Assembly: GCA_016748015.1 (NCBI GenBank)
Contig: JAAOMT010000523.1
Span: 804,156 to 868,155 of the forward strand
Source of the DNA: Geosiphon pyriformis uo1
Lineage: Eukaryota > Fungi > Glomeromycota
Reading direction: 5' to 3'
DNA length: 64,000 bases
Shown: piece by piece, positions 1 to 64,000 of the stretch
How the letters are laid out: each line of letters opens with the position of its first letter
How positions within the stretch are numbered: the first letter of the stretch is position 1
Program-made: the position numbers and the translations under genes
Notes under the pieces: model-generated
What the model was told of the DNA's origin: nothing
The model's input: only the letters and a program-made list of their open reading frames with translations
Database searches by the model: none

Positions 1-192
1 TTGTAATACTGTTTTCAAAGTTCAAGAAAAAAAAAAACAGTTGCAAATAGATAGCTTTTTTAAATAAAAAATATATAATTGGTTATTATATTATACATGT
101 AATATATAAATCATGTAATAAAATATTAATCATTTTTTATAGTTACTACAAATGTGCTGACCAAAAGTAGTAATTATAAAAAGAGTTCATTG
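1..192 (+). mobile_element. 3' end of a pogo/Tigger DNA transposon (rest lies left of the window), inserted at TA in gypsy element A
   Basis: Near-exact reverse complement of 1321-1528. Bases 2-67 read CNTVFKVQEKKKQLQIDSFFK*. Ends in TIR ...AAGAGTTCATTG followed by TA (193-194), after which gypsy pol resumes (YMITIERKV). Confidence 0.85.
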
Positions 193-1320
193 TACATGAT
201 AACCATAGAAAGAAAAGTAAAAAATCAGGTTCAGATTTTTGAGGCCAAAGCAACACTTTGTAAATCAGAAAAAATCAGATTAGTCAATCTATACATACCA
301 GCCAAGAATTACAGTAACATTAAAATTTCCATTTACAACAACACGGAAAATGTTATCAAAATATCAAAAAGAAACACTATTGAATACTTAACTATTAAAA
401 TCAAAAACCAACTGCCAAACACCATTCCAGATTTTTCACAACTGTGCAAATACATAAACATCACATTTCAAACAATATACAGATGAGAAAAATGTTATTT
501 GCTCTAACCAAAACAATTGGAACAGATAAATTTGGGAAATCTAGACCCACTACAATATATGCAATTTAAGATGTTACTTAACAACTTTAAAAACATTTTT
601 GCAAGTAAAAATGAATTTGGAAGAACTAACATAATCCAGCATCAAATTAAGACTGAAGATGCAATGCCAATTAAACAAAGAGCATACAAAGTACCACTAG
701 CCAGCCATAAGATCATTCATCAAGAAATCAATCGGATGCTTAACAACAGACTAATTCAGTCATCAATGAGCTCATGGTCATCACCAGTGGTACTAGTCCA
801 TAAGAAAAATGGGAAAATCCACTTTTGTGTGAATTACTGGAAACTGAATAGAGTAACCAAAAAAGATAGCTATTCAACTTCAAAAATCCAAGAACTGTTT
901 GATGTTTTTGGAGGAAAGAAATAGTTCTCGACTTTAGACTTAGATAGCAGTTACTGGCAAGTAGCCATGAAACCAAAAGACAAAGAAAAAAGGGCTTTTA
1001 CAATTCGAAAAGGAAACTTTAAATTCAAAGTGATACTATTTGGCTTAATAAATGCTTCCACCATATTTTAATGGCTTATAGAAATTGTCTATACTAGACT
1101 GCTATAGAAATCAGTAGTCATATATCTGAATGATACCAATGTGTTCTCAAACACATTTGATGATCACTTATATCATCTCCAACAAGTATTTGAAAGACTA
1201 AGAAGAGCCAGATTGAAGCTAAATACAACTAAGTGTTTCTTTGGAAAAACTGAACTCAAATTTTTGGAACATGTTATAAGCAAAGACAGAATCAAAACAA
1301 ATTCAGACAAAATTGAGATA
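193..1320 (+). pseudogene. Element A pol fragment: dUTPase-like spacer and reverse transcriptase
   Basis: PIKQRAY, SSWSSPVVLV, YLND (decayed YLDD), LKLNTTKCFF; several stops. Confidence 0.9.
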
Positions 1321-1461
1321 CAGTAAACTCTCTTTATAATCACACCTTTTGGTTAGCACATTTGTGGTAACTATAGAGAGATGGGACTATAAAAAATGAT
1401 TAATATTTTATTACATGATTTATATATTACATGTATAATATAATAACCAATTATATATATT

Positions 1462-3021
1462 TTATTTAAAAAAGCTATCTATTTGCAACTGTTTTTTCTT
1501 TTTTTAAACTTTGAGAACAGTATTACAAATTAATATTCTCAAAGTTTTAAAAAAGTCTGAATTAACTTTTTTACTATACTGCTTTTTACAATAGCACAAT
1601 GTATCTTCAAGTGCAATTTTACCTTAATGTATAAATAGCAAAGATAAAAGTTTATCTTTATTTTTACTTTCTAAATCTTCATTTGCATTAGAATTTCTAT
1701 TATACTTGTTGTTAATAAGATTCACAATTTCATCCTCTGAGGCATAAGTAAATAATAGTTCAAACTTGTCAATATTAATAAAGTTTATTGTCAATAGCTT
1801 ATCAATATCAATGTGCTCAATAAGAACTTGTACTTTTTATAGAAATTTTTGTTCAATATCTAATAGATGGGCTGGCATTTAACTATTATTCAGAATTCCC
1901 ATATAACGCCAACAGTTTTGGATTGTAGTTGTTGTTACTACTGACCATGTATCAATTAGAAAGTCAACTGCATCCTTTAATGTTACTGTTAATATTGAAA
2001 TCTTGTCATCATACTAATTAATAAGATGGAAAAGAAACAACTTTCAGTATTGTGCCTTAAAGAATGCAAGAATTCCTGTATCTAATAATTGCAAATGGGA
2101 TGTTGTATTGAATGATAGATATTTAATCATAATATTAGATAATACGGAAGATTCTTTACCATGGGGACCAACATTATTAAGCAATAGCAAAATCTTTTTT
2201 TTCTTGTAATGCATTTCTTCATTTAATAAATTAAGCCATTCACTAAAAATATTGGTTTGCATTTATGCTTTTGTATTGTAACAATAAGTAATTAGAAGTG
2301 CATTCATATTAATATTGTGAAAACATTGTGGTTTTGCGGCTTTGCCGATAATTAAAGGCTGCAACTTAATGCTGCCTATTGCATTACAAGCAAGAAGTAT
2401 GGTAATTTGACTCTTATCACGCTTGGTGCCAAAGGTAGATCTTGTTGCCAAAGTTGCATTTGGTGGCATTCTAAAGAATAATGCTGTCTCATTGGAATTG
2501 TAAACATCATTTAGATCATATTTACTGATAATTTCATGCAGTTTCTCTCGTTCCTCTGGTAAAATTTCCAAAAGGGCACTATTTGCTTTGCTATGTATCT
2601 TAATGTGGTGCAAATTATGATGTTTCTTGAACTTTTCTAACCAACTATCTGATGCTTTAAAGTTATTTTCTTCCAAAAACTTTTCAGCAAACTTGAGAGC
2701 TTTTGTTTGTAAAAATTTTCCAGTAAGAATGCAGTTGGTAGCTAGTGCTCCAAGCATTCATTCTTCTAGTGCATTATTTATTTTTGGAAACATCTCTTTC
2801 CTGTCTTTTGTCAATTGACCAAAGTTGTCAGATATATTTTTTTCAATCCATTGGTCTGATTTCACGAGTATTTTTGTTACAGTAGAGCAGTCAACTTTTA
2901 GATTAAATATTTTGATAAGTCTATTTGCTGAGTAGTCAGAATGCTCTAGTTTGTACTGGCAAAGAGCCTTTTTAATTTCTAAGGAGATTGCTGCTTACTT
3001 TTGGTTTTCATTTTTTGGCAT
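1462..3021 (-). pseudogene. pogo-family transposase (CENP-B-type HTH, DDE_1 domain, C-terminal PIP box), inactivated
   Basis: ATG at 3021 (MPKNENQK). FKASDSWLEKFKK, YNSNETALF (DET motif), ILLLLNN..H, NTTSHLQLLD; ends KKQLQIDSFFK*. Internal stops. Confidence 0.9.
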
Positions 3022-3299
3022 GTTAATAAGAACACATTTTTTATTGCATTTTGTTTTTATAATGCATTGATGTATCTGTTATGTCTCAAACATCATTTTG
3101 TCTTATATTTAATCAAACATATGAGGTGTCTCATGTTATATAAAGTGCCTCAGATTATAAAAAGTGGCCAAATTATAAAAATAAAGGTTTTAATCCAACT
3201 GTAAGATTCTAAGTGCAAATGACAGATTTTTAGTAAAAAGAAACCTAATTTTGATAATGCATCTGTGATACTTTTTGCCTCTTACCTCCAACTGATAAT

Positions 3300-4380
3300 C
3301 AATAATAAAGACTGTCAATTTGATTCTCCATATACTTGCATAATTGCATAGAAGATAGCACAATATCATGTTGTCAAGCTCTCCAAACACAGCAATGCCT
3401 ATATCAATTGGAATATTGATATAAAATACTTTGCACAATGTTAGGGATATTGGAGTGAAAGTCAACTGCAGTTTTTTTAAAAATGTCCTAATCATCATAA
3501 GTTGTAGAATTTGATATGTAATATATATAGGCATACAATGGCTTCCGAATTAATGTGGTCATATGTTGTTTCTAAGGAAAATCCATCTGTTGAATGTTAC
3601 TTAAAATGGGCCCAAAATGAAACAGATCTCATGTTCAGGTTAAAATATGAACAAGTCTTTTTTTATTTACAAGCAATTATTAACTTTTATACTGGAGTTC
3701 GTTTCAATAGATTTTCATTAAGACTCATGGCTAGACAAATGTTTACACCAATTTGGTCTGCTCAGTGCCATCCTATTTACCAATTAATTAAAATTGCTGA
3801 TGAAAAACAATGGCTACAATTGAAGCCTAAAGTTTGCAAGCTGATTTAAGAAAGAATTGTAATTTTTTAATCTAAATTTTCAAATCAACATCAAGGCCAT
3901 AATGCAATACTTGAAGAAATTAACAAAATGCTCAAATCATTGATTTTTTTTACACCTTTACAATGGTATTGGAAAATTGCAGTACATAACTGTATTAAAT
4001 TTGAGAGATTGTGTACTAACCTCTTTAATGTTATTGAATATTCTAAAAATAAAATATACAGGTCTCGTACATGTCTTAGCTTTATTGCTGAATCAAATTG
4101 ATTTTGAGTTCAAATAAAAAAGACACAATTTGTAAATCCAAATATCTCTAATTGTGTTTTTCGTGATATTGGCCATAAATAGATATTAAGCAAAGAAATA
4201 AAAAAATTCAGTGAAATTGCATGGATAAAAAAAATAAACTTTCTTAAAGCAAGGCAAATTAAGAAAACATTGTTAGGTATTTGAAAACCAATTCCAGTAA
4301 CAAGTGAAGAAGCAGATCATCAAAAAATGTAAATCTGTTAATAAAATCACAACTATTACCTATTATTAACTTTCTAATAC
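3300..4380 (+). pseudogene. Cargo inside pogo: fragment of a putative Academ/DUF6589-like transposase
   Basis: YLQAIINFYTGVRFNR..LMARQMFTPIWSAQCHPIYQ...SNQHQGHNAILEEINKMLK resembles the F..A.R.....L......P.F....H..Y...D..LE..N..K pattern of Academ/DUF6589 proteins. Recognised by eye; boundaries approximate. Confidence 0.45.
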
Positions 4381-5395
4381 CTCTTTTAAGTGATAATGTT
4401 TTCAAAGCTTATCAAGTTAATTGTGTGACAGCCTAATAAATATTTTTCAAAAAGTTAGAAATATATTGTATTGTGTACAGTTTTGTTTATCTTGAGTTGG
4501 GTGCATTACCATTTATAATTAGCATTTTTAAAACATAATATGTTAAGTCTAGGTCCGAATCTCCATTCTGCATGATTATGTTTAAATTATGAAAAGCATT
4601 CAACATGGATTTATTTGTCCCAAAAAAGTTGATTTTTAATACATTTTTAAAATTATTAGTCAAACTTTCACTTGCTAATACTAAATATTGGTCGAATAAT
4701 GAATATGATTGCTAGTATGAAGCCTTTTTTTAATTGCAAATGTTAAAGTTGGTGTAAAAATGTATTTATTGGGTATATATTGGAATTCTTATGCTCTGAG
4801 TTTTATTACTGATCACATTTCTCTTCCTAAGGAAAGGTAAATTTGAACTCTGTTTCCAGTTGATTTGCTTGAGCAATGTTCTATTAACAAACTTGTTCCC
4901 GAAGGATCTTATTGGGCCATTATTCTTGCTTATAGGTCTGTTAATTTTTTCTCCCAATACGGAGAAAAAGTAATCTTATTAGCCAAAGTTTGATCTAAAA
5001 TAACTTCATCAATACTCACAACAACAATCTCCAAAACACTACCAGTTTCTGAAACACTACCAGTCTCCAAAGCACCAAGAGCAGCAGTACTGTACCATAT
5101 ATTAACTATTATTAAACTCTTATAATATCCATAAACAACAAGCTAGATATAATAGTTCCATTATTGTCTTTTAATGGCAGTGGTGGCTTATAAAGAAGAA
5201 GAGTAATTGAATGTTGTAATATTTGAGAAATTTTGTTTAATGTTCTATAATCGTTTTCAGAAACTTCTCTAATTTTTTTTACTATTATAAAAAGAATGAT
5301 TTCCATTGACAAATTGGAAAATCTCCTTGACTGTATATGTCTGATTAAATATGAGATGACATCTGATGTTCATATTTAATATTATATAATTATAG

Positions 5396-5587
5396 TGTGA
5401 TTATAAAGAGTGAAAATTACTTATATTCTGCTATCATATTTGTGGAAATAGGGATTATAAAGAGATATATATAGTAAAAGTGACTATAAAAAGATAATAT
5501 TATATATAAATGGTTTTGGTTTTTAAAAAAATGTAATTATAAGAAGATAGTAACTATAACTAAAGGGACTATAGAGAGAGTTCACTG
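5396..5587. repeat. Subterminal array of TIR-like motifs G(T/G)(G/A)A(T/C)TATA(A/G)AGA, probable transposase-binding sites
   Basis: About six degenerate copies between 5396 and 5580; two more at 1366-1395 near the other end. Confidence 0.65.
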
Positions 5588-5922
5588 TAGTCAAAAACTT
5601 TTTAGTACTCACTAACTTGACTAAATTATGAGCATTTTTGGAATTTGCAGAATATTACCACCATTTTATCAAAGACTTTTTCAAAATAGCACAGCCATTA
5701 TACCAGCTACAAACAAAAAACACCAAATATGAATAGATAAAAACTTAGTAAAAAGCTTTTGATACATTAAGAAGAAAGCTTATTCAAGCTTTAGTATTGA
5801 TCTATTCAGATCATAGCAAGCCATTTATAATCACAACTAATGCATCTGGTCAAGCATTAAGAGCAGTATTATCTCAGAAAGAACCAGATGGAAGAGAACA
5901 CCCAGTAGCATATATTAGCCAT

Positions 5923-6791
5923 TATTACAGATGATTATTTAGGGTCTCAAATCAAATAACAAATCCATAACTTAGTGCTTGGTTGGTATTCTAGTGTTAA
6001 TATCTGAAAGTTTTGTTGTGGAGTTCTTTGTATAATAAACAGAGATTTAATAGTTGTTTTTAGTAGCCTTCCGGAATTGCAATTCTGTCAAATTTTTTTC
6101 TCAGTATAGTGGCTGGTAATCCTCCTAGTAAGCTATTTTCAAATCTATGAATATTCTATCCTTGTTTCACAGGTCTTTTATCAGTCTCTATGATGTCTGT
6201 ATTTTAGTGCTTAATCCTTAATCAATTTAGTAAAACCAAAGAAATAGCAAAAGAAATAAAAGACAATAAAAAAAGATAAAGAAATAAATGAAAGCAATTG
6301 CAAGTTAGTATCCTGTTAATAGTCATGATCAAAAACTATTGTTCCAGTGTGGTTAAGTATCAATTACTATTAACATGAAATGTTGATAGTGAAGAGTGGT
6401 TTGAGATAGTGAATAATTATTTATTAATATTTGTAAATGGAAGGTTGCTTAGATCAAATCAAAACTGAAAGATCTGTCTTTTCTATTTCTAATGCTATCA
6501 CTATATATACATAATTTGGGTTTTATGAGATTATTTACATTTTCAAGCAATATGCTATAATTTTTCAAGCAATGCTCACATTATTGAGCAATATGCCATA
6601 TTTTCTTGACATCACTCTACATTGCTGAGTGATATGCCATGATTTCTGATATTGCTCCATATTGCTGAGCAATGTGCTATGATTTCTGACATTGCTCTAT
6701 ATTGCTAAGCAATGTGCTCACGTGCTAATTACTACTCTTTTATTGGTCTACTATTTTTCTATATCTGTTTTCTTTTTTTTTATGAGTAACA
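5923..6791 (-). repeat. 3' LTR of element B
   Basis: On the minus strand TGTTACTCAT...TGTAATA; preceded by PPT AAAAAAGAGGAGATAA; ~30-bp tandem repeats at 6545-6720. Confidence 0.92.
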
Positions 6792-6805
6792 TTATCTCCT
6801 CTTTT

Positions 6806-7441
6806 TTAATATTGAGTTCTGTTGAAATCTTTATTTTGAATTAATTCCAATACTTCTTTTTCAAGTATTGTTTGTTTAACTCTGTTTCTCACATCTTCTA
6901 TTTGTGTATTGTTTATTCTTCCCTATTGGTTAATGGTTATGATTTTCATGTCAGAATGTAACAGTATTTCTGGGTAGTTCTGAAATATGTTGTATAGTTG
7001 GTATATTGCTTTAACATGTAGTGTTGAATTTGTCTTCTTTCTGATAAATTTTTCAATTTGTTGTATTATGTTTTGGTTGAATATTCTCTTGGATTTGTCA
7101 ATATACAACTCCTAAATATTCAACTTTTGACCTAGCTGATAGTAACAATATGATATTGGAAGTCATTCTGTCTATTGCTTCTAATTTTTTTTTGTAAGCT
7201 CTTCTGTTGGTGCCATAATAGGTATTTTCTCAAAAGTGTTCTTTATTTTTTCTATTAAGTTATCTATTCAGTTTTTATCATTTTTTGGTGGCTGCTGATA
7301 TGGTATATTCTTTGTTTTTCTTTGGATGTTTTGATAGCAAATTATTTGGTTGTTAATAACAATTTTCATGTCTAACTGTTGTTTACTTAAGGCCTGGAAT
7401 AATTGTTGAGCTATAGTGTGAATATAATCCAGTATTTTCAT
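6806..7441 (-). pseudogene. Element B ORF3 (~211 aa, unknown function)
   Basis: 636 nt from ATG to TAA in frame, with internal stops. YIDKSKRIFNQ..LHVKAIYQL..YPEILLHSDM; homologous to ORF3 of A, C and D. Confidence 0.8.
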
Positions 7442-7499
7442 TTTTCTTGGTTGTTTTTATCATATGTACTGTGTTTTTATATACTCTTTTGGTTGTTCA

Positions 7500-8879
7500 A
7501 TTTGACGTGTTTGGTTTAATAACTATGATTGGTTCCAAATCTCATAGAATCTCATCTGGTTGAACTAGTATTCTTTGTACTTCTAGTTGTGGAATATTAT
7601 TGGTGAATAATGATGCTATCTGGTAATATTGTTTTAGTCAATCACCATGTGCTGCTTTGGCTAAGATTTTGTTGTCCTATCTCAATTTATAAGCTTTATT
7701 TCTTAGAATTTCTTCTATATGAAATGGTCTGTTCTATTTGGGATTGAATTTTCCATTTCATTGTTTTTCTGCTTTGGTACAATATAATAGTATTTTGTTT
7801 TCAATCTTGAATTCAACTGGTTTATTTGGTAGTTGGTTATTGTGTTGTTCTTTTTGCTTTTCTTGTAACTTTTGGATGTTATCAGCTGCTTTTCATCATT
7901 TGTTTTCTAGTGTTTCCATTAAGTCATATGTTTTTCTCAACAATGTTTCTTAGAAATTATCTTCTGTTATTGGTTCAGTTGGATATGTATTGACCTCTAT
8001 CTCAACTGGTAATATTGCTGTTCTATCATATACTAATTCAAATAGTATTGCTTGTGTGGTATCTTGCTTCATTGTTTGATAAGCAAATAATACTTATGGT
8101 ATTAACAAATCCTATTCGTCCTGGTTTTTTTGATTGATCTTGGCAATTGCTTTACACAGTGTTTTATTGAATCTTTCAATTAATCCATTGGTTTGTGAAT
8201 GATATGGCAATAATAATGGTCTTTTGATTCCAAATCTCTGACTTAATTCTGTTAATGTTCTATTCACAAAGTGAGTTTCTTAATCAGATAGTAGTTCTTT
8301 TGGACATCCATGTCAACAGATCAAATCTTGATAAACAAATTCAGCAATGGATTCTGCATCTGCTCTTTGAATGGCTTTTGCTTCTGGCCATTTAGTGAGA
8401 TAGTCCATGGCTACTGCAATATATTTGTTGCCTCTGCTGGTGATTGTTAATAGTCTGACTAAGTCAATTCCAATATGGTCAAATAGTTGTCTCATTTTGA
8501 TTGGTCTCAATGGTTTACTGGGTTTTGTTCCTCTTTTTCTCTGACAAACATCACAATTTTGAACATATTAGATAATGTCTGGATATATTGATGGCCAATA
8601 ATATCTTTTTTTAGTTCTTTCCATGGTTGCTTCTTTATGAAAATGTTCTGCCATTGGATCTGAGTGCATGTTGAATAGTATTGTTTCTTTTTCTGATTCT
8701 GTAATTACTCTGGTTGGTTGATTTGGATTTTTTTTGTTCTTCTGATAAAGTATATTTTGATGGTTGATAAAATATTTTGATTGTTGTTTTATGTTCTTTT
8801 GTTTTTTTTGAGATAATTTTTTCTTGAACAATTGGGTATTTATATAATGTTGTAGTTGTTGGTATTTTTGGATGTTCAT
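7500..8879 (-). pseudogene. Element B integrase (separate ORF with its own ATG)
   Basis: MNIQKYQQL start; H..H/CxxC zinc motif, GIDLV, DYLTKWPEA, QTNGLIERFN. Confidence 0.9.
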
Positions 8880-11800
8880 CTTTTGTTATATTTTTGGGTT
8901 GAAATGTTTTTAGATTTGTCTTATTCACGACAATCCATCAGCATTTCTATTGTCTTTTCTTTTTTTATAATGTACTGTATAATTGAATGGTGAAAGTTCT
9001 ATTTTCCATCTGGCATGGCAATCATCTGCAAATTTTTGTTTCTGGATTGAAGTTAATCCCTTGTAATTCGTGTACATCTTAAACTTTTGACTTAAGTATT
9101 CCTTCTATTTGATAACAGCCTAATAGATAGCTAAGTGTTTTAGTGCTAAAGTTCCATAGTTTTTTTCAGCTGGACTTAAGCTTCTACTGGCATAAGCTAC
9201 TGGATGCTCTTTTCCATCCAGTTTTTTTTGCAATAGTACTGCTCCCAATGCTTGACTTGATGCATTAGTGGTAATTATAAATGGTTTACTGTGATTTGGA
9301 TACATTAATACTGAAGCTTGGATAAGCTTTCTTCTTAATGTGTTAAATGCTTCTTGTTAAGCTTCAGTCCATTTATACTTCACATTCTTGGTTTGTAGAT
9401 AATGAAGTGGCTGAGCCAGTTTTGAAAAGTCTTTGATAAAACAGCAATAGTAGCCTGCAAATCCCAAGAATGCTCTTAATTCTGTGAGATTGTTTGGTAC
9501 TGGAAAGTTTTTGACAACTTCAATCTTGTCTGGATCTGTTTTAATTCCATCTTTGCTCACAACATGTCCCAAGAATTTTAGTTCTGTTTTTTTAAAGAAG
9601 CATTTGTTGGCATTTAGTTTCAATTCTGCCCATCTGAGTTTTTCAAATACTTGTTGGAAATAGTGAAAATAATTGTCAAATGTTTTTGAGAACACATTTG
9701 TGTTGTCTAAGTAGACAACTACTGATTTCCACAGTAATCCAGTATAGACAATTTCCATAAGCCATTGGAATGTTGCTGGAGCATTCATCAAGCCAAATGG
9801 CATGACTTCAAATTCAAAATTTTTTTCTCTGGTGGTAAATACTGTTTTTTCTTTATTGGTTGGATCCATGGCTACTTGTCAGTAACCACTGTCTAAATCC
9901 AGTGTTGAAACCATTTATTTCCTCCAAAAGTATCAAATAGTTTTTGGATTTTTGGAGTTGGATAGCTATTTTCTTTGATTACTTTATTCAGTTTCTGGTA
10001 ATCTACGCAAAAGTGGATTTTCCCATTTTTCTTTTGGACTAGTACCACTAGTGATAACTATGGACTTATTGATAACTGAATTAGCCTGTTGTCAAGCATC
10101 TAATTGATTTCTTGACGAATGATTTCATGGCTAGCTGGTAGTACTCTGTATGCTCTTTGTTTAATCAATATTGTATTTCCAGTTTTGATTTGATGCTGAA
10201 TAATTTTGATGTGGCCAAATTCATTTTCACTGGCAAAGATGTTATTAAAATTGCTAAGTAACATCTTTAGTTGCATTTGTTAGAGTGGGTCTAGATTCTC
10301 ATGTTTATTTGTTTCAATTGTTTTGGTTGAAGCAGATAATATTCACTTCATCTGTAGATGATTTGTGATATAATATTCACATATTCACACAGCTGTAGAA
10401 AATCTGGAATGTAGTTTAGTGGTTGATCCTCAACTTCAGTGATTAAATATTCAATAATAATTTCCTTTGGTATTTCAATGACATTTTCTGTTATGTTGTA
10501 GATGGGAATTTTGATATTTTTGGGGCTTTTGGCTGATATATAGAGATTAGTGAGTCCAATCTCCCCTGATTCGCAAATAGTGGCTTCTGCTTTAAACAAC
10601 TAAGCCTGATTCCTTACTTCTTTTTTTATAGCTAACATATACTGGTCATATAGTAAAATGGAAATTGTTTAATGGATTAAGATAATTTTTTTTTATTAAT
10701 AACCTTTTCTTCTGCCATATTAATTGGTATATCTATTCTATCCATTGATCTGAATCTCTGTATCCCTTTAGCAATAATCCCTAATTTTTCTCTGTTTCCT
10801 ACTGACACTAACTGAGCTACTTTCACTAAAGATAGGAAGATTGCCTGTGCTATTTTTTTATTTGGGTCTATAGTATACACTTTTTCTGAGTTATTTTGTA
10901 GCATAGCAATAATATTTCTTACATATTCTGTGTCAATTATTCCTCCTCTGATGTTGATTCCCTTTTTGGCTAAGCTACTCCTAGATACTAACTGAACCAT
11001 TGTTGTTGCTGAAATTTCCAGTGCTATTTTCAGATCAATGTAAGTGCACAAATGTGGTTCCAATTTGATGAAATCTTTCCCCAGATACCTCAGATCAAAT
11101 TCTGCATCAATATTATGCATGCATTCAGGCATGATATCTTTATTATTATCGCTGAACCATTTCAGTTCCTGTTCCTTAATAAGGTCAGGAAGAGTGATAT
11201 ATGTTTTGGAGTTTGAATCAGAATCAGAATCATTGTTATTTTTGTTGCTGTATTGAGCAGAGCTGGAACCATTGTTTTTGTTGTCATTGTTGTTGGAGTT
11301 TGAATCAGGGTTAAAAGTTGATCCTGATTCCGATGCGCAGCTGCTGATTGGTTTGTCTTCTTCTGGGATTGTGTAGATCATGCATGATGGTAAATTGTAA
11401 ATGAGATCACACTCATTACAATATTGAAAGTTATAGGGAATCAAACAATAGTTACATAGTCGAGTGTTAATTTCTTCCAACCATTGCTCTTGTTCCTTTC
11501 TAGTGGGTGCTAATTCCTGATAGTATTTGTGAAATTGTTCTGGATCTAGTAGATTTATGACTGGTTCTGGATTCCAGTCAAGTTCTATGGGCTTAGGTGA
11601 ATTATCTTTAATTGTTTTTATTTCTTTTGGTGATGCTCTTTTGATTTTGGCAAGTGCCATTCACCAGATTTCATTGTCATCATGTGGACATCTGTCCAAT
11701 TGTTTGACTGCACATCTTCAGACAGTGTCTATGGGTGTTCCTTTTTGCACTTAGTCACTTATAAGAATTGTGTATTGACACGATTTGTTGCATGTTCCTC

Positions 11801-13786
11801 CTTTCTCAGAAATGTCATTCCACATTTTTTCATCAAGGAGAGTTTCTCCACAAGCCAAACACAGCTCATTATCCCATTTTTTTACTTGTTTTGGTCTTCC
11901 GAAACGTTCTATGACACATGAATAACAGTAAAACTTGGTTGCCATTTGGTATTCTTTATTGTCACCACAGCAAGTGCCTATTAATAACAATTTCTTGTCG
12001 CAATTGACACATACCAGTTTTGGGCAGTGATAAGCAGACTGCTGTGGTATAGTATAAGAATTATAAGTGGTGGTGCTAGTGGATATTGATCCTTCTTCCT
12101 TTCTCTTTCCTTTTTCTTTTGTCTTTTCTTCTTATTTTCAATCTATTAGTTTTTCCTGGTTGTTGTCAGTTCTTCAGACTCAGTTGGAATTCCAGGTAGG
12201 TTTTTTTTTCTTTTCTTTTTTACTGCTGCCCCACAAGAGTATTGGAGGTAACTCATTATGGTTTTCATCAGTCCATGACACTTGATAGGCCTCCCAGGTA
12301 GGTTTTTTCTCTTCTTTCTTGAACTTGATAAGAAGTGCTGGCATGTTAAGAGTTTTGAAGTGGTCACACATGGCTGGTACCCATGTGTGCTAACTGTTCT
12401 GGCTTGAGTTGGAGCTCTTGCATGTTCTAATCAAGTGTCATGTTGGTTTTAAACAGCCAGTTATTGTCAATGAGGGCTTGATATTGAGTGGCTTCCATGA
12501 CTAATACTTTAATTGGCACAATAATGCCATTGATTTTAATAGGTAAGTTGTCTATTTCGCTGATCAAAGTTTTTGTCACTCCATTAGCTGTTATGATTTT
12601 GGCACTGGCAGCTCAATCAATTCAGTGACCTAATTGATCCATGAATTGTCTTGTGATGATGCTGCCAACTGATCCACTATCTAGAATCAGTTTGATGGGA
12701 TGGCCATCAATTTTGGCATCAGTGTACATTGCAGTAATAGGTTTTTCCTCAAGAGTGGCTTTACTAAACAGTAGTGTGATTGATGGTTCCTCAAGTTCAA
12801 ACAGGATGATAGTGTCCAGTAATTTGTCCTCAGTAATGGTAGCTGGTGGAATATTGCTGGTAAGTGTTGATGGTTGGTTGGTTTCTAGTTTATTGGATTG
12901 GACATCTTTTGGGGTAACCAGGAGACTTAAATAGTTCTGAGAATTTGGGTTTTGGGTGTACTTGATGCCCGAATTCTGTTGTCGAGATCCTGATGGTTGT
13001 GCCATGGAACTGGGAATTGGTTGATGGACCATCATCGATGATCTCTAGCTTTGCTGTATCAGTTTTGGCCTTTGAGTTCTGTTTTGAGATAAGTTTTGTG
13101 GTGGTGTTTGAATTTGTTGGGGCTAATAAATGGGTTGAGGCTGCAGATAATAAATGATGGCTGCTGTTGACTGATAAATTGGCAGTTGATAAATTTGTGG
13201 CTGTATTATAGATATGTAATTTGGTTGATATATTTCTGCATTTGATTGATAACTCAGAGCTGAAAACCTGCAATTGGGGTTTTGATATTGATTTCCTGAT
13301 CGTTGGTTTTCTATTCTTAACTGACAATTGATTCTCAAATGTTTCTGTTTACCATAGTAGTGGCAAATACACATCTCTTGCTGCCATGGCTGATTGGATA
13401 ATAATAAGAGATGCAACTGATTTTGTAGGTGATTTGTGATTCCTAAATTATTGCATTGTTGAGGTGGCTGATAAATTGCACGATTGTTAGCTAAGTACTT
13501 TTCAAGCTTCTGGTTAATGAAATCACTGAATTGTTTCAATTTGGAATCCAATTTAGGTAATCCATTCATCACTAGATTTACAGCTTGGGCATGGTTAGCT
13601 TCGAATTCAGCTGCTTCAAAATCTCTGGTATTGGTAACTGCAGCTTGAAAGTCTGTTGGATGCATTGGACATACGTGTTGGAGGATGCTACTGTGCAGAC
13701 CTCTAATAAATTGGTTTAGGATTTGTGGCGCTGTAAAATAGTCAGCCTAGATTGCTTGAATTTGGCACAGATTCCTATGGAAGCAT

Positions 13787-14661
13787 TGTTACAGTTTAAA
13801 AATTTAGCAAAAAAATCATAAAAATTATATAAACTATTTATTTATAATATAGTGCAGTAATAATCTTAAAAAAGTAATGATTAACAAAGTAGCAAAACCC
13901 CATCTCGTGATAGTGGCAAACACCAGTTCACAATAGCAGTCAACACCAACTAGTAATAGCAGCAAATACCAGATTGAAATATCAAAAAAAAAGTATTACA
14001 ATGTGTTTTCTCATAGAACTATAAACATGTATATATACAGTAGATTTAATATTGAGAAAAGTCAATCAAGTAATAAAAATCATAACTTATCAAACAATAG
14101 ATCCAATTTATCTAACAAACTCCATTTTAAATTGTATCTTTAAATTAAATATTCCATGAAACCTTTAAATCAAAAAAAAATGAAAAAGAATATTTAAAAC
14201 TGAATTATCACAATCCCAAAGTAATAAGAAACTTACTTGTGTTAATTATTGAATAAAACTATCATTCATCAATTGAATTTCTTGGAAGAATAATCTCTAA
14301 TCAAGATTATTCATATAACTACCAATTGATAAAAACTGAATAGGAAGAATTAAAAAAAGTGCTAAAGGTCATTAATATTCCGTGTTTTTAGATTAGAGAA
14401 ACACACCAGGCAATTGCAAGGATAGCCTTAGAGAAAATCCCAAACAGCAGATAGATTTCAGCTCAGCCTCTGAAAAGGAGTACATAAACACATACAACAA
14501 TTAAAGATTGAAAAATAGCTTATATCAGGACATCAAGAGGAAACCAGCAGCCTAAATACCAACATTATTATACAATTAGAATTGAGGAACTTATAAGAGA
14601 CTGATTGCAATTAAGACGGGATATCAGCAGTTAAATATACCAAGAAAACCATCCCATAACA
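13787..14661. mobile_element. Solo LTR of an unrelated family, 875 bp
   Basis: TGTTACAG...CCATAACA termini; GCAT TSD at 13783-13786 and 14662-14665; gag of B is continuous across it. Confidence 0.88.
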
Positions 14662-15362
14662 GCATCCTAAATAAGTAGTGACTGCTTTATTTTCTCCTTG
14701 TTTGATAGTGATGAAAGTATTTGCTAGCCGATTAATACTATTATTATTGCTGAAATATTGTAGAAATACAAGCTTGAATGCATTGAAATCCTGGAGTTTG
14801 TTAACCAAGCTTTAATACTATGAATTGGCAGTATTTTGGAAAAAATAGAGAATGGCCTGCATGGCTCTGGTGTTATTCCACCTGTTGGCTGCAATGGTTT
14901 TTTTCACATTATTTAACCACACTTGGGTGTTGTCCTCTTTGCTGGTGAATTTTTCAAGTTTGGCAATAGGAGCATATGCCATTGGCACTATGATTTGTTG
15001 TTGTGGTGGTTGTTAAAGTTGTTGTTGCAGTGGTAGAAGCGGCTGTTGTTGGATCAGTTCAATAATTGGTTCAATTGGTGATTGATTGATGATGATTAGA
15101 GATAAGTTTTGCTGATTAATTGTTTTAGGGTTTCAATTATCCTAATTTTGTTGTGTTTGAAAATTCAGAGTTTCAATTTCCGGGTTTTCAGTGATCAGGT
15201 TCCGGTAAGTAAATTCTTGATCTTTAGATTCTTCTTCTTCTTCCTCTTCTGATTCCGTTATCTCCCAGGGACTTGTGTTTCCAAAATCTGGTTGAGGTGG
15301 TGGTGATCGGAATTCTGATGGTGTTGGCAATTGTGATTTAAATCCTTCAAAATAATTGCCAT

Positions 15363-15732
15363 TGCTACTCATAAAAAGAAAACAGATAGAAAGAAAATAA
15401 TAAACCAATAAGCAAATAGTAGTTAGCACGTGAGCACATTGCTTAGCAATGGAGAGCAATAACAGAAATCACAGCACATTGCTCAAGAATGTGAGCAATC
15501 TCATAGAACATTAATTATGTATATATAGTGGTAACATTAGAAGTAGAAAAAGCAGAATCCTTCTATTAGAAACCTCTCAATTTAGATTTTATCTAAGCAA
15601 CTTCCATTCACAAATATTAATAAAATAATTATTCACTATTTCAATCCACTCTCCACTATCAACACTTCATGTTGATAGTAATTGATACTTAATCACACTG
15701 GAACAATAACTCTTGATCATGGCTATTAATGG
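15363..15732 (+). repeat. Truncated original 5' LTR of C
   Basis: Matches 24965-25397, with fewer tandem repeats; stops abruptly at ATGG where a second LTR begins. Confidence 0.85.
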
Positions 15733-16573
15733 TATTACTCATAGAATATAGGAAATATATTAGCATATGAAATAGCCAATCAGAGATAATTGTAGTAAAT
15801 GTGGAATTTCAAGATTCTCTGTATGAGGAATCACAAAATTCCAGAATTCCAGGATTCTTCTCAAAAAGAATTGCAGGATTCTAGGAATTCCAAGATTCCT
15901 GAGGTGAAGAATTGAGGAATTGAGGAATCTCAATTATGTATATATATAGTAGTAATGTTAGAAGTAGAAAAAGAAAATCTTTAGTGAGAAGACCTCTCCA
16001 TTTAGATTTTATCTGAACAACTTTCCAAATCACAAATACCAATAAATAATTATTTACTATCTTAACCCACTCTCTGCTATTAACACTTCATGTTAAAAAT
16101 AATTGATACTTAACTACACTGAAATAATAGCTCTTGATTATGGCTATTGATGGAATACTAACTTGCAATTGCTTTGTTATTTTCTTTATTTTCTTTATTT
16201 TCTTTATTTTCTTTTATTTCTTTTGTTATTTCTTTGGTTTTACTAAAATTGATTAATGATTAAGCACTGAGATACAGACATCATAGAGATTGGTAAAAGA
16301 TCCATGAAACAAGGGTAAAACACTTATAGATTTGAGGATAGTTTACCAGGAGGATTACCAGCCACCATGCTGAGAAAGAAATTTGACAAAACTGCAGTTT
16401 CGGGAAGCTACAGATAAAACCATCAATTAAATTTCTATCCATTATACAAAGGATTCAACTCTAAAATCTTTAGATACAATCAACATACTAAGGTTACCAG
16501 CTTTATTAAGATATTGAGCACCAAGTTATGGATTTGTTATTTAATTTAAGACCCCAAATAATCATCTATAACA
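15733..16573 (+). repeat. Complete LTR of a sister subfamily (C') serving as 5' LTR
   Basis: TATTACTCAT...TATAACA termini; GGAATTCCAGGATTC-type repeats like element D; followed by the PBS. Confidence 0.88.
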
Positions 16574-16575
16574 TT

Positions 16576-16592
16576 TGGTGCTTTCTGTGAGG
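16576..16592 (+). promoter_or_regulatory. Primer binding site TGGTGCTT(C/T)CTGTGAGG
   Basis: 2 nt after the LTR end; same motif at 26415-26431(-) and 38185-38200(-); begins with TGG, complementary to tRNA CCA. Confidence 0.85.
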
Positions 16593-16632
16593 TATAATCC
16601 TATAGAAAACTAGTACCAACAATTAATCAACA

Positions 16633-19600
16633 GTGGCAGAATCAAAAAATATAGAAGCAAACCATTTTGGATTTGTGAAATTCTTATTTCAACACTACTG
16701 TCAACACTTGGGATTAAATTACAATCATATATTAGTAGAATTAGCCTTCAATTTCTATGTCAATGAGAAAATTGCCTATTTGTTAAAAACATCAGTAAAC
16801 ACTGAATCAGTGAGAGAAACTTTCTACCACAAATTAATACAAAACACCAGCTTATTAACAAATCATAATTTTGCATCCATCATCACTGAGATTAACAAAG
16901 AAATTGAACATCACACACAACAAAAATACCCAATGATCTACTCAAGTAAAAGCAAAGGAAAACTATAAACACCAGCAGTAACATCTCAATGGATCCAACC
17001 ACCTACTTGGAAGAAACACAGAGTTGAATCACCCACAAATCCATTATATTATTATACTCTGGAAAGCACCATTCATATCATATTACCAAACATGTCCACA
17101 TTAAATGCAACATCAACATTTGGATGATTCCCATTCCAAAATAAACAAAGAAAAACAGAATTACTAGGCCCATATGGTGAATATTTCAAAGGATTTCAAT
17201 CGCAAACACCAATGCCATCAGGAATCTAATTACCACCATCTCCACCAGATTTTGGGATAGCCAATCCATGAGAAACATCAGAATTGGAAGAAGAAAAAGA
17301 ATCTGAGGATCAAGAATTTACTTACCAGAATCCGATTCCAGAAAACCCGGAAGTTGAAACTCCAAATGTTCAAACTCTGGAAAATTCAAATCAAGAAAAT
17401 CCAGAAATCAAGACTCTAAATATTCAAACACTAAAGAATCAGAATATTCTAAACTCTGATTTAATCAATCAACCGAACCTACTTCCAAATATCATTATAA
17501 ATCAACCACCAATTGAACCGATTATTGAACCAATTCAACTGCAGCCACTTCAACTGCCCCAACAATTACAATAGCTGCTTCTACTGCCACAACAATACAT
17601 TGTAGTGCCAATAGCATATGCTTCTATTGCCAAAATCAAAAAATTCACTGGCGAAGAGGACGATGCCTAAGTATGGCTAAATAATGTGAAAAAAACCATT
17701 GCAGCCAATAGATGGAATAATGCCAAAGCCATGCAGGCCATTTTCTATTTTCTCCAGGATACCACCAACTCATGATATCAAAGCTTGACTAACAAACTCC
17801 AGGATTTTAATGCATTCAAGCTTGCATTCCTACAATACTTCAGCAATAATAATAGTATTAATTGACTAGCAAACACTTTCACTATTATCAAACAAGGAGA
17901 AAATGAAGCAGTCACTACTTACCTAGGATGCTTCTACAGAAATCTGCGCCAAATTCAAGCAATCCAGACTGATTATTTTACAGTGCCACAAATTCTAAAC
18001 CAATTTATTAGAGGTCTGCACAATAGCATCCTCCAATGTGCACGTCTAATGCATCCAGCAGATCTTCAAGCTGCAGTTATCAATGCCAGAGATTTTGAAG
18101 CAGCTGAACTCAAAGCTAACCATGCCCAAGCCATCAATCTAGTAATAAACGGATCATTTGAATTGGATTCTAAGTTGAAACAATTCAGTAATTCCATCAA
18201 CCAAAAATTAGAGGAATATTTAGCTAACAATCAGGCAATCTATCAACCTCCACAACAATGCAATAATCAAGGAAACACCAATTGTTTCCAGAATCAGTCG
18301 CACCTATTATTCTTGACCAATCAGCAGTGGCAGCAGAAGACACGTGTTTGCTACTACTGTGGTAAACAAGGGCATTTAAGGGTTGACTGTAGATTAAAAA
18401 TAGATAACCAACAATTGGGAAATCAATATCAAAACTCTGATTACTGGTTTCTGACTCCAAATTACCAATCCAACTCAGCACCATATCAACTGATTTATCT
18501 GTCAATGATACAACAGCCAATATATTAACCACCTGTATATCAACCTCTAGTCTATCAATCACAGCCACCAGTAATGTATTAACCACTACAGCCACAAATA
18601 ATTTATCAGGCACCCACAGTTCAAATACTGTCATCCAACTCAGCTCAAAAGACATCAGAAAACCCCAAATCCAGAGTAACTCAAAACTGGAGATTGGTGA
18701 TGGTGGTTCACCAACCAATTCTCAGTTCATCAAATCAACCATCAGAATCACACCAGCAGAGTTTAGGATCTGAGTATAACCAAAACCTGAGTTCCCAGAA
18801 CTACTTAAGTCTTCTGGTTAGTCCAGAAGATACTGCATCTAGCACATAGGAAACCAACCAAAGGACGCTTACCAATAACATTCTACCCACAACTATCTCC
18901 TATAACAAATTGTTAGCCATAATCTTCCCATTTGAACTTGAAGAACCATCAGTAACCCCTCTATTTAGTGGAGCCACCCTTGAAGAGAAACCCATTACTG
19001 TCATGTACATGGATGCCAAAGTTGATGATCAGTCCATCAAATTGATATTAGATAGTAGATCAGCTAGCAGCATCATCACAAAACAACTCATGGACCAATT
19101 AGGCCATTGAGTTAATCGAGCTGCCAGTGCATGCATTATCACAGCTAATGGAGCCACCAAAACTCCAATTGGCGAAATTAACAATTTACTGATTGAAATC
19201 AATGGCATCATCATGCCTATCAAAGTTCTCGTGATAAAAGCAACACAATATCAAGCATTCATTGGCAACAACTGGTTGTCCAAAACCAATGCTGTACTTA
19301 ACTGGATGACTCAAAAACTGACTTTCAATCAGAACGGTCAACACATGCGAGTACCAGCCACATGTGACCACTTCAAGACAACCAACCCAACAACACCCCT
19401 AATTGAGTTTGAAGAGGAGAAAAAAAAACTTATCTGGGAAGCCTACCAAGTTTCGTGGACTGACAAAGACCACAACAAACTACTGCCAATACTATTGTGG
19501 AATGACCAAGGAAAAGAGAAACAAAAAAAAACCAAACTTACCTAGGACATCAACAACAACTGAAAAACCAACAAAAATCAAGAAGAAGTAATAAATTGGG

Positions 19601-22600
19601 AGTGGGAAGAGAATAAAAATGAGAAAGGGAAGAGAAAGGCAAAAAAAGAAGAATCAACATCCACAGACACCTATACCACTTATACTCACCCATCACTACA
19701 ACCAACCAACTATCATTGACCAAAGCTTATATGCGTTGATTGTGACAAGAAACTGTCATCAATGGGTGCATGCTGTGGCAACAACAAAGAATACCCAACC
19801 ACAACTAAATTCTATTGTCACCCATGCGTTGTAGAACATTTTGGACAACCAAAAAGGTAAGAAAAATGGGACAACCAACCTTGTTTCACTTGTGAAGAAA
19901 CTCTTTTAAATGAAGGAATGTGGAACAACATTCCAGAGTAAGGAGAAACATGTGACAAATTGTGTTAATATACAATTCTAATTAGTGATTGGGTTAGGAA
20001 AAGAACACCAATAGAAACTGCTTGGAGAAGAGCAGTGAGACATCTAGACAGTTGTCCACACAATGATGACAAGATTTGGCAAATGGCACTTGCAAAAATA
20101 GAAAGAGTAACATCCAAAGAAATCAAAAAGATCAAAAACAACCTACTGGAACCTATAAAACTTAACTGAAATGAAAAACCAGCCATAAATTTTCTGGAAC
20201 CAGAAGAATTTAATTAACACTATCAAACTTTGGCACCTACAAGAGAAAAACAGAAAGAGTGTTTAGCACAGTTAAACATTTGACTATGTGACCACTGTTT
20301 GATTCCATGTGATTTTCAATATTGTAATAAGTGTGACCTCATTTACAATCTACCACTGTGCATGATCTACACAATTCCAGAGGAAGAAGAACCAATCAGC
20401 AGCTGCACATTGGAATTGGAATCAATGTTCAATCCTGATTCAAACTCCAATAATAATGACAACAAAAACATCGGTTCCAGTTCCATTCAAAATAACAACA
20501 ACAATGGCGACAATTAGAACTCAGATTCAAACTCCGATTCAAACTACAAACAATATATCGCACTTTCTGACCTTACCAAGGAATAAGAACTTAGATGGTT
20601 TAGCAATAATGATGAAGATATCATGTCAGAACATATACATAATACTGATGCAGGGTTTGATCTGAGATATCCAAGAAAAGATGCCATAAAATTGGAATCC
20701 TATTCACGTATTTGCATTGATCTCAAAATAGCTCTAGAAATTTCAGCAACAATCATGGTCCAATTAGCATCTAGGAATAGTTTAGTGAAAAAAGGAATCA
20801 ACATTAGAAGAGGAATAATTGATGTAGAATATATAGGAAATATCATCACCATGCTACAAAACGACTCAGAAAAGACCTATATTATAGAACCAAATAAAAA
20901 AATAGCACAGGCAATATTTTTACCTCTGGTAAAGATAGCTCAGTTAGTTTTAGTAAGAAAAAGAGAAAAATTAGGTATAACAGCAAGAGGGATACAGGGA
21001 TTTGGATCAACAGATAGAATAGATATACCAGTTAATATGGCAGAAGAAAAAATTGTTGACAAAGAAGAAATTATCTCAACTCATCAAACAATTTCCATTC
21101 TGCCATATGACCAGTATATGTTAGCCATAAAAAGAGAAGTAAGGGATCAAGCTCAACTGTTTGAAGCAAAAGCCACTATTTGTGAATTAGGGAGGATTGG
21201 ACTTACTAATCTCTACATATCAGCCAAAAGCCCCAAAAACATCAAAATTCCCATTTACAACACAACTGAAAGTGTTATTGAAATACCAAAGAGAACTATT
21301 ATTGGATATTTGACTACTAAAGTTGAGGATTAACCACCAAATCACATTCCAGATTTTCCACAGCTTTGTGGATATATAGACATTACATCACAAACCATCT
21401 ATGGACGAAGTAAATGTTATCTGCTCCAACCAGAACAATTGAAACAGATAAACATGGAGAATCTAGATCCACTTTAACAGATGCAACTCAAGATGTTACT
21501 CAACAATTTCAATAACATCTTTGCTAGTAAAAATGAATTTGGCCAAACCAATATCATCTAACATCAGATCAAGACTGGAGATGCAATGTCAATTAAACAA
21601 AGAGCATACAGAGTATTACCAGCTAGCCATGAGATCATTTGTTAAGAAATCAACCAGATGCTTGACAATGGGCTAATTCAGTCATCAATAAGTCCATGGT
21701 TGTTACCAGTAGTACTAGTTTGTAAGAAGAATGGAAAAATCTATTTTTGTGTAGACTATCGGAAACTAAATAGAGTAACAAAAGATGATAGCTATCCAAT
21801 ACCAAAGATCCAAAAACTATTTGATGCTTTTGGAGGAAATAAATAGTTCTCAACACTAAACTTAGATAATAGTTACTGGCAAGTAGCCATGGATCCAGCC
21901 AACAAAGAAAAAACAGCATTCACCACAAAAGAAGGAAATTTTGAGTTTGAAGTCATGCCATTTGGCTTGATGAATGCTCCAGCAACATTTCAATGGCTCA
22001 TAAAAATTGTTTATACTGGATTACTATGGAAATCAGTAGTTGTATACTTGGATGATACCAATGTATTTTCAAAAACATTCAATGATCATTTGCATCATCT
22101 CCAACAAGTATTCAAAAGATTAAGAAGAGCTAGATTGAAATTAAATGCAACCAAATGTTTCTTTGGAAAAACTGAACTCAAGTTTTTGGGACATGTGGTA
22201 AGCAAAGACGGAATCAAAACAGATTCAGACAAGATTAAAGTAGTTAAAAACTTTCCAGTACCAACCAACTTGCCAGAACTAAGGGCATTTTTGGGATTTA
22301 TAGGCTACTATTGCTGCTTCATCAAGGACTTTTCTAAACTGGTTCAGCTATTTCACTATCTACAAACCAAGAATGTGAAGTATGAATGAACTGAAGCCCA
22401 ACAAAAAGCATTCAACACATTAAGAAAAAAGCTTATCCAAGCTCCAGTATTGATGTATCCAGATTACAACAAACCATTCATTATTAGTACTGATGCATCA
22501 GGTCAAGCATTGGGAGCAGTACTATCACAGAAAAGACCTGATAGAAGAGAGCATCTAATAGTTTATGCCAGTAGAAGTTTAAGTCCAGCTAAAAAGAACT

Positions 22601-22848
22601 ATAAAACCTCAGCACTAAAACACTTAGCAATTTATTGGGCTGTCATCAAATGGAGAGAATACTTGAGCCAAAAGTTTGAAATATATATGGATCACAAAGA
22701 ATTGACTTCAATTCAGAAACAAGAATTTGCAGATGATTGTCATGTCAGGTGAAAAATAGAACTTTCACCATTCAATTATACAATACATTATAAAAAAGAA
22801 AAAGACAATGAAAATGCTGACAGATTGTTGTGAATAAGACAAATCTAA
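16633..22848 (+). pseudogene. Element C ORF1: Gag (CCHC knuckle), aspartic protease, Cys-rich insert, dUTPase, RT, RNase H, all in one frame
   Basis: ORF pieces at 16633, 17284, 17983, 18910, 19213, 20299, 20623, 21658, 21889 and 22450 share one frame. CYYCGKQGHLRVDC, LILDSRS, YLDD, ISTDASGQALGAVL; ends NAD.LL.IRQI*. Confidence 0.93.
20623..21030 (+). pseudogene. dUTPase domain within pol of element C
   Basis: All five dUTPase motifs: DAGFDL, SRNSL, IIDVEYIGNI, IAQAIF, RGIQGFGST. Confidence 0.9.
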
Positions 22849-22880
22849 AAACATTTCAACTCAAAAATATATAACAAAAG

Positions 22881-24255
22881 ATGAACACACAAAAATACCA
22901 ACAACTCCAGCATTATATAAATACTCAATCGTTCAAGGAGAAATTATCTCAAAAAGAACAAAACAACATAAAACAGCAATCAAAATATTTCATCAATTAT
23001 TAAAATATACTTTACCAGAAAAACAGAAGAAATCCAGACCAACCAAACAGAGTAATTACAGAATCAGAAAAAGAAACAATATTGTTTAACATGCACTCAA
23101 ATCCAACAGCAGAATATTTTCATAAAGAAGCAATCATACAAAGAACCAAAAAAAGATACTATTGGCCATCAATGTATCCAGACATCATTCAATATGTTCA
23201 AAATTGTGATGCTTGTTAGAGAAGAGAAAGAACAAAACCCAGTGAACCATTAAAACCAATCAAAGTGGAACAATTATTTGATTGAATTGAAATTGATCTA
23301 GTTGAACCATTAACAATTATTAGCAGAGGCAAGATATATTGCAGTAGCCATAAACTATTTCATTAAATGGCCAGAAGCAAAAGCCATTCAAAGAGCAGAT
23401 GCAGAATCTGTTGCCGAATTCGTTCATCAAGATTTGATCTGTCAATATGGATGTCCAAAAGAACTACTATCAGATCAAGAAACTCATTTTGTGAATAGAA
23501 TATTAACAGAATTAAGTCAAAGATTTGGGATAAAAAAACCATTATCATCACCATATTATCCACAAACCAATGGACTAGTTGAAAGATTCAATAAAATATT
23601 GTGTGAAGCAATTGCCAAAATCAGTCAAAAAAACCAAGACAAATAGGATTTGTTTATACCATCAGTATTATTTGCTTATCGAACAATGAGACAAGATACT
23701 ACACAAGCAACATCATTCAAATTAGTATATGGTAGGACAGCAACATTACCAGTTAAAATAGAGGTTAACACATATCCAACTGAACCAATAACAAAAGCTA
23801 ATTTCCAAGAAACATTGTTAAAAAAAACATATGACTTAATAGAAACACTAGAAAACAGATAACAAAAAGCAGTTGATAATATCCAAAAGTCTTAAAAAAA
23901 ACCAAAAAAATGACATAATAACCAATTACCAGATAAACCAGTTGAATTCAAGATTGGAGACAAAGTACTTTTATATTATATCAAAGCAGAAAAACAATGA
24001 AGTGAAAAATTCGACTCCAAATGAGACAAACCATTTCACATAGAAGAAATTCTTGGAAATAAAACTTATAAATTAAGATGGGACAACAAAATCTTAGCCA
24101 AAACAGCACATGGTGATCAACTAAAACCATATTACCAAATAGCATCATCATCTACCAATAATATTCTACAATTAGAAGTACAACAAATACTAGTTCAACC
24201 AGATAAAATTCCACAAGATCTGGAACCAATCATAATTATTAGACCAAACATGTAA
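22881..24255 (+). pseudogene. Element C integrase (separate ORF)
   Basis: ATG at 22881, 32 nt after the ORF1 stop. CDAC, IDLV, SDQETHF, YPQTNGLVERFN, decayed GPF motif; no chromodomain seen. Confidence 0.9.
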
Positions 24256-24315
24256 AATCAATCAATAAAAGAGTATATAAAGACACAGTATACATGACAA
24301 AAGCAACCAAAAAAA

Positions 24316-24950
24316 ATGGAAATACCAGATTATATTCACATTATAGCTCAACAATTATTCTAAGCATTAAGTCAACAACTATTAGACATGGAAATTATTG
24401 TTAACAACCAAACAATTTGCTATTAAAACACCAAAAGAAAGACAAAGAATACACCATATCAGTGAATACTAAAGAGTGATAAAAACTGGTTAAATAACAT
24501 AATAGAAAAAGTAAAAAACACTTTTGGGAAAATACCTATTATGGCACCAACAGAAGAACTTACAAAAAAAATTGGAAGCAATAGAAAGAACAACTTCCAA
24601 TATCATACTGTTACTACCAGTTAGGTCGAAAGTTGAATATTTAGGAGTTGTATATTGACAAATCCAAAAAAATATTTAACCAAACCATAATACAGCAAAT
24701 TAAAAAATTTATTGGAAAGAAGATGAACTCAACACTACATGTGAGAACAATTTATTGACTACACAACATATTTCAGAACTATTCAGAAATACTGTTACAT
24801 TTGAACATGGAAACCATAACCATTAACTAATGGAGAAAAATAAACAATGTACAAGTAGAAGACATGAAAAATAAAATCAAACAAATAATACTAGAAAAAG
24901 AAGTATTAGAGCTAATTCAAAATGAAGATTTTGATGGAGCTCAATATTAA
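24316..24950 (+). pseudogene. Element C ORF3
   Basis: MEIPDYIHIIAQQLF...ILEKEVLELIQNEDFDGAQY*; one 1-nt frameshift; stop runs into the PPT. Confidence 0.8.
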
Positions 24951-24964
24951 AAAGGAGGAGATAA

Positions 24965-25826
24965 TATTACTCATAAAAAGAAAACAGATAGAGAGAAAAT
25001 AATAGATCAATAAGCAAATAGTAGTTAGTACATGAACACATTGCTCAGCAATAGAAAGTAATGACAGAAATCACAACACATTGCTCAGCAATATGGAGCA
25101 ATGTTAGAAAATTAGGGCACATTGCTCAAAAAATCATAACATATTACTAGAGAATGTAAACAATCTCATAGAACATCAATTATGTATATATAGTGGTAAT
25201 ATTAGAAGTAGAAAAAGCAGAATCCTTCTATTAGAAACCTCTTAGTTTAGATTTCATTTAAGCAACTTCTATTCACAAATATTAATAAAATAATTATTTA
25301 CCATTTCAATTCACTTTCTACTATCAACATAAAGTGTTGATAGTAATTGATACTTAACCACACTGGAACAATAGCTTTTGATCATGTTTATTGACGGATA
25401 TTAACTTGTATATTGCCTTGGCTCATTTCTTTATTTTCTTTTATTTTCTTTTATTTTCTTTTCTTAATTTTTATTGTTGTATACTAACTGATTAAGAATA
25501 AAAAAAGTGCTGAGTAATTGATGTCATAGATAGCCTGGTAAAAGACCCAGAAATAAGGATAAAATTATATATATATTAACAGATAGCTTATCAGAAGGGC
25601 ACAACTTCCAAAATAAACTGGCCACCAAGCTGAAGACAGAAATTGGGAACACAACTCACCAACCAACTACATCATTATTAAATCTCTGTTCATTATACAA
25701 AAGACTTCACACTAAAACCTTCAGATAAAACAACACTTTTAGATATTACCAACAACATTATATCAATTGAGCACCAAGTTACAAGTTTGTTATTTGCTTT
25801 GAGACCCCAAATAATCACTTGTAATA
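24965..25826 (+). repeat. 3' LTR of element C
   Basis: Follows AAAGGAGGAGATAA; TATTACTCAT...TGTAATA, then TSD CCAT. Confidence 0.92.
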
Positions 25827-26433
25827 CCATAGGTTCCTATTAATTCTGCTTTTTTTTGTTTACTTTGAAATAGTAACTGTCCAAATGTTGATGTCATGTG
25901 TGATGTGGATGCATCTGCTAATGAAATATTGATGGTACTTCTAGGTATATAGTGATATGATAGGTTTGTTGGTGATTTAACTCTGGTTTTCTTCCAAGTA
26001 GGTGGTTGTATTTGTTTTGGTGTTACTGCTGGTGTTTGTAATCTTACTTTGCCTTTGTCTGCATAAGTGATGGAGAATTGTTGTTGTGTGTATCTTTTAA
26101 TGGTTTGATTGATTTTCCTGATGATTGGTACAAAACTGTAGTTTCTTAGTAAGCTGGTGTGTTGAAATAATTCTGTATAGAAATTTTCTCTTGTGGATTC
26201 AATGTTAACTGTTCCTCCTAAGCAGTCTGTGATATTATCATTGACATAGAAGTTAAAGGCGGATTCTACTGGGAAGTGGTTATTGTTTAGCCCTAATTGT
26301 TGACTGTATTGTTAAAACAAGAATTTGGCAAATCCTAAATGGTTTGCTCCTATGTTTTCTGATTCTGCCACTTTTGGATAATTGCTGTTAGTGCTAATTC
26401 TCTATAGAATTATATCTTACAGGAAGCACCAAA

Positions 26434-28272
26434 TGTTACAGATAATTATTTGGAGTCTCAAGTCAAATAACAAATCTGTAACTTGGTGTTTGGTTGGTAT
26501 TCTAATGTTGATATCTGAAGGTTTTGTTGTGGAGTTTTTTGTATAATGGACAGAGATTTAATAGTTGTTTTTAGTAGTTTCCTAGAATTGCAATTCCATC
26601 AAATTTTTTTCTCAGCATGATGGCCAGTAATCTTTCTGGTAAGCTATCCTCAAATCTATCAGTATTCTACCCTTGTTTCACAGGTTTTTTACCAGTTCCT
26701 ATGATGTCTGTATTTTAGTGCTTAATCTTTAATCAATTTAGTAAAACCAAAGAAATAACAAAAGAAATAAAAGACAATAAAAGAAGATAAAGAAATAAAC
26801 AAAAGCAATTGCAAGTTAGTATTCCATTAATAGCTGTAATCAAGAGCTATTGTTCCAGTATGGTTAAGTATCAATTACTATCAACATAAAGTGTTGATAA
26901 TGGAGAATAGTTTGAGATAGTAAATGATTATTTATTGATATTTGTGAATGGAAAGTTGCTTAGATCAAATCTAAACTGAGAGGTCTGTCTTTTCTACTTC
27001 TAATGCTACCACTATATATACATAATTTGAGTTCTATAAGATCACTCACATTCTTGAGCAATGTGTTATAATTTCTCAAGCAATGCTCACATTGCTGAGC
27101 AATATGCCATATTTTCTTGACATTGCTCTATATTGCTGAGTAATATGCTGTGATTTCTGACATTGCTCCATATTGTTGAGCAATGTGCCATGATTTCTGA
27201 CATTGCTCCATATTGCTGAGCAATGTGCTCACATTGTTACCAGTAGAATTTTAGCTATTAATTAGCATGAAATTACCCTTATAATTCCTATAATTAATTA
27301 GTATATTAATATCATTTCAAATTATTATTTATTATTTAATCAATTATCACATATCACAATTCAATTAAATAATCTAATTAGTATAACAGAAAGTAGAATG
27401 ATCAAATTACACAATATCCTGAACTTTGTAACATTCTGAAATTCACCGAAATTTATAGAAATTTGCTGAAATTATGAATAGTTTACCCAAATTAATCAAT
27501 AGTTCAGTAAAATAACTTGTAGTTCATCAAAATGTATCTTTAATTTACCGAAATTTGAGCAAAGAGAAAAAGTGCAAGTTCATAGACTAGTACTACAACA
27601 AGTTGTATAAAAGAAGAGCTTTTCTCTTCAAGAAAATATATCTTACTTTTAGATTTATTACTTAGAACCATTCTTACACACAAAAAAAATAACTATCAAA
27701 TAATTCAAAAAACCAAATTCTTTAATTATTGCACTTGGAAAATCCCCAAAACCCAACTAACATTTTGAAATTGATTAGCTACCAATTTCAGTAAACTGTT
27801 AGTAACTCCAGGCCTGGATAGAAAACGTTTCTCTTGATAAAATTTTATTTCTTTTATTTTTCTTTTATTTTTTTATTTTTTTCTTATTACAATCATTAGA
27901 GTAGCCTACAGACGAGATTCCTATAGAAGAGTTGACTTTCACAGTAAAGTAACTACACATTTTAGTGAGCTTCCAGAAGAGCAATTCCTGAGAAAGAGTT
28001 GACATTTACTACAATGTAACTACACAAAGTAACTGGCACGGAATTGGCCATTCCACTTATAAGCCCAGCAGTTCAAATTATAGAAGATAATTTGAAGATA
28101 AATTCAGTTATTGGAGGTTTAACTACTTCTAGAAAACGTGAATTTGCAACCACCAGACATTTACAGCATTCAAAAAAAGAAACCAAAAACCTTCAATAAC
28201 AATGTGCTAACTACTACTCTTTTATTGGTCTACTATTTTTCTATATCTGTTTTTTTTTTTTTATGAATAACA
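26434..28272 (-). repeat. 5' LTR of element B, split by a solo LTR
   Basis: 26434-27234 plus 28206-28272 align with 5923-6791. Confidence 0.9.
27235..28201 (+). mobile_element. Solo LTR of family X, 967 bp
   Basis: TGTTACCA...ATAACA termini; TSD ACAT/ATGT (empty site ACGT at 6720-6723); homologous to 47593-48463. Confidence 0.9.
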
Positions 28273-28491
28273 CTGTAGCTTAAGTCCAGCTAAAAAGAAT
28301 TATGAAACACCAGTATTGGAACACTTAGCTATTTATTGGGCTGTCATCAAATAGAAAGAATATTTGAGTCAAAAGTTTGATATATACACTGATTATAAAG
28401 AATTGACTTCAATTCAAAAGCAAAAATTTGGAGATGATTGCTATACCAGATAGAAAATAGAATTTTTACTATTTAATTATACAGTACATTA

Positions 28492-28692
28492 CAAAAAAAA
28501 AAAAAAAAAAAGAAAAACAAAAAAAAAAAAAAAAAAAAAACAAAAAAAAAAAAACAACAAAAAAAAAACAACACAAAACAAAACAAAACAACAAAAAAAA
28601 AACAACAAAAAAAAACAACAAAAAAAAACAACAAAAAAAAACAACAACAAAAANNNNNNNNNNNNNNNNNNNNTACAAAAAAAAAAAAAAAA
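28492..28692. other. Assembly gap (20 N, 28654-28673) with low-quality A-rich flanks
   Basis: Run of n; TACAAAA repeated on both sides; the orthologous site in the other copies is a short A-rich stretch. Confidence 0.9.
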
Positions 28693-28975
28693 TGGAAATG
28701 CTGATGGATTGTCGAAAATAAAACAAATCTAAGAACATTTTAACCCAAAAATATAACAAAAAAATAAATATACAAAAATACCAACAACTCCAATATTATA
28801 TAAATACCCAACTGTTCAAGGAAAAATTATCTTAAAAAGAACAAAATAACATAAAACAACAATCAAAATATTTTATCAACCATCAAAATATACTTTACCA
28901 GAAGAACAAAAAAAATCTAGATCAATCAACCAGAGTAATTACAGAATCAGAAAAAGAGACAATATTATTCAATAT

Positions 28976-29815
28976 TATTACAGTTGATTATTTGAGATCT
29001 CAAATCAAATAACAAATCTGTAACTTGGTGCTGAGTTGGTATTCTGATGTATATCTAAAGGTGTTGTTTTATCTGAAGGTTTTGTTATGAAGTTCTTTGT
29101 ATAATAAACAGAGATTCAATGACAATATAGTTGGTTGGTAAGTTGTTTTCTCAATTTCTGTCTTCAGTGTGGTGGCCAGTTTATTCTGGCAGTCATGCTC
29201 TTCTGGTAAGCTATCTGTTAATATATATATGATTCTACCCTTATTTCTGGGTCTTTTATCAGATTATTCATGATGTCAATTACTCAGTGCTTTAATCCTT
29301 AATCAATTAGTATACAACAATAAAATCAAAGAAAAAAAAAAATAAAAGAAATAAAGAAATGAGCCAAGGCAATGCACAAGTTAGTATTTTGTCAATAGCT
29401 GTGATCAAGAACTATTGTTCCAGTGTGGTTAAGTATTAATTACTATCAACATGAAGTGTTGATAGTGGAGAGTAGATTGAGATAGCAAATAATTATTTTA
29501 TTGATATTTGTGAATAGGAAAGTTGTTTAGATAAAATCTAAACTGGAAGGTCTGTCTTTTCTATTTCTAATACTACCACTATATATACATAATTGAGATT
29601 TCTCAATTCCTCAATTCTTCACACCAGAAATTCTGGAATTTCTTTTAAGAGGAATCCTGAAATTCTGGAATTCTGTGATTCCTTGTATAAGAATTCTGAA
29701 ATTTCTGAAATCCTGCAATTCCTCTGAGAGAAATCCTGGAATTCCACATTTACTGTGCCTACTTCTGATTGGCTAATTTATGCTAATATATACTTTCTAT
29801 ATTCTATGAGTAACA
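28976..29815 (-). repeat. 3' LTR of element D
   Basis: Pairs with 38203-39058; GGAATTCC-rich repeats at 29600-29750. Confidence 0.92.
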
Positions 29816-29829
29816 TTATTCCCTCCTTT

Positions 29830-30468
29830 TTAATATTGAGCTCCATTGAGATCTCCCAAATCTCCTAACTTTAATTCTCTGTTTTTAAGTATTTCTTGAA
29901 CTTCTTTTTCAAGAATTATTTGTGTTATCTTGTTTTGTAATTTTTCAAATTGGGTGTTGGTTATTTTTCCCATTTGGTTGACAGTAATAGTATCCATTTC
30001 AGTGTTGAGCAAGATTTCTGGTCGATCTTGGAATCTGGTATGTAGCCAATAAATGGCTCTTGCTTGTGTAATTAAATTGTTTTTCCCCACAAATTGTTCT
30101 AGTTGCTATAGTATTGTTCTGTTGAATAATCATTTTGTCTTATTCATGTATAGATTCTGAATTTTCACATGTTGTCTCAAGTAAAAGTAGCAAAAGTTTT
30201 TTGAAAATTGTTGTATCTACCAATTTCAGATTTCTATAGTTAACTCTTGATATTGGGTAATTTTGGGTTGTGTTTCTATCACCAGTTTTATTTTTGCTAT
30301 TATTTTGTCAACAGTGTTTTCTGTTTTTCTTCGTACTTTATCCTGTGGTCTTTTTTTGGTGTTTGTGTATCTGATAGTTTGTTAATTGATTGTAATCTCC
30401 ATTTCTTGTTGTTGGATTAATTGGAAGAGTTGTTGTGCTAGTGAGTGCATGTTATTAATAATTTCCAT
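29830..30468 (-). pseudogene. Element D ORF3 (divergent variant, ~212 aa)
   Basis: MEIINNMHSLAQQLF...RAIYWLHTRFQDRPEILL...ILEKEV...GAQY*; 639 nt in frame. Confidence 0.8.
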
Positions 30469-30524
30469 ATTTCTGATGTCTTCTGTCATGTTTACCATGT
30501 CTTTATATACTCTTTCTATTGTTT

Positions 30525-31905
30525 AATTTTATGTGTTTGGTCCAATGATTATGATTAGTTCTAGATCTTGTGGAATTTCATCTGGTTGAACTAGTATTCT
30601 CTGTACTTCTAATTGTAGAATATTACTGGTGAATGATAATACTATATAGTGATATGGTTTCAGTCAATCACCATGTGCTGCTTTGGCTAAAATTTTGTTG
30701 TTCCATCTTAATTTATAAGCTCCATTTCCAAGAATTTCTTCTATGTGAAATGATCCATCTCATTTGGGGTCAAATTTTCCACTCCATTGTTTTTCTGCTT
30801 TGGTACGATGTAAAAGTACTTTGTCTCCAATCTTGAATTTAACTGGTTTATCTGGTAGTTGGTTATTATGTTTTTCTTTTTGTCTTTTTTGTGACTTTTG
30901 GATGTTATCAACTGCTTTTCGCCATTTGTTTTCTAATGTTTTTATTAAGTCATATGTTCTTTTTAGCAACATTTTCTGAAAATTGTCTTCAGTTATTAGT
31001 TCTGTTGAATAAGTATTGACTTCTATCTCAACTGGTAATGTTGCTGTTCTATCATATACTAATTCAAATAGTGTTGCTTGTGTAGTGTCTTGCTTCATTG
31101 TTCAATAAACAAATAATACTGATGGTATGAACAAGTCTCATTTATCTTGGTTTTCTTAACTGATTTTGGCAATCACTTCACACAGTGTTCTATTAAATCT
31201 TTCAACTAATCTATTGGTTTGTAGATGGTATGGTGATGATAATGGTCTTTTTATCCCAAATCTTTGACTTAATTCTGTCAATGTTCTGTTTACAAAGTAG
31301 ATTCCTTAATCTAATAATAGTTCTTTTAGACACTCATGTCGACAGATCAGGTTTTGATAAACAAATTTGACAATGGATTTTGCATCTGCTCTTTGGATGG
31401 CTTTTGCTTCTGGCCATTTAATAAGATAATTCATGGCTACTACAATATATCTGTTGCCTCTGCTGGTTATTGTTAATGGTCCAACTAAGTTAATTCCAAT
31501 ACAATCAAATAATTATTCTACTTTAATTGGTTTTAATGGTTTGCTGGGTTTTGTTTCTCCTCTTCTTTGACAAGCATCACAATTTTGAACATATTGGATG
31601 ATATCTGAATATATTAATAGCCAATAGTATCTTTTTCTGGTTTTTTCTATGATTGCTTCTTTATGAAAATGTTCTGCTGTTGAATCTGCATGCATGTTGA
31701 ATAATATTGTCTCTTTTTTTGGTTCTGTAATTACTCTGGTTGGTTGATCTGGATTTTTTTTGTTCTTCTGGTAAAGCATATTTTGATAATTAATAAAATA
31801 TTTTGATTGTTGTTTTATGTTTTTTTGTTCTTTTTGAGATAATTTCTTTTTGAACAATTGGGTATTTATATAATGTTGAAATTGTTGGTATTTTTGACTA
31901 TTTAT
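30525..31905 (-). pseudogene. Element D integrase
   Basis: H..H/CDAC motif, TKWPEA, KFKIGDKVLL..KFDPK; start codon reads ATA. Confidence 0.9.
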
Positions 31906-31935
31906 GTTTTGTTATATTTTTGAGTTGAAATGTTT

Positions 31936-34900
31936 TTAGATTTGTCTTATTTGCAACAGTCTGTTAGCATTTTCATTGTTTTTTCTTTTTTTATAATGTA
32001 CTGTATAATTGAATGATAAAAGTTCTATTTTCCATTTGGTGTGACAATCGTCTGCAAATTTTTGTTTTTGGATTGAAGTCAATCCTTTGTAATCAGTGTA
32101 CACATCAAACTTTTGACTCAAGTATTTTTTCTATTTGATAACAGCCCAATAGATAGCTAAGTATTCTAGTGCTGGAATTCCATAGTTCTTCTCAGCCAGA
32201 CTTAAGCTTTTACTGGCATAAGCTACTAGATGTTCTCTTCTATCAGGTCTTTTCTGAGATAATACTGCTTCCAATGCTTGACCAAATGCATTAGTAATAA
32301 TGATGAATGGTTTATTGTGATCTAGATACATCAACACCAGAGCTTGAATAAGTTTTCTTCTTAGTGTGTCAAACGTTTCCTGTTGAGCTTCTTTCCATTT
32401 ATACTTTATATTCTTAGTTTGTAAGTGATGAAATGGCTGGGCCAGTTTAGAAAAATCTTTGATAAAGCAGCAATAGTACTCTGCAAATCTCAAGAATGCT
32501 CTTAATTCTGTGAGATTGTTTGGTACTAGAAAGTTTTTGACAACTTCAATTTTGTCTGGATCTGTTTTGATGTCATTTTTGCTTACAATATATCCCAAAA
32601 ATTTTAGTTTTGTTTTTCCAAAGAAGCATTTGTTGGCATTTAGTTTCAATCTTGCCCATCTGAGTCTTTCAAATACTTGTTGGAAATGGTAAAAATGATT
32701 ATCAAATGTTTTTGAGAACACATTTGTGTCATCTAAGTAAACAACTACTGATTTTTACAGTAATCCAGTATAGACAATTTCCATAAGCCATTGGAACATG
32801 GCTGGAGCATTCATCAAACCAAATGGCATGACTTCAAACTCAAAATTTTTTTCTTTTATAGTAAATGTTGTTTTTTCTTTGTCAACTGAATCTATAGCTA
32901 CTTGTCAGTAACCATTATCTAAATCTAGTGTTAAGAACTATTTATTTCCTCCAAAAGCATTGAATAGTTCTTGTATTTTTGGAGTTAGATAGCTATCATT
33001 TTTGGTTACTCTATTCAGTTTCTGATAATTTACACAGAAGTGAATTTTCCCATTTTTCTTTTAGACTAGTATCACTGGTAATGACCATGAACTTATTGAT
33101 AACTGAATTAACCCATTGTTAAGCATCTAATTGATTTCTTGATGAATAATCTTATGGCTAGCTAGTGATACTCTGTACACTCTTTGTTTTATTGGCATTG
33201 TATTTCCAGTCTTGATCTAATGCTAAATGATGTTGGTGCAGCCAAATTTATTTTCACTTACAAAAATGTCATTGAAATTGTTGAGTAACATCTTTAGCTG
33301 CATCTATTAGAGTGGATCTAGATTTCCCAAATTCATCTGTTCCAATTGTTCTGGTTGGAATAGATAATATTCACTTTGTTCATAAATAGTTTGTAATATG
33401 ATATCTACATATCTACAAAGTTGTGAAAAATCTGAAATGTCATTTGGTGGTTGCTTCTCAACTTCAGTAGTTAATTATCCAATAATAGTTCTCTTTGGTA
33501 TTTCAATAACACTCCCAGTTGTGTTGTAGATGAGAATTTTAATGTTTTTGGGACTTTTGGCTGATATGTAAAGATTAGTGAGTCCAATCTCTCCTGATTC
33601 ACAAATGGTGGCTTCTGCTTTAAACAACTGAGCTTGATTCTTTACTTCTCTTTTTATAGCTAATATATACTGGTCATATGGTGGAATAGAAATTGATTAA
33701 CAGATTGAGATAATTTCTCCTTTGTCAATAATCTCTTTCTCTGTCATATTAACTGGTATATCTATTTTACCCATTGATCTGAATTTCTGTATCCCTTTAG
33801 CAGTAATTCTTAATTCTTCCCTGTTTCCTACTGACACTAACTGAACTATTTTCACCAGATGTAGAAATATTGCTTGTGCTATTTTTTTGTTTGGCTCTAT
33901 GATATAGACCTTTTCAGAGTTATTTTGTAGCATAGCAATAATATTTTCTATGTATTCTGTGTCAATTATCCCTTCTCTGATGTTGATTCCCTTTTTGGCT
34001 AAGCTACTCCTAAATGTTAACTGAACCATTGTTGTTGCTAGAATTTCCAGAGCTATTTTGAGATCAATGCAGGTGCACAAATGGGGTTCCAATTTTATGG
34101 CATTCTTTTCTGGATATCTCAGATCAAACTCTGCATTAGTATTATGTGTGTGTTCTGACATGATACCTTCACCATTATTGCTGAACCATTTAAGTTTCTG
34201 TTTTTTGGTGAGGTCAAGAAGTGCAATATATTGTTTGGAGTTTGAATTGGAGTTTGAATCTGAGTTAACATCATTATTATTTTGAGTGGAGCTGGAACCA
34301 TTATTTTTGTTGTCATTATTGTTGGAATTTGAATTGGGATTGAAAATTGATTCCAATTCTGATGTGCAGCTGCTGATTGGTTTGTCTTCTTCTGGGATTG
34401 TGTAGATCATGCATGGTGGTGGATTGTAAATAAGGTCACACTCATTACAATATTGAAAGTCACACAGGATTAAGCAATGTTGACATAATTAAGTATTTAA
34501 CTGCTCTAAACGCTGTTTTTGTTCTTCTCTAGTGAATGTTAAACACTGTTAATGTTTGTGAAATTTCTCTGGATTGTCTTCAATGTTGCCAAAGACATTA
34601 AAGGTTTGGACGTATTTGGATTCAGAAAGAGACAGAGGGTTGTTTTTGATTTTTAAAAGTTTGCTAGTTGTCACACCTTCTGTTTTCACATATGCCATTC
34701 TTCAGAGTTCATGTTTATCATGGGAATATCCTTCCAATCATTACAACACTCTTTTCTAGGCATTGTTGATTGGTGTTTTTTTGTGTACCTAGTCATTGAT
34801 TAGGATTGTATACTAACACATTTCATTGCACATTTTTCTTTGTCCAGGAATTTCATTCTACATTCCTTCATCTGAGAGAGTTTCTCCACAAGCCAAGCAT

Positions 34901-37900
34901 GGTTCATTGTCCCATTTTCCAATTTGTTTTGGTCTTCCAAAGGGTTTAATAATGCATAAACAGCAATAGAATTTGGTTACCGAAATGTACTTCTTATCAT
35001 CACCACAACAAGTGCCCATTGATGACAATTTCTTGCCACAATTAATATATACTAGTTTTGAGTAGTAATAAGTAGATCATTGAGGTATAGTATAGGAATT
35101 ATAAGTGGTGGTGCTGTTGGGTGTTGGTTCTTCTTCCTTCTCTTTTCTTTTTCCCTCTTTATGTTTTTTCTATTTCTAATTTATTAGTTCTTCCATGTCG
35201 TTGTCAGTTTCCCAGGCTTGGTCAGCATTCCAGGTAAGTTTTTCTTTCTGTTTTTTTTTGTTGTTGTCATTCCAGGATAGTATTGGTGGTAGTTCATTGT
35301 GGTCGCTGTCAGCCCACAAGATCTGATATGCTTCCCAAGTAGGTTTCTCTTTTTTTTCTTCAAAGTCAATAAGTGGTCATGTTTTAATGCTAGGTTTAAA
35401 ATGGCCACACATTGCTGATACTCATGTGTGTTGGCCATTCTGACTGATTTGCAACTTTTGTGTTGTCCAGTCAAGTGTTGCATTGGTCTTAGATAGCCAG
35501 TCATTACCAACTAGAGCTTAGTACTGAATAGCTTCTATGACCAGAACTTTGATTGGTACTGTAATGTTATTGACTTCAATAAAGAAGTCATCAATCTCAT
35601 CAATGGGAGTTTTGGTTGCTCTATTAGCAATTATGATTCTAGTGCTGGCAGCATGATCAACTCAGTGACCTAATTGGTCTATGAGTTGTCTTGTGATGAT
35701 GCTGCTAGCTGATCTACTGTTTAGGATCAGTTTGATGGAGTGGTCATCAATTTTGGCATCAGTGTACATAGCAGTAATAGGTTTTTTTTTAAAGTGGCTC
35801 CACTAAACAACAGCATAGTTGATGGTTCTTCAAGTTCAAATGGAAAGATGGCATCCAGTAATTCATTCTTTGTGATAATAGCTGGGGAAATATTGCTGGT
35901 AAGTGTTAATTGTTAGTTGGTTTCTGGATTATTGGATTGGGTGTCTTCTGGATTAGTTAGGAGACTTAAATAGTTCTGGAAATTCGGGTTTTGGGCATAT
36001 CCAGTGTCTGAATTCCATTGTTGAGATCCTGCTGGTTGTATGGAAGAACTGGGGATCAGTTGGTGGACTACTATCAATAATCTCCAGCTTTGTTGAGTCA
36101 ATCTCGGCCTTTGGGTTCCATTTTGAAGTAAGTCTTGTGATGGTGTTTAGATTTGTTGGAATTGATAGATTATTTGAGGCTGCAGCTGATAAATTGCTGG
36201 TGTCATTATTTGATAAATTGACATTTGATATACTAGTGGTTGATAAAGTGGTTGCTATGTCATAAGTAGATAATTCTAATGATATGGCTCTGAGTTTGGT
36301 GGGTTATTCGGAATTTGAAACCAGTAATTAAGGTTTCAATATTGATTTCCTGATCATTGGTTATTTAAGCAATGACAGCAGTCAATTTGTAGGTGTCCTT
36401 GTTTTCCACAATAGTGGCAAACATGTATTTCCTGTTGCTACTGTTGATTGGTTGATGATAATAGACATGACTGATTCTGGAAATAATTTGTGTTTTCAGA
36501 ATTATTATGTCATTGTGGTGGTTGATAAATTGCATGATTGTCAACTAAGTATCTCTCTAATTTCTGATTGATTGATTTGCTGAATTGCTTCAATTTGAAA
36601 TCCAAGTCAGATGATCCATTCATTACTAGATTTACTGCTTGGGTGTGGTTGGCTTCTAATTCAACAGCTTTAAAATTTCTGGCATTTGTGACTGCGGCTT
36701 GAAGGTCTGCTGGATGTATTGGGCACATGTGTTGGAGGATACTACTGTACAGGCCTCTGATGAATTGATTTAGGATTTGTGACACTGTGAAATAATCAGC
36801 CTGTATGGTCTGGATTTGGTGCAGATTTTTGTGAAAGCATCCTAAGTAAGTAGTGACTGTTTCATTTTCTCCTTGCTTGATAGTGGTAAATGTGTTGGCT
36901 AGACAATTAATACTGTTATTATTACTGAAATATCCCAAGAATGCAACTTTGAATTCCTGGAATGTCTGAGGTTTGGCAACTAAACTTTAATACCACGAGT
37001 TGGTGGTATTCTGTAAGAAATAGGGGATGGCTTAGAGTGCTTTCATGTTATTCTATCTATTGGCCATAATAGCCTTCTCAATATTGTTGAGCCATATTTG
37101 GGCATTGTCTTCTTCACCAGTGAATTTCTTGAGCTTTGCTATTAAAGCATAGGCCATTGGATCCAAGTTGGGGTTGTGGCTGTTGAAGCGGCTGCTATGG
37201 TTGTTGGGGTGATTGAAGTGGCTATTGTTGTTGCTGTTTGTCAATTGGTGGAGCTGGTGGTGGATTGATCATGATTACTGAAGGTAAGTGTTGTTGATTA
37301 TTAATGTCGAAATTTTGATTATTCTGATTGTGTGGTGTTTGAAAGTTCGGAGTTTCGATTTCTGGATTTTCTAAATTTAGATTTTGCTAAGTATGAAGGT
37401 TCAGGGTTTTGATTTTCAGGTTTTTAGTGATCAAATTCTGGTAAGTAAATTCTTGATCTTCAGCTTCTTCTTCTTCCTTTTCTTCTGATTTTATTATTTC
37501 TCAGGAACTCACATTTCCGAAATCTGGTTGGAGTGGTGATAATTAGAATCCTGATGGCGTTGGGGATTGTAATTTAAATCCCTTAAAATAGTTGCTATAA
37601 GTTCTTAGTAACTCTGTTTTCTTTTGTTTATTTTGAAATAGGAGTTGGCCAAATGTTAATGTCACATGTAATGTGAATACATCTGTTGATGAGATGTTGA
37701 TAATGCTTCTGGGTGTATAGTGGTATGATGAGTTTATTGGTGATTCAACTCTGGTTTTCTTCTAAGTGGGTGGTTGTATCTGTTTTGGTATTACTGCTAA
37801 TGTTTGTAATCTTCCTTTGTCTTTGTCTGCATAAATAATGAGAAATTGTTGTTGTGTGTATCTTTCAATAGTTTGATTAATTTCCTTGATGACTGATGTG

Positions 37901-38140
37901 AAGCTGTAGTTTCTTGGTAAGCTGATATGTTGAAATAATTTTGTATAGAAATTTTTCCCTTGTGGATTCAATGTTAATTGTTCCTCCTAAGCAGTCTGTG
38001 ATTTTATTATTGACGTAAAAGTTGAAAGCTGACTCTGCTGGGAAATGGTTATTGTTTAATCCTAATTGTTGGCTGTACTGTTGAAACAAAAATTTGGCAA
38101 ATCTTAAGTGGTTTGTTCCTATGTTTTCTGATTTTGCCAC
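31936..38140 (-). pseudogene. Element D ORF1 Gag-PR-Cys-rich-dUTPase-RT-RNaseH
   Basis: Same domain order as B and C; dUTPase ~33770-34160; ends NANRLLQIRQI*. Confidence 0.92.
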
Positions 38141-38202
38141 TTTTGAATGATTGTTGTTGGTACTGGTTTTTTGTAAGATTATATTTCACAGGAAGCACCA
38201 AA

Positions 38203-39058
38203 TGTTATAGTTGATTATTTGGAGTTTCAAATCAAATAACAAATCTGTAACTTGGTGCTGGGTTGGTATTTTGGTGTATATCTAAAGATGTTGTTTTATC
38301 TGAAGGTTTTATTATGGAGTTTTTTGTATAATAGACAGAGATTTAATGGCGATATAGTTGGTTAGTAAGTTGTTTTCCCAATTTCTGTCTTCAGTCTAGT
38401 GGCCAGTTTATTCTGGCAGTCATGCCCTTCTGGTAAGCTATTTGTTAATATATATATGATTCTATCCTTATTTCTGGGTCTTTTACCAGTCTATTCATGA
38501 TATTAATTACTCAGTGCTTTAATCCCTAATCAATTAGTATACAACAATAAAATCAAAGAAAAAAAAAATAAAAAAAATAAAGAAATGAGCCAAGGCAATG
38601 CACAAGTTAGTATTTCATCAATAGCTGTGATCAAGAACTATTGTTCCAGTGTGGTTAAGTATTAATTACTATCAACATGAAGTGTTGATAGTGGAAAGTG
38701 GATTGAGATAGCAAATAATTATTTTATTAATATTTGTAAATGGAAAGGTTACTTAGATGAAATCTAATCTGGAAGGTCTGTCTTTTCTACTTCTAATGCT
38801 ACTGCTATATATACATAATTGAGATTCTTCAATTCCTCAATTTTTCACACCAGGAATTCTGGAATTCCTGGAATCTTGCAATTCCTTTTGAGAGGAATCC
38901 TGAAATTCTGGAATCCTGCAATTCCTTGTACAAAAATTCTGAAATTCCTGGAATTCTGCAATTTCTCTGAGAGGAATCCTGGAATTCCACATTTACTGTG
39001 CCTACTTCTGATTGGCTAATTTATGCTAATATATACTTTCTATATTCTATGAGTAACA
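38203..39058 (-). repeat. 5' LTR of element D
   Basis: TGTTACTCAT start on the minus strand; followed by the PBS. Confidence 0.92.
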
Positions 39059-39062
39059 ACAT

Positions 39063-40222
39063 ACACTCAGATCTAACAGCAAGACATTTTTACAAAGAAA
39101 CAACCATAAAAAGAGATACTATTGGCCATTAATGTATCCAGATATCATCTAATATGTTCAAAATTGTAATGCTTATCAAAAAAAAGGAGGAACAAAACTT
39201 AATAAACCATTAAGATTTATCAAAGTAAGACAACCATTTAATCACATTGGAATTGACTTAGTTAGACCATTAACAATAACCAGCAGAGACAACAGATATA
39301 TTGCAGTAGCCATAAACTATCTTACAAAATGACCAGAAGCAAAAACCATTCAAAGAGCAAATACAGAATCTATTGCCGAATTTGTTCATTAAGATTTGAT
39401 TTGTCAACATGGATGTCTAAAAAAACTACTATCAGATCAAAGAACTTACTTTGTGAATAAAACATTGGCAGAATTAAGTTAAAGATTTGGGATAAAAAGA
39501 CCATTATCATCACCATACCATTCACAAACAAATGAGTTAGTTGAAAGGTTCAACAAAACACTATGTAAGGCAATAGCCAAGATCAGCCAAGAAAACCAAG
39601 ACAAATAAGATTTGTTCATATCATCAGTATTATTTGCTTATTAGACAATGAAACAAGACATTATATAAGCAACACTATTTAAATTAGTATATGGTAAAAC
39701 AGCAACATTACTAGTTAAGATAGAAGTCAAAACATATTTAACAAAATCAATAACAAAAGAAAATTATCAAAGAACATTGTTAAAAAAAACATATGACTTA
39801 ATAGAGATGCTAGAAAACAAATGACAAAAAGCAGCTAATAACATCTAAAAGTCACAAAAAAAACAAAAAGAAAGATACAATAACCAATTACCAAATAAAC
39901 CAGTCGAATTCAGGATTGGAAACAAAGTACTTTTATATTATACCAAAGTGGAAAAACAATAGGTGGAAAATTTGACCCCAAATGGGATGGACCATTTTAC
40001 ATAGAAGAAATTATAGAAAATGGAGCTTATAAATTAAGATAAAACAACAAAATCTTAGCCAAAGCAGCACATAGTGATCAACTGAAATCATATCACCATA
40101 TAGTGTCACCATCTACCAGTAATATTACACAATTAGGAGTACAGAAACTACTAATTCAACCAGATGAGATTCTATAAGATCTGGAACCAATCATAGTTAT
40201 TGAACCAAACATGTTAAATTGA
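39063..40222 (+). pseudogene. Element A integrase, 3' part (5' part at 28764-28975)
   Basis: HSDLTARHF, GIDLV, HSQTNELVERFN, WDGPFYI. Confidence 0.9.
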
Positions 40223-40277
40223 ACAACCAAAAGAGTATATAAAGACATGGTATACACAACAAAAGCAACAAAGAAAA

Positions 40278-40913
40278 ATGGAAATACCAGATCATATTCA
40301 CATTTTAGCTCAATAATTGTTTTAGGCTTTAAATCAACAGCAAGTAAACATGGAAATTATCATCAACAATCAAACAATCTGTTATCAAAACACCAAACAA
40401 AAAGGAAAAAGTACATCATATCAGCAACCACATAAACAATCAATAAACTGGTCAAATAAAATAGTAGAGAAAATAAAGAACACTTTTGGAAAGATAACAA
40501 TTATGATTCCAACAGAAAAACTAATAAAAGAAAATTAAAACCAATGAATAGACCAACTTCTAATACCATACTGCTACTATTAATTGGAACGAAAAGTAGA
40601 TATTCAGAAATTATATCTTGACAAATCTAAGAGAATCTTCAATCAAGAGATAATTCAAAACATTGAAGACATTATTAGAAAGAAAACAAACTTAACACTA
40701 CACATTAGGACCATTTATTAATTACACACTATATTTCAAAACTATTCAGAAGTATTGTTACACTCTGACATAGAAACAATAATTATCAACCAATGGAGAA
40801 GAATGAACAATTCACAAATTAAAGAAATAAAGAGTAGGGTAAAACAGATGCTACTTGAAAAAGAAGTATTCAACATAATTCAAAATAAGGATTTTGATGG
40901 AGCTCAATATTAA
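40278..40913 (+). pseudogene. Element A ORF3 (211 aa)
   Basis: 636 nt in frame, MEIPDHIHILAQ...LLEKEVFNIIQNKDFDGAQY*; internal stops mostly of CAA/CAG/TGG-derived type. Confidence 0.8.
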
Positions 40914-40925
40914 AGGAAAAGATAA

Positions 40926-41820
40926 TATTACTCATAAAAAAAAAACAGATATAGAAAAATAGTAGACCAATAAAAAAGTAGTAATTAGTATGTGGTGACA
41001 TTGCTTAGCAATATGGAGCAATATTAGAAATTATGGCACATTGCTCAACAATGTGGAGCAATATTAAAAAAGTAGGGCACATTGCTTAGCAATGTAAGCA
41101 TTGCTCAAAAAATCATAGCATATTGCTCAGAAATGTAAATGATTTCATAGAACATAAATTAAGTATATATAGCAGTAGTATTAAAAACAGAAAAAACAAA
41201 CCTTTCAGTTTTAGATTTGATTTAAGCAACTTTTTCATTTACCAATATTAATAAATAATTATTCACTATCTCAATCCATTATCCACTATTAATACTTCAT
41301 ATTGATAGTAATTGATATTTAATCACACTAGAACAATAGCTCTTAATCATGGTTATTAATGAGATACTAACATTCATTGTCTTGGCTTATTTTTTTATTT
41401 TTTTTTATTTTTTTTTATTTTGTTTTGTTTTGTTATTTCTTGTTGTGTATTAATTGATTAAAGAATTAAAGTGCTAAATTATAATATCAGGATATAGCAC
41501 TGATAAAAGATCTAAGAATAAGAGTAGACACTCAGATTTGAGGATAGCTTATCAGGAGATTGCTGGCCACCATGCCAAGAAAAAAATTGATGGAATTGTG
41601 ATTCCAAAAAGTGATAGACAACAACTACTTAACTCATGGGTTGATATTAGAAACATCATTTAAAAAAAATCACATTGGAATCTCTGTTCATTATACAAAA
41701 AACTCAACCAAAACCTTTAGATACTGTTAATTTTCAGAAACCAACATCATTAGCCATCAATTGAACATCAAGTTATGAGTTTGTTATTTGCTTTGAGACC
41801 CCAAATAATCACTTGTAACA
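40926..41820 (+). repeat. 3' LTR of element A
   Basis: Follows the PPT; TATTACTCAT...TGTAACA. Confidence 0.9.
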
Positions 41821-42026
41821 CCAGCCACCATGCTGAAGACAAAAATTGGGAAAATTACTTAAGAAACATCACAAACATCTGCTGTTAAATCTCTGTCTAT
41901 TATACAAAGAACTCAACCAAAACCTTCAGATCATGAAAACTTTCAGAAACCAATATCAGCCATCAATTGAACATCAAATTATGGATTTGTTATTTGCTTT
42001 GAGATCTTGAATAATCATCTGTAATA
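41821..42026 (+). repeat. 3' remainder of an older same-family LTR (element E) into which A inserted
   Basis: Resumes mid-LTR at CCAGCCACCATGCTGAAGAC and ends ...ATAATCATCTGTAATA. Confidence 0.8.
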
Positions 42027-43600
42027 ATATTATTTAAACTAGTTTATAAAAAAAAACTATATTATTTATTAAATAAAAACTACTTATCTTTCTAACAAAA
42101 CAATTACTAAAGAAAATTTTAAAGCTATTTTGTACTAAAAAACATACTAACTTATAGAAATATTGAAAAACAATTATAAAACAGCAGCTAACAATATTAG
42201 TAATACTCAGAAATAACAGAAAAAAATATATAATAATTGCTTACTTAATTAACCAGTTGAATTTAAAATCAAGTATTATTATATTGTATTAAAGCTAAAA
42301 AATAGTAGAATAGAAAGTTTGACCCAAAATAAGATAAACTATTTTACATATACAAAGTTTTGGGTAATAGAGCTTACAAACTACAATTAGAAACACAAAT
42401 TTTATTAATTAGACCAGAAAATATATTATAAGATTTAAAACCAATTATTATTATTAAACACAATCTACATATAATAATTTGAATTATGTAAAATAAATAT
42501 ATAAATACCAAAAATATGAAAGAAAAAGTTAAGAACACTCTCAACATAAACTTTTTAAACAAAATTTTAAAACTTTTACAGCAACTATTTAAAACAATTC
42601 AACAATTTACAACACTAATAAAAATTACAATTAATAGAAAAAATATATGATTCAGAAATATGAACAAAAAAAAGTGGATAAAAGTTTAACTAAATATTTC
42701 TATTTTTATAATTAATTAAGAAAAAAAATATATATGTAGTTATATATGCTTGACAAAATTAAGAAGACTTTAAACAAATTAACCATAGAACTAATAATAA
42801 AAAAATAAATACCAAAAACTTTTAAAGAATAAAAAAAAAACTTTTATCAATATACTGGTTTTTTAAAATTGGCAAAAGATTAAATCTATAAATGCCATAT
42901 CTAAACATTAATATTTAATAGAAAAGCTCTTAAACAAATGAAAAAATTCATCAAAAAAAACAACTTAATAATATACTACAAAGCAATATATTAACTGTAT
43001 TCAGTATTTAAATGTTGTTCAATTATATTATTAAATAATTTATTAAAAACTATTATAGTTAACAACATAAAACAAATAATAAATATATAGTTTAAAAACT
43101 TACAAAAAACAATACTTAATATAATAATTGAATATTATATTAAAAAAACAATTTTTGTAAATACATACAATTTTGCAAAAGCTTAATTCTAAAAAAAAAG
43201 AATAATATTACTTAAGTAGAAAAACTAATTCAAAGCAATTAAAAAAAACATGATTAAAACATAATAATATAGAAAAAACATAATAATATAAAATAATACA
43301 AGATAATATACAATAATATAAAATAGCATAAAATAATTAATTATAACATAAAATAACTAGTTATAATATAAAAAAACAAAACAATAACAGAAATAGTAAA
43401 TAATAGCTAGTAATAACAAATAATTAAAAGCAATCTTGTAAAATTAGAAAATATATATAAAAACAAATAGCTTTAACAGATAAAAAAAGACAAATAAAAG
43501 ATAAAAACCCATTTTTTTAAAAATATATTTTAGCTTTAAAACTTGATAAATTTTTTTTATCTTATTTTCTCTATATTTTTATATTTACAATTAAATAAAA
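42027..43600 (+). mobile_element. Older degenerate gypsy element F: integrase C-terminus, ORF3 homologue, PPT, LTR from ~43206
   Basis: Relics of FKLVY, PVEFKI, KFDPK; ORF3-like KFIKKNNL..KAIY.L; purine run then TATTAC at 43206. Right boundary approximate. Confidence 0.65.
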
Positions 43601-43639
43601 ATATTGTTTAATTTATTTGTACATGATCATAGAATTTTT

Positions 43640-44440
43640 GTTGTTAAAATTAAATTAATTGTGTTTTTTATTTTTGTTTTAAGTTAAATGCTTTTAACAT
43701 AAATAGCTTTAGAATTCTAATAACTTGAACTAATTATTTTTAATTATAGTGATTGACAATACTAATTTATTTATTTTTTAATAGAACAATAATATTAAGA
43801 AAATTGATTGTCTAAGAATAAACTTTGTAATAGTCTGGTAAAAAAAAGAAGCTCTTCTTAGATTTAGATATTAATTTTATCTTATTAGCTTATCAAAAGA
43901 GTAAAAAAACAATATTAAATCTTATTAATTATACTCAACTAGCTTAAAGAAAATAGTTCATATATATTTAATTATAAATAATTAAATTATATTTTTGTGT
44001 CTTATAATCAAAGAATTCTATAGATAAATTTACATATATTAGAAATCTTTAAAGACTGATTACACTAATCTATTGTTTATAGCAAACAAAAAAAATTTTA
44101 AGCCTTCTTATTTAAATATAAAGCACTAAATATTACTATTATACTCTACTAAGTTTACTTATAACAATAAACAATTGATTATTTTGGTAAACTATTAAAT
44201 TATTTTACACAATTCTATAAATTTTAGTGAATTTTTAAATATTATAGAGTTTAGTATATTACATAATTTAATTATTACAATTGTGTATCATACAAATTAA
44301 ATTATTAATTAGATAGTAATATTTGATAATTTAATTAAATAATAAATAATAATTGAAATAATACTAATATATACTAATTAATAATAAAAAGTATAAAAAT
44401 AATTTTATGTTAATTAATGACTAAAATTCTATTGGTAACA
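43640..44440 (-). repeat. Degenerate LTR related to family X
   Basis: Minus strand starts TGTTACCAATAGAATTTTAG, matching 27235; left end not resolved. Confidence 0.6.
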
Positions 44441-45250
44441 CTATAATAGCTATTGTTAAAAATACTCTTATATTAATACTAAATATTAATTTTAAAGTAT
44501 TATATATTAACTATTAAAAGATAAGTTTTACAAATTGTTTTTTTACAAGTTTTAATAAAACTGTAGTAATTGGTATTTAGCTTTAATATGTCTACATTTT
44601 TGATAATAATAATACATAAGTATACTCTGTTGGTTTTTATTTTGGTTTTACTATAATCTTGAAAGGATATTTGGTTTTACTGTTATAATAGTTGATATTA
44701 ATTTGGTGTTTAAGATCTAGTATTGAAAAGATAATTTTTTTTCAAGTTGAGTAATTTTGTTTTTGAATTCTTTGGTATTATTATTATTTATTACCAAATT
44801 AATTATTTTATTGTAATTAGCTTTTTTTTTGGTTGACTTAATATTTTAAGCTAATATAATAACTTGAAATAAATTTTTTAGATATTGTAGTTTTATTTAT
44901 TCTAGAATACTATTTTTTAATCTTTTTACAAACTAATTAAGAATTTGAAAAGCTATGTAATAGTTGTTTTTTATGGTTTTAATTTATTATAAAATATAAT
45001 TAAACTTACCAAAATATTAATTATTATTTTATTAAGCTGTTGTTTAATAGTACTGAATTTGTTTTAAAGTTTAATAATAGTATTGAAATTACAAAAATAT
45101 TATAAAAATATGTTTCAGAATTATGTAAAAATATTAGGTTAGAAATTTAGATTTTAGTATTAGGAGTTGGTTGTGTTTTTTAAAAAAAAAATAAGATCTG
45201 AAGACTATAGTCTTTATTTTAATTATTTGCTAAAATTGTTTTTTGTGCTT
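44441..45250 (-). pseudogene. Highly decayed gypsy gag relic
   Basis: Minus strand STIKQ...QILN.FVKRLKNSIL matches gag TIKQG...QILNQFIRGL.SSIL. Confidence 0.55.
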
Positions 45251-45479
45251 TTTTGATTTAAGTATAAACATTTTTTTTTTAGTAAAATTGGTTAATTTTG
45301 CAATATAAAAAGTGGCCATTTTTTGAAAATTTACTGGTATTTAAATACAAAAAACTATAAATTCTGGTTCCAATTTACTTAAAGATTTCTTTGTTTTTTC
45401 TAATATACTATTATCAAGCTTAAGCTTAAATTTAAGTTCTCAAATAGTTTGAAAATACAACAATAAACAATTAATAAAC

Positions 45480-48463
45480 AATAAATTCTGAAAACTACAA
45501 CAACATTAAAAACTATTTGGAAACTCTTATTATACCAAAAAATTGATTTCTAATTAAAAAATATTGATTATAACACTAATTAAAACCATTTTTCTTTCAT
45601 TATAACAAAATTTATTATAAAATTGTAAAAACTCAACCAATTCACTCAGATTAATACAAAAAAAACAAAAAAAAACCATTTTTTACAACATATATATTAA
45701 TCCATTATTAGCACATCTAAGAAAAAATAATATAATTTAAAAAAAATTAGAACATTATTTTTGGTTTTACATGTAAAAAAATATTTAACAATATATAAAA
45801 TCATGTAATAGTTGTTAAAAAAGAGAAAAAACTCATTCTATTAAGTCTTTAAATCTAATTAAAGTTGAATAATTTTTTGACAAAGTAAGAATTGATTTAA
45901 TTGGACCATTATCAATTATTATTTAAAAAAATTATTATATTACAATTACAATAAATTATTTTACCAAATAGCTTAAAACCAGAGCCATCTAAAGAGCAGA
46001 TGCAAAATTAGTAGCAAATTTCATCTATAAAGACATTATTTATAAACATGAATGTTTAATCAAACTTTTATTCAATTAAAGAACACATTTTATAAATAAT
46101 TTAATACAAAAAATTTGTAAATAGTTTAATATTAAATAATTATTATTATTATCTTATTACTTATAAACAAATAGATTAATAGAATACTTTAATTAAATAC
46201 TGTGTGAATTATTAGTTAAAGTCTCAACTAATTTTAAACAGAAATAAAATATTTTTATTTTATTAATGTTACTAGTTTATAGAATATTAAAACAAAATAT
46301 CATAAAACATATATCATTTGATCTCATTTATAAGAGAATAGCAATATTATCAATTAGTTTTATAGTGGAAACATTATTCAATACAACTTATTACAAAAAA
46401 AAACTTTTAAAAAACACTTTAACAAAAAGTCTATATTTTTTTCAGTACATTAGAAGAGAAATAACAAATTACAACTACTTATATTAAACACTCCTAAGTT
46501 CAACAAAAAGAATAACATAATAACAAATTATTATTAACTACCAATGAATTTAAAGTTGAAAATAAAGTTTTATTATACAGAACTAAAGCTAAAAAACAGT
46601 AAAATGGAAAATTTAATTATAAATAAAATAAATTATTTTATATTTACAAAGTTTTAAACAATAGATTATACAAATTAAGACTTGATAACAAAATTCTAAC
46701 AAAAATTGCATATAAAAATTAATTGAAATATTATTATTCCTAAACCAATTTTGAATTATTAATTTCACAAATTGGTACACATTTTCTTTTAATTAATTCC
46801 AAAAATATTTCTTGAAATTTGGAACTAATAGTTATAATACAACAATAATCAAACTTAAACATTTAAATTATTTAATTATATTAGTAATTTTTTTAAAAAA
46901 AACACAAAAACATTAAACAAAAATAGTAAAATAATTATCAAACAAATATTTCAAAAATTAATGTTAACTTTAAAAACATTTCTTGACTTATTCATAATAA
47001 TTAATAAAAATTAAATTAATTATATTCAGAAAAGAACTATAACTTTAATAATAAACAATTCTCAGAATTATTATTTTTATAAAAAAACACAAGAAATTAT
47101 TTTAAAAATCACTTACCAGAACTTTTAAAGCAAGTTTTAAAAGAAAATCTATTGTTTATCTCTATTAACATTTTTTTAAATGCCATAATACTTCAAATGT
47201 GTCTTAACAAAAATAATGAATATATTTCAATTTATTGATATTTTCAAATTGAAAAAACATTATACCAATAAAAACTAGAGCTTAAAACAATTAATTTTAC
47301 TTTTAAAGCAATATAAAAACAAATTCACAACAAATTTAAAACAACAGTTGAACCAATGATTGCTTATTACAAACTTAAAGCAGCTTTTAGACTTTATGAC
47401 TTATTCAATACTTGTGAAAACATCTTACAAAATTTAATACTCCAATCAATGAAGATTTAATATATTGGCAAACTTACAAAACTGAAATTTTAATAATTTT
47501 TAGACCAAATTATATTAATAATTTTGGATTACTATCTCAATATTACAAATAATATTTGGACTTCAATAGAGCTTAGTTTTGAAAAAAAATTATGTTACTA
47601 ATAGAAATTTAGCCATTATTTAATATAAAATTAGATTATGTAATATATTAAATTCTATAATATTTAAGAATTTACAGAAATTTGCAGAAATTTGTAAAAT
47701 ATCTTATTAGTTTACTGCAATTATTCATAGTTCATAGAAATAACTTGTAGTTTGTTAAAATGTATCTTTAATTTGTCAAAATTATAGCAAAAAAAAAGTT
47801 CAAGTTTATAAAATAATACTATAATAAATTGTATAAAAGAAAAGCTTTTCTCTTTAAAAAAATATATCTTATCTTATTTAATTTAAAATTATCTTATCTT
47901 AAAAATACTTTAAAAACAAATTCATTAATTATTTGCACTTAAAATTTTCCAAAATCCAACTACCATTTTGAAATTAATTAATTACTAATTTTATTAATTT
48001 ATTAGTGACTTTAAATCTAAATAGAAAATACTTTCCTTAAATAAATTTTCATTTTTTTTATTTTTTTTTACTTTTTTTATTATATATATTAGAGTAGTCT
48101 ACAAACAAAATTTCTGTAAAAAAGTTGACTTTTATAGCAAAATAATTACACATTTTTTAGTGAGCTTTCAGATGAACAATTCTTAAAAAAAAGTTAACTT
48201 TTACAACAAAGTAACTACATATTTTTATTAAGCTTCCAAATAAGCAATTTTTAAGAAAAAGTTGATTTTTACTACAAAGTAACTATATAAGTAACTGACA
48301 CAAAATTGGCCATTTTATTTATAAATTTAACAGCTTAAATTATAAGAGATAATTTGAAAATAAATTTAGTTATCAGAGGTTTAATAGCTTCTAATAATAA
48401 TAAATTTACGGCAAAATAACATTAAGAACATTTAGAAAAAGAGACCAAAAACATCTAATAATA
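45480..48463 (+). mobile_element. Degenerate family-X gypsy 3' half: integrase relic, ORF3-position region, 3' LTR 47593-48463
   Basis: ID.IGPL, NYFTK, RADAK, EFKVENKVLLYRTKAKKQ relics; purine tract then TGTTACTAATAG; LTR aligns with 27235-28201. Confidence 0.75.
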
Positions 48464-49350
48464 GTATATTTATGAGAATTTCTTTGATTACTACAGTTTA
48501 ATTTGAACATATTTTTTGTTTTTTAAGATTACTATTTATTTTAATTCTTTTTTTCTCAGCCAATAAAGCAGTCTTATTCATGTTTTCTTTTAATGTAAAC
48601 ATAAATCTAATAATTTTTTCAAATTTTAAAAGAGTAATAACTCTTTCAAAACTATTAACTAATAAAAAAAATTTTCTAATAACTTGAGTTTTAGCTATTA
48701 CTAATTTGTTTTTTATTATTAACAAATTAATATCCAAAGCAAAAGATTTTTTAATAATTATTTCAATTGAAGTCTTTACTATTTTGGAATTAATTTATCT
48801 TTTGTTCAATAAAATATTAAGAAAAAGTAGAAAAATTTCAACTTTTTTATTCATATCAAAATTAAAAAAACCAAAAAAAGAGCCATAAATTACATCAAAA
48901 ATTAATCTTTTAGCTTTAAAAATAGTAGCAGCTAAACTCAAAAGAAATTTATCATTAATACTATTTATAAAACTACTGTTTTCACTATTATTAAATTTAT
49001 TGTTCATATCTAAGAACATTTTGTCATTAAAATTAAACTTGGCTAAAAAAATATCTTTCTTATTATTAAAGTATTTGATATTATCAAACATAATTCTCTT
49101 TTTTTAAGAGAAAAAGCCATTAGCAAAACCATAAAAACTTCTTTGTGTGTCTTTTTTTAGCTATGTTACTACTTAAAACAGTTTTTAAATTTATGATAAA
49201 AAGATTATTAGTTTGAAAAATATTGAAAGAAAACAATAAAAAAATAAAAAAAACTTTTTTTTCAAAATTATGTTTTTTAAAAAAGTTTAGACATAAAAAA
49301 AAATTTTTTAAATTATTATTAAATATTTAATTAAAAACTATTATTTAAAT
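48464..49350 (-). mobile_element. Probable LINE-like ORF1 5' relic, copy 1
   Basis: Decayed SLAATIFKAKR..GSFFG.., LDINL..AKTQVIRKFF..VNSF..KFEKIIRFMFT resembles a repetitive Geosiphon-type ORF1 (from memory). Confidence 0.55.
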
Positions 49351-49479
49351 TCAAGATTTATTATTAAAAACCACTAAATATAAAATAAAATCTTTTTTTT
49401 AAAATAAAAATAATCAATAACTTATGTTTTTTTATTAGTTTTTTATAAAATTATATTTATAAATAAAGTAAACAACAAT

Positions 49480-50600
49480 ATTTTATAATAAATTTTTAAC
49501 AATTAAATTGTTTAATTTATATTTATATATTGAATTTTTGTTAATTAAAATTAATTATTTAAATATTAATAAATTAGTTTAACTTAATTTAATGAATTTT
49601 ATTATAATTTTTTATTATAGTTTAATAAGTTGTAATTAAATTAATATTACTTAATTAAACTTAAATAAGATTAAAACAATTATTTTTTTTGACATATTTA
49701 TAAAAATTTTCTTAATTATTATAGCTTAATTTAAATAATTCTTTTGTTTTTTAAAATTACTATTTACTTAAATTTTTTTAATAGTTAAAGCCATAGTTTT
49801 ATTTAAATTTTTCTTATAAATAAATATTAATTTAATAATTTTTTCAAATTTTAAAAAAGCAATAGTTTTTTTAAATTTATTTACTAAAAAATAATAATTT
49901 CTAAATAATTATTATTTTTATTATAATATTTTTTTATTGTTAATAAATTAATATATAAAATATAAAATTTTTTAATAAATACTTTTTTTTTTTTTTTAAT
50001 AATCTTAAAATTAATCTATATTTTATTTAAAACAATAGTATAATAAAAAAATATTATTTTTTATTTATTTTATTAAGAGTTTTAATTAAAAAATTATTTA
50101 TTTTATTAATATTAATATATTTTATTTTAAAAGTATTTATTTTAAAGTTAAAATAAGTTCAACTTTTATTATTTGCTTTATAATTATTATCAACCAATAA
50201 AATATTGTTTTTTTTATTTAAATCAGTTTTTATGTTCAAAAATCTATTAATATTATCTAAAAATTTGCTTAAAGATATATTTTTATTATTATTAAAATAT
50301 TTAATATTTCCAATAAAATTTTTTGCTTTTAAAAAAAAATATTATTAATAAAACCATAAACAATTTTTTTTGCTGTCTTTTTTTTTGTTATGTTATTGTT
50401 AAAAACAGCTGTTAGATTTACAACAAAAAAAATTTGTGTCTTAAAAAATTGTGAGAAATATAATAAAAAAAACAAAAAACATCTTTTTAAAATATTGCTT
50501 TTTGAAAAATTTTATATATAGAAAAAAAAAGTTTTTTACTTTTGGCTTTAAAAAATAATATTTTAAATTAATTAATTAATTTTGCTTATATATTAAATTA
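49480..50600 (-). mobile_element. Probable LINE-like ORF1 5' relic, copy 2 (more decayed)
   Basis: 49741-49900 parallels 48510-48670, and 50341-50480 parallels 49120-49260. Confidence 0.5.
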
Positions 50601-51029
50601 CTAAATAATTTGTTATATTACTTATTATTATTTTAATATAAAACAAAAAAAATTGTTTTTAATTTTAATATTAATTATTATGTTAAAAAACCGAATTTTT
50701 TTTATTTAAATACTTTTATTTTAATAAATAAAGTTCAATTATTATTTACAAATCAGATATGTATTTTAAATTAAATATAATTCATATAATTTTAATATAT
50801 AATTAGTTAACTAAATTGATTAGAATTTTAAATTTATAATTTTTATATTCTAATTATAATACCAACAATAATAATTGTTTTATTAATATTAAATTTAATA
50901 TTAAAAACCCAAAACTTTTATTTTATTAAAAAATTCAAATTATTATTATTTATATTATTATTAAACAAATTATTTATATTATATTTTATCTTAAGATTAA
51001 TTAACGTCATAATCATAAAAAAATATGTA

Positions 51030-51530
51030 ATTTTTGCAAATAGTATTCGCATAATAAATAAGTATTTCCTGACACACTTGATTGTTGTATGCAATTCACT
51101 TACCGTTGTTGTGATCGTTAAAGAGCCAACACCGCACCAAGTGGAGTTGATTGGAAGCATCGCCATCACCTGATATGTCTATCCTGAGAGTGTGAGTAAT
51201 CTTCGCTCTTTGCATTATCGATCACGGAAGAGGTTTCTCTTGGGAGAAGTGATTTGTTGAGAGCCCTTAACATATCCACTACGTATTTCTTAGACTTTAA
51301 GGTATCTGCGGTCAACTTCGTCATGTTTTCTGGCTTAGCACCAACGTTCTCCACCAAGCCGAACTCGCAATCCAGTAAAGTGCCTTGTGAAAATCCTTGT
51401 GCTTGAGGCGCCACATATTTGAATGGTGGTTCTATCTGTGACAATATTTACCGAGAACAACCAATCCAGCATTACCTCTGGAAGCTCTACTGCAAATCTC
51501 CCGATATAAAAACATCCGCTTCATCTATTT
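51030..51530 (-). pseudogene. Possible disrupted gene of a PD-(D/E)XK-like family
   Basis: EFGLVENVG..TKLTADTLK..VDML pattern; sequence retains CpG; frames broken. Confidence 0.3.
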
Positions 51531-52285
51531 AGCGATAGATTCTCCATACGAAATGCACAATAGCCAAAAATAAATTTCACAAATGGATGTCGCAGAATTT
51601 TAAAGACGGTGCTGCTATAGAAAATGTCGATATCTCTTTCAGAAGTCCTCGTCTGCTCAGAGGTCTCAAGTTGGATGTTATTGTACCTGTCACATGAGAA
51701 CTTCCTGTGAGAACCGTGATATTCTGCATCCTCAACATGAAATACGCGTACTTAGAAATTATATAACACTTCAAGTATCCATACGACTTTCAGAATGCCC
51801 TTCTCAGCTGTCACTTCCTCCTAATTAATTACTATTTCAATTAATACATGGGTCAAGACAATGAAAACAAAGAGAAGGCACGAAATGTCTTAAAATTTAC
51901 TCTTTAGTGAGAAATTCTTCTAATTTCGGAGATTTTTCCTTCACACGACGCGGCTTCTTTTGCACTTTTGAACTTAGCTGACTGACGAGCACGTCGTTTT
52001 GCTGGTTGCGACCAGCGTCTAGCAACTCCAACCCGTTGATCTGAGATTTATACTTGAGAGTATTCTTGGGAACTGGCAGGTGAACATACGGTACAAATTC
52101 ATTTTTCTAGTTTATTTCCTATATTATTGAGTCATAACCAAAAAAAATCTGATCATGTAAACAAAAAATTATAAACAAGAGATTTTAAATGTCTCGTGAC
52201 GGGAAGTTTACTTTTATAACTCTGACTCGAAAATTTTCAAATATCAAAGTCTGCAATTTTTTTACTTATTACGATATAGGCGAAC

Positions 52286-53340
52286 ATGGCTTTGAATTCA
52301 GAGAACTTAGTCGGCAGAACAGATAATAAAATTTCTTCAATTCAACCGCTTGAAGTTCCCTTAAAAACACCACCTATACAACCTGCTCACTTTCTACGCT
52401 CATCCCAATATTTGGTTGAAGAATCGGATAAATTCACTACAAAGATGTTTCAACTATCACCTTCCGATCCCAAGCAACAGCCAGTACAAAATCAACAACC
52501 AAAGCGAAAGGTTTTATTACTTTAGCTTGGGTTTCTATGATAAATTTATATTAATTAAAATATTAAAAGCATGGGCTAATATTGTCAGATAAAAGATTCT
52601 CTACTAGAAAATCCGACTTCTTCACTTAATTTCCTTCAGCAAGAAATAATCGCAAGTTATCGTCTTATTGATGAGAGTACAAAGTCATTTAGGAAAAGAA
52701 TAGAAACTGAGGAACGCCACGAAAATGAAGTAGAATCTAAAGCGTGCAAAAAATCTAGTGAAAGGCCCCCTTATTCGTATTCCAGTCTGATTGCTCAAGC
52801 TATATTAAATTCTCCTATCAAAATGTTGACACTCAATGAAATTTATAATTGGATATCTTGGACATATCCATTCTATGATAGAGAAATCAAATCGGGGACG
52901 GGATGGATGGCAAGTTGAGGCTCTCCAAATTTTTCATAAAAAATCCATTATTAAAAGTTCTATTTGATTACAAAAATCAGAATTCTATTCGCCATAATCT
53001 TTCTTTGAATCCGGCGTTTGTCAAAATGCCTCGTCCCCTTGAATACCCGGGTAAAGGAGTCCTTTGGTCTATAGCCGAGGACCAACAAAACTTGATGGCT
53101 GATAGTTGCCTCAAAGAGCGAAGGGGGGCCAAAAAACCAAGAACAATCGCTGACCCCAATTTGTCGGTTGACAATCAGCAAGTATATGGTTTTTCCGTCC
53201 CCCAATCCCAGATCCCGGCACCATCTCCAACTCTTGTCACTCCTTCAATTCCGCCCGTTCTCCCGAATCCATCAATTTCCGATTCCGAAGCCAACCTTTC
53301 TCACCTTCTTTTTTACCGGAGTCGAGATGAGGGTGATTGA
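52286..53340 (+). CDS. Forkhead-box transcription factor, ~301 aa; exons 52286-52510, 52589-52909, 52981-53340
   Basis: [31 protein letters not shown]|[21 protein letters not shown]; exon lengths 225/321/360 keep the frame. Confidence 0.9.
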
Positions 53341-53727
53341 CTTTAAGGACCGGTCTCGATCTCTCCTATCATTAACTTAAAATTTCCAGGTACATATCTT
53401 CAATAGGTATTGCTCGCATGATTGAATTCTTATTTTTAGTTAGGTGAACAATTTTGTGGCCTTTAATAGCTACTCTCCATCTACTAGGTTACTCTAAAAT
53501 GCTTAGAGGAATGTTGTAGTGGGCTGTGACTAGTTTCAATAAAATGTAAAACTATTCCAACTCCAATGTTGTGATCAATGATGATTATATTTTTATATTC
53601 TGTTTTTTTTTGTTACAATATAATAATAGATATTATCATATTTATTCTTGACCTGCAATATACATCTTGGGGATTCATCAATTTGATTGATCAACATGAG
53701 TTTTAAATACATATTAGGACAATATTT

Positions 53728-54775
53728 CTAATTATCAAAACTAAATCGCCGATTCGCTTTATTCTGCGACCTGAACTGCTTGGCTTCTTTACGTCTTTGA
53801 TCTTCTGCCTTCTTACTGGTAAAAAATGAGGTTAAACGCTGAGGATAATACAAAATAAATAACTTGACAATGAAACCTACAGACGCTCAATTCTTAGGAG
53901 TTTTTCTTTGTTTGGGCCTTTTGGGACTTCTGCAGCTTTCACAATTGCATCGTATAATTTTGTGATGCAATCATCAAAATTGTGCTGTTGTGACCGTGTT
54001 CGATCTGAGGTTAAAACGAATTCACCTTTTTTATTTATATGATGAGCTTCCTGTTTTTAACCCAAAAAATCAAAATTAATAATTTTAATCTTTTGCGACA
54101 AAATGAATTCTGGGTTTAAAGTCACCTGAATCACTAATTTTGTTCGTGCATACTCTGGTATCCACAACGCTTGCTCTAAATTAATTCTCATGTCAACTTT
54201 AGTGTTAACTAATATTTTAATTTTGAAAAAGAATTTAATAATTTCTGTAGAGAAAGTTTTTGACATGGAGCAAAGTATATGCTCTATATAAAAAAATTGC
54301 TCGCACGCTTATTAACATTTTGCCCCCCAGGACCACTGCTTCGCGAATATGCTATCGTCAATTTTTCTATGCAATTTTAGTGATATCATGAGAAATATGA
54401 GATCAATTGGTTTTCAAAAGTATTTCATTAAGGGGCGTTTTACATTTTTTTTCCCCATAAGAAGCTAGTGAAACAATAATTTTTACTACCCCTTGGTATA
54501 GAATCTTTTTTAAAATTTTGGAGCCATTTCTCTGCTTGCTCTTTATTTTCTGGCGTATCAAGGGTTGATACATGACGCTTCGGGAAAATCAGGGGTAAAG
54601 AGCTTTTAAAGAAAGAAGCTTGGGGTTCTAATTTAAAAATTTTATTTAAAGTATGAAAACTGTAAGAAGGGCAACTGATTGCTATTCCTAAGCAAAATCT
54701 GGGGTTTTTCTTGAGGAAGAAAGAATTTATATTAGAAAATGAATTTAAAAAGCGATGAGTTGAGAAGGCGAACAT
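53728..54775 (-). CDS. PTH4: Mitochondrial codon-independent peptidyl-tRNA hydrolase (ICT1/Pth4); exons 54775-54490, 54366-54307, 54208-54126, 54050-53881, 53815-53728
   Basis: YSRSSGPGGQNVNKLNTKVDMR, TSDRTRSQQHNFDDC, basic C-terminal tail, presequence-like N-terminus, GT-AG introns. Confidence 0.88.
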
Positions 54776-55016
54776 GATAATAATTTGAGGATAAAAATCT
54801 ATGAAATTGGAAATAGTTTTTTGATTGGGTCTAACTCTTTATAGAAGGTAGATTTCATGATTATCACCCATCATCCCTTTTGAAATTCTCCCCGCGTCAT
54901 TTTTCACCTTTTCTTTTGTTCTCGAAACTTCAGAAATATTTGTTGTGACGTATTTTCACAAAGGAAAAGTCCATTCAATTCGAAAAATTTCATAGCAACT
55001 ATTTTTGAGGGAAGCC

Positions 55017-56185
55017 ATGTTACGAAACCTGTCAAAGTTAAGATCTTATTCCCAAATACAATTACACAAAAATAATACACGTTCACAATCTCTCTCTTTT
55101 TTTACTTCTACACGCCAGCTACTAAACAAAAATCACAATTCCAAAACGAGTCTTGGTCCTCATGTAGCACGCACTACACTTATATCGCCACTTGCGTTAA
55201 AAGCTCAACAATCACCACCGACAATATGGAAACCTGTTATTTTTGCTGTAGTTACATCTACCACAATATTCTCTGTTGCTGTGGTAGTCGAAGAGCGTAG
55301 GAGAGAATCGCTAAAGAGACGTTTACAACGTTGGACAAACAAGTGGGATCTTTCCGTACATGATTGGCATCGGTACAGAGCATGGCTAGCAGAATACAGC
55401 TTAGCTCGACAAGTCAAACGACTAGAATCCTTAGGAGTACCAAAGGAAATACAAAGAATTTGGACTCTTATATTTAAAAAATGGCATTATTTATCAGATA
55501 GCCAAAAAACTATGGGAGGCATTATCATAGTTAATGCGATTGTCTATGGAATGTGGCAGTTGAAAAGCCTTCATCCTTTGATGAACAGATATTTTTTGCA
55601 TAACCCCTTATCGGGTCGTTCACTGACACTTTTAACTTCTGTATTCAGTCACCACGCGTTCTGGCACTTGGGATTAAATATGATGGCTCTTTATTCGCTC
55701 GGTAGCGTTGTTCATAATTCAATGGGACGGGAACAATTCCTCGCATTTTATATCACCTCTGGAATCTGGTCCTCATTAGTCAGTCATATTTTATCGCTGA
55801 AATTTTCTCCACTGGCTAGAATTATCCCTTCGCTAGGTGCATCAGGAGCAATCTTTGCATGCCTCAGCTCATGTGCCGTACTATATCCAGATGCTTCTGT
55901 TTATATTATATTTCTACCGTTTTTCCCCATAAAGATTAGTTACGCACTTCCAGTTTTAATGTCTCTAGATTTCTTGGGGATTATCAGAAGATGGAAGATT
56001 TTCGATCATTATGTTAGTACTCAATTATCGTTTACTTATGATTATTTTTTTTCTTTGCAATGTTATGAACTAATTTTTTGACATACGAGTAGGCACATTT
56101 GGCTGGCGCATCGTTTGGTATCCTATATACAAAGTATGGCCATGAATATATATGGCAGCCATTGCATGCCCGCCTCATTTCCTAA
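55017..56185 (+). CDS. PCP1: Mitochondrial rhomboid protease (Pcp1/PARL); exons 55017-56012, 56093-56185
   Basis: SVFSH..WHLGLNM, catalytic GASG, FDHY|AHLAG; Arg/Ser-rich presequence. Confidence 0.9.
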
Positions 56186-57478
56186 CAGGTCTTAGGACCA
56201 CATGGCTGTGCTTGAAATTTGAATACTATGCATAAGCTTAGTCTTTTTTAAGGCTCACTTGGACTCACCACTTCTTGATTTGTTGGTTTCATCGTGCTGT
56301 TTCTTATGATCTCTATCCTACGGTTTGATCTTGTCATTTATTATTTGTAGGTCACACGTGCGCATTTCACTATGCGAAAACGTCAATAAGGGGCTATTAA
56401 GAGGATGCCTTCTTTAAAATGGTTATCACGCACTGAACTGCTTTTCATATATTCAGCTATCGAATTTGAAATTATCTCAAATATTCGGCTTCACGAAATT
56501 TCATTTGCTCCAACTGAGACTTTAATATTTGTTAATATCTCTTTGCCCGAAAGTATTGACACCTAAGTTTATTTTCAGTTATAGCCCTAAGAACCAGTGT
56601 AAGCTATCTGCAGTCAGAGGTGCATGTGAGACATACTTTCTTTTTGATCGTAAAAAAAAATCAACAATGGATACTATTAGGGATTCCATAAAGATAGGAA
56701 TTAGAGTCTTGTTATTTATCAATCTGGAAAAAAAACGAATCGAAATTTAGGTATATGCGTGCCTTTTAATACACGAAAATTATTCCAAGAAAAAATGAGT
56801 AGGGATATTCGAAATCATCAATAAATGAATGTGAAAAAGTCGTTGAATGCCAGTTATTCCTATAAAATTTCGTGGTTTACGTGGGAATAATCTTGGGCGG
56901 AAGATAACAGAGTTTAGTATGAGAAAAATGCTATTGAGGCTCGGAAAACAATCTGTTTTCTTTTACTTGAATTGAATTTTATTTAGTTTGGGGAATTGCC
57001 GATGATACGATGCATCTCGTCGGTTTCGTGCCGTCAGAAACAAGAAATTTATTCTTTGACCATCGAGCGAGGATTAAAAGAACGAATGAGAATATCGTGA
57101 CCAATAAAGGACTGGAGTAAACTGTCAACCCAGAGCCAGCGTAAGGCAACTTTTTTACGCAGTCTGGTGACAGATACAACTTAGTTCTCTGAGAGATGAC
57201 TACAGAATAAAATATATACAAAATGCAAAATAACTTTTTGCTATATCTAAAGCGTAGTGGAATATGTTGTAGTTTAGCTCAGGTTACAGCTCTGGGATAT
57301 GACTCTTAGAAACCCACACCTACTATTATACTTTTGCACCTTCAAAATGTCTGTGTTGTGTTTCTGCCTTTTACTGCCAGCTACTTGTTATCGTCAAGCA
57401 AAACAACCAACATGGGAATTTTTTCGGATTCAAAAGTCCATTATTATCCACTCGCTTTCAATACTCTTTATGAAGATT

Positions 57479-58045
57479 TTAATTTTTTTTCTGCCGATAC
57501 TGGAACCATTCATCTTCGTCACTGCAATAGCTTTTCTGCTGGTTCTCGATATTCATAAATTTATCATAGCAACTGCACCGGCCAGCGCGACGACACTCTG
57601 GGCGCCACATGGCTCCACACATTTTCTTTCGAGGATGAGATATTATTATCGCGTCGTCTGAGTCATTGCCGGAGTCCAGTTCATCGTCGGCATTTTCGCC
57701 GTCAGACTCTTCCGAAAATTGGTATGATGAGGAAGCGGGTGAGGAAGAAAAGGAAGAAAGTTCACTGTCGTTCTGGTGGAGGTTATCGTCAACGACTGAA
57801 AATGTATTATTATTAACCCTTTCGACATTTATTAGTTGAGTTTCATACCCGGCAAGCTCAACCTCTTCCACACTTAGGGTTGTGACAAGATTCTGAGTAA
57901 CTTCGGAATTTGTTAAGTTGAAAGGGAAGTCTTTAATAAGCAAGTTCCAATCGACTGTGTCTTTTTGCTTTCCAAGTGTCATTCTTGATTTTTTACTAGC
58001 TTTGGTTGCGTGAGCCTGAACCTCTTGGATTCTTTTTGACGACAT
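57479..58045 (-). CDS. Hypothetical 188-aa protein with an acidic Ser-rich middle and a Cys cluster
   Basis: ATG-initiated ORF in CpG-retaining DNA; no family recognised. Confidence 0.55.
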   Translation of the reverse strand: MSSKRIQEVQAHATKASKKSRMTLGKQKDTVDWNLLIKDFPFNLTNSEVTQNLVTTLSVEEVELAGYETQLINVERVNNNTFSVVDDNLHQNDSELSSFSSSPASSSYQFSEESDGENADDELDSGNDSDDAIIISHPRKKMCGAMWRPECRRAGRCSCYDKFMNIENQQKSYCSDEDEWFQYRQKKN

Positions 58046-58499
58046 AGTGTTTTTTTTTGGGCGAGTTTTAAGACTGGTTCTGTTATGATCTTGTATGTGA
58101 ATGGTGTTCTTTGTGAATAAAATTAATACCTGAAGAATTTTCTCTTTGATAAGACCAAAGAGTTTGTCAACTTTCCACGCGCGTTTTAATAATTGGAGGG
58201 AAAGCTATAAAGAAACCCAGAGAAAACGCAGGTATGAAATAACGTTGAATAAGAAAAAGGCGTGAGAATTCAAAAACTCTTGCCGTGGTGCGATTTTTGT
58301 TAATGATCCCATGTTTAGAAGCCAGCGAAAATTTCAAGGTAGAGGGTTCTCAAACTGTACTGATTTCGGAGTGATTTCTAGGGGACTTTGATTCATAAAG
58401 AGGGCCAATATTTGCATAATACCCCAATTCTCAAGATTATCGAAATTCATGATCATATGATAAGGCTTCTTTGATTTATAAATTAAGATAAAAATAAGC

Positions 58500-61080
58500 A
58501 AGTTTTATCGCTTTTATTAAGAACAATAAATTTTACTTATTTTTATATATTTTTAAATGAATAAAGGCATTTAAAGTCGACAATTTTGAAACCAAGTCAT
58601 GTAATATTAAAATTTTGGGTTTTTCAATATCTTTTGAAATATTAATTATATTTTTAAACAATAAATTTTGTAAAAAATCTGTTAAAATTTTTATATATAT
58701 TTATATAACTTTAAATTTTTTTTAAAAAATAACAAATTAAATTTAAAATTACAAAAACTACAATATTTTTTTGTTTATAATTATTTTTTTAAGTTGTTTT
58801 TTATATATTTTAAAAAAGTTTAATTTACAATAAATTTGGAGTAAAAAATACAATATATAATTTTTGTTTAAAAAAATTAAATTGTGCTATAAAAATATAA
58901 TTAATAATTAAAATTAATGTAAAGTCTTAATCAATATAAATAATTAGTTATATAAAAAAACATAAATTGCATATTAATAAATAGTAAATAAGTTTTAATT
59001 TATAAAATATTTAATTATTAAATACAAAATTCAATTATTGTATTAATTATATATTTTTGTTCTTGGTATTTTAAAAAAATAATAAATATTTTTATAACTT
59101 AGTTTTTTAAAATTTTTATTTTATAATTAATTAAAATTTAGAAATATTAACAACATATTTAATAATATATATTATTATCAACTAAAATTTAAATTATAAT
59201 TATTGTTAACAATATTGTAAATTAAATTATTAAATCAAAATTACAATTATTATTATTAATTAGAATTAAGCTAAAAATTGTTTTAATTTTTAAATATTAT
59301 TAATTATTTTTATTTTATTTTCTTATTATATTAATTGTATTTTTTTTTATTTAAATTATTATTAATATAAAGTTTTAATTTTATATATAAATAATAAAAA
59401 ATAAAAATTATTAATTTACAATCATAATAAAATACTATATTTAAAATATGTAAAATTTTTAATTTTTAATACAAAATAAAATTTAAGTAATTAAGTAAAT
59501 TACAAATAATTTAAGTTAAAGTTTATGTATTTTAAATATATTTTAAATAAAATTTAATTAATTTAGATTAAAATTTTTAAAATAATCAATAATTTACTAA
59601 AATTTATATTTAATTTTAAGAAGTAATAAATAATTTAATAAAAACAAAAACTTAAAAACATTATTATAAAAAAATTATTAAATAGTAAATTCCATAATTT
59701 AATACTAGAATAATATTAATAATTTAAAATTTTTGAATATATTTAAAGAATTTGATAATTGAATTCTTTGTATAATAAATAAAATTTTTTTTAATGACTA
59801 ATAATGCTTAATATTTAATTTTTTAGCATAATAATTAGTTTATTCTAATATTTTTTATTTTTTTAATAGGCAATATTGGTTTTTTAATTATTTTCTTTAT
59901 TATTTCTTATATTTTTTACCAAACAATTTTTAATATTATAATTTTAATGCTTTACTTTAATAAATTAATAATTTTTTAAAATACAACAACAATAAATAAA
60001 TAAAACAAAATAAAATACAATAAAATAAAAAAATTAATATTTTATTAATAGTTATAATTAAAAGTTATTGTTTTAATATAATTAGATTTTTTTCATATTA
60101 ATATTCAAAAATAGTTAGAGTGTAAAATTAATATTTTTTATTAATTATTTTAAGTAATAAATTTTTAATTTTTGAAATAAAAAGATAAAAATAATAAAAA
60201 TAATTAATAAAAAAATTATTTTAAAAGAATTGTTTTTTTGTTTTTAAAGCTATTATTATATATATAAATTTTTATAATATAAAATTTCTAGAATTTCTAG
60301 TAATTTTTATATTTTTTTTAATTATTGTTAAAATTTTTGGTATTTTGGGATTTTTGTCTGTATTTTTAAAATTTTTGATTTTATGTTATTTACTAATATT
60401 TAATATATAATTGATTAATTTATGCTATATTAATAATTGTTTTGTTTTTTTTATTACTTTATAAGTAATAATATACAATAAATATTTAAATAGTAATAGT
60501 TTTTACAATAAAATTTATAAAAACAAATTTTTTTTTATTTGTTTTATTAAAAATTAATAAATTTACAATTGTTTAATTATTAATTATTAACATATTAGTT
60601 TATTTTAAACTATTATATTTAGAATAAGTATTATTATTATTGTTTAAAAAAATATTTTTTTGGAATTTTTAAAACCAAAATAATTTATTATTGAGTTTTA
60701 TGTTTTTTTAAAATTTATTAATTATTATATCTAAAAACTTTTTATAATTGAAATTAGATAATAATTATTTTAAAAATTTGGATTTAAATGTTAGCTTACA
60801 GTTTTTTTTCAATATTTTAAAATATATATTGCATTAATAAAATTAAGCCAAAATTTTAGCAACAATATATGAATAATAAAATTGGTGTTATTATTAACAA
60901 AATAATTGTTTTTAAAAACATATCAAAAATTGATATAATAAAATATAATAACTTCAATTTACAATAAATTTTTAATATTAAAAATAAATGATAATAACTA
61001 TAAATTTTAATTTTTTTTTATAATCAAACATTTTTAATAAAACAATTACAATAATCAATAGAAATAATTTGTTATTTATG
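58500..61080. mobile_element. Extremely AT-rich decayed repeat block
   Basis: Almost no G/C, no ORFs; sharp borders with the genes on either side. Confidence 0.65.
59662..60470 (-). repeat. Heavily mutated solo LTR of the A-D family
   Basis: TTCTTTGTATAAT, TTGATTAATTTATGCTA and terminal ATAAGTAATA match D-type LTR landmarks; flanks ACAT/ATAT. Confidence 0.6.
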
Positions 61081-61189
61081 ATTTTTCAACTTTGTGTAAT
61101 ACGTAATGACTTACATTTTCATTTAGTTGACTTTTTATTAAAGTAACAACACACTTTCTGAGCTCTTAATTCGATTCATAAATACGAAT

Positions 61190-63236
61190 ATGATTAATAT
61201 GGCCGACGCTATCGTAGACGCCAATGAGTATTTGATGGAGTATCTAGCAAGTACGTAAACTTATATAGCTCCTTTTTTCATTTCTTACAGTTGAAATCTA
61301 AACGTACTATTTTTTTGACTAACCTCCCCGTAATCACAGGCATTGATAACCTTTCACCAGAGATCAATCATTTATTCAGCGAAGTAGAGAGCAAGGACAA
61401 ACAAGTTGAAGGTTTAGTTTCAGTTATTTTCTATCCTCACAAAATATTTGATCTGCCAAAAAATTTTATTTCATCAATATCGGCTTTCAAAGACCAATTA
61501 TTTGAACAACAAATCTAATTGTATGCTTATTTAACATCCAGATCTTCGCAAAAACATGAAGAACCTTCAAAAAAGACTTTGGAATATGATGGATGGTGTG
61601 TCATCAGAAGATGAAAGTGGGGAAGGCGACGAGGATGATGAAGATGAACCCCGGTTTTCAATTAAGAGACGACGAATAGATAGTTTAAATGAAGATATAA
61701 AAAAATACACTGAGCAGGAACTTGTACAAAAAATACGCGATGGGTATGCAAAAGCGATTCAGCTTTCTGATGAGAAGTGTGAAATTGTGGCTAAAGCTCT
61801 GAATTTGGTAAAAGTTTACAATCCTTGATTATATGCTTCTATTTACTTTAATTTCTTATTTTAGTTTGCTTATATCATTCACCCTTTCAGGTAAAACGTC
61901 ATACAAAGCGTATGGAGGACGACTTTGTTGCCTTATTCCCACATCACTCTCTACCTTCAGCGGCTGCAAACCTACCAAATGTTAATACAGCTAATGCAGC
62001 CCTGATACAAGCCATCGCCACAAATCCTATGTCTAATTTGGGACAGGTCCATGCTGAATTTGATTCCTTATCTCGGCGATCACCTAGTCTTGAATCCGAA
62101 GATTCTCAATTCTGTAAAGCATCATAATAGAGTTATTGAATTCTAATTTAATTAGCAAATCGATCCTACCTTCTAACAATATTGTTTCTTAGCGTTGCCA
62201 TTCCTTCCAAATCCTCAAAATGGTGGATCTCTGACAACTTTAGGCTTAAGAGGAAGGAAATAGTTTAAAGTCGAGGGTTACCAAATTCATTCGTAATTTA
62301 ACGTGATTTTTTGAAATTTTGAATTTAGGACGTAAATCAGGTTCTAATCTTGGGAGAAAACGAGGTTCAAGGTAAGATTCTTTAATCAAAATGCTATATA
62401 TCATATTTTCTTGAACTATTATTTTTTGGTGATTATAATTGGATCTGCTATTTAGAACACCGACCTACACAAATACCAATAACAACAATAATACCCAAAA
62501 AGGAATTAAATTTCGAATTACCACCGAGGATTATCAATTTGGTACATCAGATAATTCGTCACATCAGACCTTTAGTGATTTTACCGGATTGGAGTTCGTT
62601 CCAACTACGGAAGACACCGGATATACCGAGGATGTCATATCTACCTCCAGTTTTGTAGGGATGTCTGGTTTGGAACCCACATACTGTATTTGTAATCAAG
62701 TTAGTTTTGGAGAAATGATCGGATGCGATGGGGAGGTACGTTAATTGTCAATATATTGCGGAGTAGAGCTTTTAAAAGTCATACTTATTGAAATTTAAAC
62801 TTGCAGAATTGTCGTTACGAATGGTTCCACATAGGGTGTGTTGGCCTAGAAAAAGTCCCAAAGGGCAAATGGTTTTGTGATACATGTGCTAAGACTAATA
62901 TTCCTGCTCCGCCCGTTAAGAAAAGGAAACGAGGTCGCCCTGTTGGATCGTAAGTGTTGTTCAACATTTTTTTGGGTTTTTATATATTGTGGTTATTCAC
63001 ATATACCTATAATCTTACTCTTCAGAACAAAAAGTCATATTACGACTAATGAAGAATTTTTGCAGGAAGAAATTACTGGTCTTGGTGGGCATGTTAGTTC
63101 TGCAGTGGAATCAGAACTTTTGGTTGGCTCTAATTCGCAGTCTTCCTCAAATTCTGAATCGGATTCATCGTCAGTTGCTGAATCACCGGCAAGTTCGCCG
63201 CTCCCAGTACCAGCAAATTCTAACTTTACTTTGTAA
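61190..63236 (+). CDS. ING-family PHD-finger chromatin reader (Yng2/Pho23-like), multi-exon
   Basis: YLMEYLA|SIDNLSPEINHLFSEVESKD ING domain, AIQLSDEK; PHD EPTYCICNQVSFGEMIGCDGE|NCRYEWFHIGCVGL..PKGKWFCDTC. Confidence 0.9.
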
Positions 63237-63550
63237 TATATGGTCCGTTAATCAAATCCTGCACATCGATCTTTTATATACGTTAACAAATTTGTTTTCA
63301 TCTTCGTCAAGTCATTTATAATTTATTTTGTAAGCTTTCAATTGAACATTTTAATGGCACTAGAAGTGTATGGTATTTTTTAAAAAGATATCGATGACAT
63401 CAACTTCGCTAATTGGGAAATACAATATACCGACTGGGTGCTGTGGAGAGTTTGAAGTATATTAAAACCGAAAATTACTGTTATGCTTTTAAGCTAAGAT
63501 AATTCTGAGACTTAATTTTTTTCAAGACCGAGGCCTTCGTGGCTTTATAA

Positions 63551-64000
63551 TCATGTTTTCGATTCCGCTAATCCATTAATAATTTGTGAACTATTGTTTT
63601 CATTATCTTGTTTATTCTTTTTTTGAACCGAATTTTTAAGATTTCCCTTATTATTGTGCCATCTAATCCACGTTTGTTCTCGTTTCGCGTGTTCTTCTGA
63701 TTTGAATGAGAAGTACTATTTTTCACCCAAAAACGTTAACTTCCATAAAATTATGGAAAAATTCGAATTAAGATTTTAAATAGAATAACCCAAACCTTTT
63801 CCCGAAAATGATAATGCCCCGGTTTCTTGTTACTTTCTTCGATGTTGGGATTTGTATTTACATTCTGATCACTGGTAAGAGGATTGCCTGTCTGATAAAT
63901 AGTCTCCAATCCTTTGTAATTATCATTCACATAAGCACGGTAAACACCAAGGACATTTTTCTTTGATTTTTCCATGGTGATTAGCCGGCGACTCCACGCG
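63551..64000 (-). CDS. TRM11: 3' end of tRNA (guanine-10-N2)-methyltransferase; exons >64000-63796 and 63715-63551
   Basis: WSRRLITMEK...GHYHFREK|YFS matches the TRMT11 C-terminal signature SRRLITMEK..GH..FREKYFS. Confidence 0.8.

What the first reader, a model, noticed from the sequence alone, without database searches (positions are those of the whole stretch)
40278..40913. Conserved ~211-aa ORF3 in the env position that is not Env and diverges faster than pol
Present in A (636 nt), B (636), C (635) and D (639), with probable homologues in older relics (~42650-43190, ~46900-47580). Shared motifs: AQQLF, MEI.(I/V)N.QTI.Y.NTK, Y.(D/N)K.KR.FN, (R/K)AIY.LH..FQ..PEILL, ILEKEV, GAQY*. The stop codon runs directly into the PPT. 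No signal peptide or TM helix is visible. D's version is far more diverged than its adjacent integrase yet keeps frame and length, implying a real protein. Speculation: anti-silencing factor, RNA chaperone or IN-packaging partner.
Basis: partly seen in the sequence, partly recalled or inferred. Interest (0 to 1): 0.8.

Follow-up and report, generated by a model that had tools for sequence, protein, structure and literature searches.

The report
Swappable regulator gene in fungal retrotransposon
A fungal jumping gene carries a conserved, undescribed extra gene that is not a viral envelope gene and is exchanged between families together with a block of repeats in the element's promoter region, so it likely encodes a DNA-binding switch for its own element; all copies in this window are broken.

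Summary
Confirmed. 40278-40913 is a dead copy (6 stops) of a real third gene of a dUTPase-bearing Ty3/gypsy retrotransposon. Three more copies and both relics in the window are homologues. Intact 209-239 aa relatives exist among Geosiphon pyriformis proteins and in a metagenome contig with the same gene order and split integrase. The gene is under purifying selection and is not Env: no hydrophobic segment, no conserved Cys, no Pfam, PHROG or PDB sequence match. 'Faster than pol' is mainly module exchange. Silent transversions are about 10-fold higher than in integrase while the replacement/silent ratio is similar, and divergence covers ORF3 plus the U3 repeat array, from the ATG to the LTR TATA box. 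The two ORF3 types with intact LTRs each have their own 40-bp palindromic U3 array. The predicted helical core gives only weak ParB/KorB-type DNA-binding hits (Z 3.1-4.1). Best reading (0.45): a family-specific DNA-binding activator or anti-silencer of its own LTR, working like foamy-virus Tas or VANC; binding is untested. The scan noted similar post-integrase accessory genes on other DNA (four notes; kinship unchecked).

The parts
40278..40913 (+). ORF3, copy B (the finding); 211 codons, 6 premature stops
40236..40243 (+). TATA-like box 34 nt before the ORF3 ATG; candidate internal promoter, present in 4 of 4 copies
   Evidence: function inferred
39058..40222 (+). 3' part of element B integrase (decayed); its 5' part lies at about 28750-28975, separated by the inserted element D
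40899..40925 (+). Conserved GGAGCTCAAT motif, ORF3 stop and polypurine tract directly before the 3' LTR
40926..41823 (+). 3' LTR of element B
40998..41138 (+). U3 array of B: about 3.5 units of 40-41 bp with ATTGCTC/GAGCAAT inverted half-sites
6806..7441 (-). ORF3, copy A (6 stops)
6585..6720 (-). U3 array of A 3' LTR, same type as B
27055..27228 (-). U3 array of A 5' LTR, same type as B
24316..24950 (+). ORF3, copy C (1-nt deletion near 24567, 7 stops)
25040..25127 (+). U3 half-site cluster of C 3' LTR, same type as B
29830..30468 (-). ORF3, copy D, diverged subfamily (43-47% amino-acid identity to A/B/C; 5 stops)
29627..29744 (-). U3 array of D 3' LTR: 40-bp units with GGAATTCC/GGATTCC motifs, unrelated to the A/B/C array
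38852..38988 (-). U3 array of D 5' LTR, same type as D 3' LTR
42552..43183 (+). Older relic ORF3, P0151 subfamily, frameshifted
46937..47607 (+). Older relic ORF3, P0212/P0230 subfamily, frameshifted, reading into PPT and LTR start
28724..28739 (+). RNase H / integrase junction of B with the stop that makes integrase a separate ORF (same motif at 22840-22855 +, 31929-31944 -, 8903-8918 -)

Best explanation
The stretch is a broken copy of a conserved accessory gene of a fungal Ty3/gypsy retrotransposon that is exchanged between families together with the U3 repeat array, and it likely encodes a small nuclear DNA-binding protein that would switch on or de-silence its own element by binding those repeats. 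Shown: position, selection, family breadth, no Env features, and a divergent block running from the ORF3 ATG to the LTR TATA box. Predicted: a helical core with a helix-GKTN-helix centre. Inferred: expression from an internal promoter at the TATA-like box, binding to the family-specific U3 half-sites, and activation of the LTR in a host that methylates its transposons.
For: (1) Selection: second-position against fourfold-site transversions give 0.12-0.18 in 6 of 6 ORF3 pairs, p 0.03 to 2e-4; Nei-Gojobori dN/dS 0.22-0.68 depending on pair and kappa; 5 of 5 D-versus-A/B/C indels keep frame. (2) Cassette: transversions between D and A/B/C are 0-3% across most of RT-RNase H-integrase (one 200-column window at 6-7% in pairs with C) and 15-25% from the ORF3 ATG on. 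U3 of D does not align with A/B/C (22-38 nt), while the 220 nt after the TATA box align over 195-216 nt. (3) Matched arrays: 23 of 30 GAGCAAT sites in the window lie in U3 of A/B/C-type LTRs; D has a different 40-bp array in both LTRs. (4) In L001 one 7-mer occurs twice in the spacer before ORF3 and three times in U3; 1 of 2000 Markov-simulated spacers did as well. This is the layout of foamy-virus Tas sites (PMC3185757, passages). (5) A TATA-like box precedes the ATG in 4 of 4 copies. (6) AlphaFold2 on 51 sequences: mean pLDDT 79, core residues 80-200 at 84-96, helices 126-141 and 146-160 joined by GKTN. Conserved surface-type residues are K143, T144, N145, R155; no acidic or His residue is conserved. 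(7) 4 of the 50 VIA-align rows are ParB-family DNA-binding domains (Spo0J Z 4.1, rmsd 5.3, 92 aligned; KorB Z 3.2, rmsd 4.6, 90; SopB Z 3.2, rmsd 5.0, 93; ParB Z 3.1, rmsd 3.1, 59), all on the core; weak. (8) CpG observed/expected is 0.09 in element D against 0.90 in the host gene region, and LTR pairs differ almost only by transitions (93:2, 60:3), as expected under methylation-driven silencing.
Against: No direct evidence of DNA binding. All fold scores are under Z 5, inside the range the tool calls common for helical proteins, and unrelated helical proteins rank first. ORF3 and U3 are neighbours with about 25 nt of shared sequence between them, so linkage alone can move them together. Only two ORF3 types have readable LTRs in the window (A/B/C and D), and B's ORF3 is 61-67% identical to A/C yet keeps the same array. 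The U3 motif was not found upstream of ORF3 in A, B, C or D (0 of 4); only L001 shows it. The family is not uniformly basic (pI 5.2-9.9). U3 repeat arrays can equally be sites for host factors (general knowledge).
Confidence: 0.45

Rival explanations
1. ORF3 acts on the element's RNA or particle (export factor, chaperone, or partner of the separately encoded integrase); the U3 arrays travel with it only because they are adjacent.
For: ORF3 and the split integrase co-occur in 5 of 5 elements where the junction is readable. Every member tested has a basic patch of 5-7 K/R in 15 residues, and the window copies have pI 9.3-9.5. Accessory export proteins of LTR elements exist (CERV of Cer1, PMC10309623, search listing only).
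Against: ORF3 types at about 45% identity sit on integrases that differ by about 1% transversions, so ORF3 does not track integrase as a tight partner would. Intact relatives have pI 5.2-7.1. No RNA-binding family matched.
Confidence: 0.25
2. ORF3 is a general counter-defence protein that blocks a host silencing component (small-RNA or methylation machinery) by protein contact and diversifies in an arms race.
For: At least seven deep subfamilies, most within one species. Strong C-to-T decay and CpG loss show host attack. A related fungus methylates transposons and makes small RNAs from Gypsy elements (10.1101/2021.03.30.436303, passages).
Against: No sign of positive selection; the excess divergence is silent as well as replacement. 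It does not explain matched U3 arrays or the shared motif in L001.
Confidence: 0.2
3. ORF3 is a degenerate Env or cell-to-cell transfer protein.
For: It occupies the env position.
Against: Highest 19-residue hydropathy is 0.27-1.33 in 14 of 14 proteins, no Cys is conserved, the model is a soluble helical domain, and no Env family appears in the Pfam listings.
Confidence: 0.03
4. The frame is non-functional hitch-hiking sequence.
For: All six window copies are broken.
Against: Intact 209-239 aa relatives exist; purifying selection and in-frame indels. At all 16 stop positions, sibling copies or intact relatives have Gln, Arg or Trp, one transition from a stop.
Confidence: 0.02

Closest known systems
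Sense additional ORFs between pol and the 3' LTR of LTR retrotransposons (review PMC7264820, parts 1-2 of 3 read; rotifer ORF3s PMC5408684, passages)
   Same: Same position and orientation; carried by whole families; exchanged as a module.
   Different: Described sense ORFs are env-like with transmembrane segments, or enzymes (GDSL, DEDDy). This one is soluble, has no conserved catalytic residues and matches no Pfam family.
Foamy-virus Tas (Bel1) (PMC3185757, passages)
   Same: Accessory gene beside the 3' LTR; made from an internal promoter; binds sites upstream of that promoter and in U3. L001 shows that site layout.
   Different: Tas belongs to an animal retrovirus with Env. No sequence relation was found in Pfam scans. 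Internal promoter and binding are only inferred here.
VANC anti-silencing proteins of Arabidopsis VANDAL transposons (PMC5735166, abstract and section 9)
   Same: Element-encoded, more variable than the core enzyme, with targets in tandem repeats that differ between related families, in a methylating host.
   Different: VANDALs are DNA transposons; VANC has DUF1985/DUF287 domains, not seen here; demethylation is untested here.
ParB/Spo0J/KorB/SopB DNA-binding domains
   Same: Weak structural likeness over the helical core (4 of 50 rows, Z 3.1-4.1). These domains bind inverted-repeat sites (recalled).
   Different: Scores are below significance, rmsd 3-5 A, identity 8-15%; no sequence match; no ParB CTPase domain.

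Membership tests
Ty3/gypsy LTR retrotransposon (carrier element) | LTR pair, primer site, PPT and order gag-protease-RT-RNase H-integrase | tested here: met
   LTR pairs of A and D, TGG-starting primer site; zf-CCHC, dUTPase, RVT_1, RT_RNaseH, rve by Pfam; order; protease seen as a DSG motif only
Sense additional ORF (ORF3) of LTR retrotransposons | Sense ORF between pol and 3' LTR, kept across copies under selection | tested here: met
   4 of 4 copies, 2 relics and L001; selection
Env / env-like | Transmembrane anchor | tested here: not met
   Highest Kyte-Doolittle 19-mer 0.27-1.33 in 14 of 14 proteins; the usual cut-off near 1.6 is recalled
Env / env-like | Signal peptide | tested here: inconclusive
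   No dedicated predictor; N-terminal 9-mer hydropathy 0.6-1.7 in an amphipathic helix
Env / env-like | Conserved cysteines | tested here: not met
   No Cys among the columns shared by 6 or more of 8 subfamily groups
Enzymatic ORF3 (GDSL esterase, DEDDy exonuclease) | Invariant catalytic S/G/N/H or D/E residues | tested here: not met
   No Asp, Glu, His or Ser among the conserved columns; no such Pfam hit listed
ParB/KorB-type DNA-binding domain | Helix-turn-helix fold of the ParB DNA-binding domain | tested here: inconclusive
   Z 3.1-4.1 for four family members, none at Z 5; Foldseek no hit at E 0.001
DUF1016 N-terminal domain (YhcG) | Profile similarity | tested here: inconclusive
   hhalign with an 11-sequence profile aligns the Y-x-x-I-G and R-x-Y-x-x-F motifs in register, score 21.5, probability 3%; at least 5 of 100 block-shuffled controls scored higher
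Tas-like trans-activator (works like) | Internal promoter and shared sites at it and in U3 | tested here: inconclusive
   TATA-like box in 4 of 4; shared motif in L001 but in 0 of 4 window copies
Tas-like trans-activator (works like) | Sequence-specific binding and activation of the LTR | not testable with these tools
   Needs a binding or reporter assay
VANC | DUF1985/DUF287 domains in a Mutator-like DNA transposon | tested here: not met
   Carrier is an LTR retrotransposon; neither domain is among the 25 families listed per scan
VANC (works like) | Candidate targets form tandem repeats that differ between related families | tested here: met
   Two unrelated 40-bp U3 arrays on near-identical pol; that they are targets is untested

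The most novel reading that the evidence does not exclude
These fungal retrotransposons carry their own sequence-specific transcription switch: a ParB/KorB-like helix-turn-helix protein and its palindromic operator array form a lock-and-key cassette that is swapped onto a shared pol backbone, letting each family activate or de-silence only itself. No LTR retrotransposon with such a pair turned up in my literature searches.
Probability: 0.3. Interest if true: 0.85.

Novelty: new variant of a known kind. Interest (0 to 1): 0.55.

Why it matters
Simple LTR retrotransposons are thought to rely on host factors for transcription, and most of their extra ORFs have no known function. LTR elements cover 41.2% of the G. 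pyriformis genome (PMC11952901, passages) despite heavy methylation-type decay. A self-activating or anti-silencing cassette would help explain that expansion. The two natural protein/array pairs on one pol backbone allow a clean cross-specificity test, and a working pair would be a compact inducible switch for a fungal group with few genetic tools. The family also explains well over a hundred 'hypothetical proteins' in that genome's annotation as transposon remnants.

Tried and rejected
Family and sequence searches with nothing at a curated cut-off or E 0.001: Pfam, PHROGs on 8 proteins, PDB sequences with two profiles. Foldseek against PDB and viral models: 0 hits at E 0.001. VIA-align: no chain at Z 5 of 48,161. 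First AlphaFold2 model on 30 close sequences was unusable (pLDDT 46.8) and was not searched. DUF1016 N-terminal likeness was a recalled lead; it did not beat shuffled controls. Homodimer prediction for P0188: no verdict, score 0.01, alignment not used. ESM Atlas: P0188 gave an unnamed 98-member eukaryote cluster, commonest Mucoromycota, at 0.94 with recognition below the tool's mark, a lead only; P0008 gave no named cluster. No RNA holder listed, so expression is untested. Laying contigs on the D ORF3/U3 junction showed no loose end at the PPT among 6 of 91 rows shown, which is too little to judge recombinants. No relative of P0008 in metagenome contigs or of P0188 in viral contigs. No whole genome is held, so pairing of ORF3 and U3 types could not be counted genome-wide. 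One U3 split failed for D and was redone. Literature: eight searches listed no paper describing this ORF; the library lacks most subscription papers, the Geosiphon genome papers were not read, and no supplements were opened.

Full report
Setting. The left two thirds of the window are nested Ty3/gypsy retrotransposons with gag zinc knuckle, dUTPase, RT, RNase H and integrase. Element A (minus strand, 5925-27232) is interrupted by block C (15366-25826). Element D (minus, 28978-39058) sits inside the integrase of element B, whose 3' end holds the finding. No whole genome is held. All 120 listed of 132 protein hits are Geosiphon pyriformis hypothetical proteins, so the host is inferred to be that fungus or a close relative. 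Decay is by transitions: LTR pairs differ by 93 transitions to 2 transversions (A) and 60 to 3 (D), and CpG observed/expected is 0.09 in D against 0.90 in the host gene region.

Observation. The 636-nt frame at 40278-40913 has 6 stops. Copies A, C and D are 636, 635 and 639 nt. The 24 stops in the four copies fall at 16 codons, where siblings or intact relatives have Gln, Arg or Trp. Both relics belong to the family, each to a different subfamily.

It is a real gene. Intact relatives include P0006 (211 aa, 63% identical to the finding) and P0008 (209 aa). A profile search of 1.84 billion representatives gave 95 hits; of 10 looked up, 8 were G. pyriformis and 2 unnamed metagenome proteins. A search seeded with the latter gave 33 hits: 30 G. 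pyriformis and 3 unnamed. The 14 longer hits were all G. pyriformis gene models. A tree of 21 rows shows seven groups: A/B/C, D with P0008, P0151, P0144, P0212, P0188 and P0176 (the tool warns that long branches meet, so deep order is not claimed). Metagenome contig L001 has the same layout: RT-RNase H ending in a stop, a separate integrase frame with one internal stop, a 316-nt spacer, an intact 230-aa ORF3, then PPT-like sequence and an LTR-type start. Using transversions only, which avoids post-insertion decay, second positions change 0.12-0.18 times as much as fourfold sites in 6 of 6 ORF3 pairs. All five indels between D and A/B/C keep frame.

It is not simply faster than pol. Integrase gives ratios of 0.11-0.32 and RT-RNase H 0.07-0.10 in the same test, on small counts. 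What differs is depth: silent transversions between A and D are 11/24 in ORF3 and 5/107 in integrase (p 2e-6; B-D and C-D alike). The jump starts within about 50 nt of the ORF3 ATG. It continues through U3, where D does not align with A/B/C, and ends at the LTR TATA box, after which all four align. A and D each have matching LTR pairs, so the exchange happened before they inserted. ORF3 plus the U3 array is therefore a block exchanged on a nearly uniform pol. At long range ORF3 is 23-28% identical to L001 against 49-52% for integrase.

It is not Env. Fourteen of 14 proteins lack a hydrophobic 19-mer, and no Cys is conserved. Pfam, PHROGs and PDB sequence searches gave nothing significant. No acidic, His or Ser residue is conserved, which argues against the enzymatic ORF3 types of rotifer elements (PMC5408684, passages). 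The terminal GAQY is probably a DNA constraint: the same 10-mer precedes the PPT in L001 in another frame.

Structure. AlphaFold2 on a 51-sequence alignment headed by P0188 gave mean pLDDT 79.4 and pTM 0.65: an N-terminal helix and hairpin of middling confidence, a low-confidence basic linker, and a confident helical core. The most conserved stretch is helix 126-141, GKTN, helix 146-160 with R155. The model is of a relative at 23% identity to the finding, not of the finding itself. Foldseek found nothing significant. VIA-align found no chain at Z 5; 4 of its 50 rows are ParB-family DNA-binding domains aligned to the core, and a sigma factor fragment aligns over all 57 residues at Z 3.5, rmsd 2.4. 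These scores are within the tool's stated background for helical proteins. I count them as a lead because they recur in one family. A profile comparison with DUF1016 N-terminal domains aligned motifs in register but did not beat shuffles.

Cis elements. A TATA-like box lies 34 nt before the ATG in the finding and at the matching place in the other three copies. U3 of A, B and C carries 40-bp units with inverted ATTGCTC/GAGCAAT half-sites; 23 of 30 such sites in the window lie there. U3 of D carries different 40-bp units in both LTRs. In L001 a 7-mer occurs twice before ORF3 and three times in U3, matched by 1 of 2000 simulated spacers. The motif was chosen from the same data, and a local duplication could give the same pattern. 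No such upstream copy exists in the four window elements.

Mechanism. The most likely reading (0.45) is that ORF3 is transcribed from the internal promoter, enters the nucleus, binds its family's U3 array and activates or de-silences the LTR. This works like foamy-virus Tas (PMC3185757, passages) or VANC (PMC5735166, abstract and section 9) but is a member of neither family. Transcription, localisation, binding and activation are all inferred. The main weakness is that adjacency alone can carry ORF3 and U3 together. Rivals are an RNA or particle factor (0.25) and a general counter-defence protein (0.20). That it is a real non-Env accessory gene is close to certain.

Novelty. Sense ORFs between pol and the 3' LTR are a known kind (PMC7264820, parts 1-2 of 3 read). 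This protein family was not described in any listing from eight searches, within a library that lacks most subscription papers; no supplements were read. Four earlier scan notes describe small post-integrase or U3-borne accessory genes in other genomes; sequence look-ups found no match to them, so kinship is unchecked. Verdict: new variant of a known kind, interest 0.55.

Noticed in passing
window 22840-22880, 28724-28760, 31900-31944, 8880-8918; L001 760-800: Integrase is a separate ORF behind a stop at the end of RNase H in 4 of 4 window elements and in L001; unusual for Ty3/gypsy pol, and how it is translated is unexplained.
   Followed up: partly
window 15366-16571: An A/B/C-type LTR is cut at 15737 by an LTR with D-type U3 and A-type U5 that continues into gag, so block C is itself a mosaic.
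   Followed up: partly
window 16591-17227, 25790-26311, 37877-38185: About 200 codons of unidentified protein sequence at the start of gag, shared by A, C and D; not searched.
   Followed up: no
window 20587-21333, 33697-34488, 10677-11660: dUTPase domain between protease and RT; Pfam hit in the two copies scanned, preceded by a Cys-rich stretch.
   Followed up: partly
window 27235-28199 and 47590-48460: An LTR of the second relic's family interrupts the 5' LTR of element A; it has 68-bp tandem repeats (48118-48289) and short 10-bp repeats in U3.
   Followed up: no
window 28493-28673: A/C-rich low-complexity run with 20 N inside element B; looks like an assembly gap or sequencing artefact.
   Followed up: no
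window 2263-2757: Remnant of a Tc5/pogo-type DNA transposase (HTH_Tnp_Tc5 and DDE_1).
   Followed up: no
window 52580-58204 and 62439-63321: Host genes: forkhead-domain protein and rhomboid protease; a PHD-like motif near 62439-62744 seen by eye only.
   Followed up: no
window 15362-15365, 25827-25830, 28971-28974, 39058-39061: Apparent 4-bp target-site duplications of the form NCAT/ATAT around C and D, hinting at a target preference.
   Followed up: no
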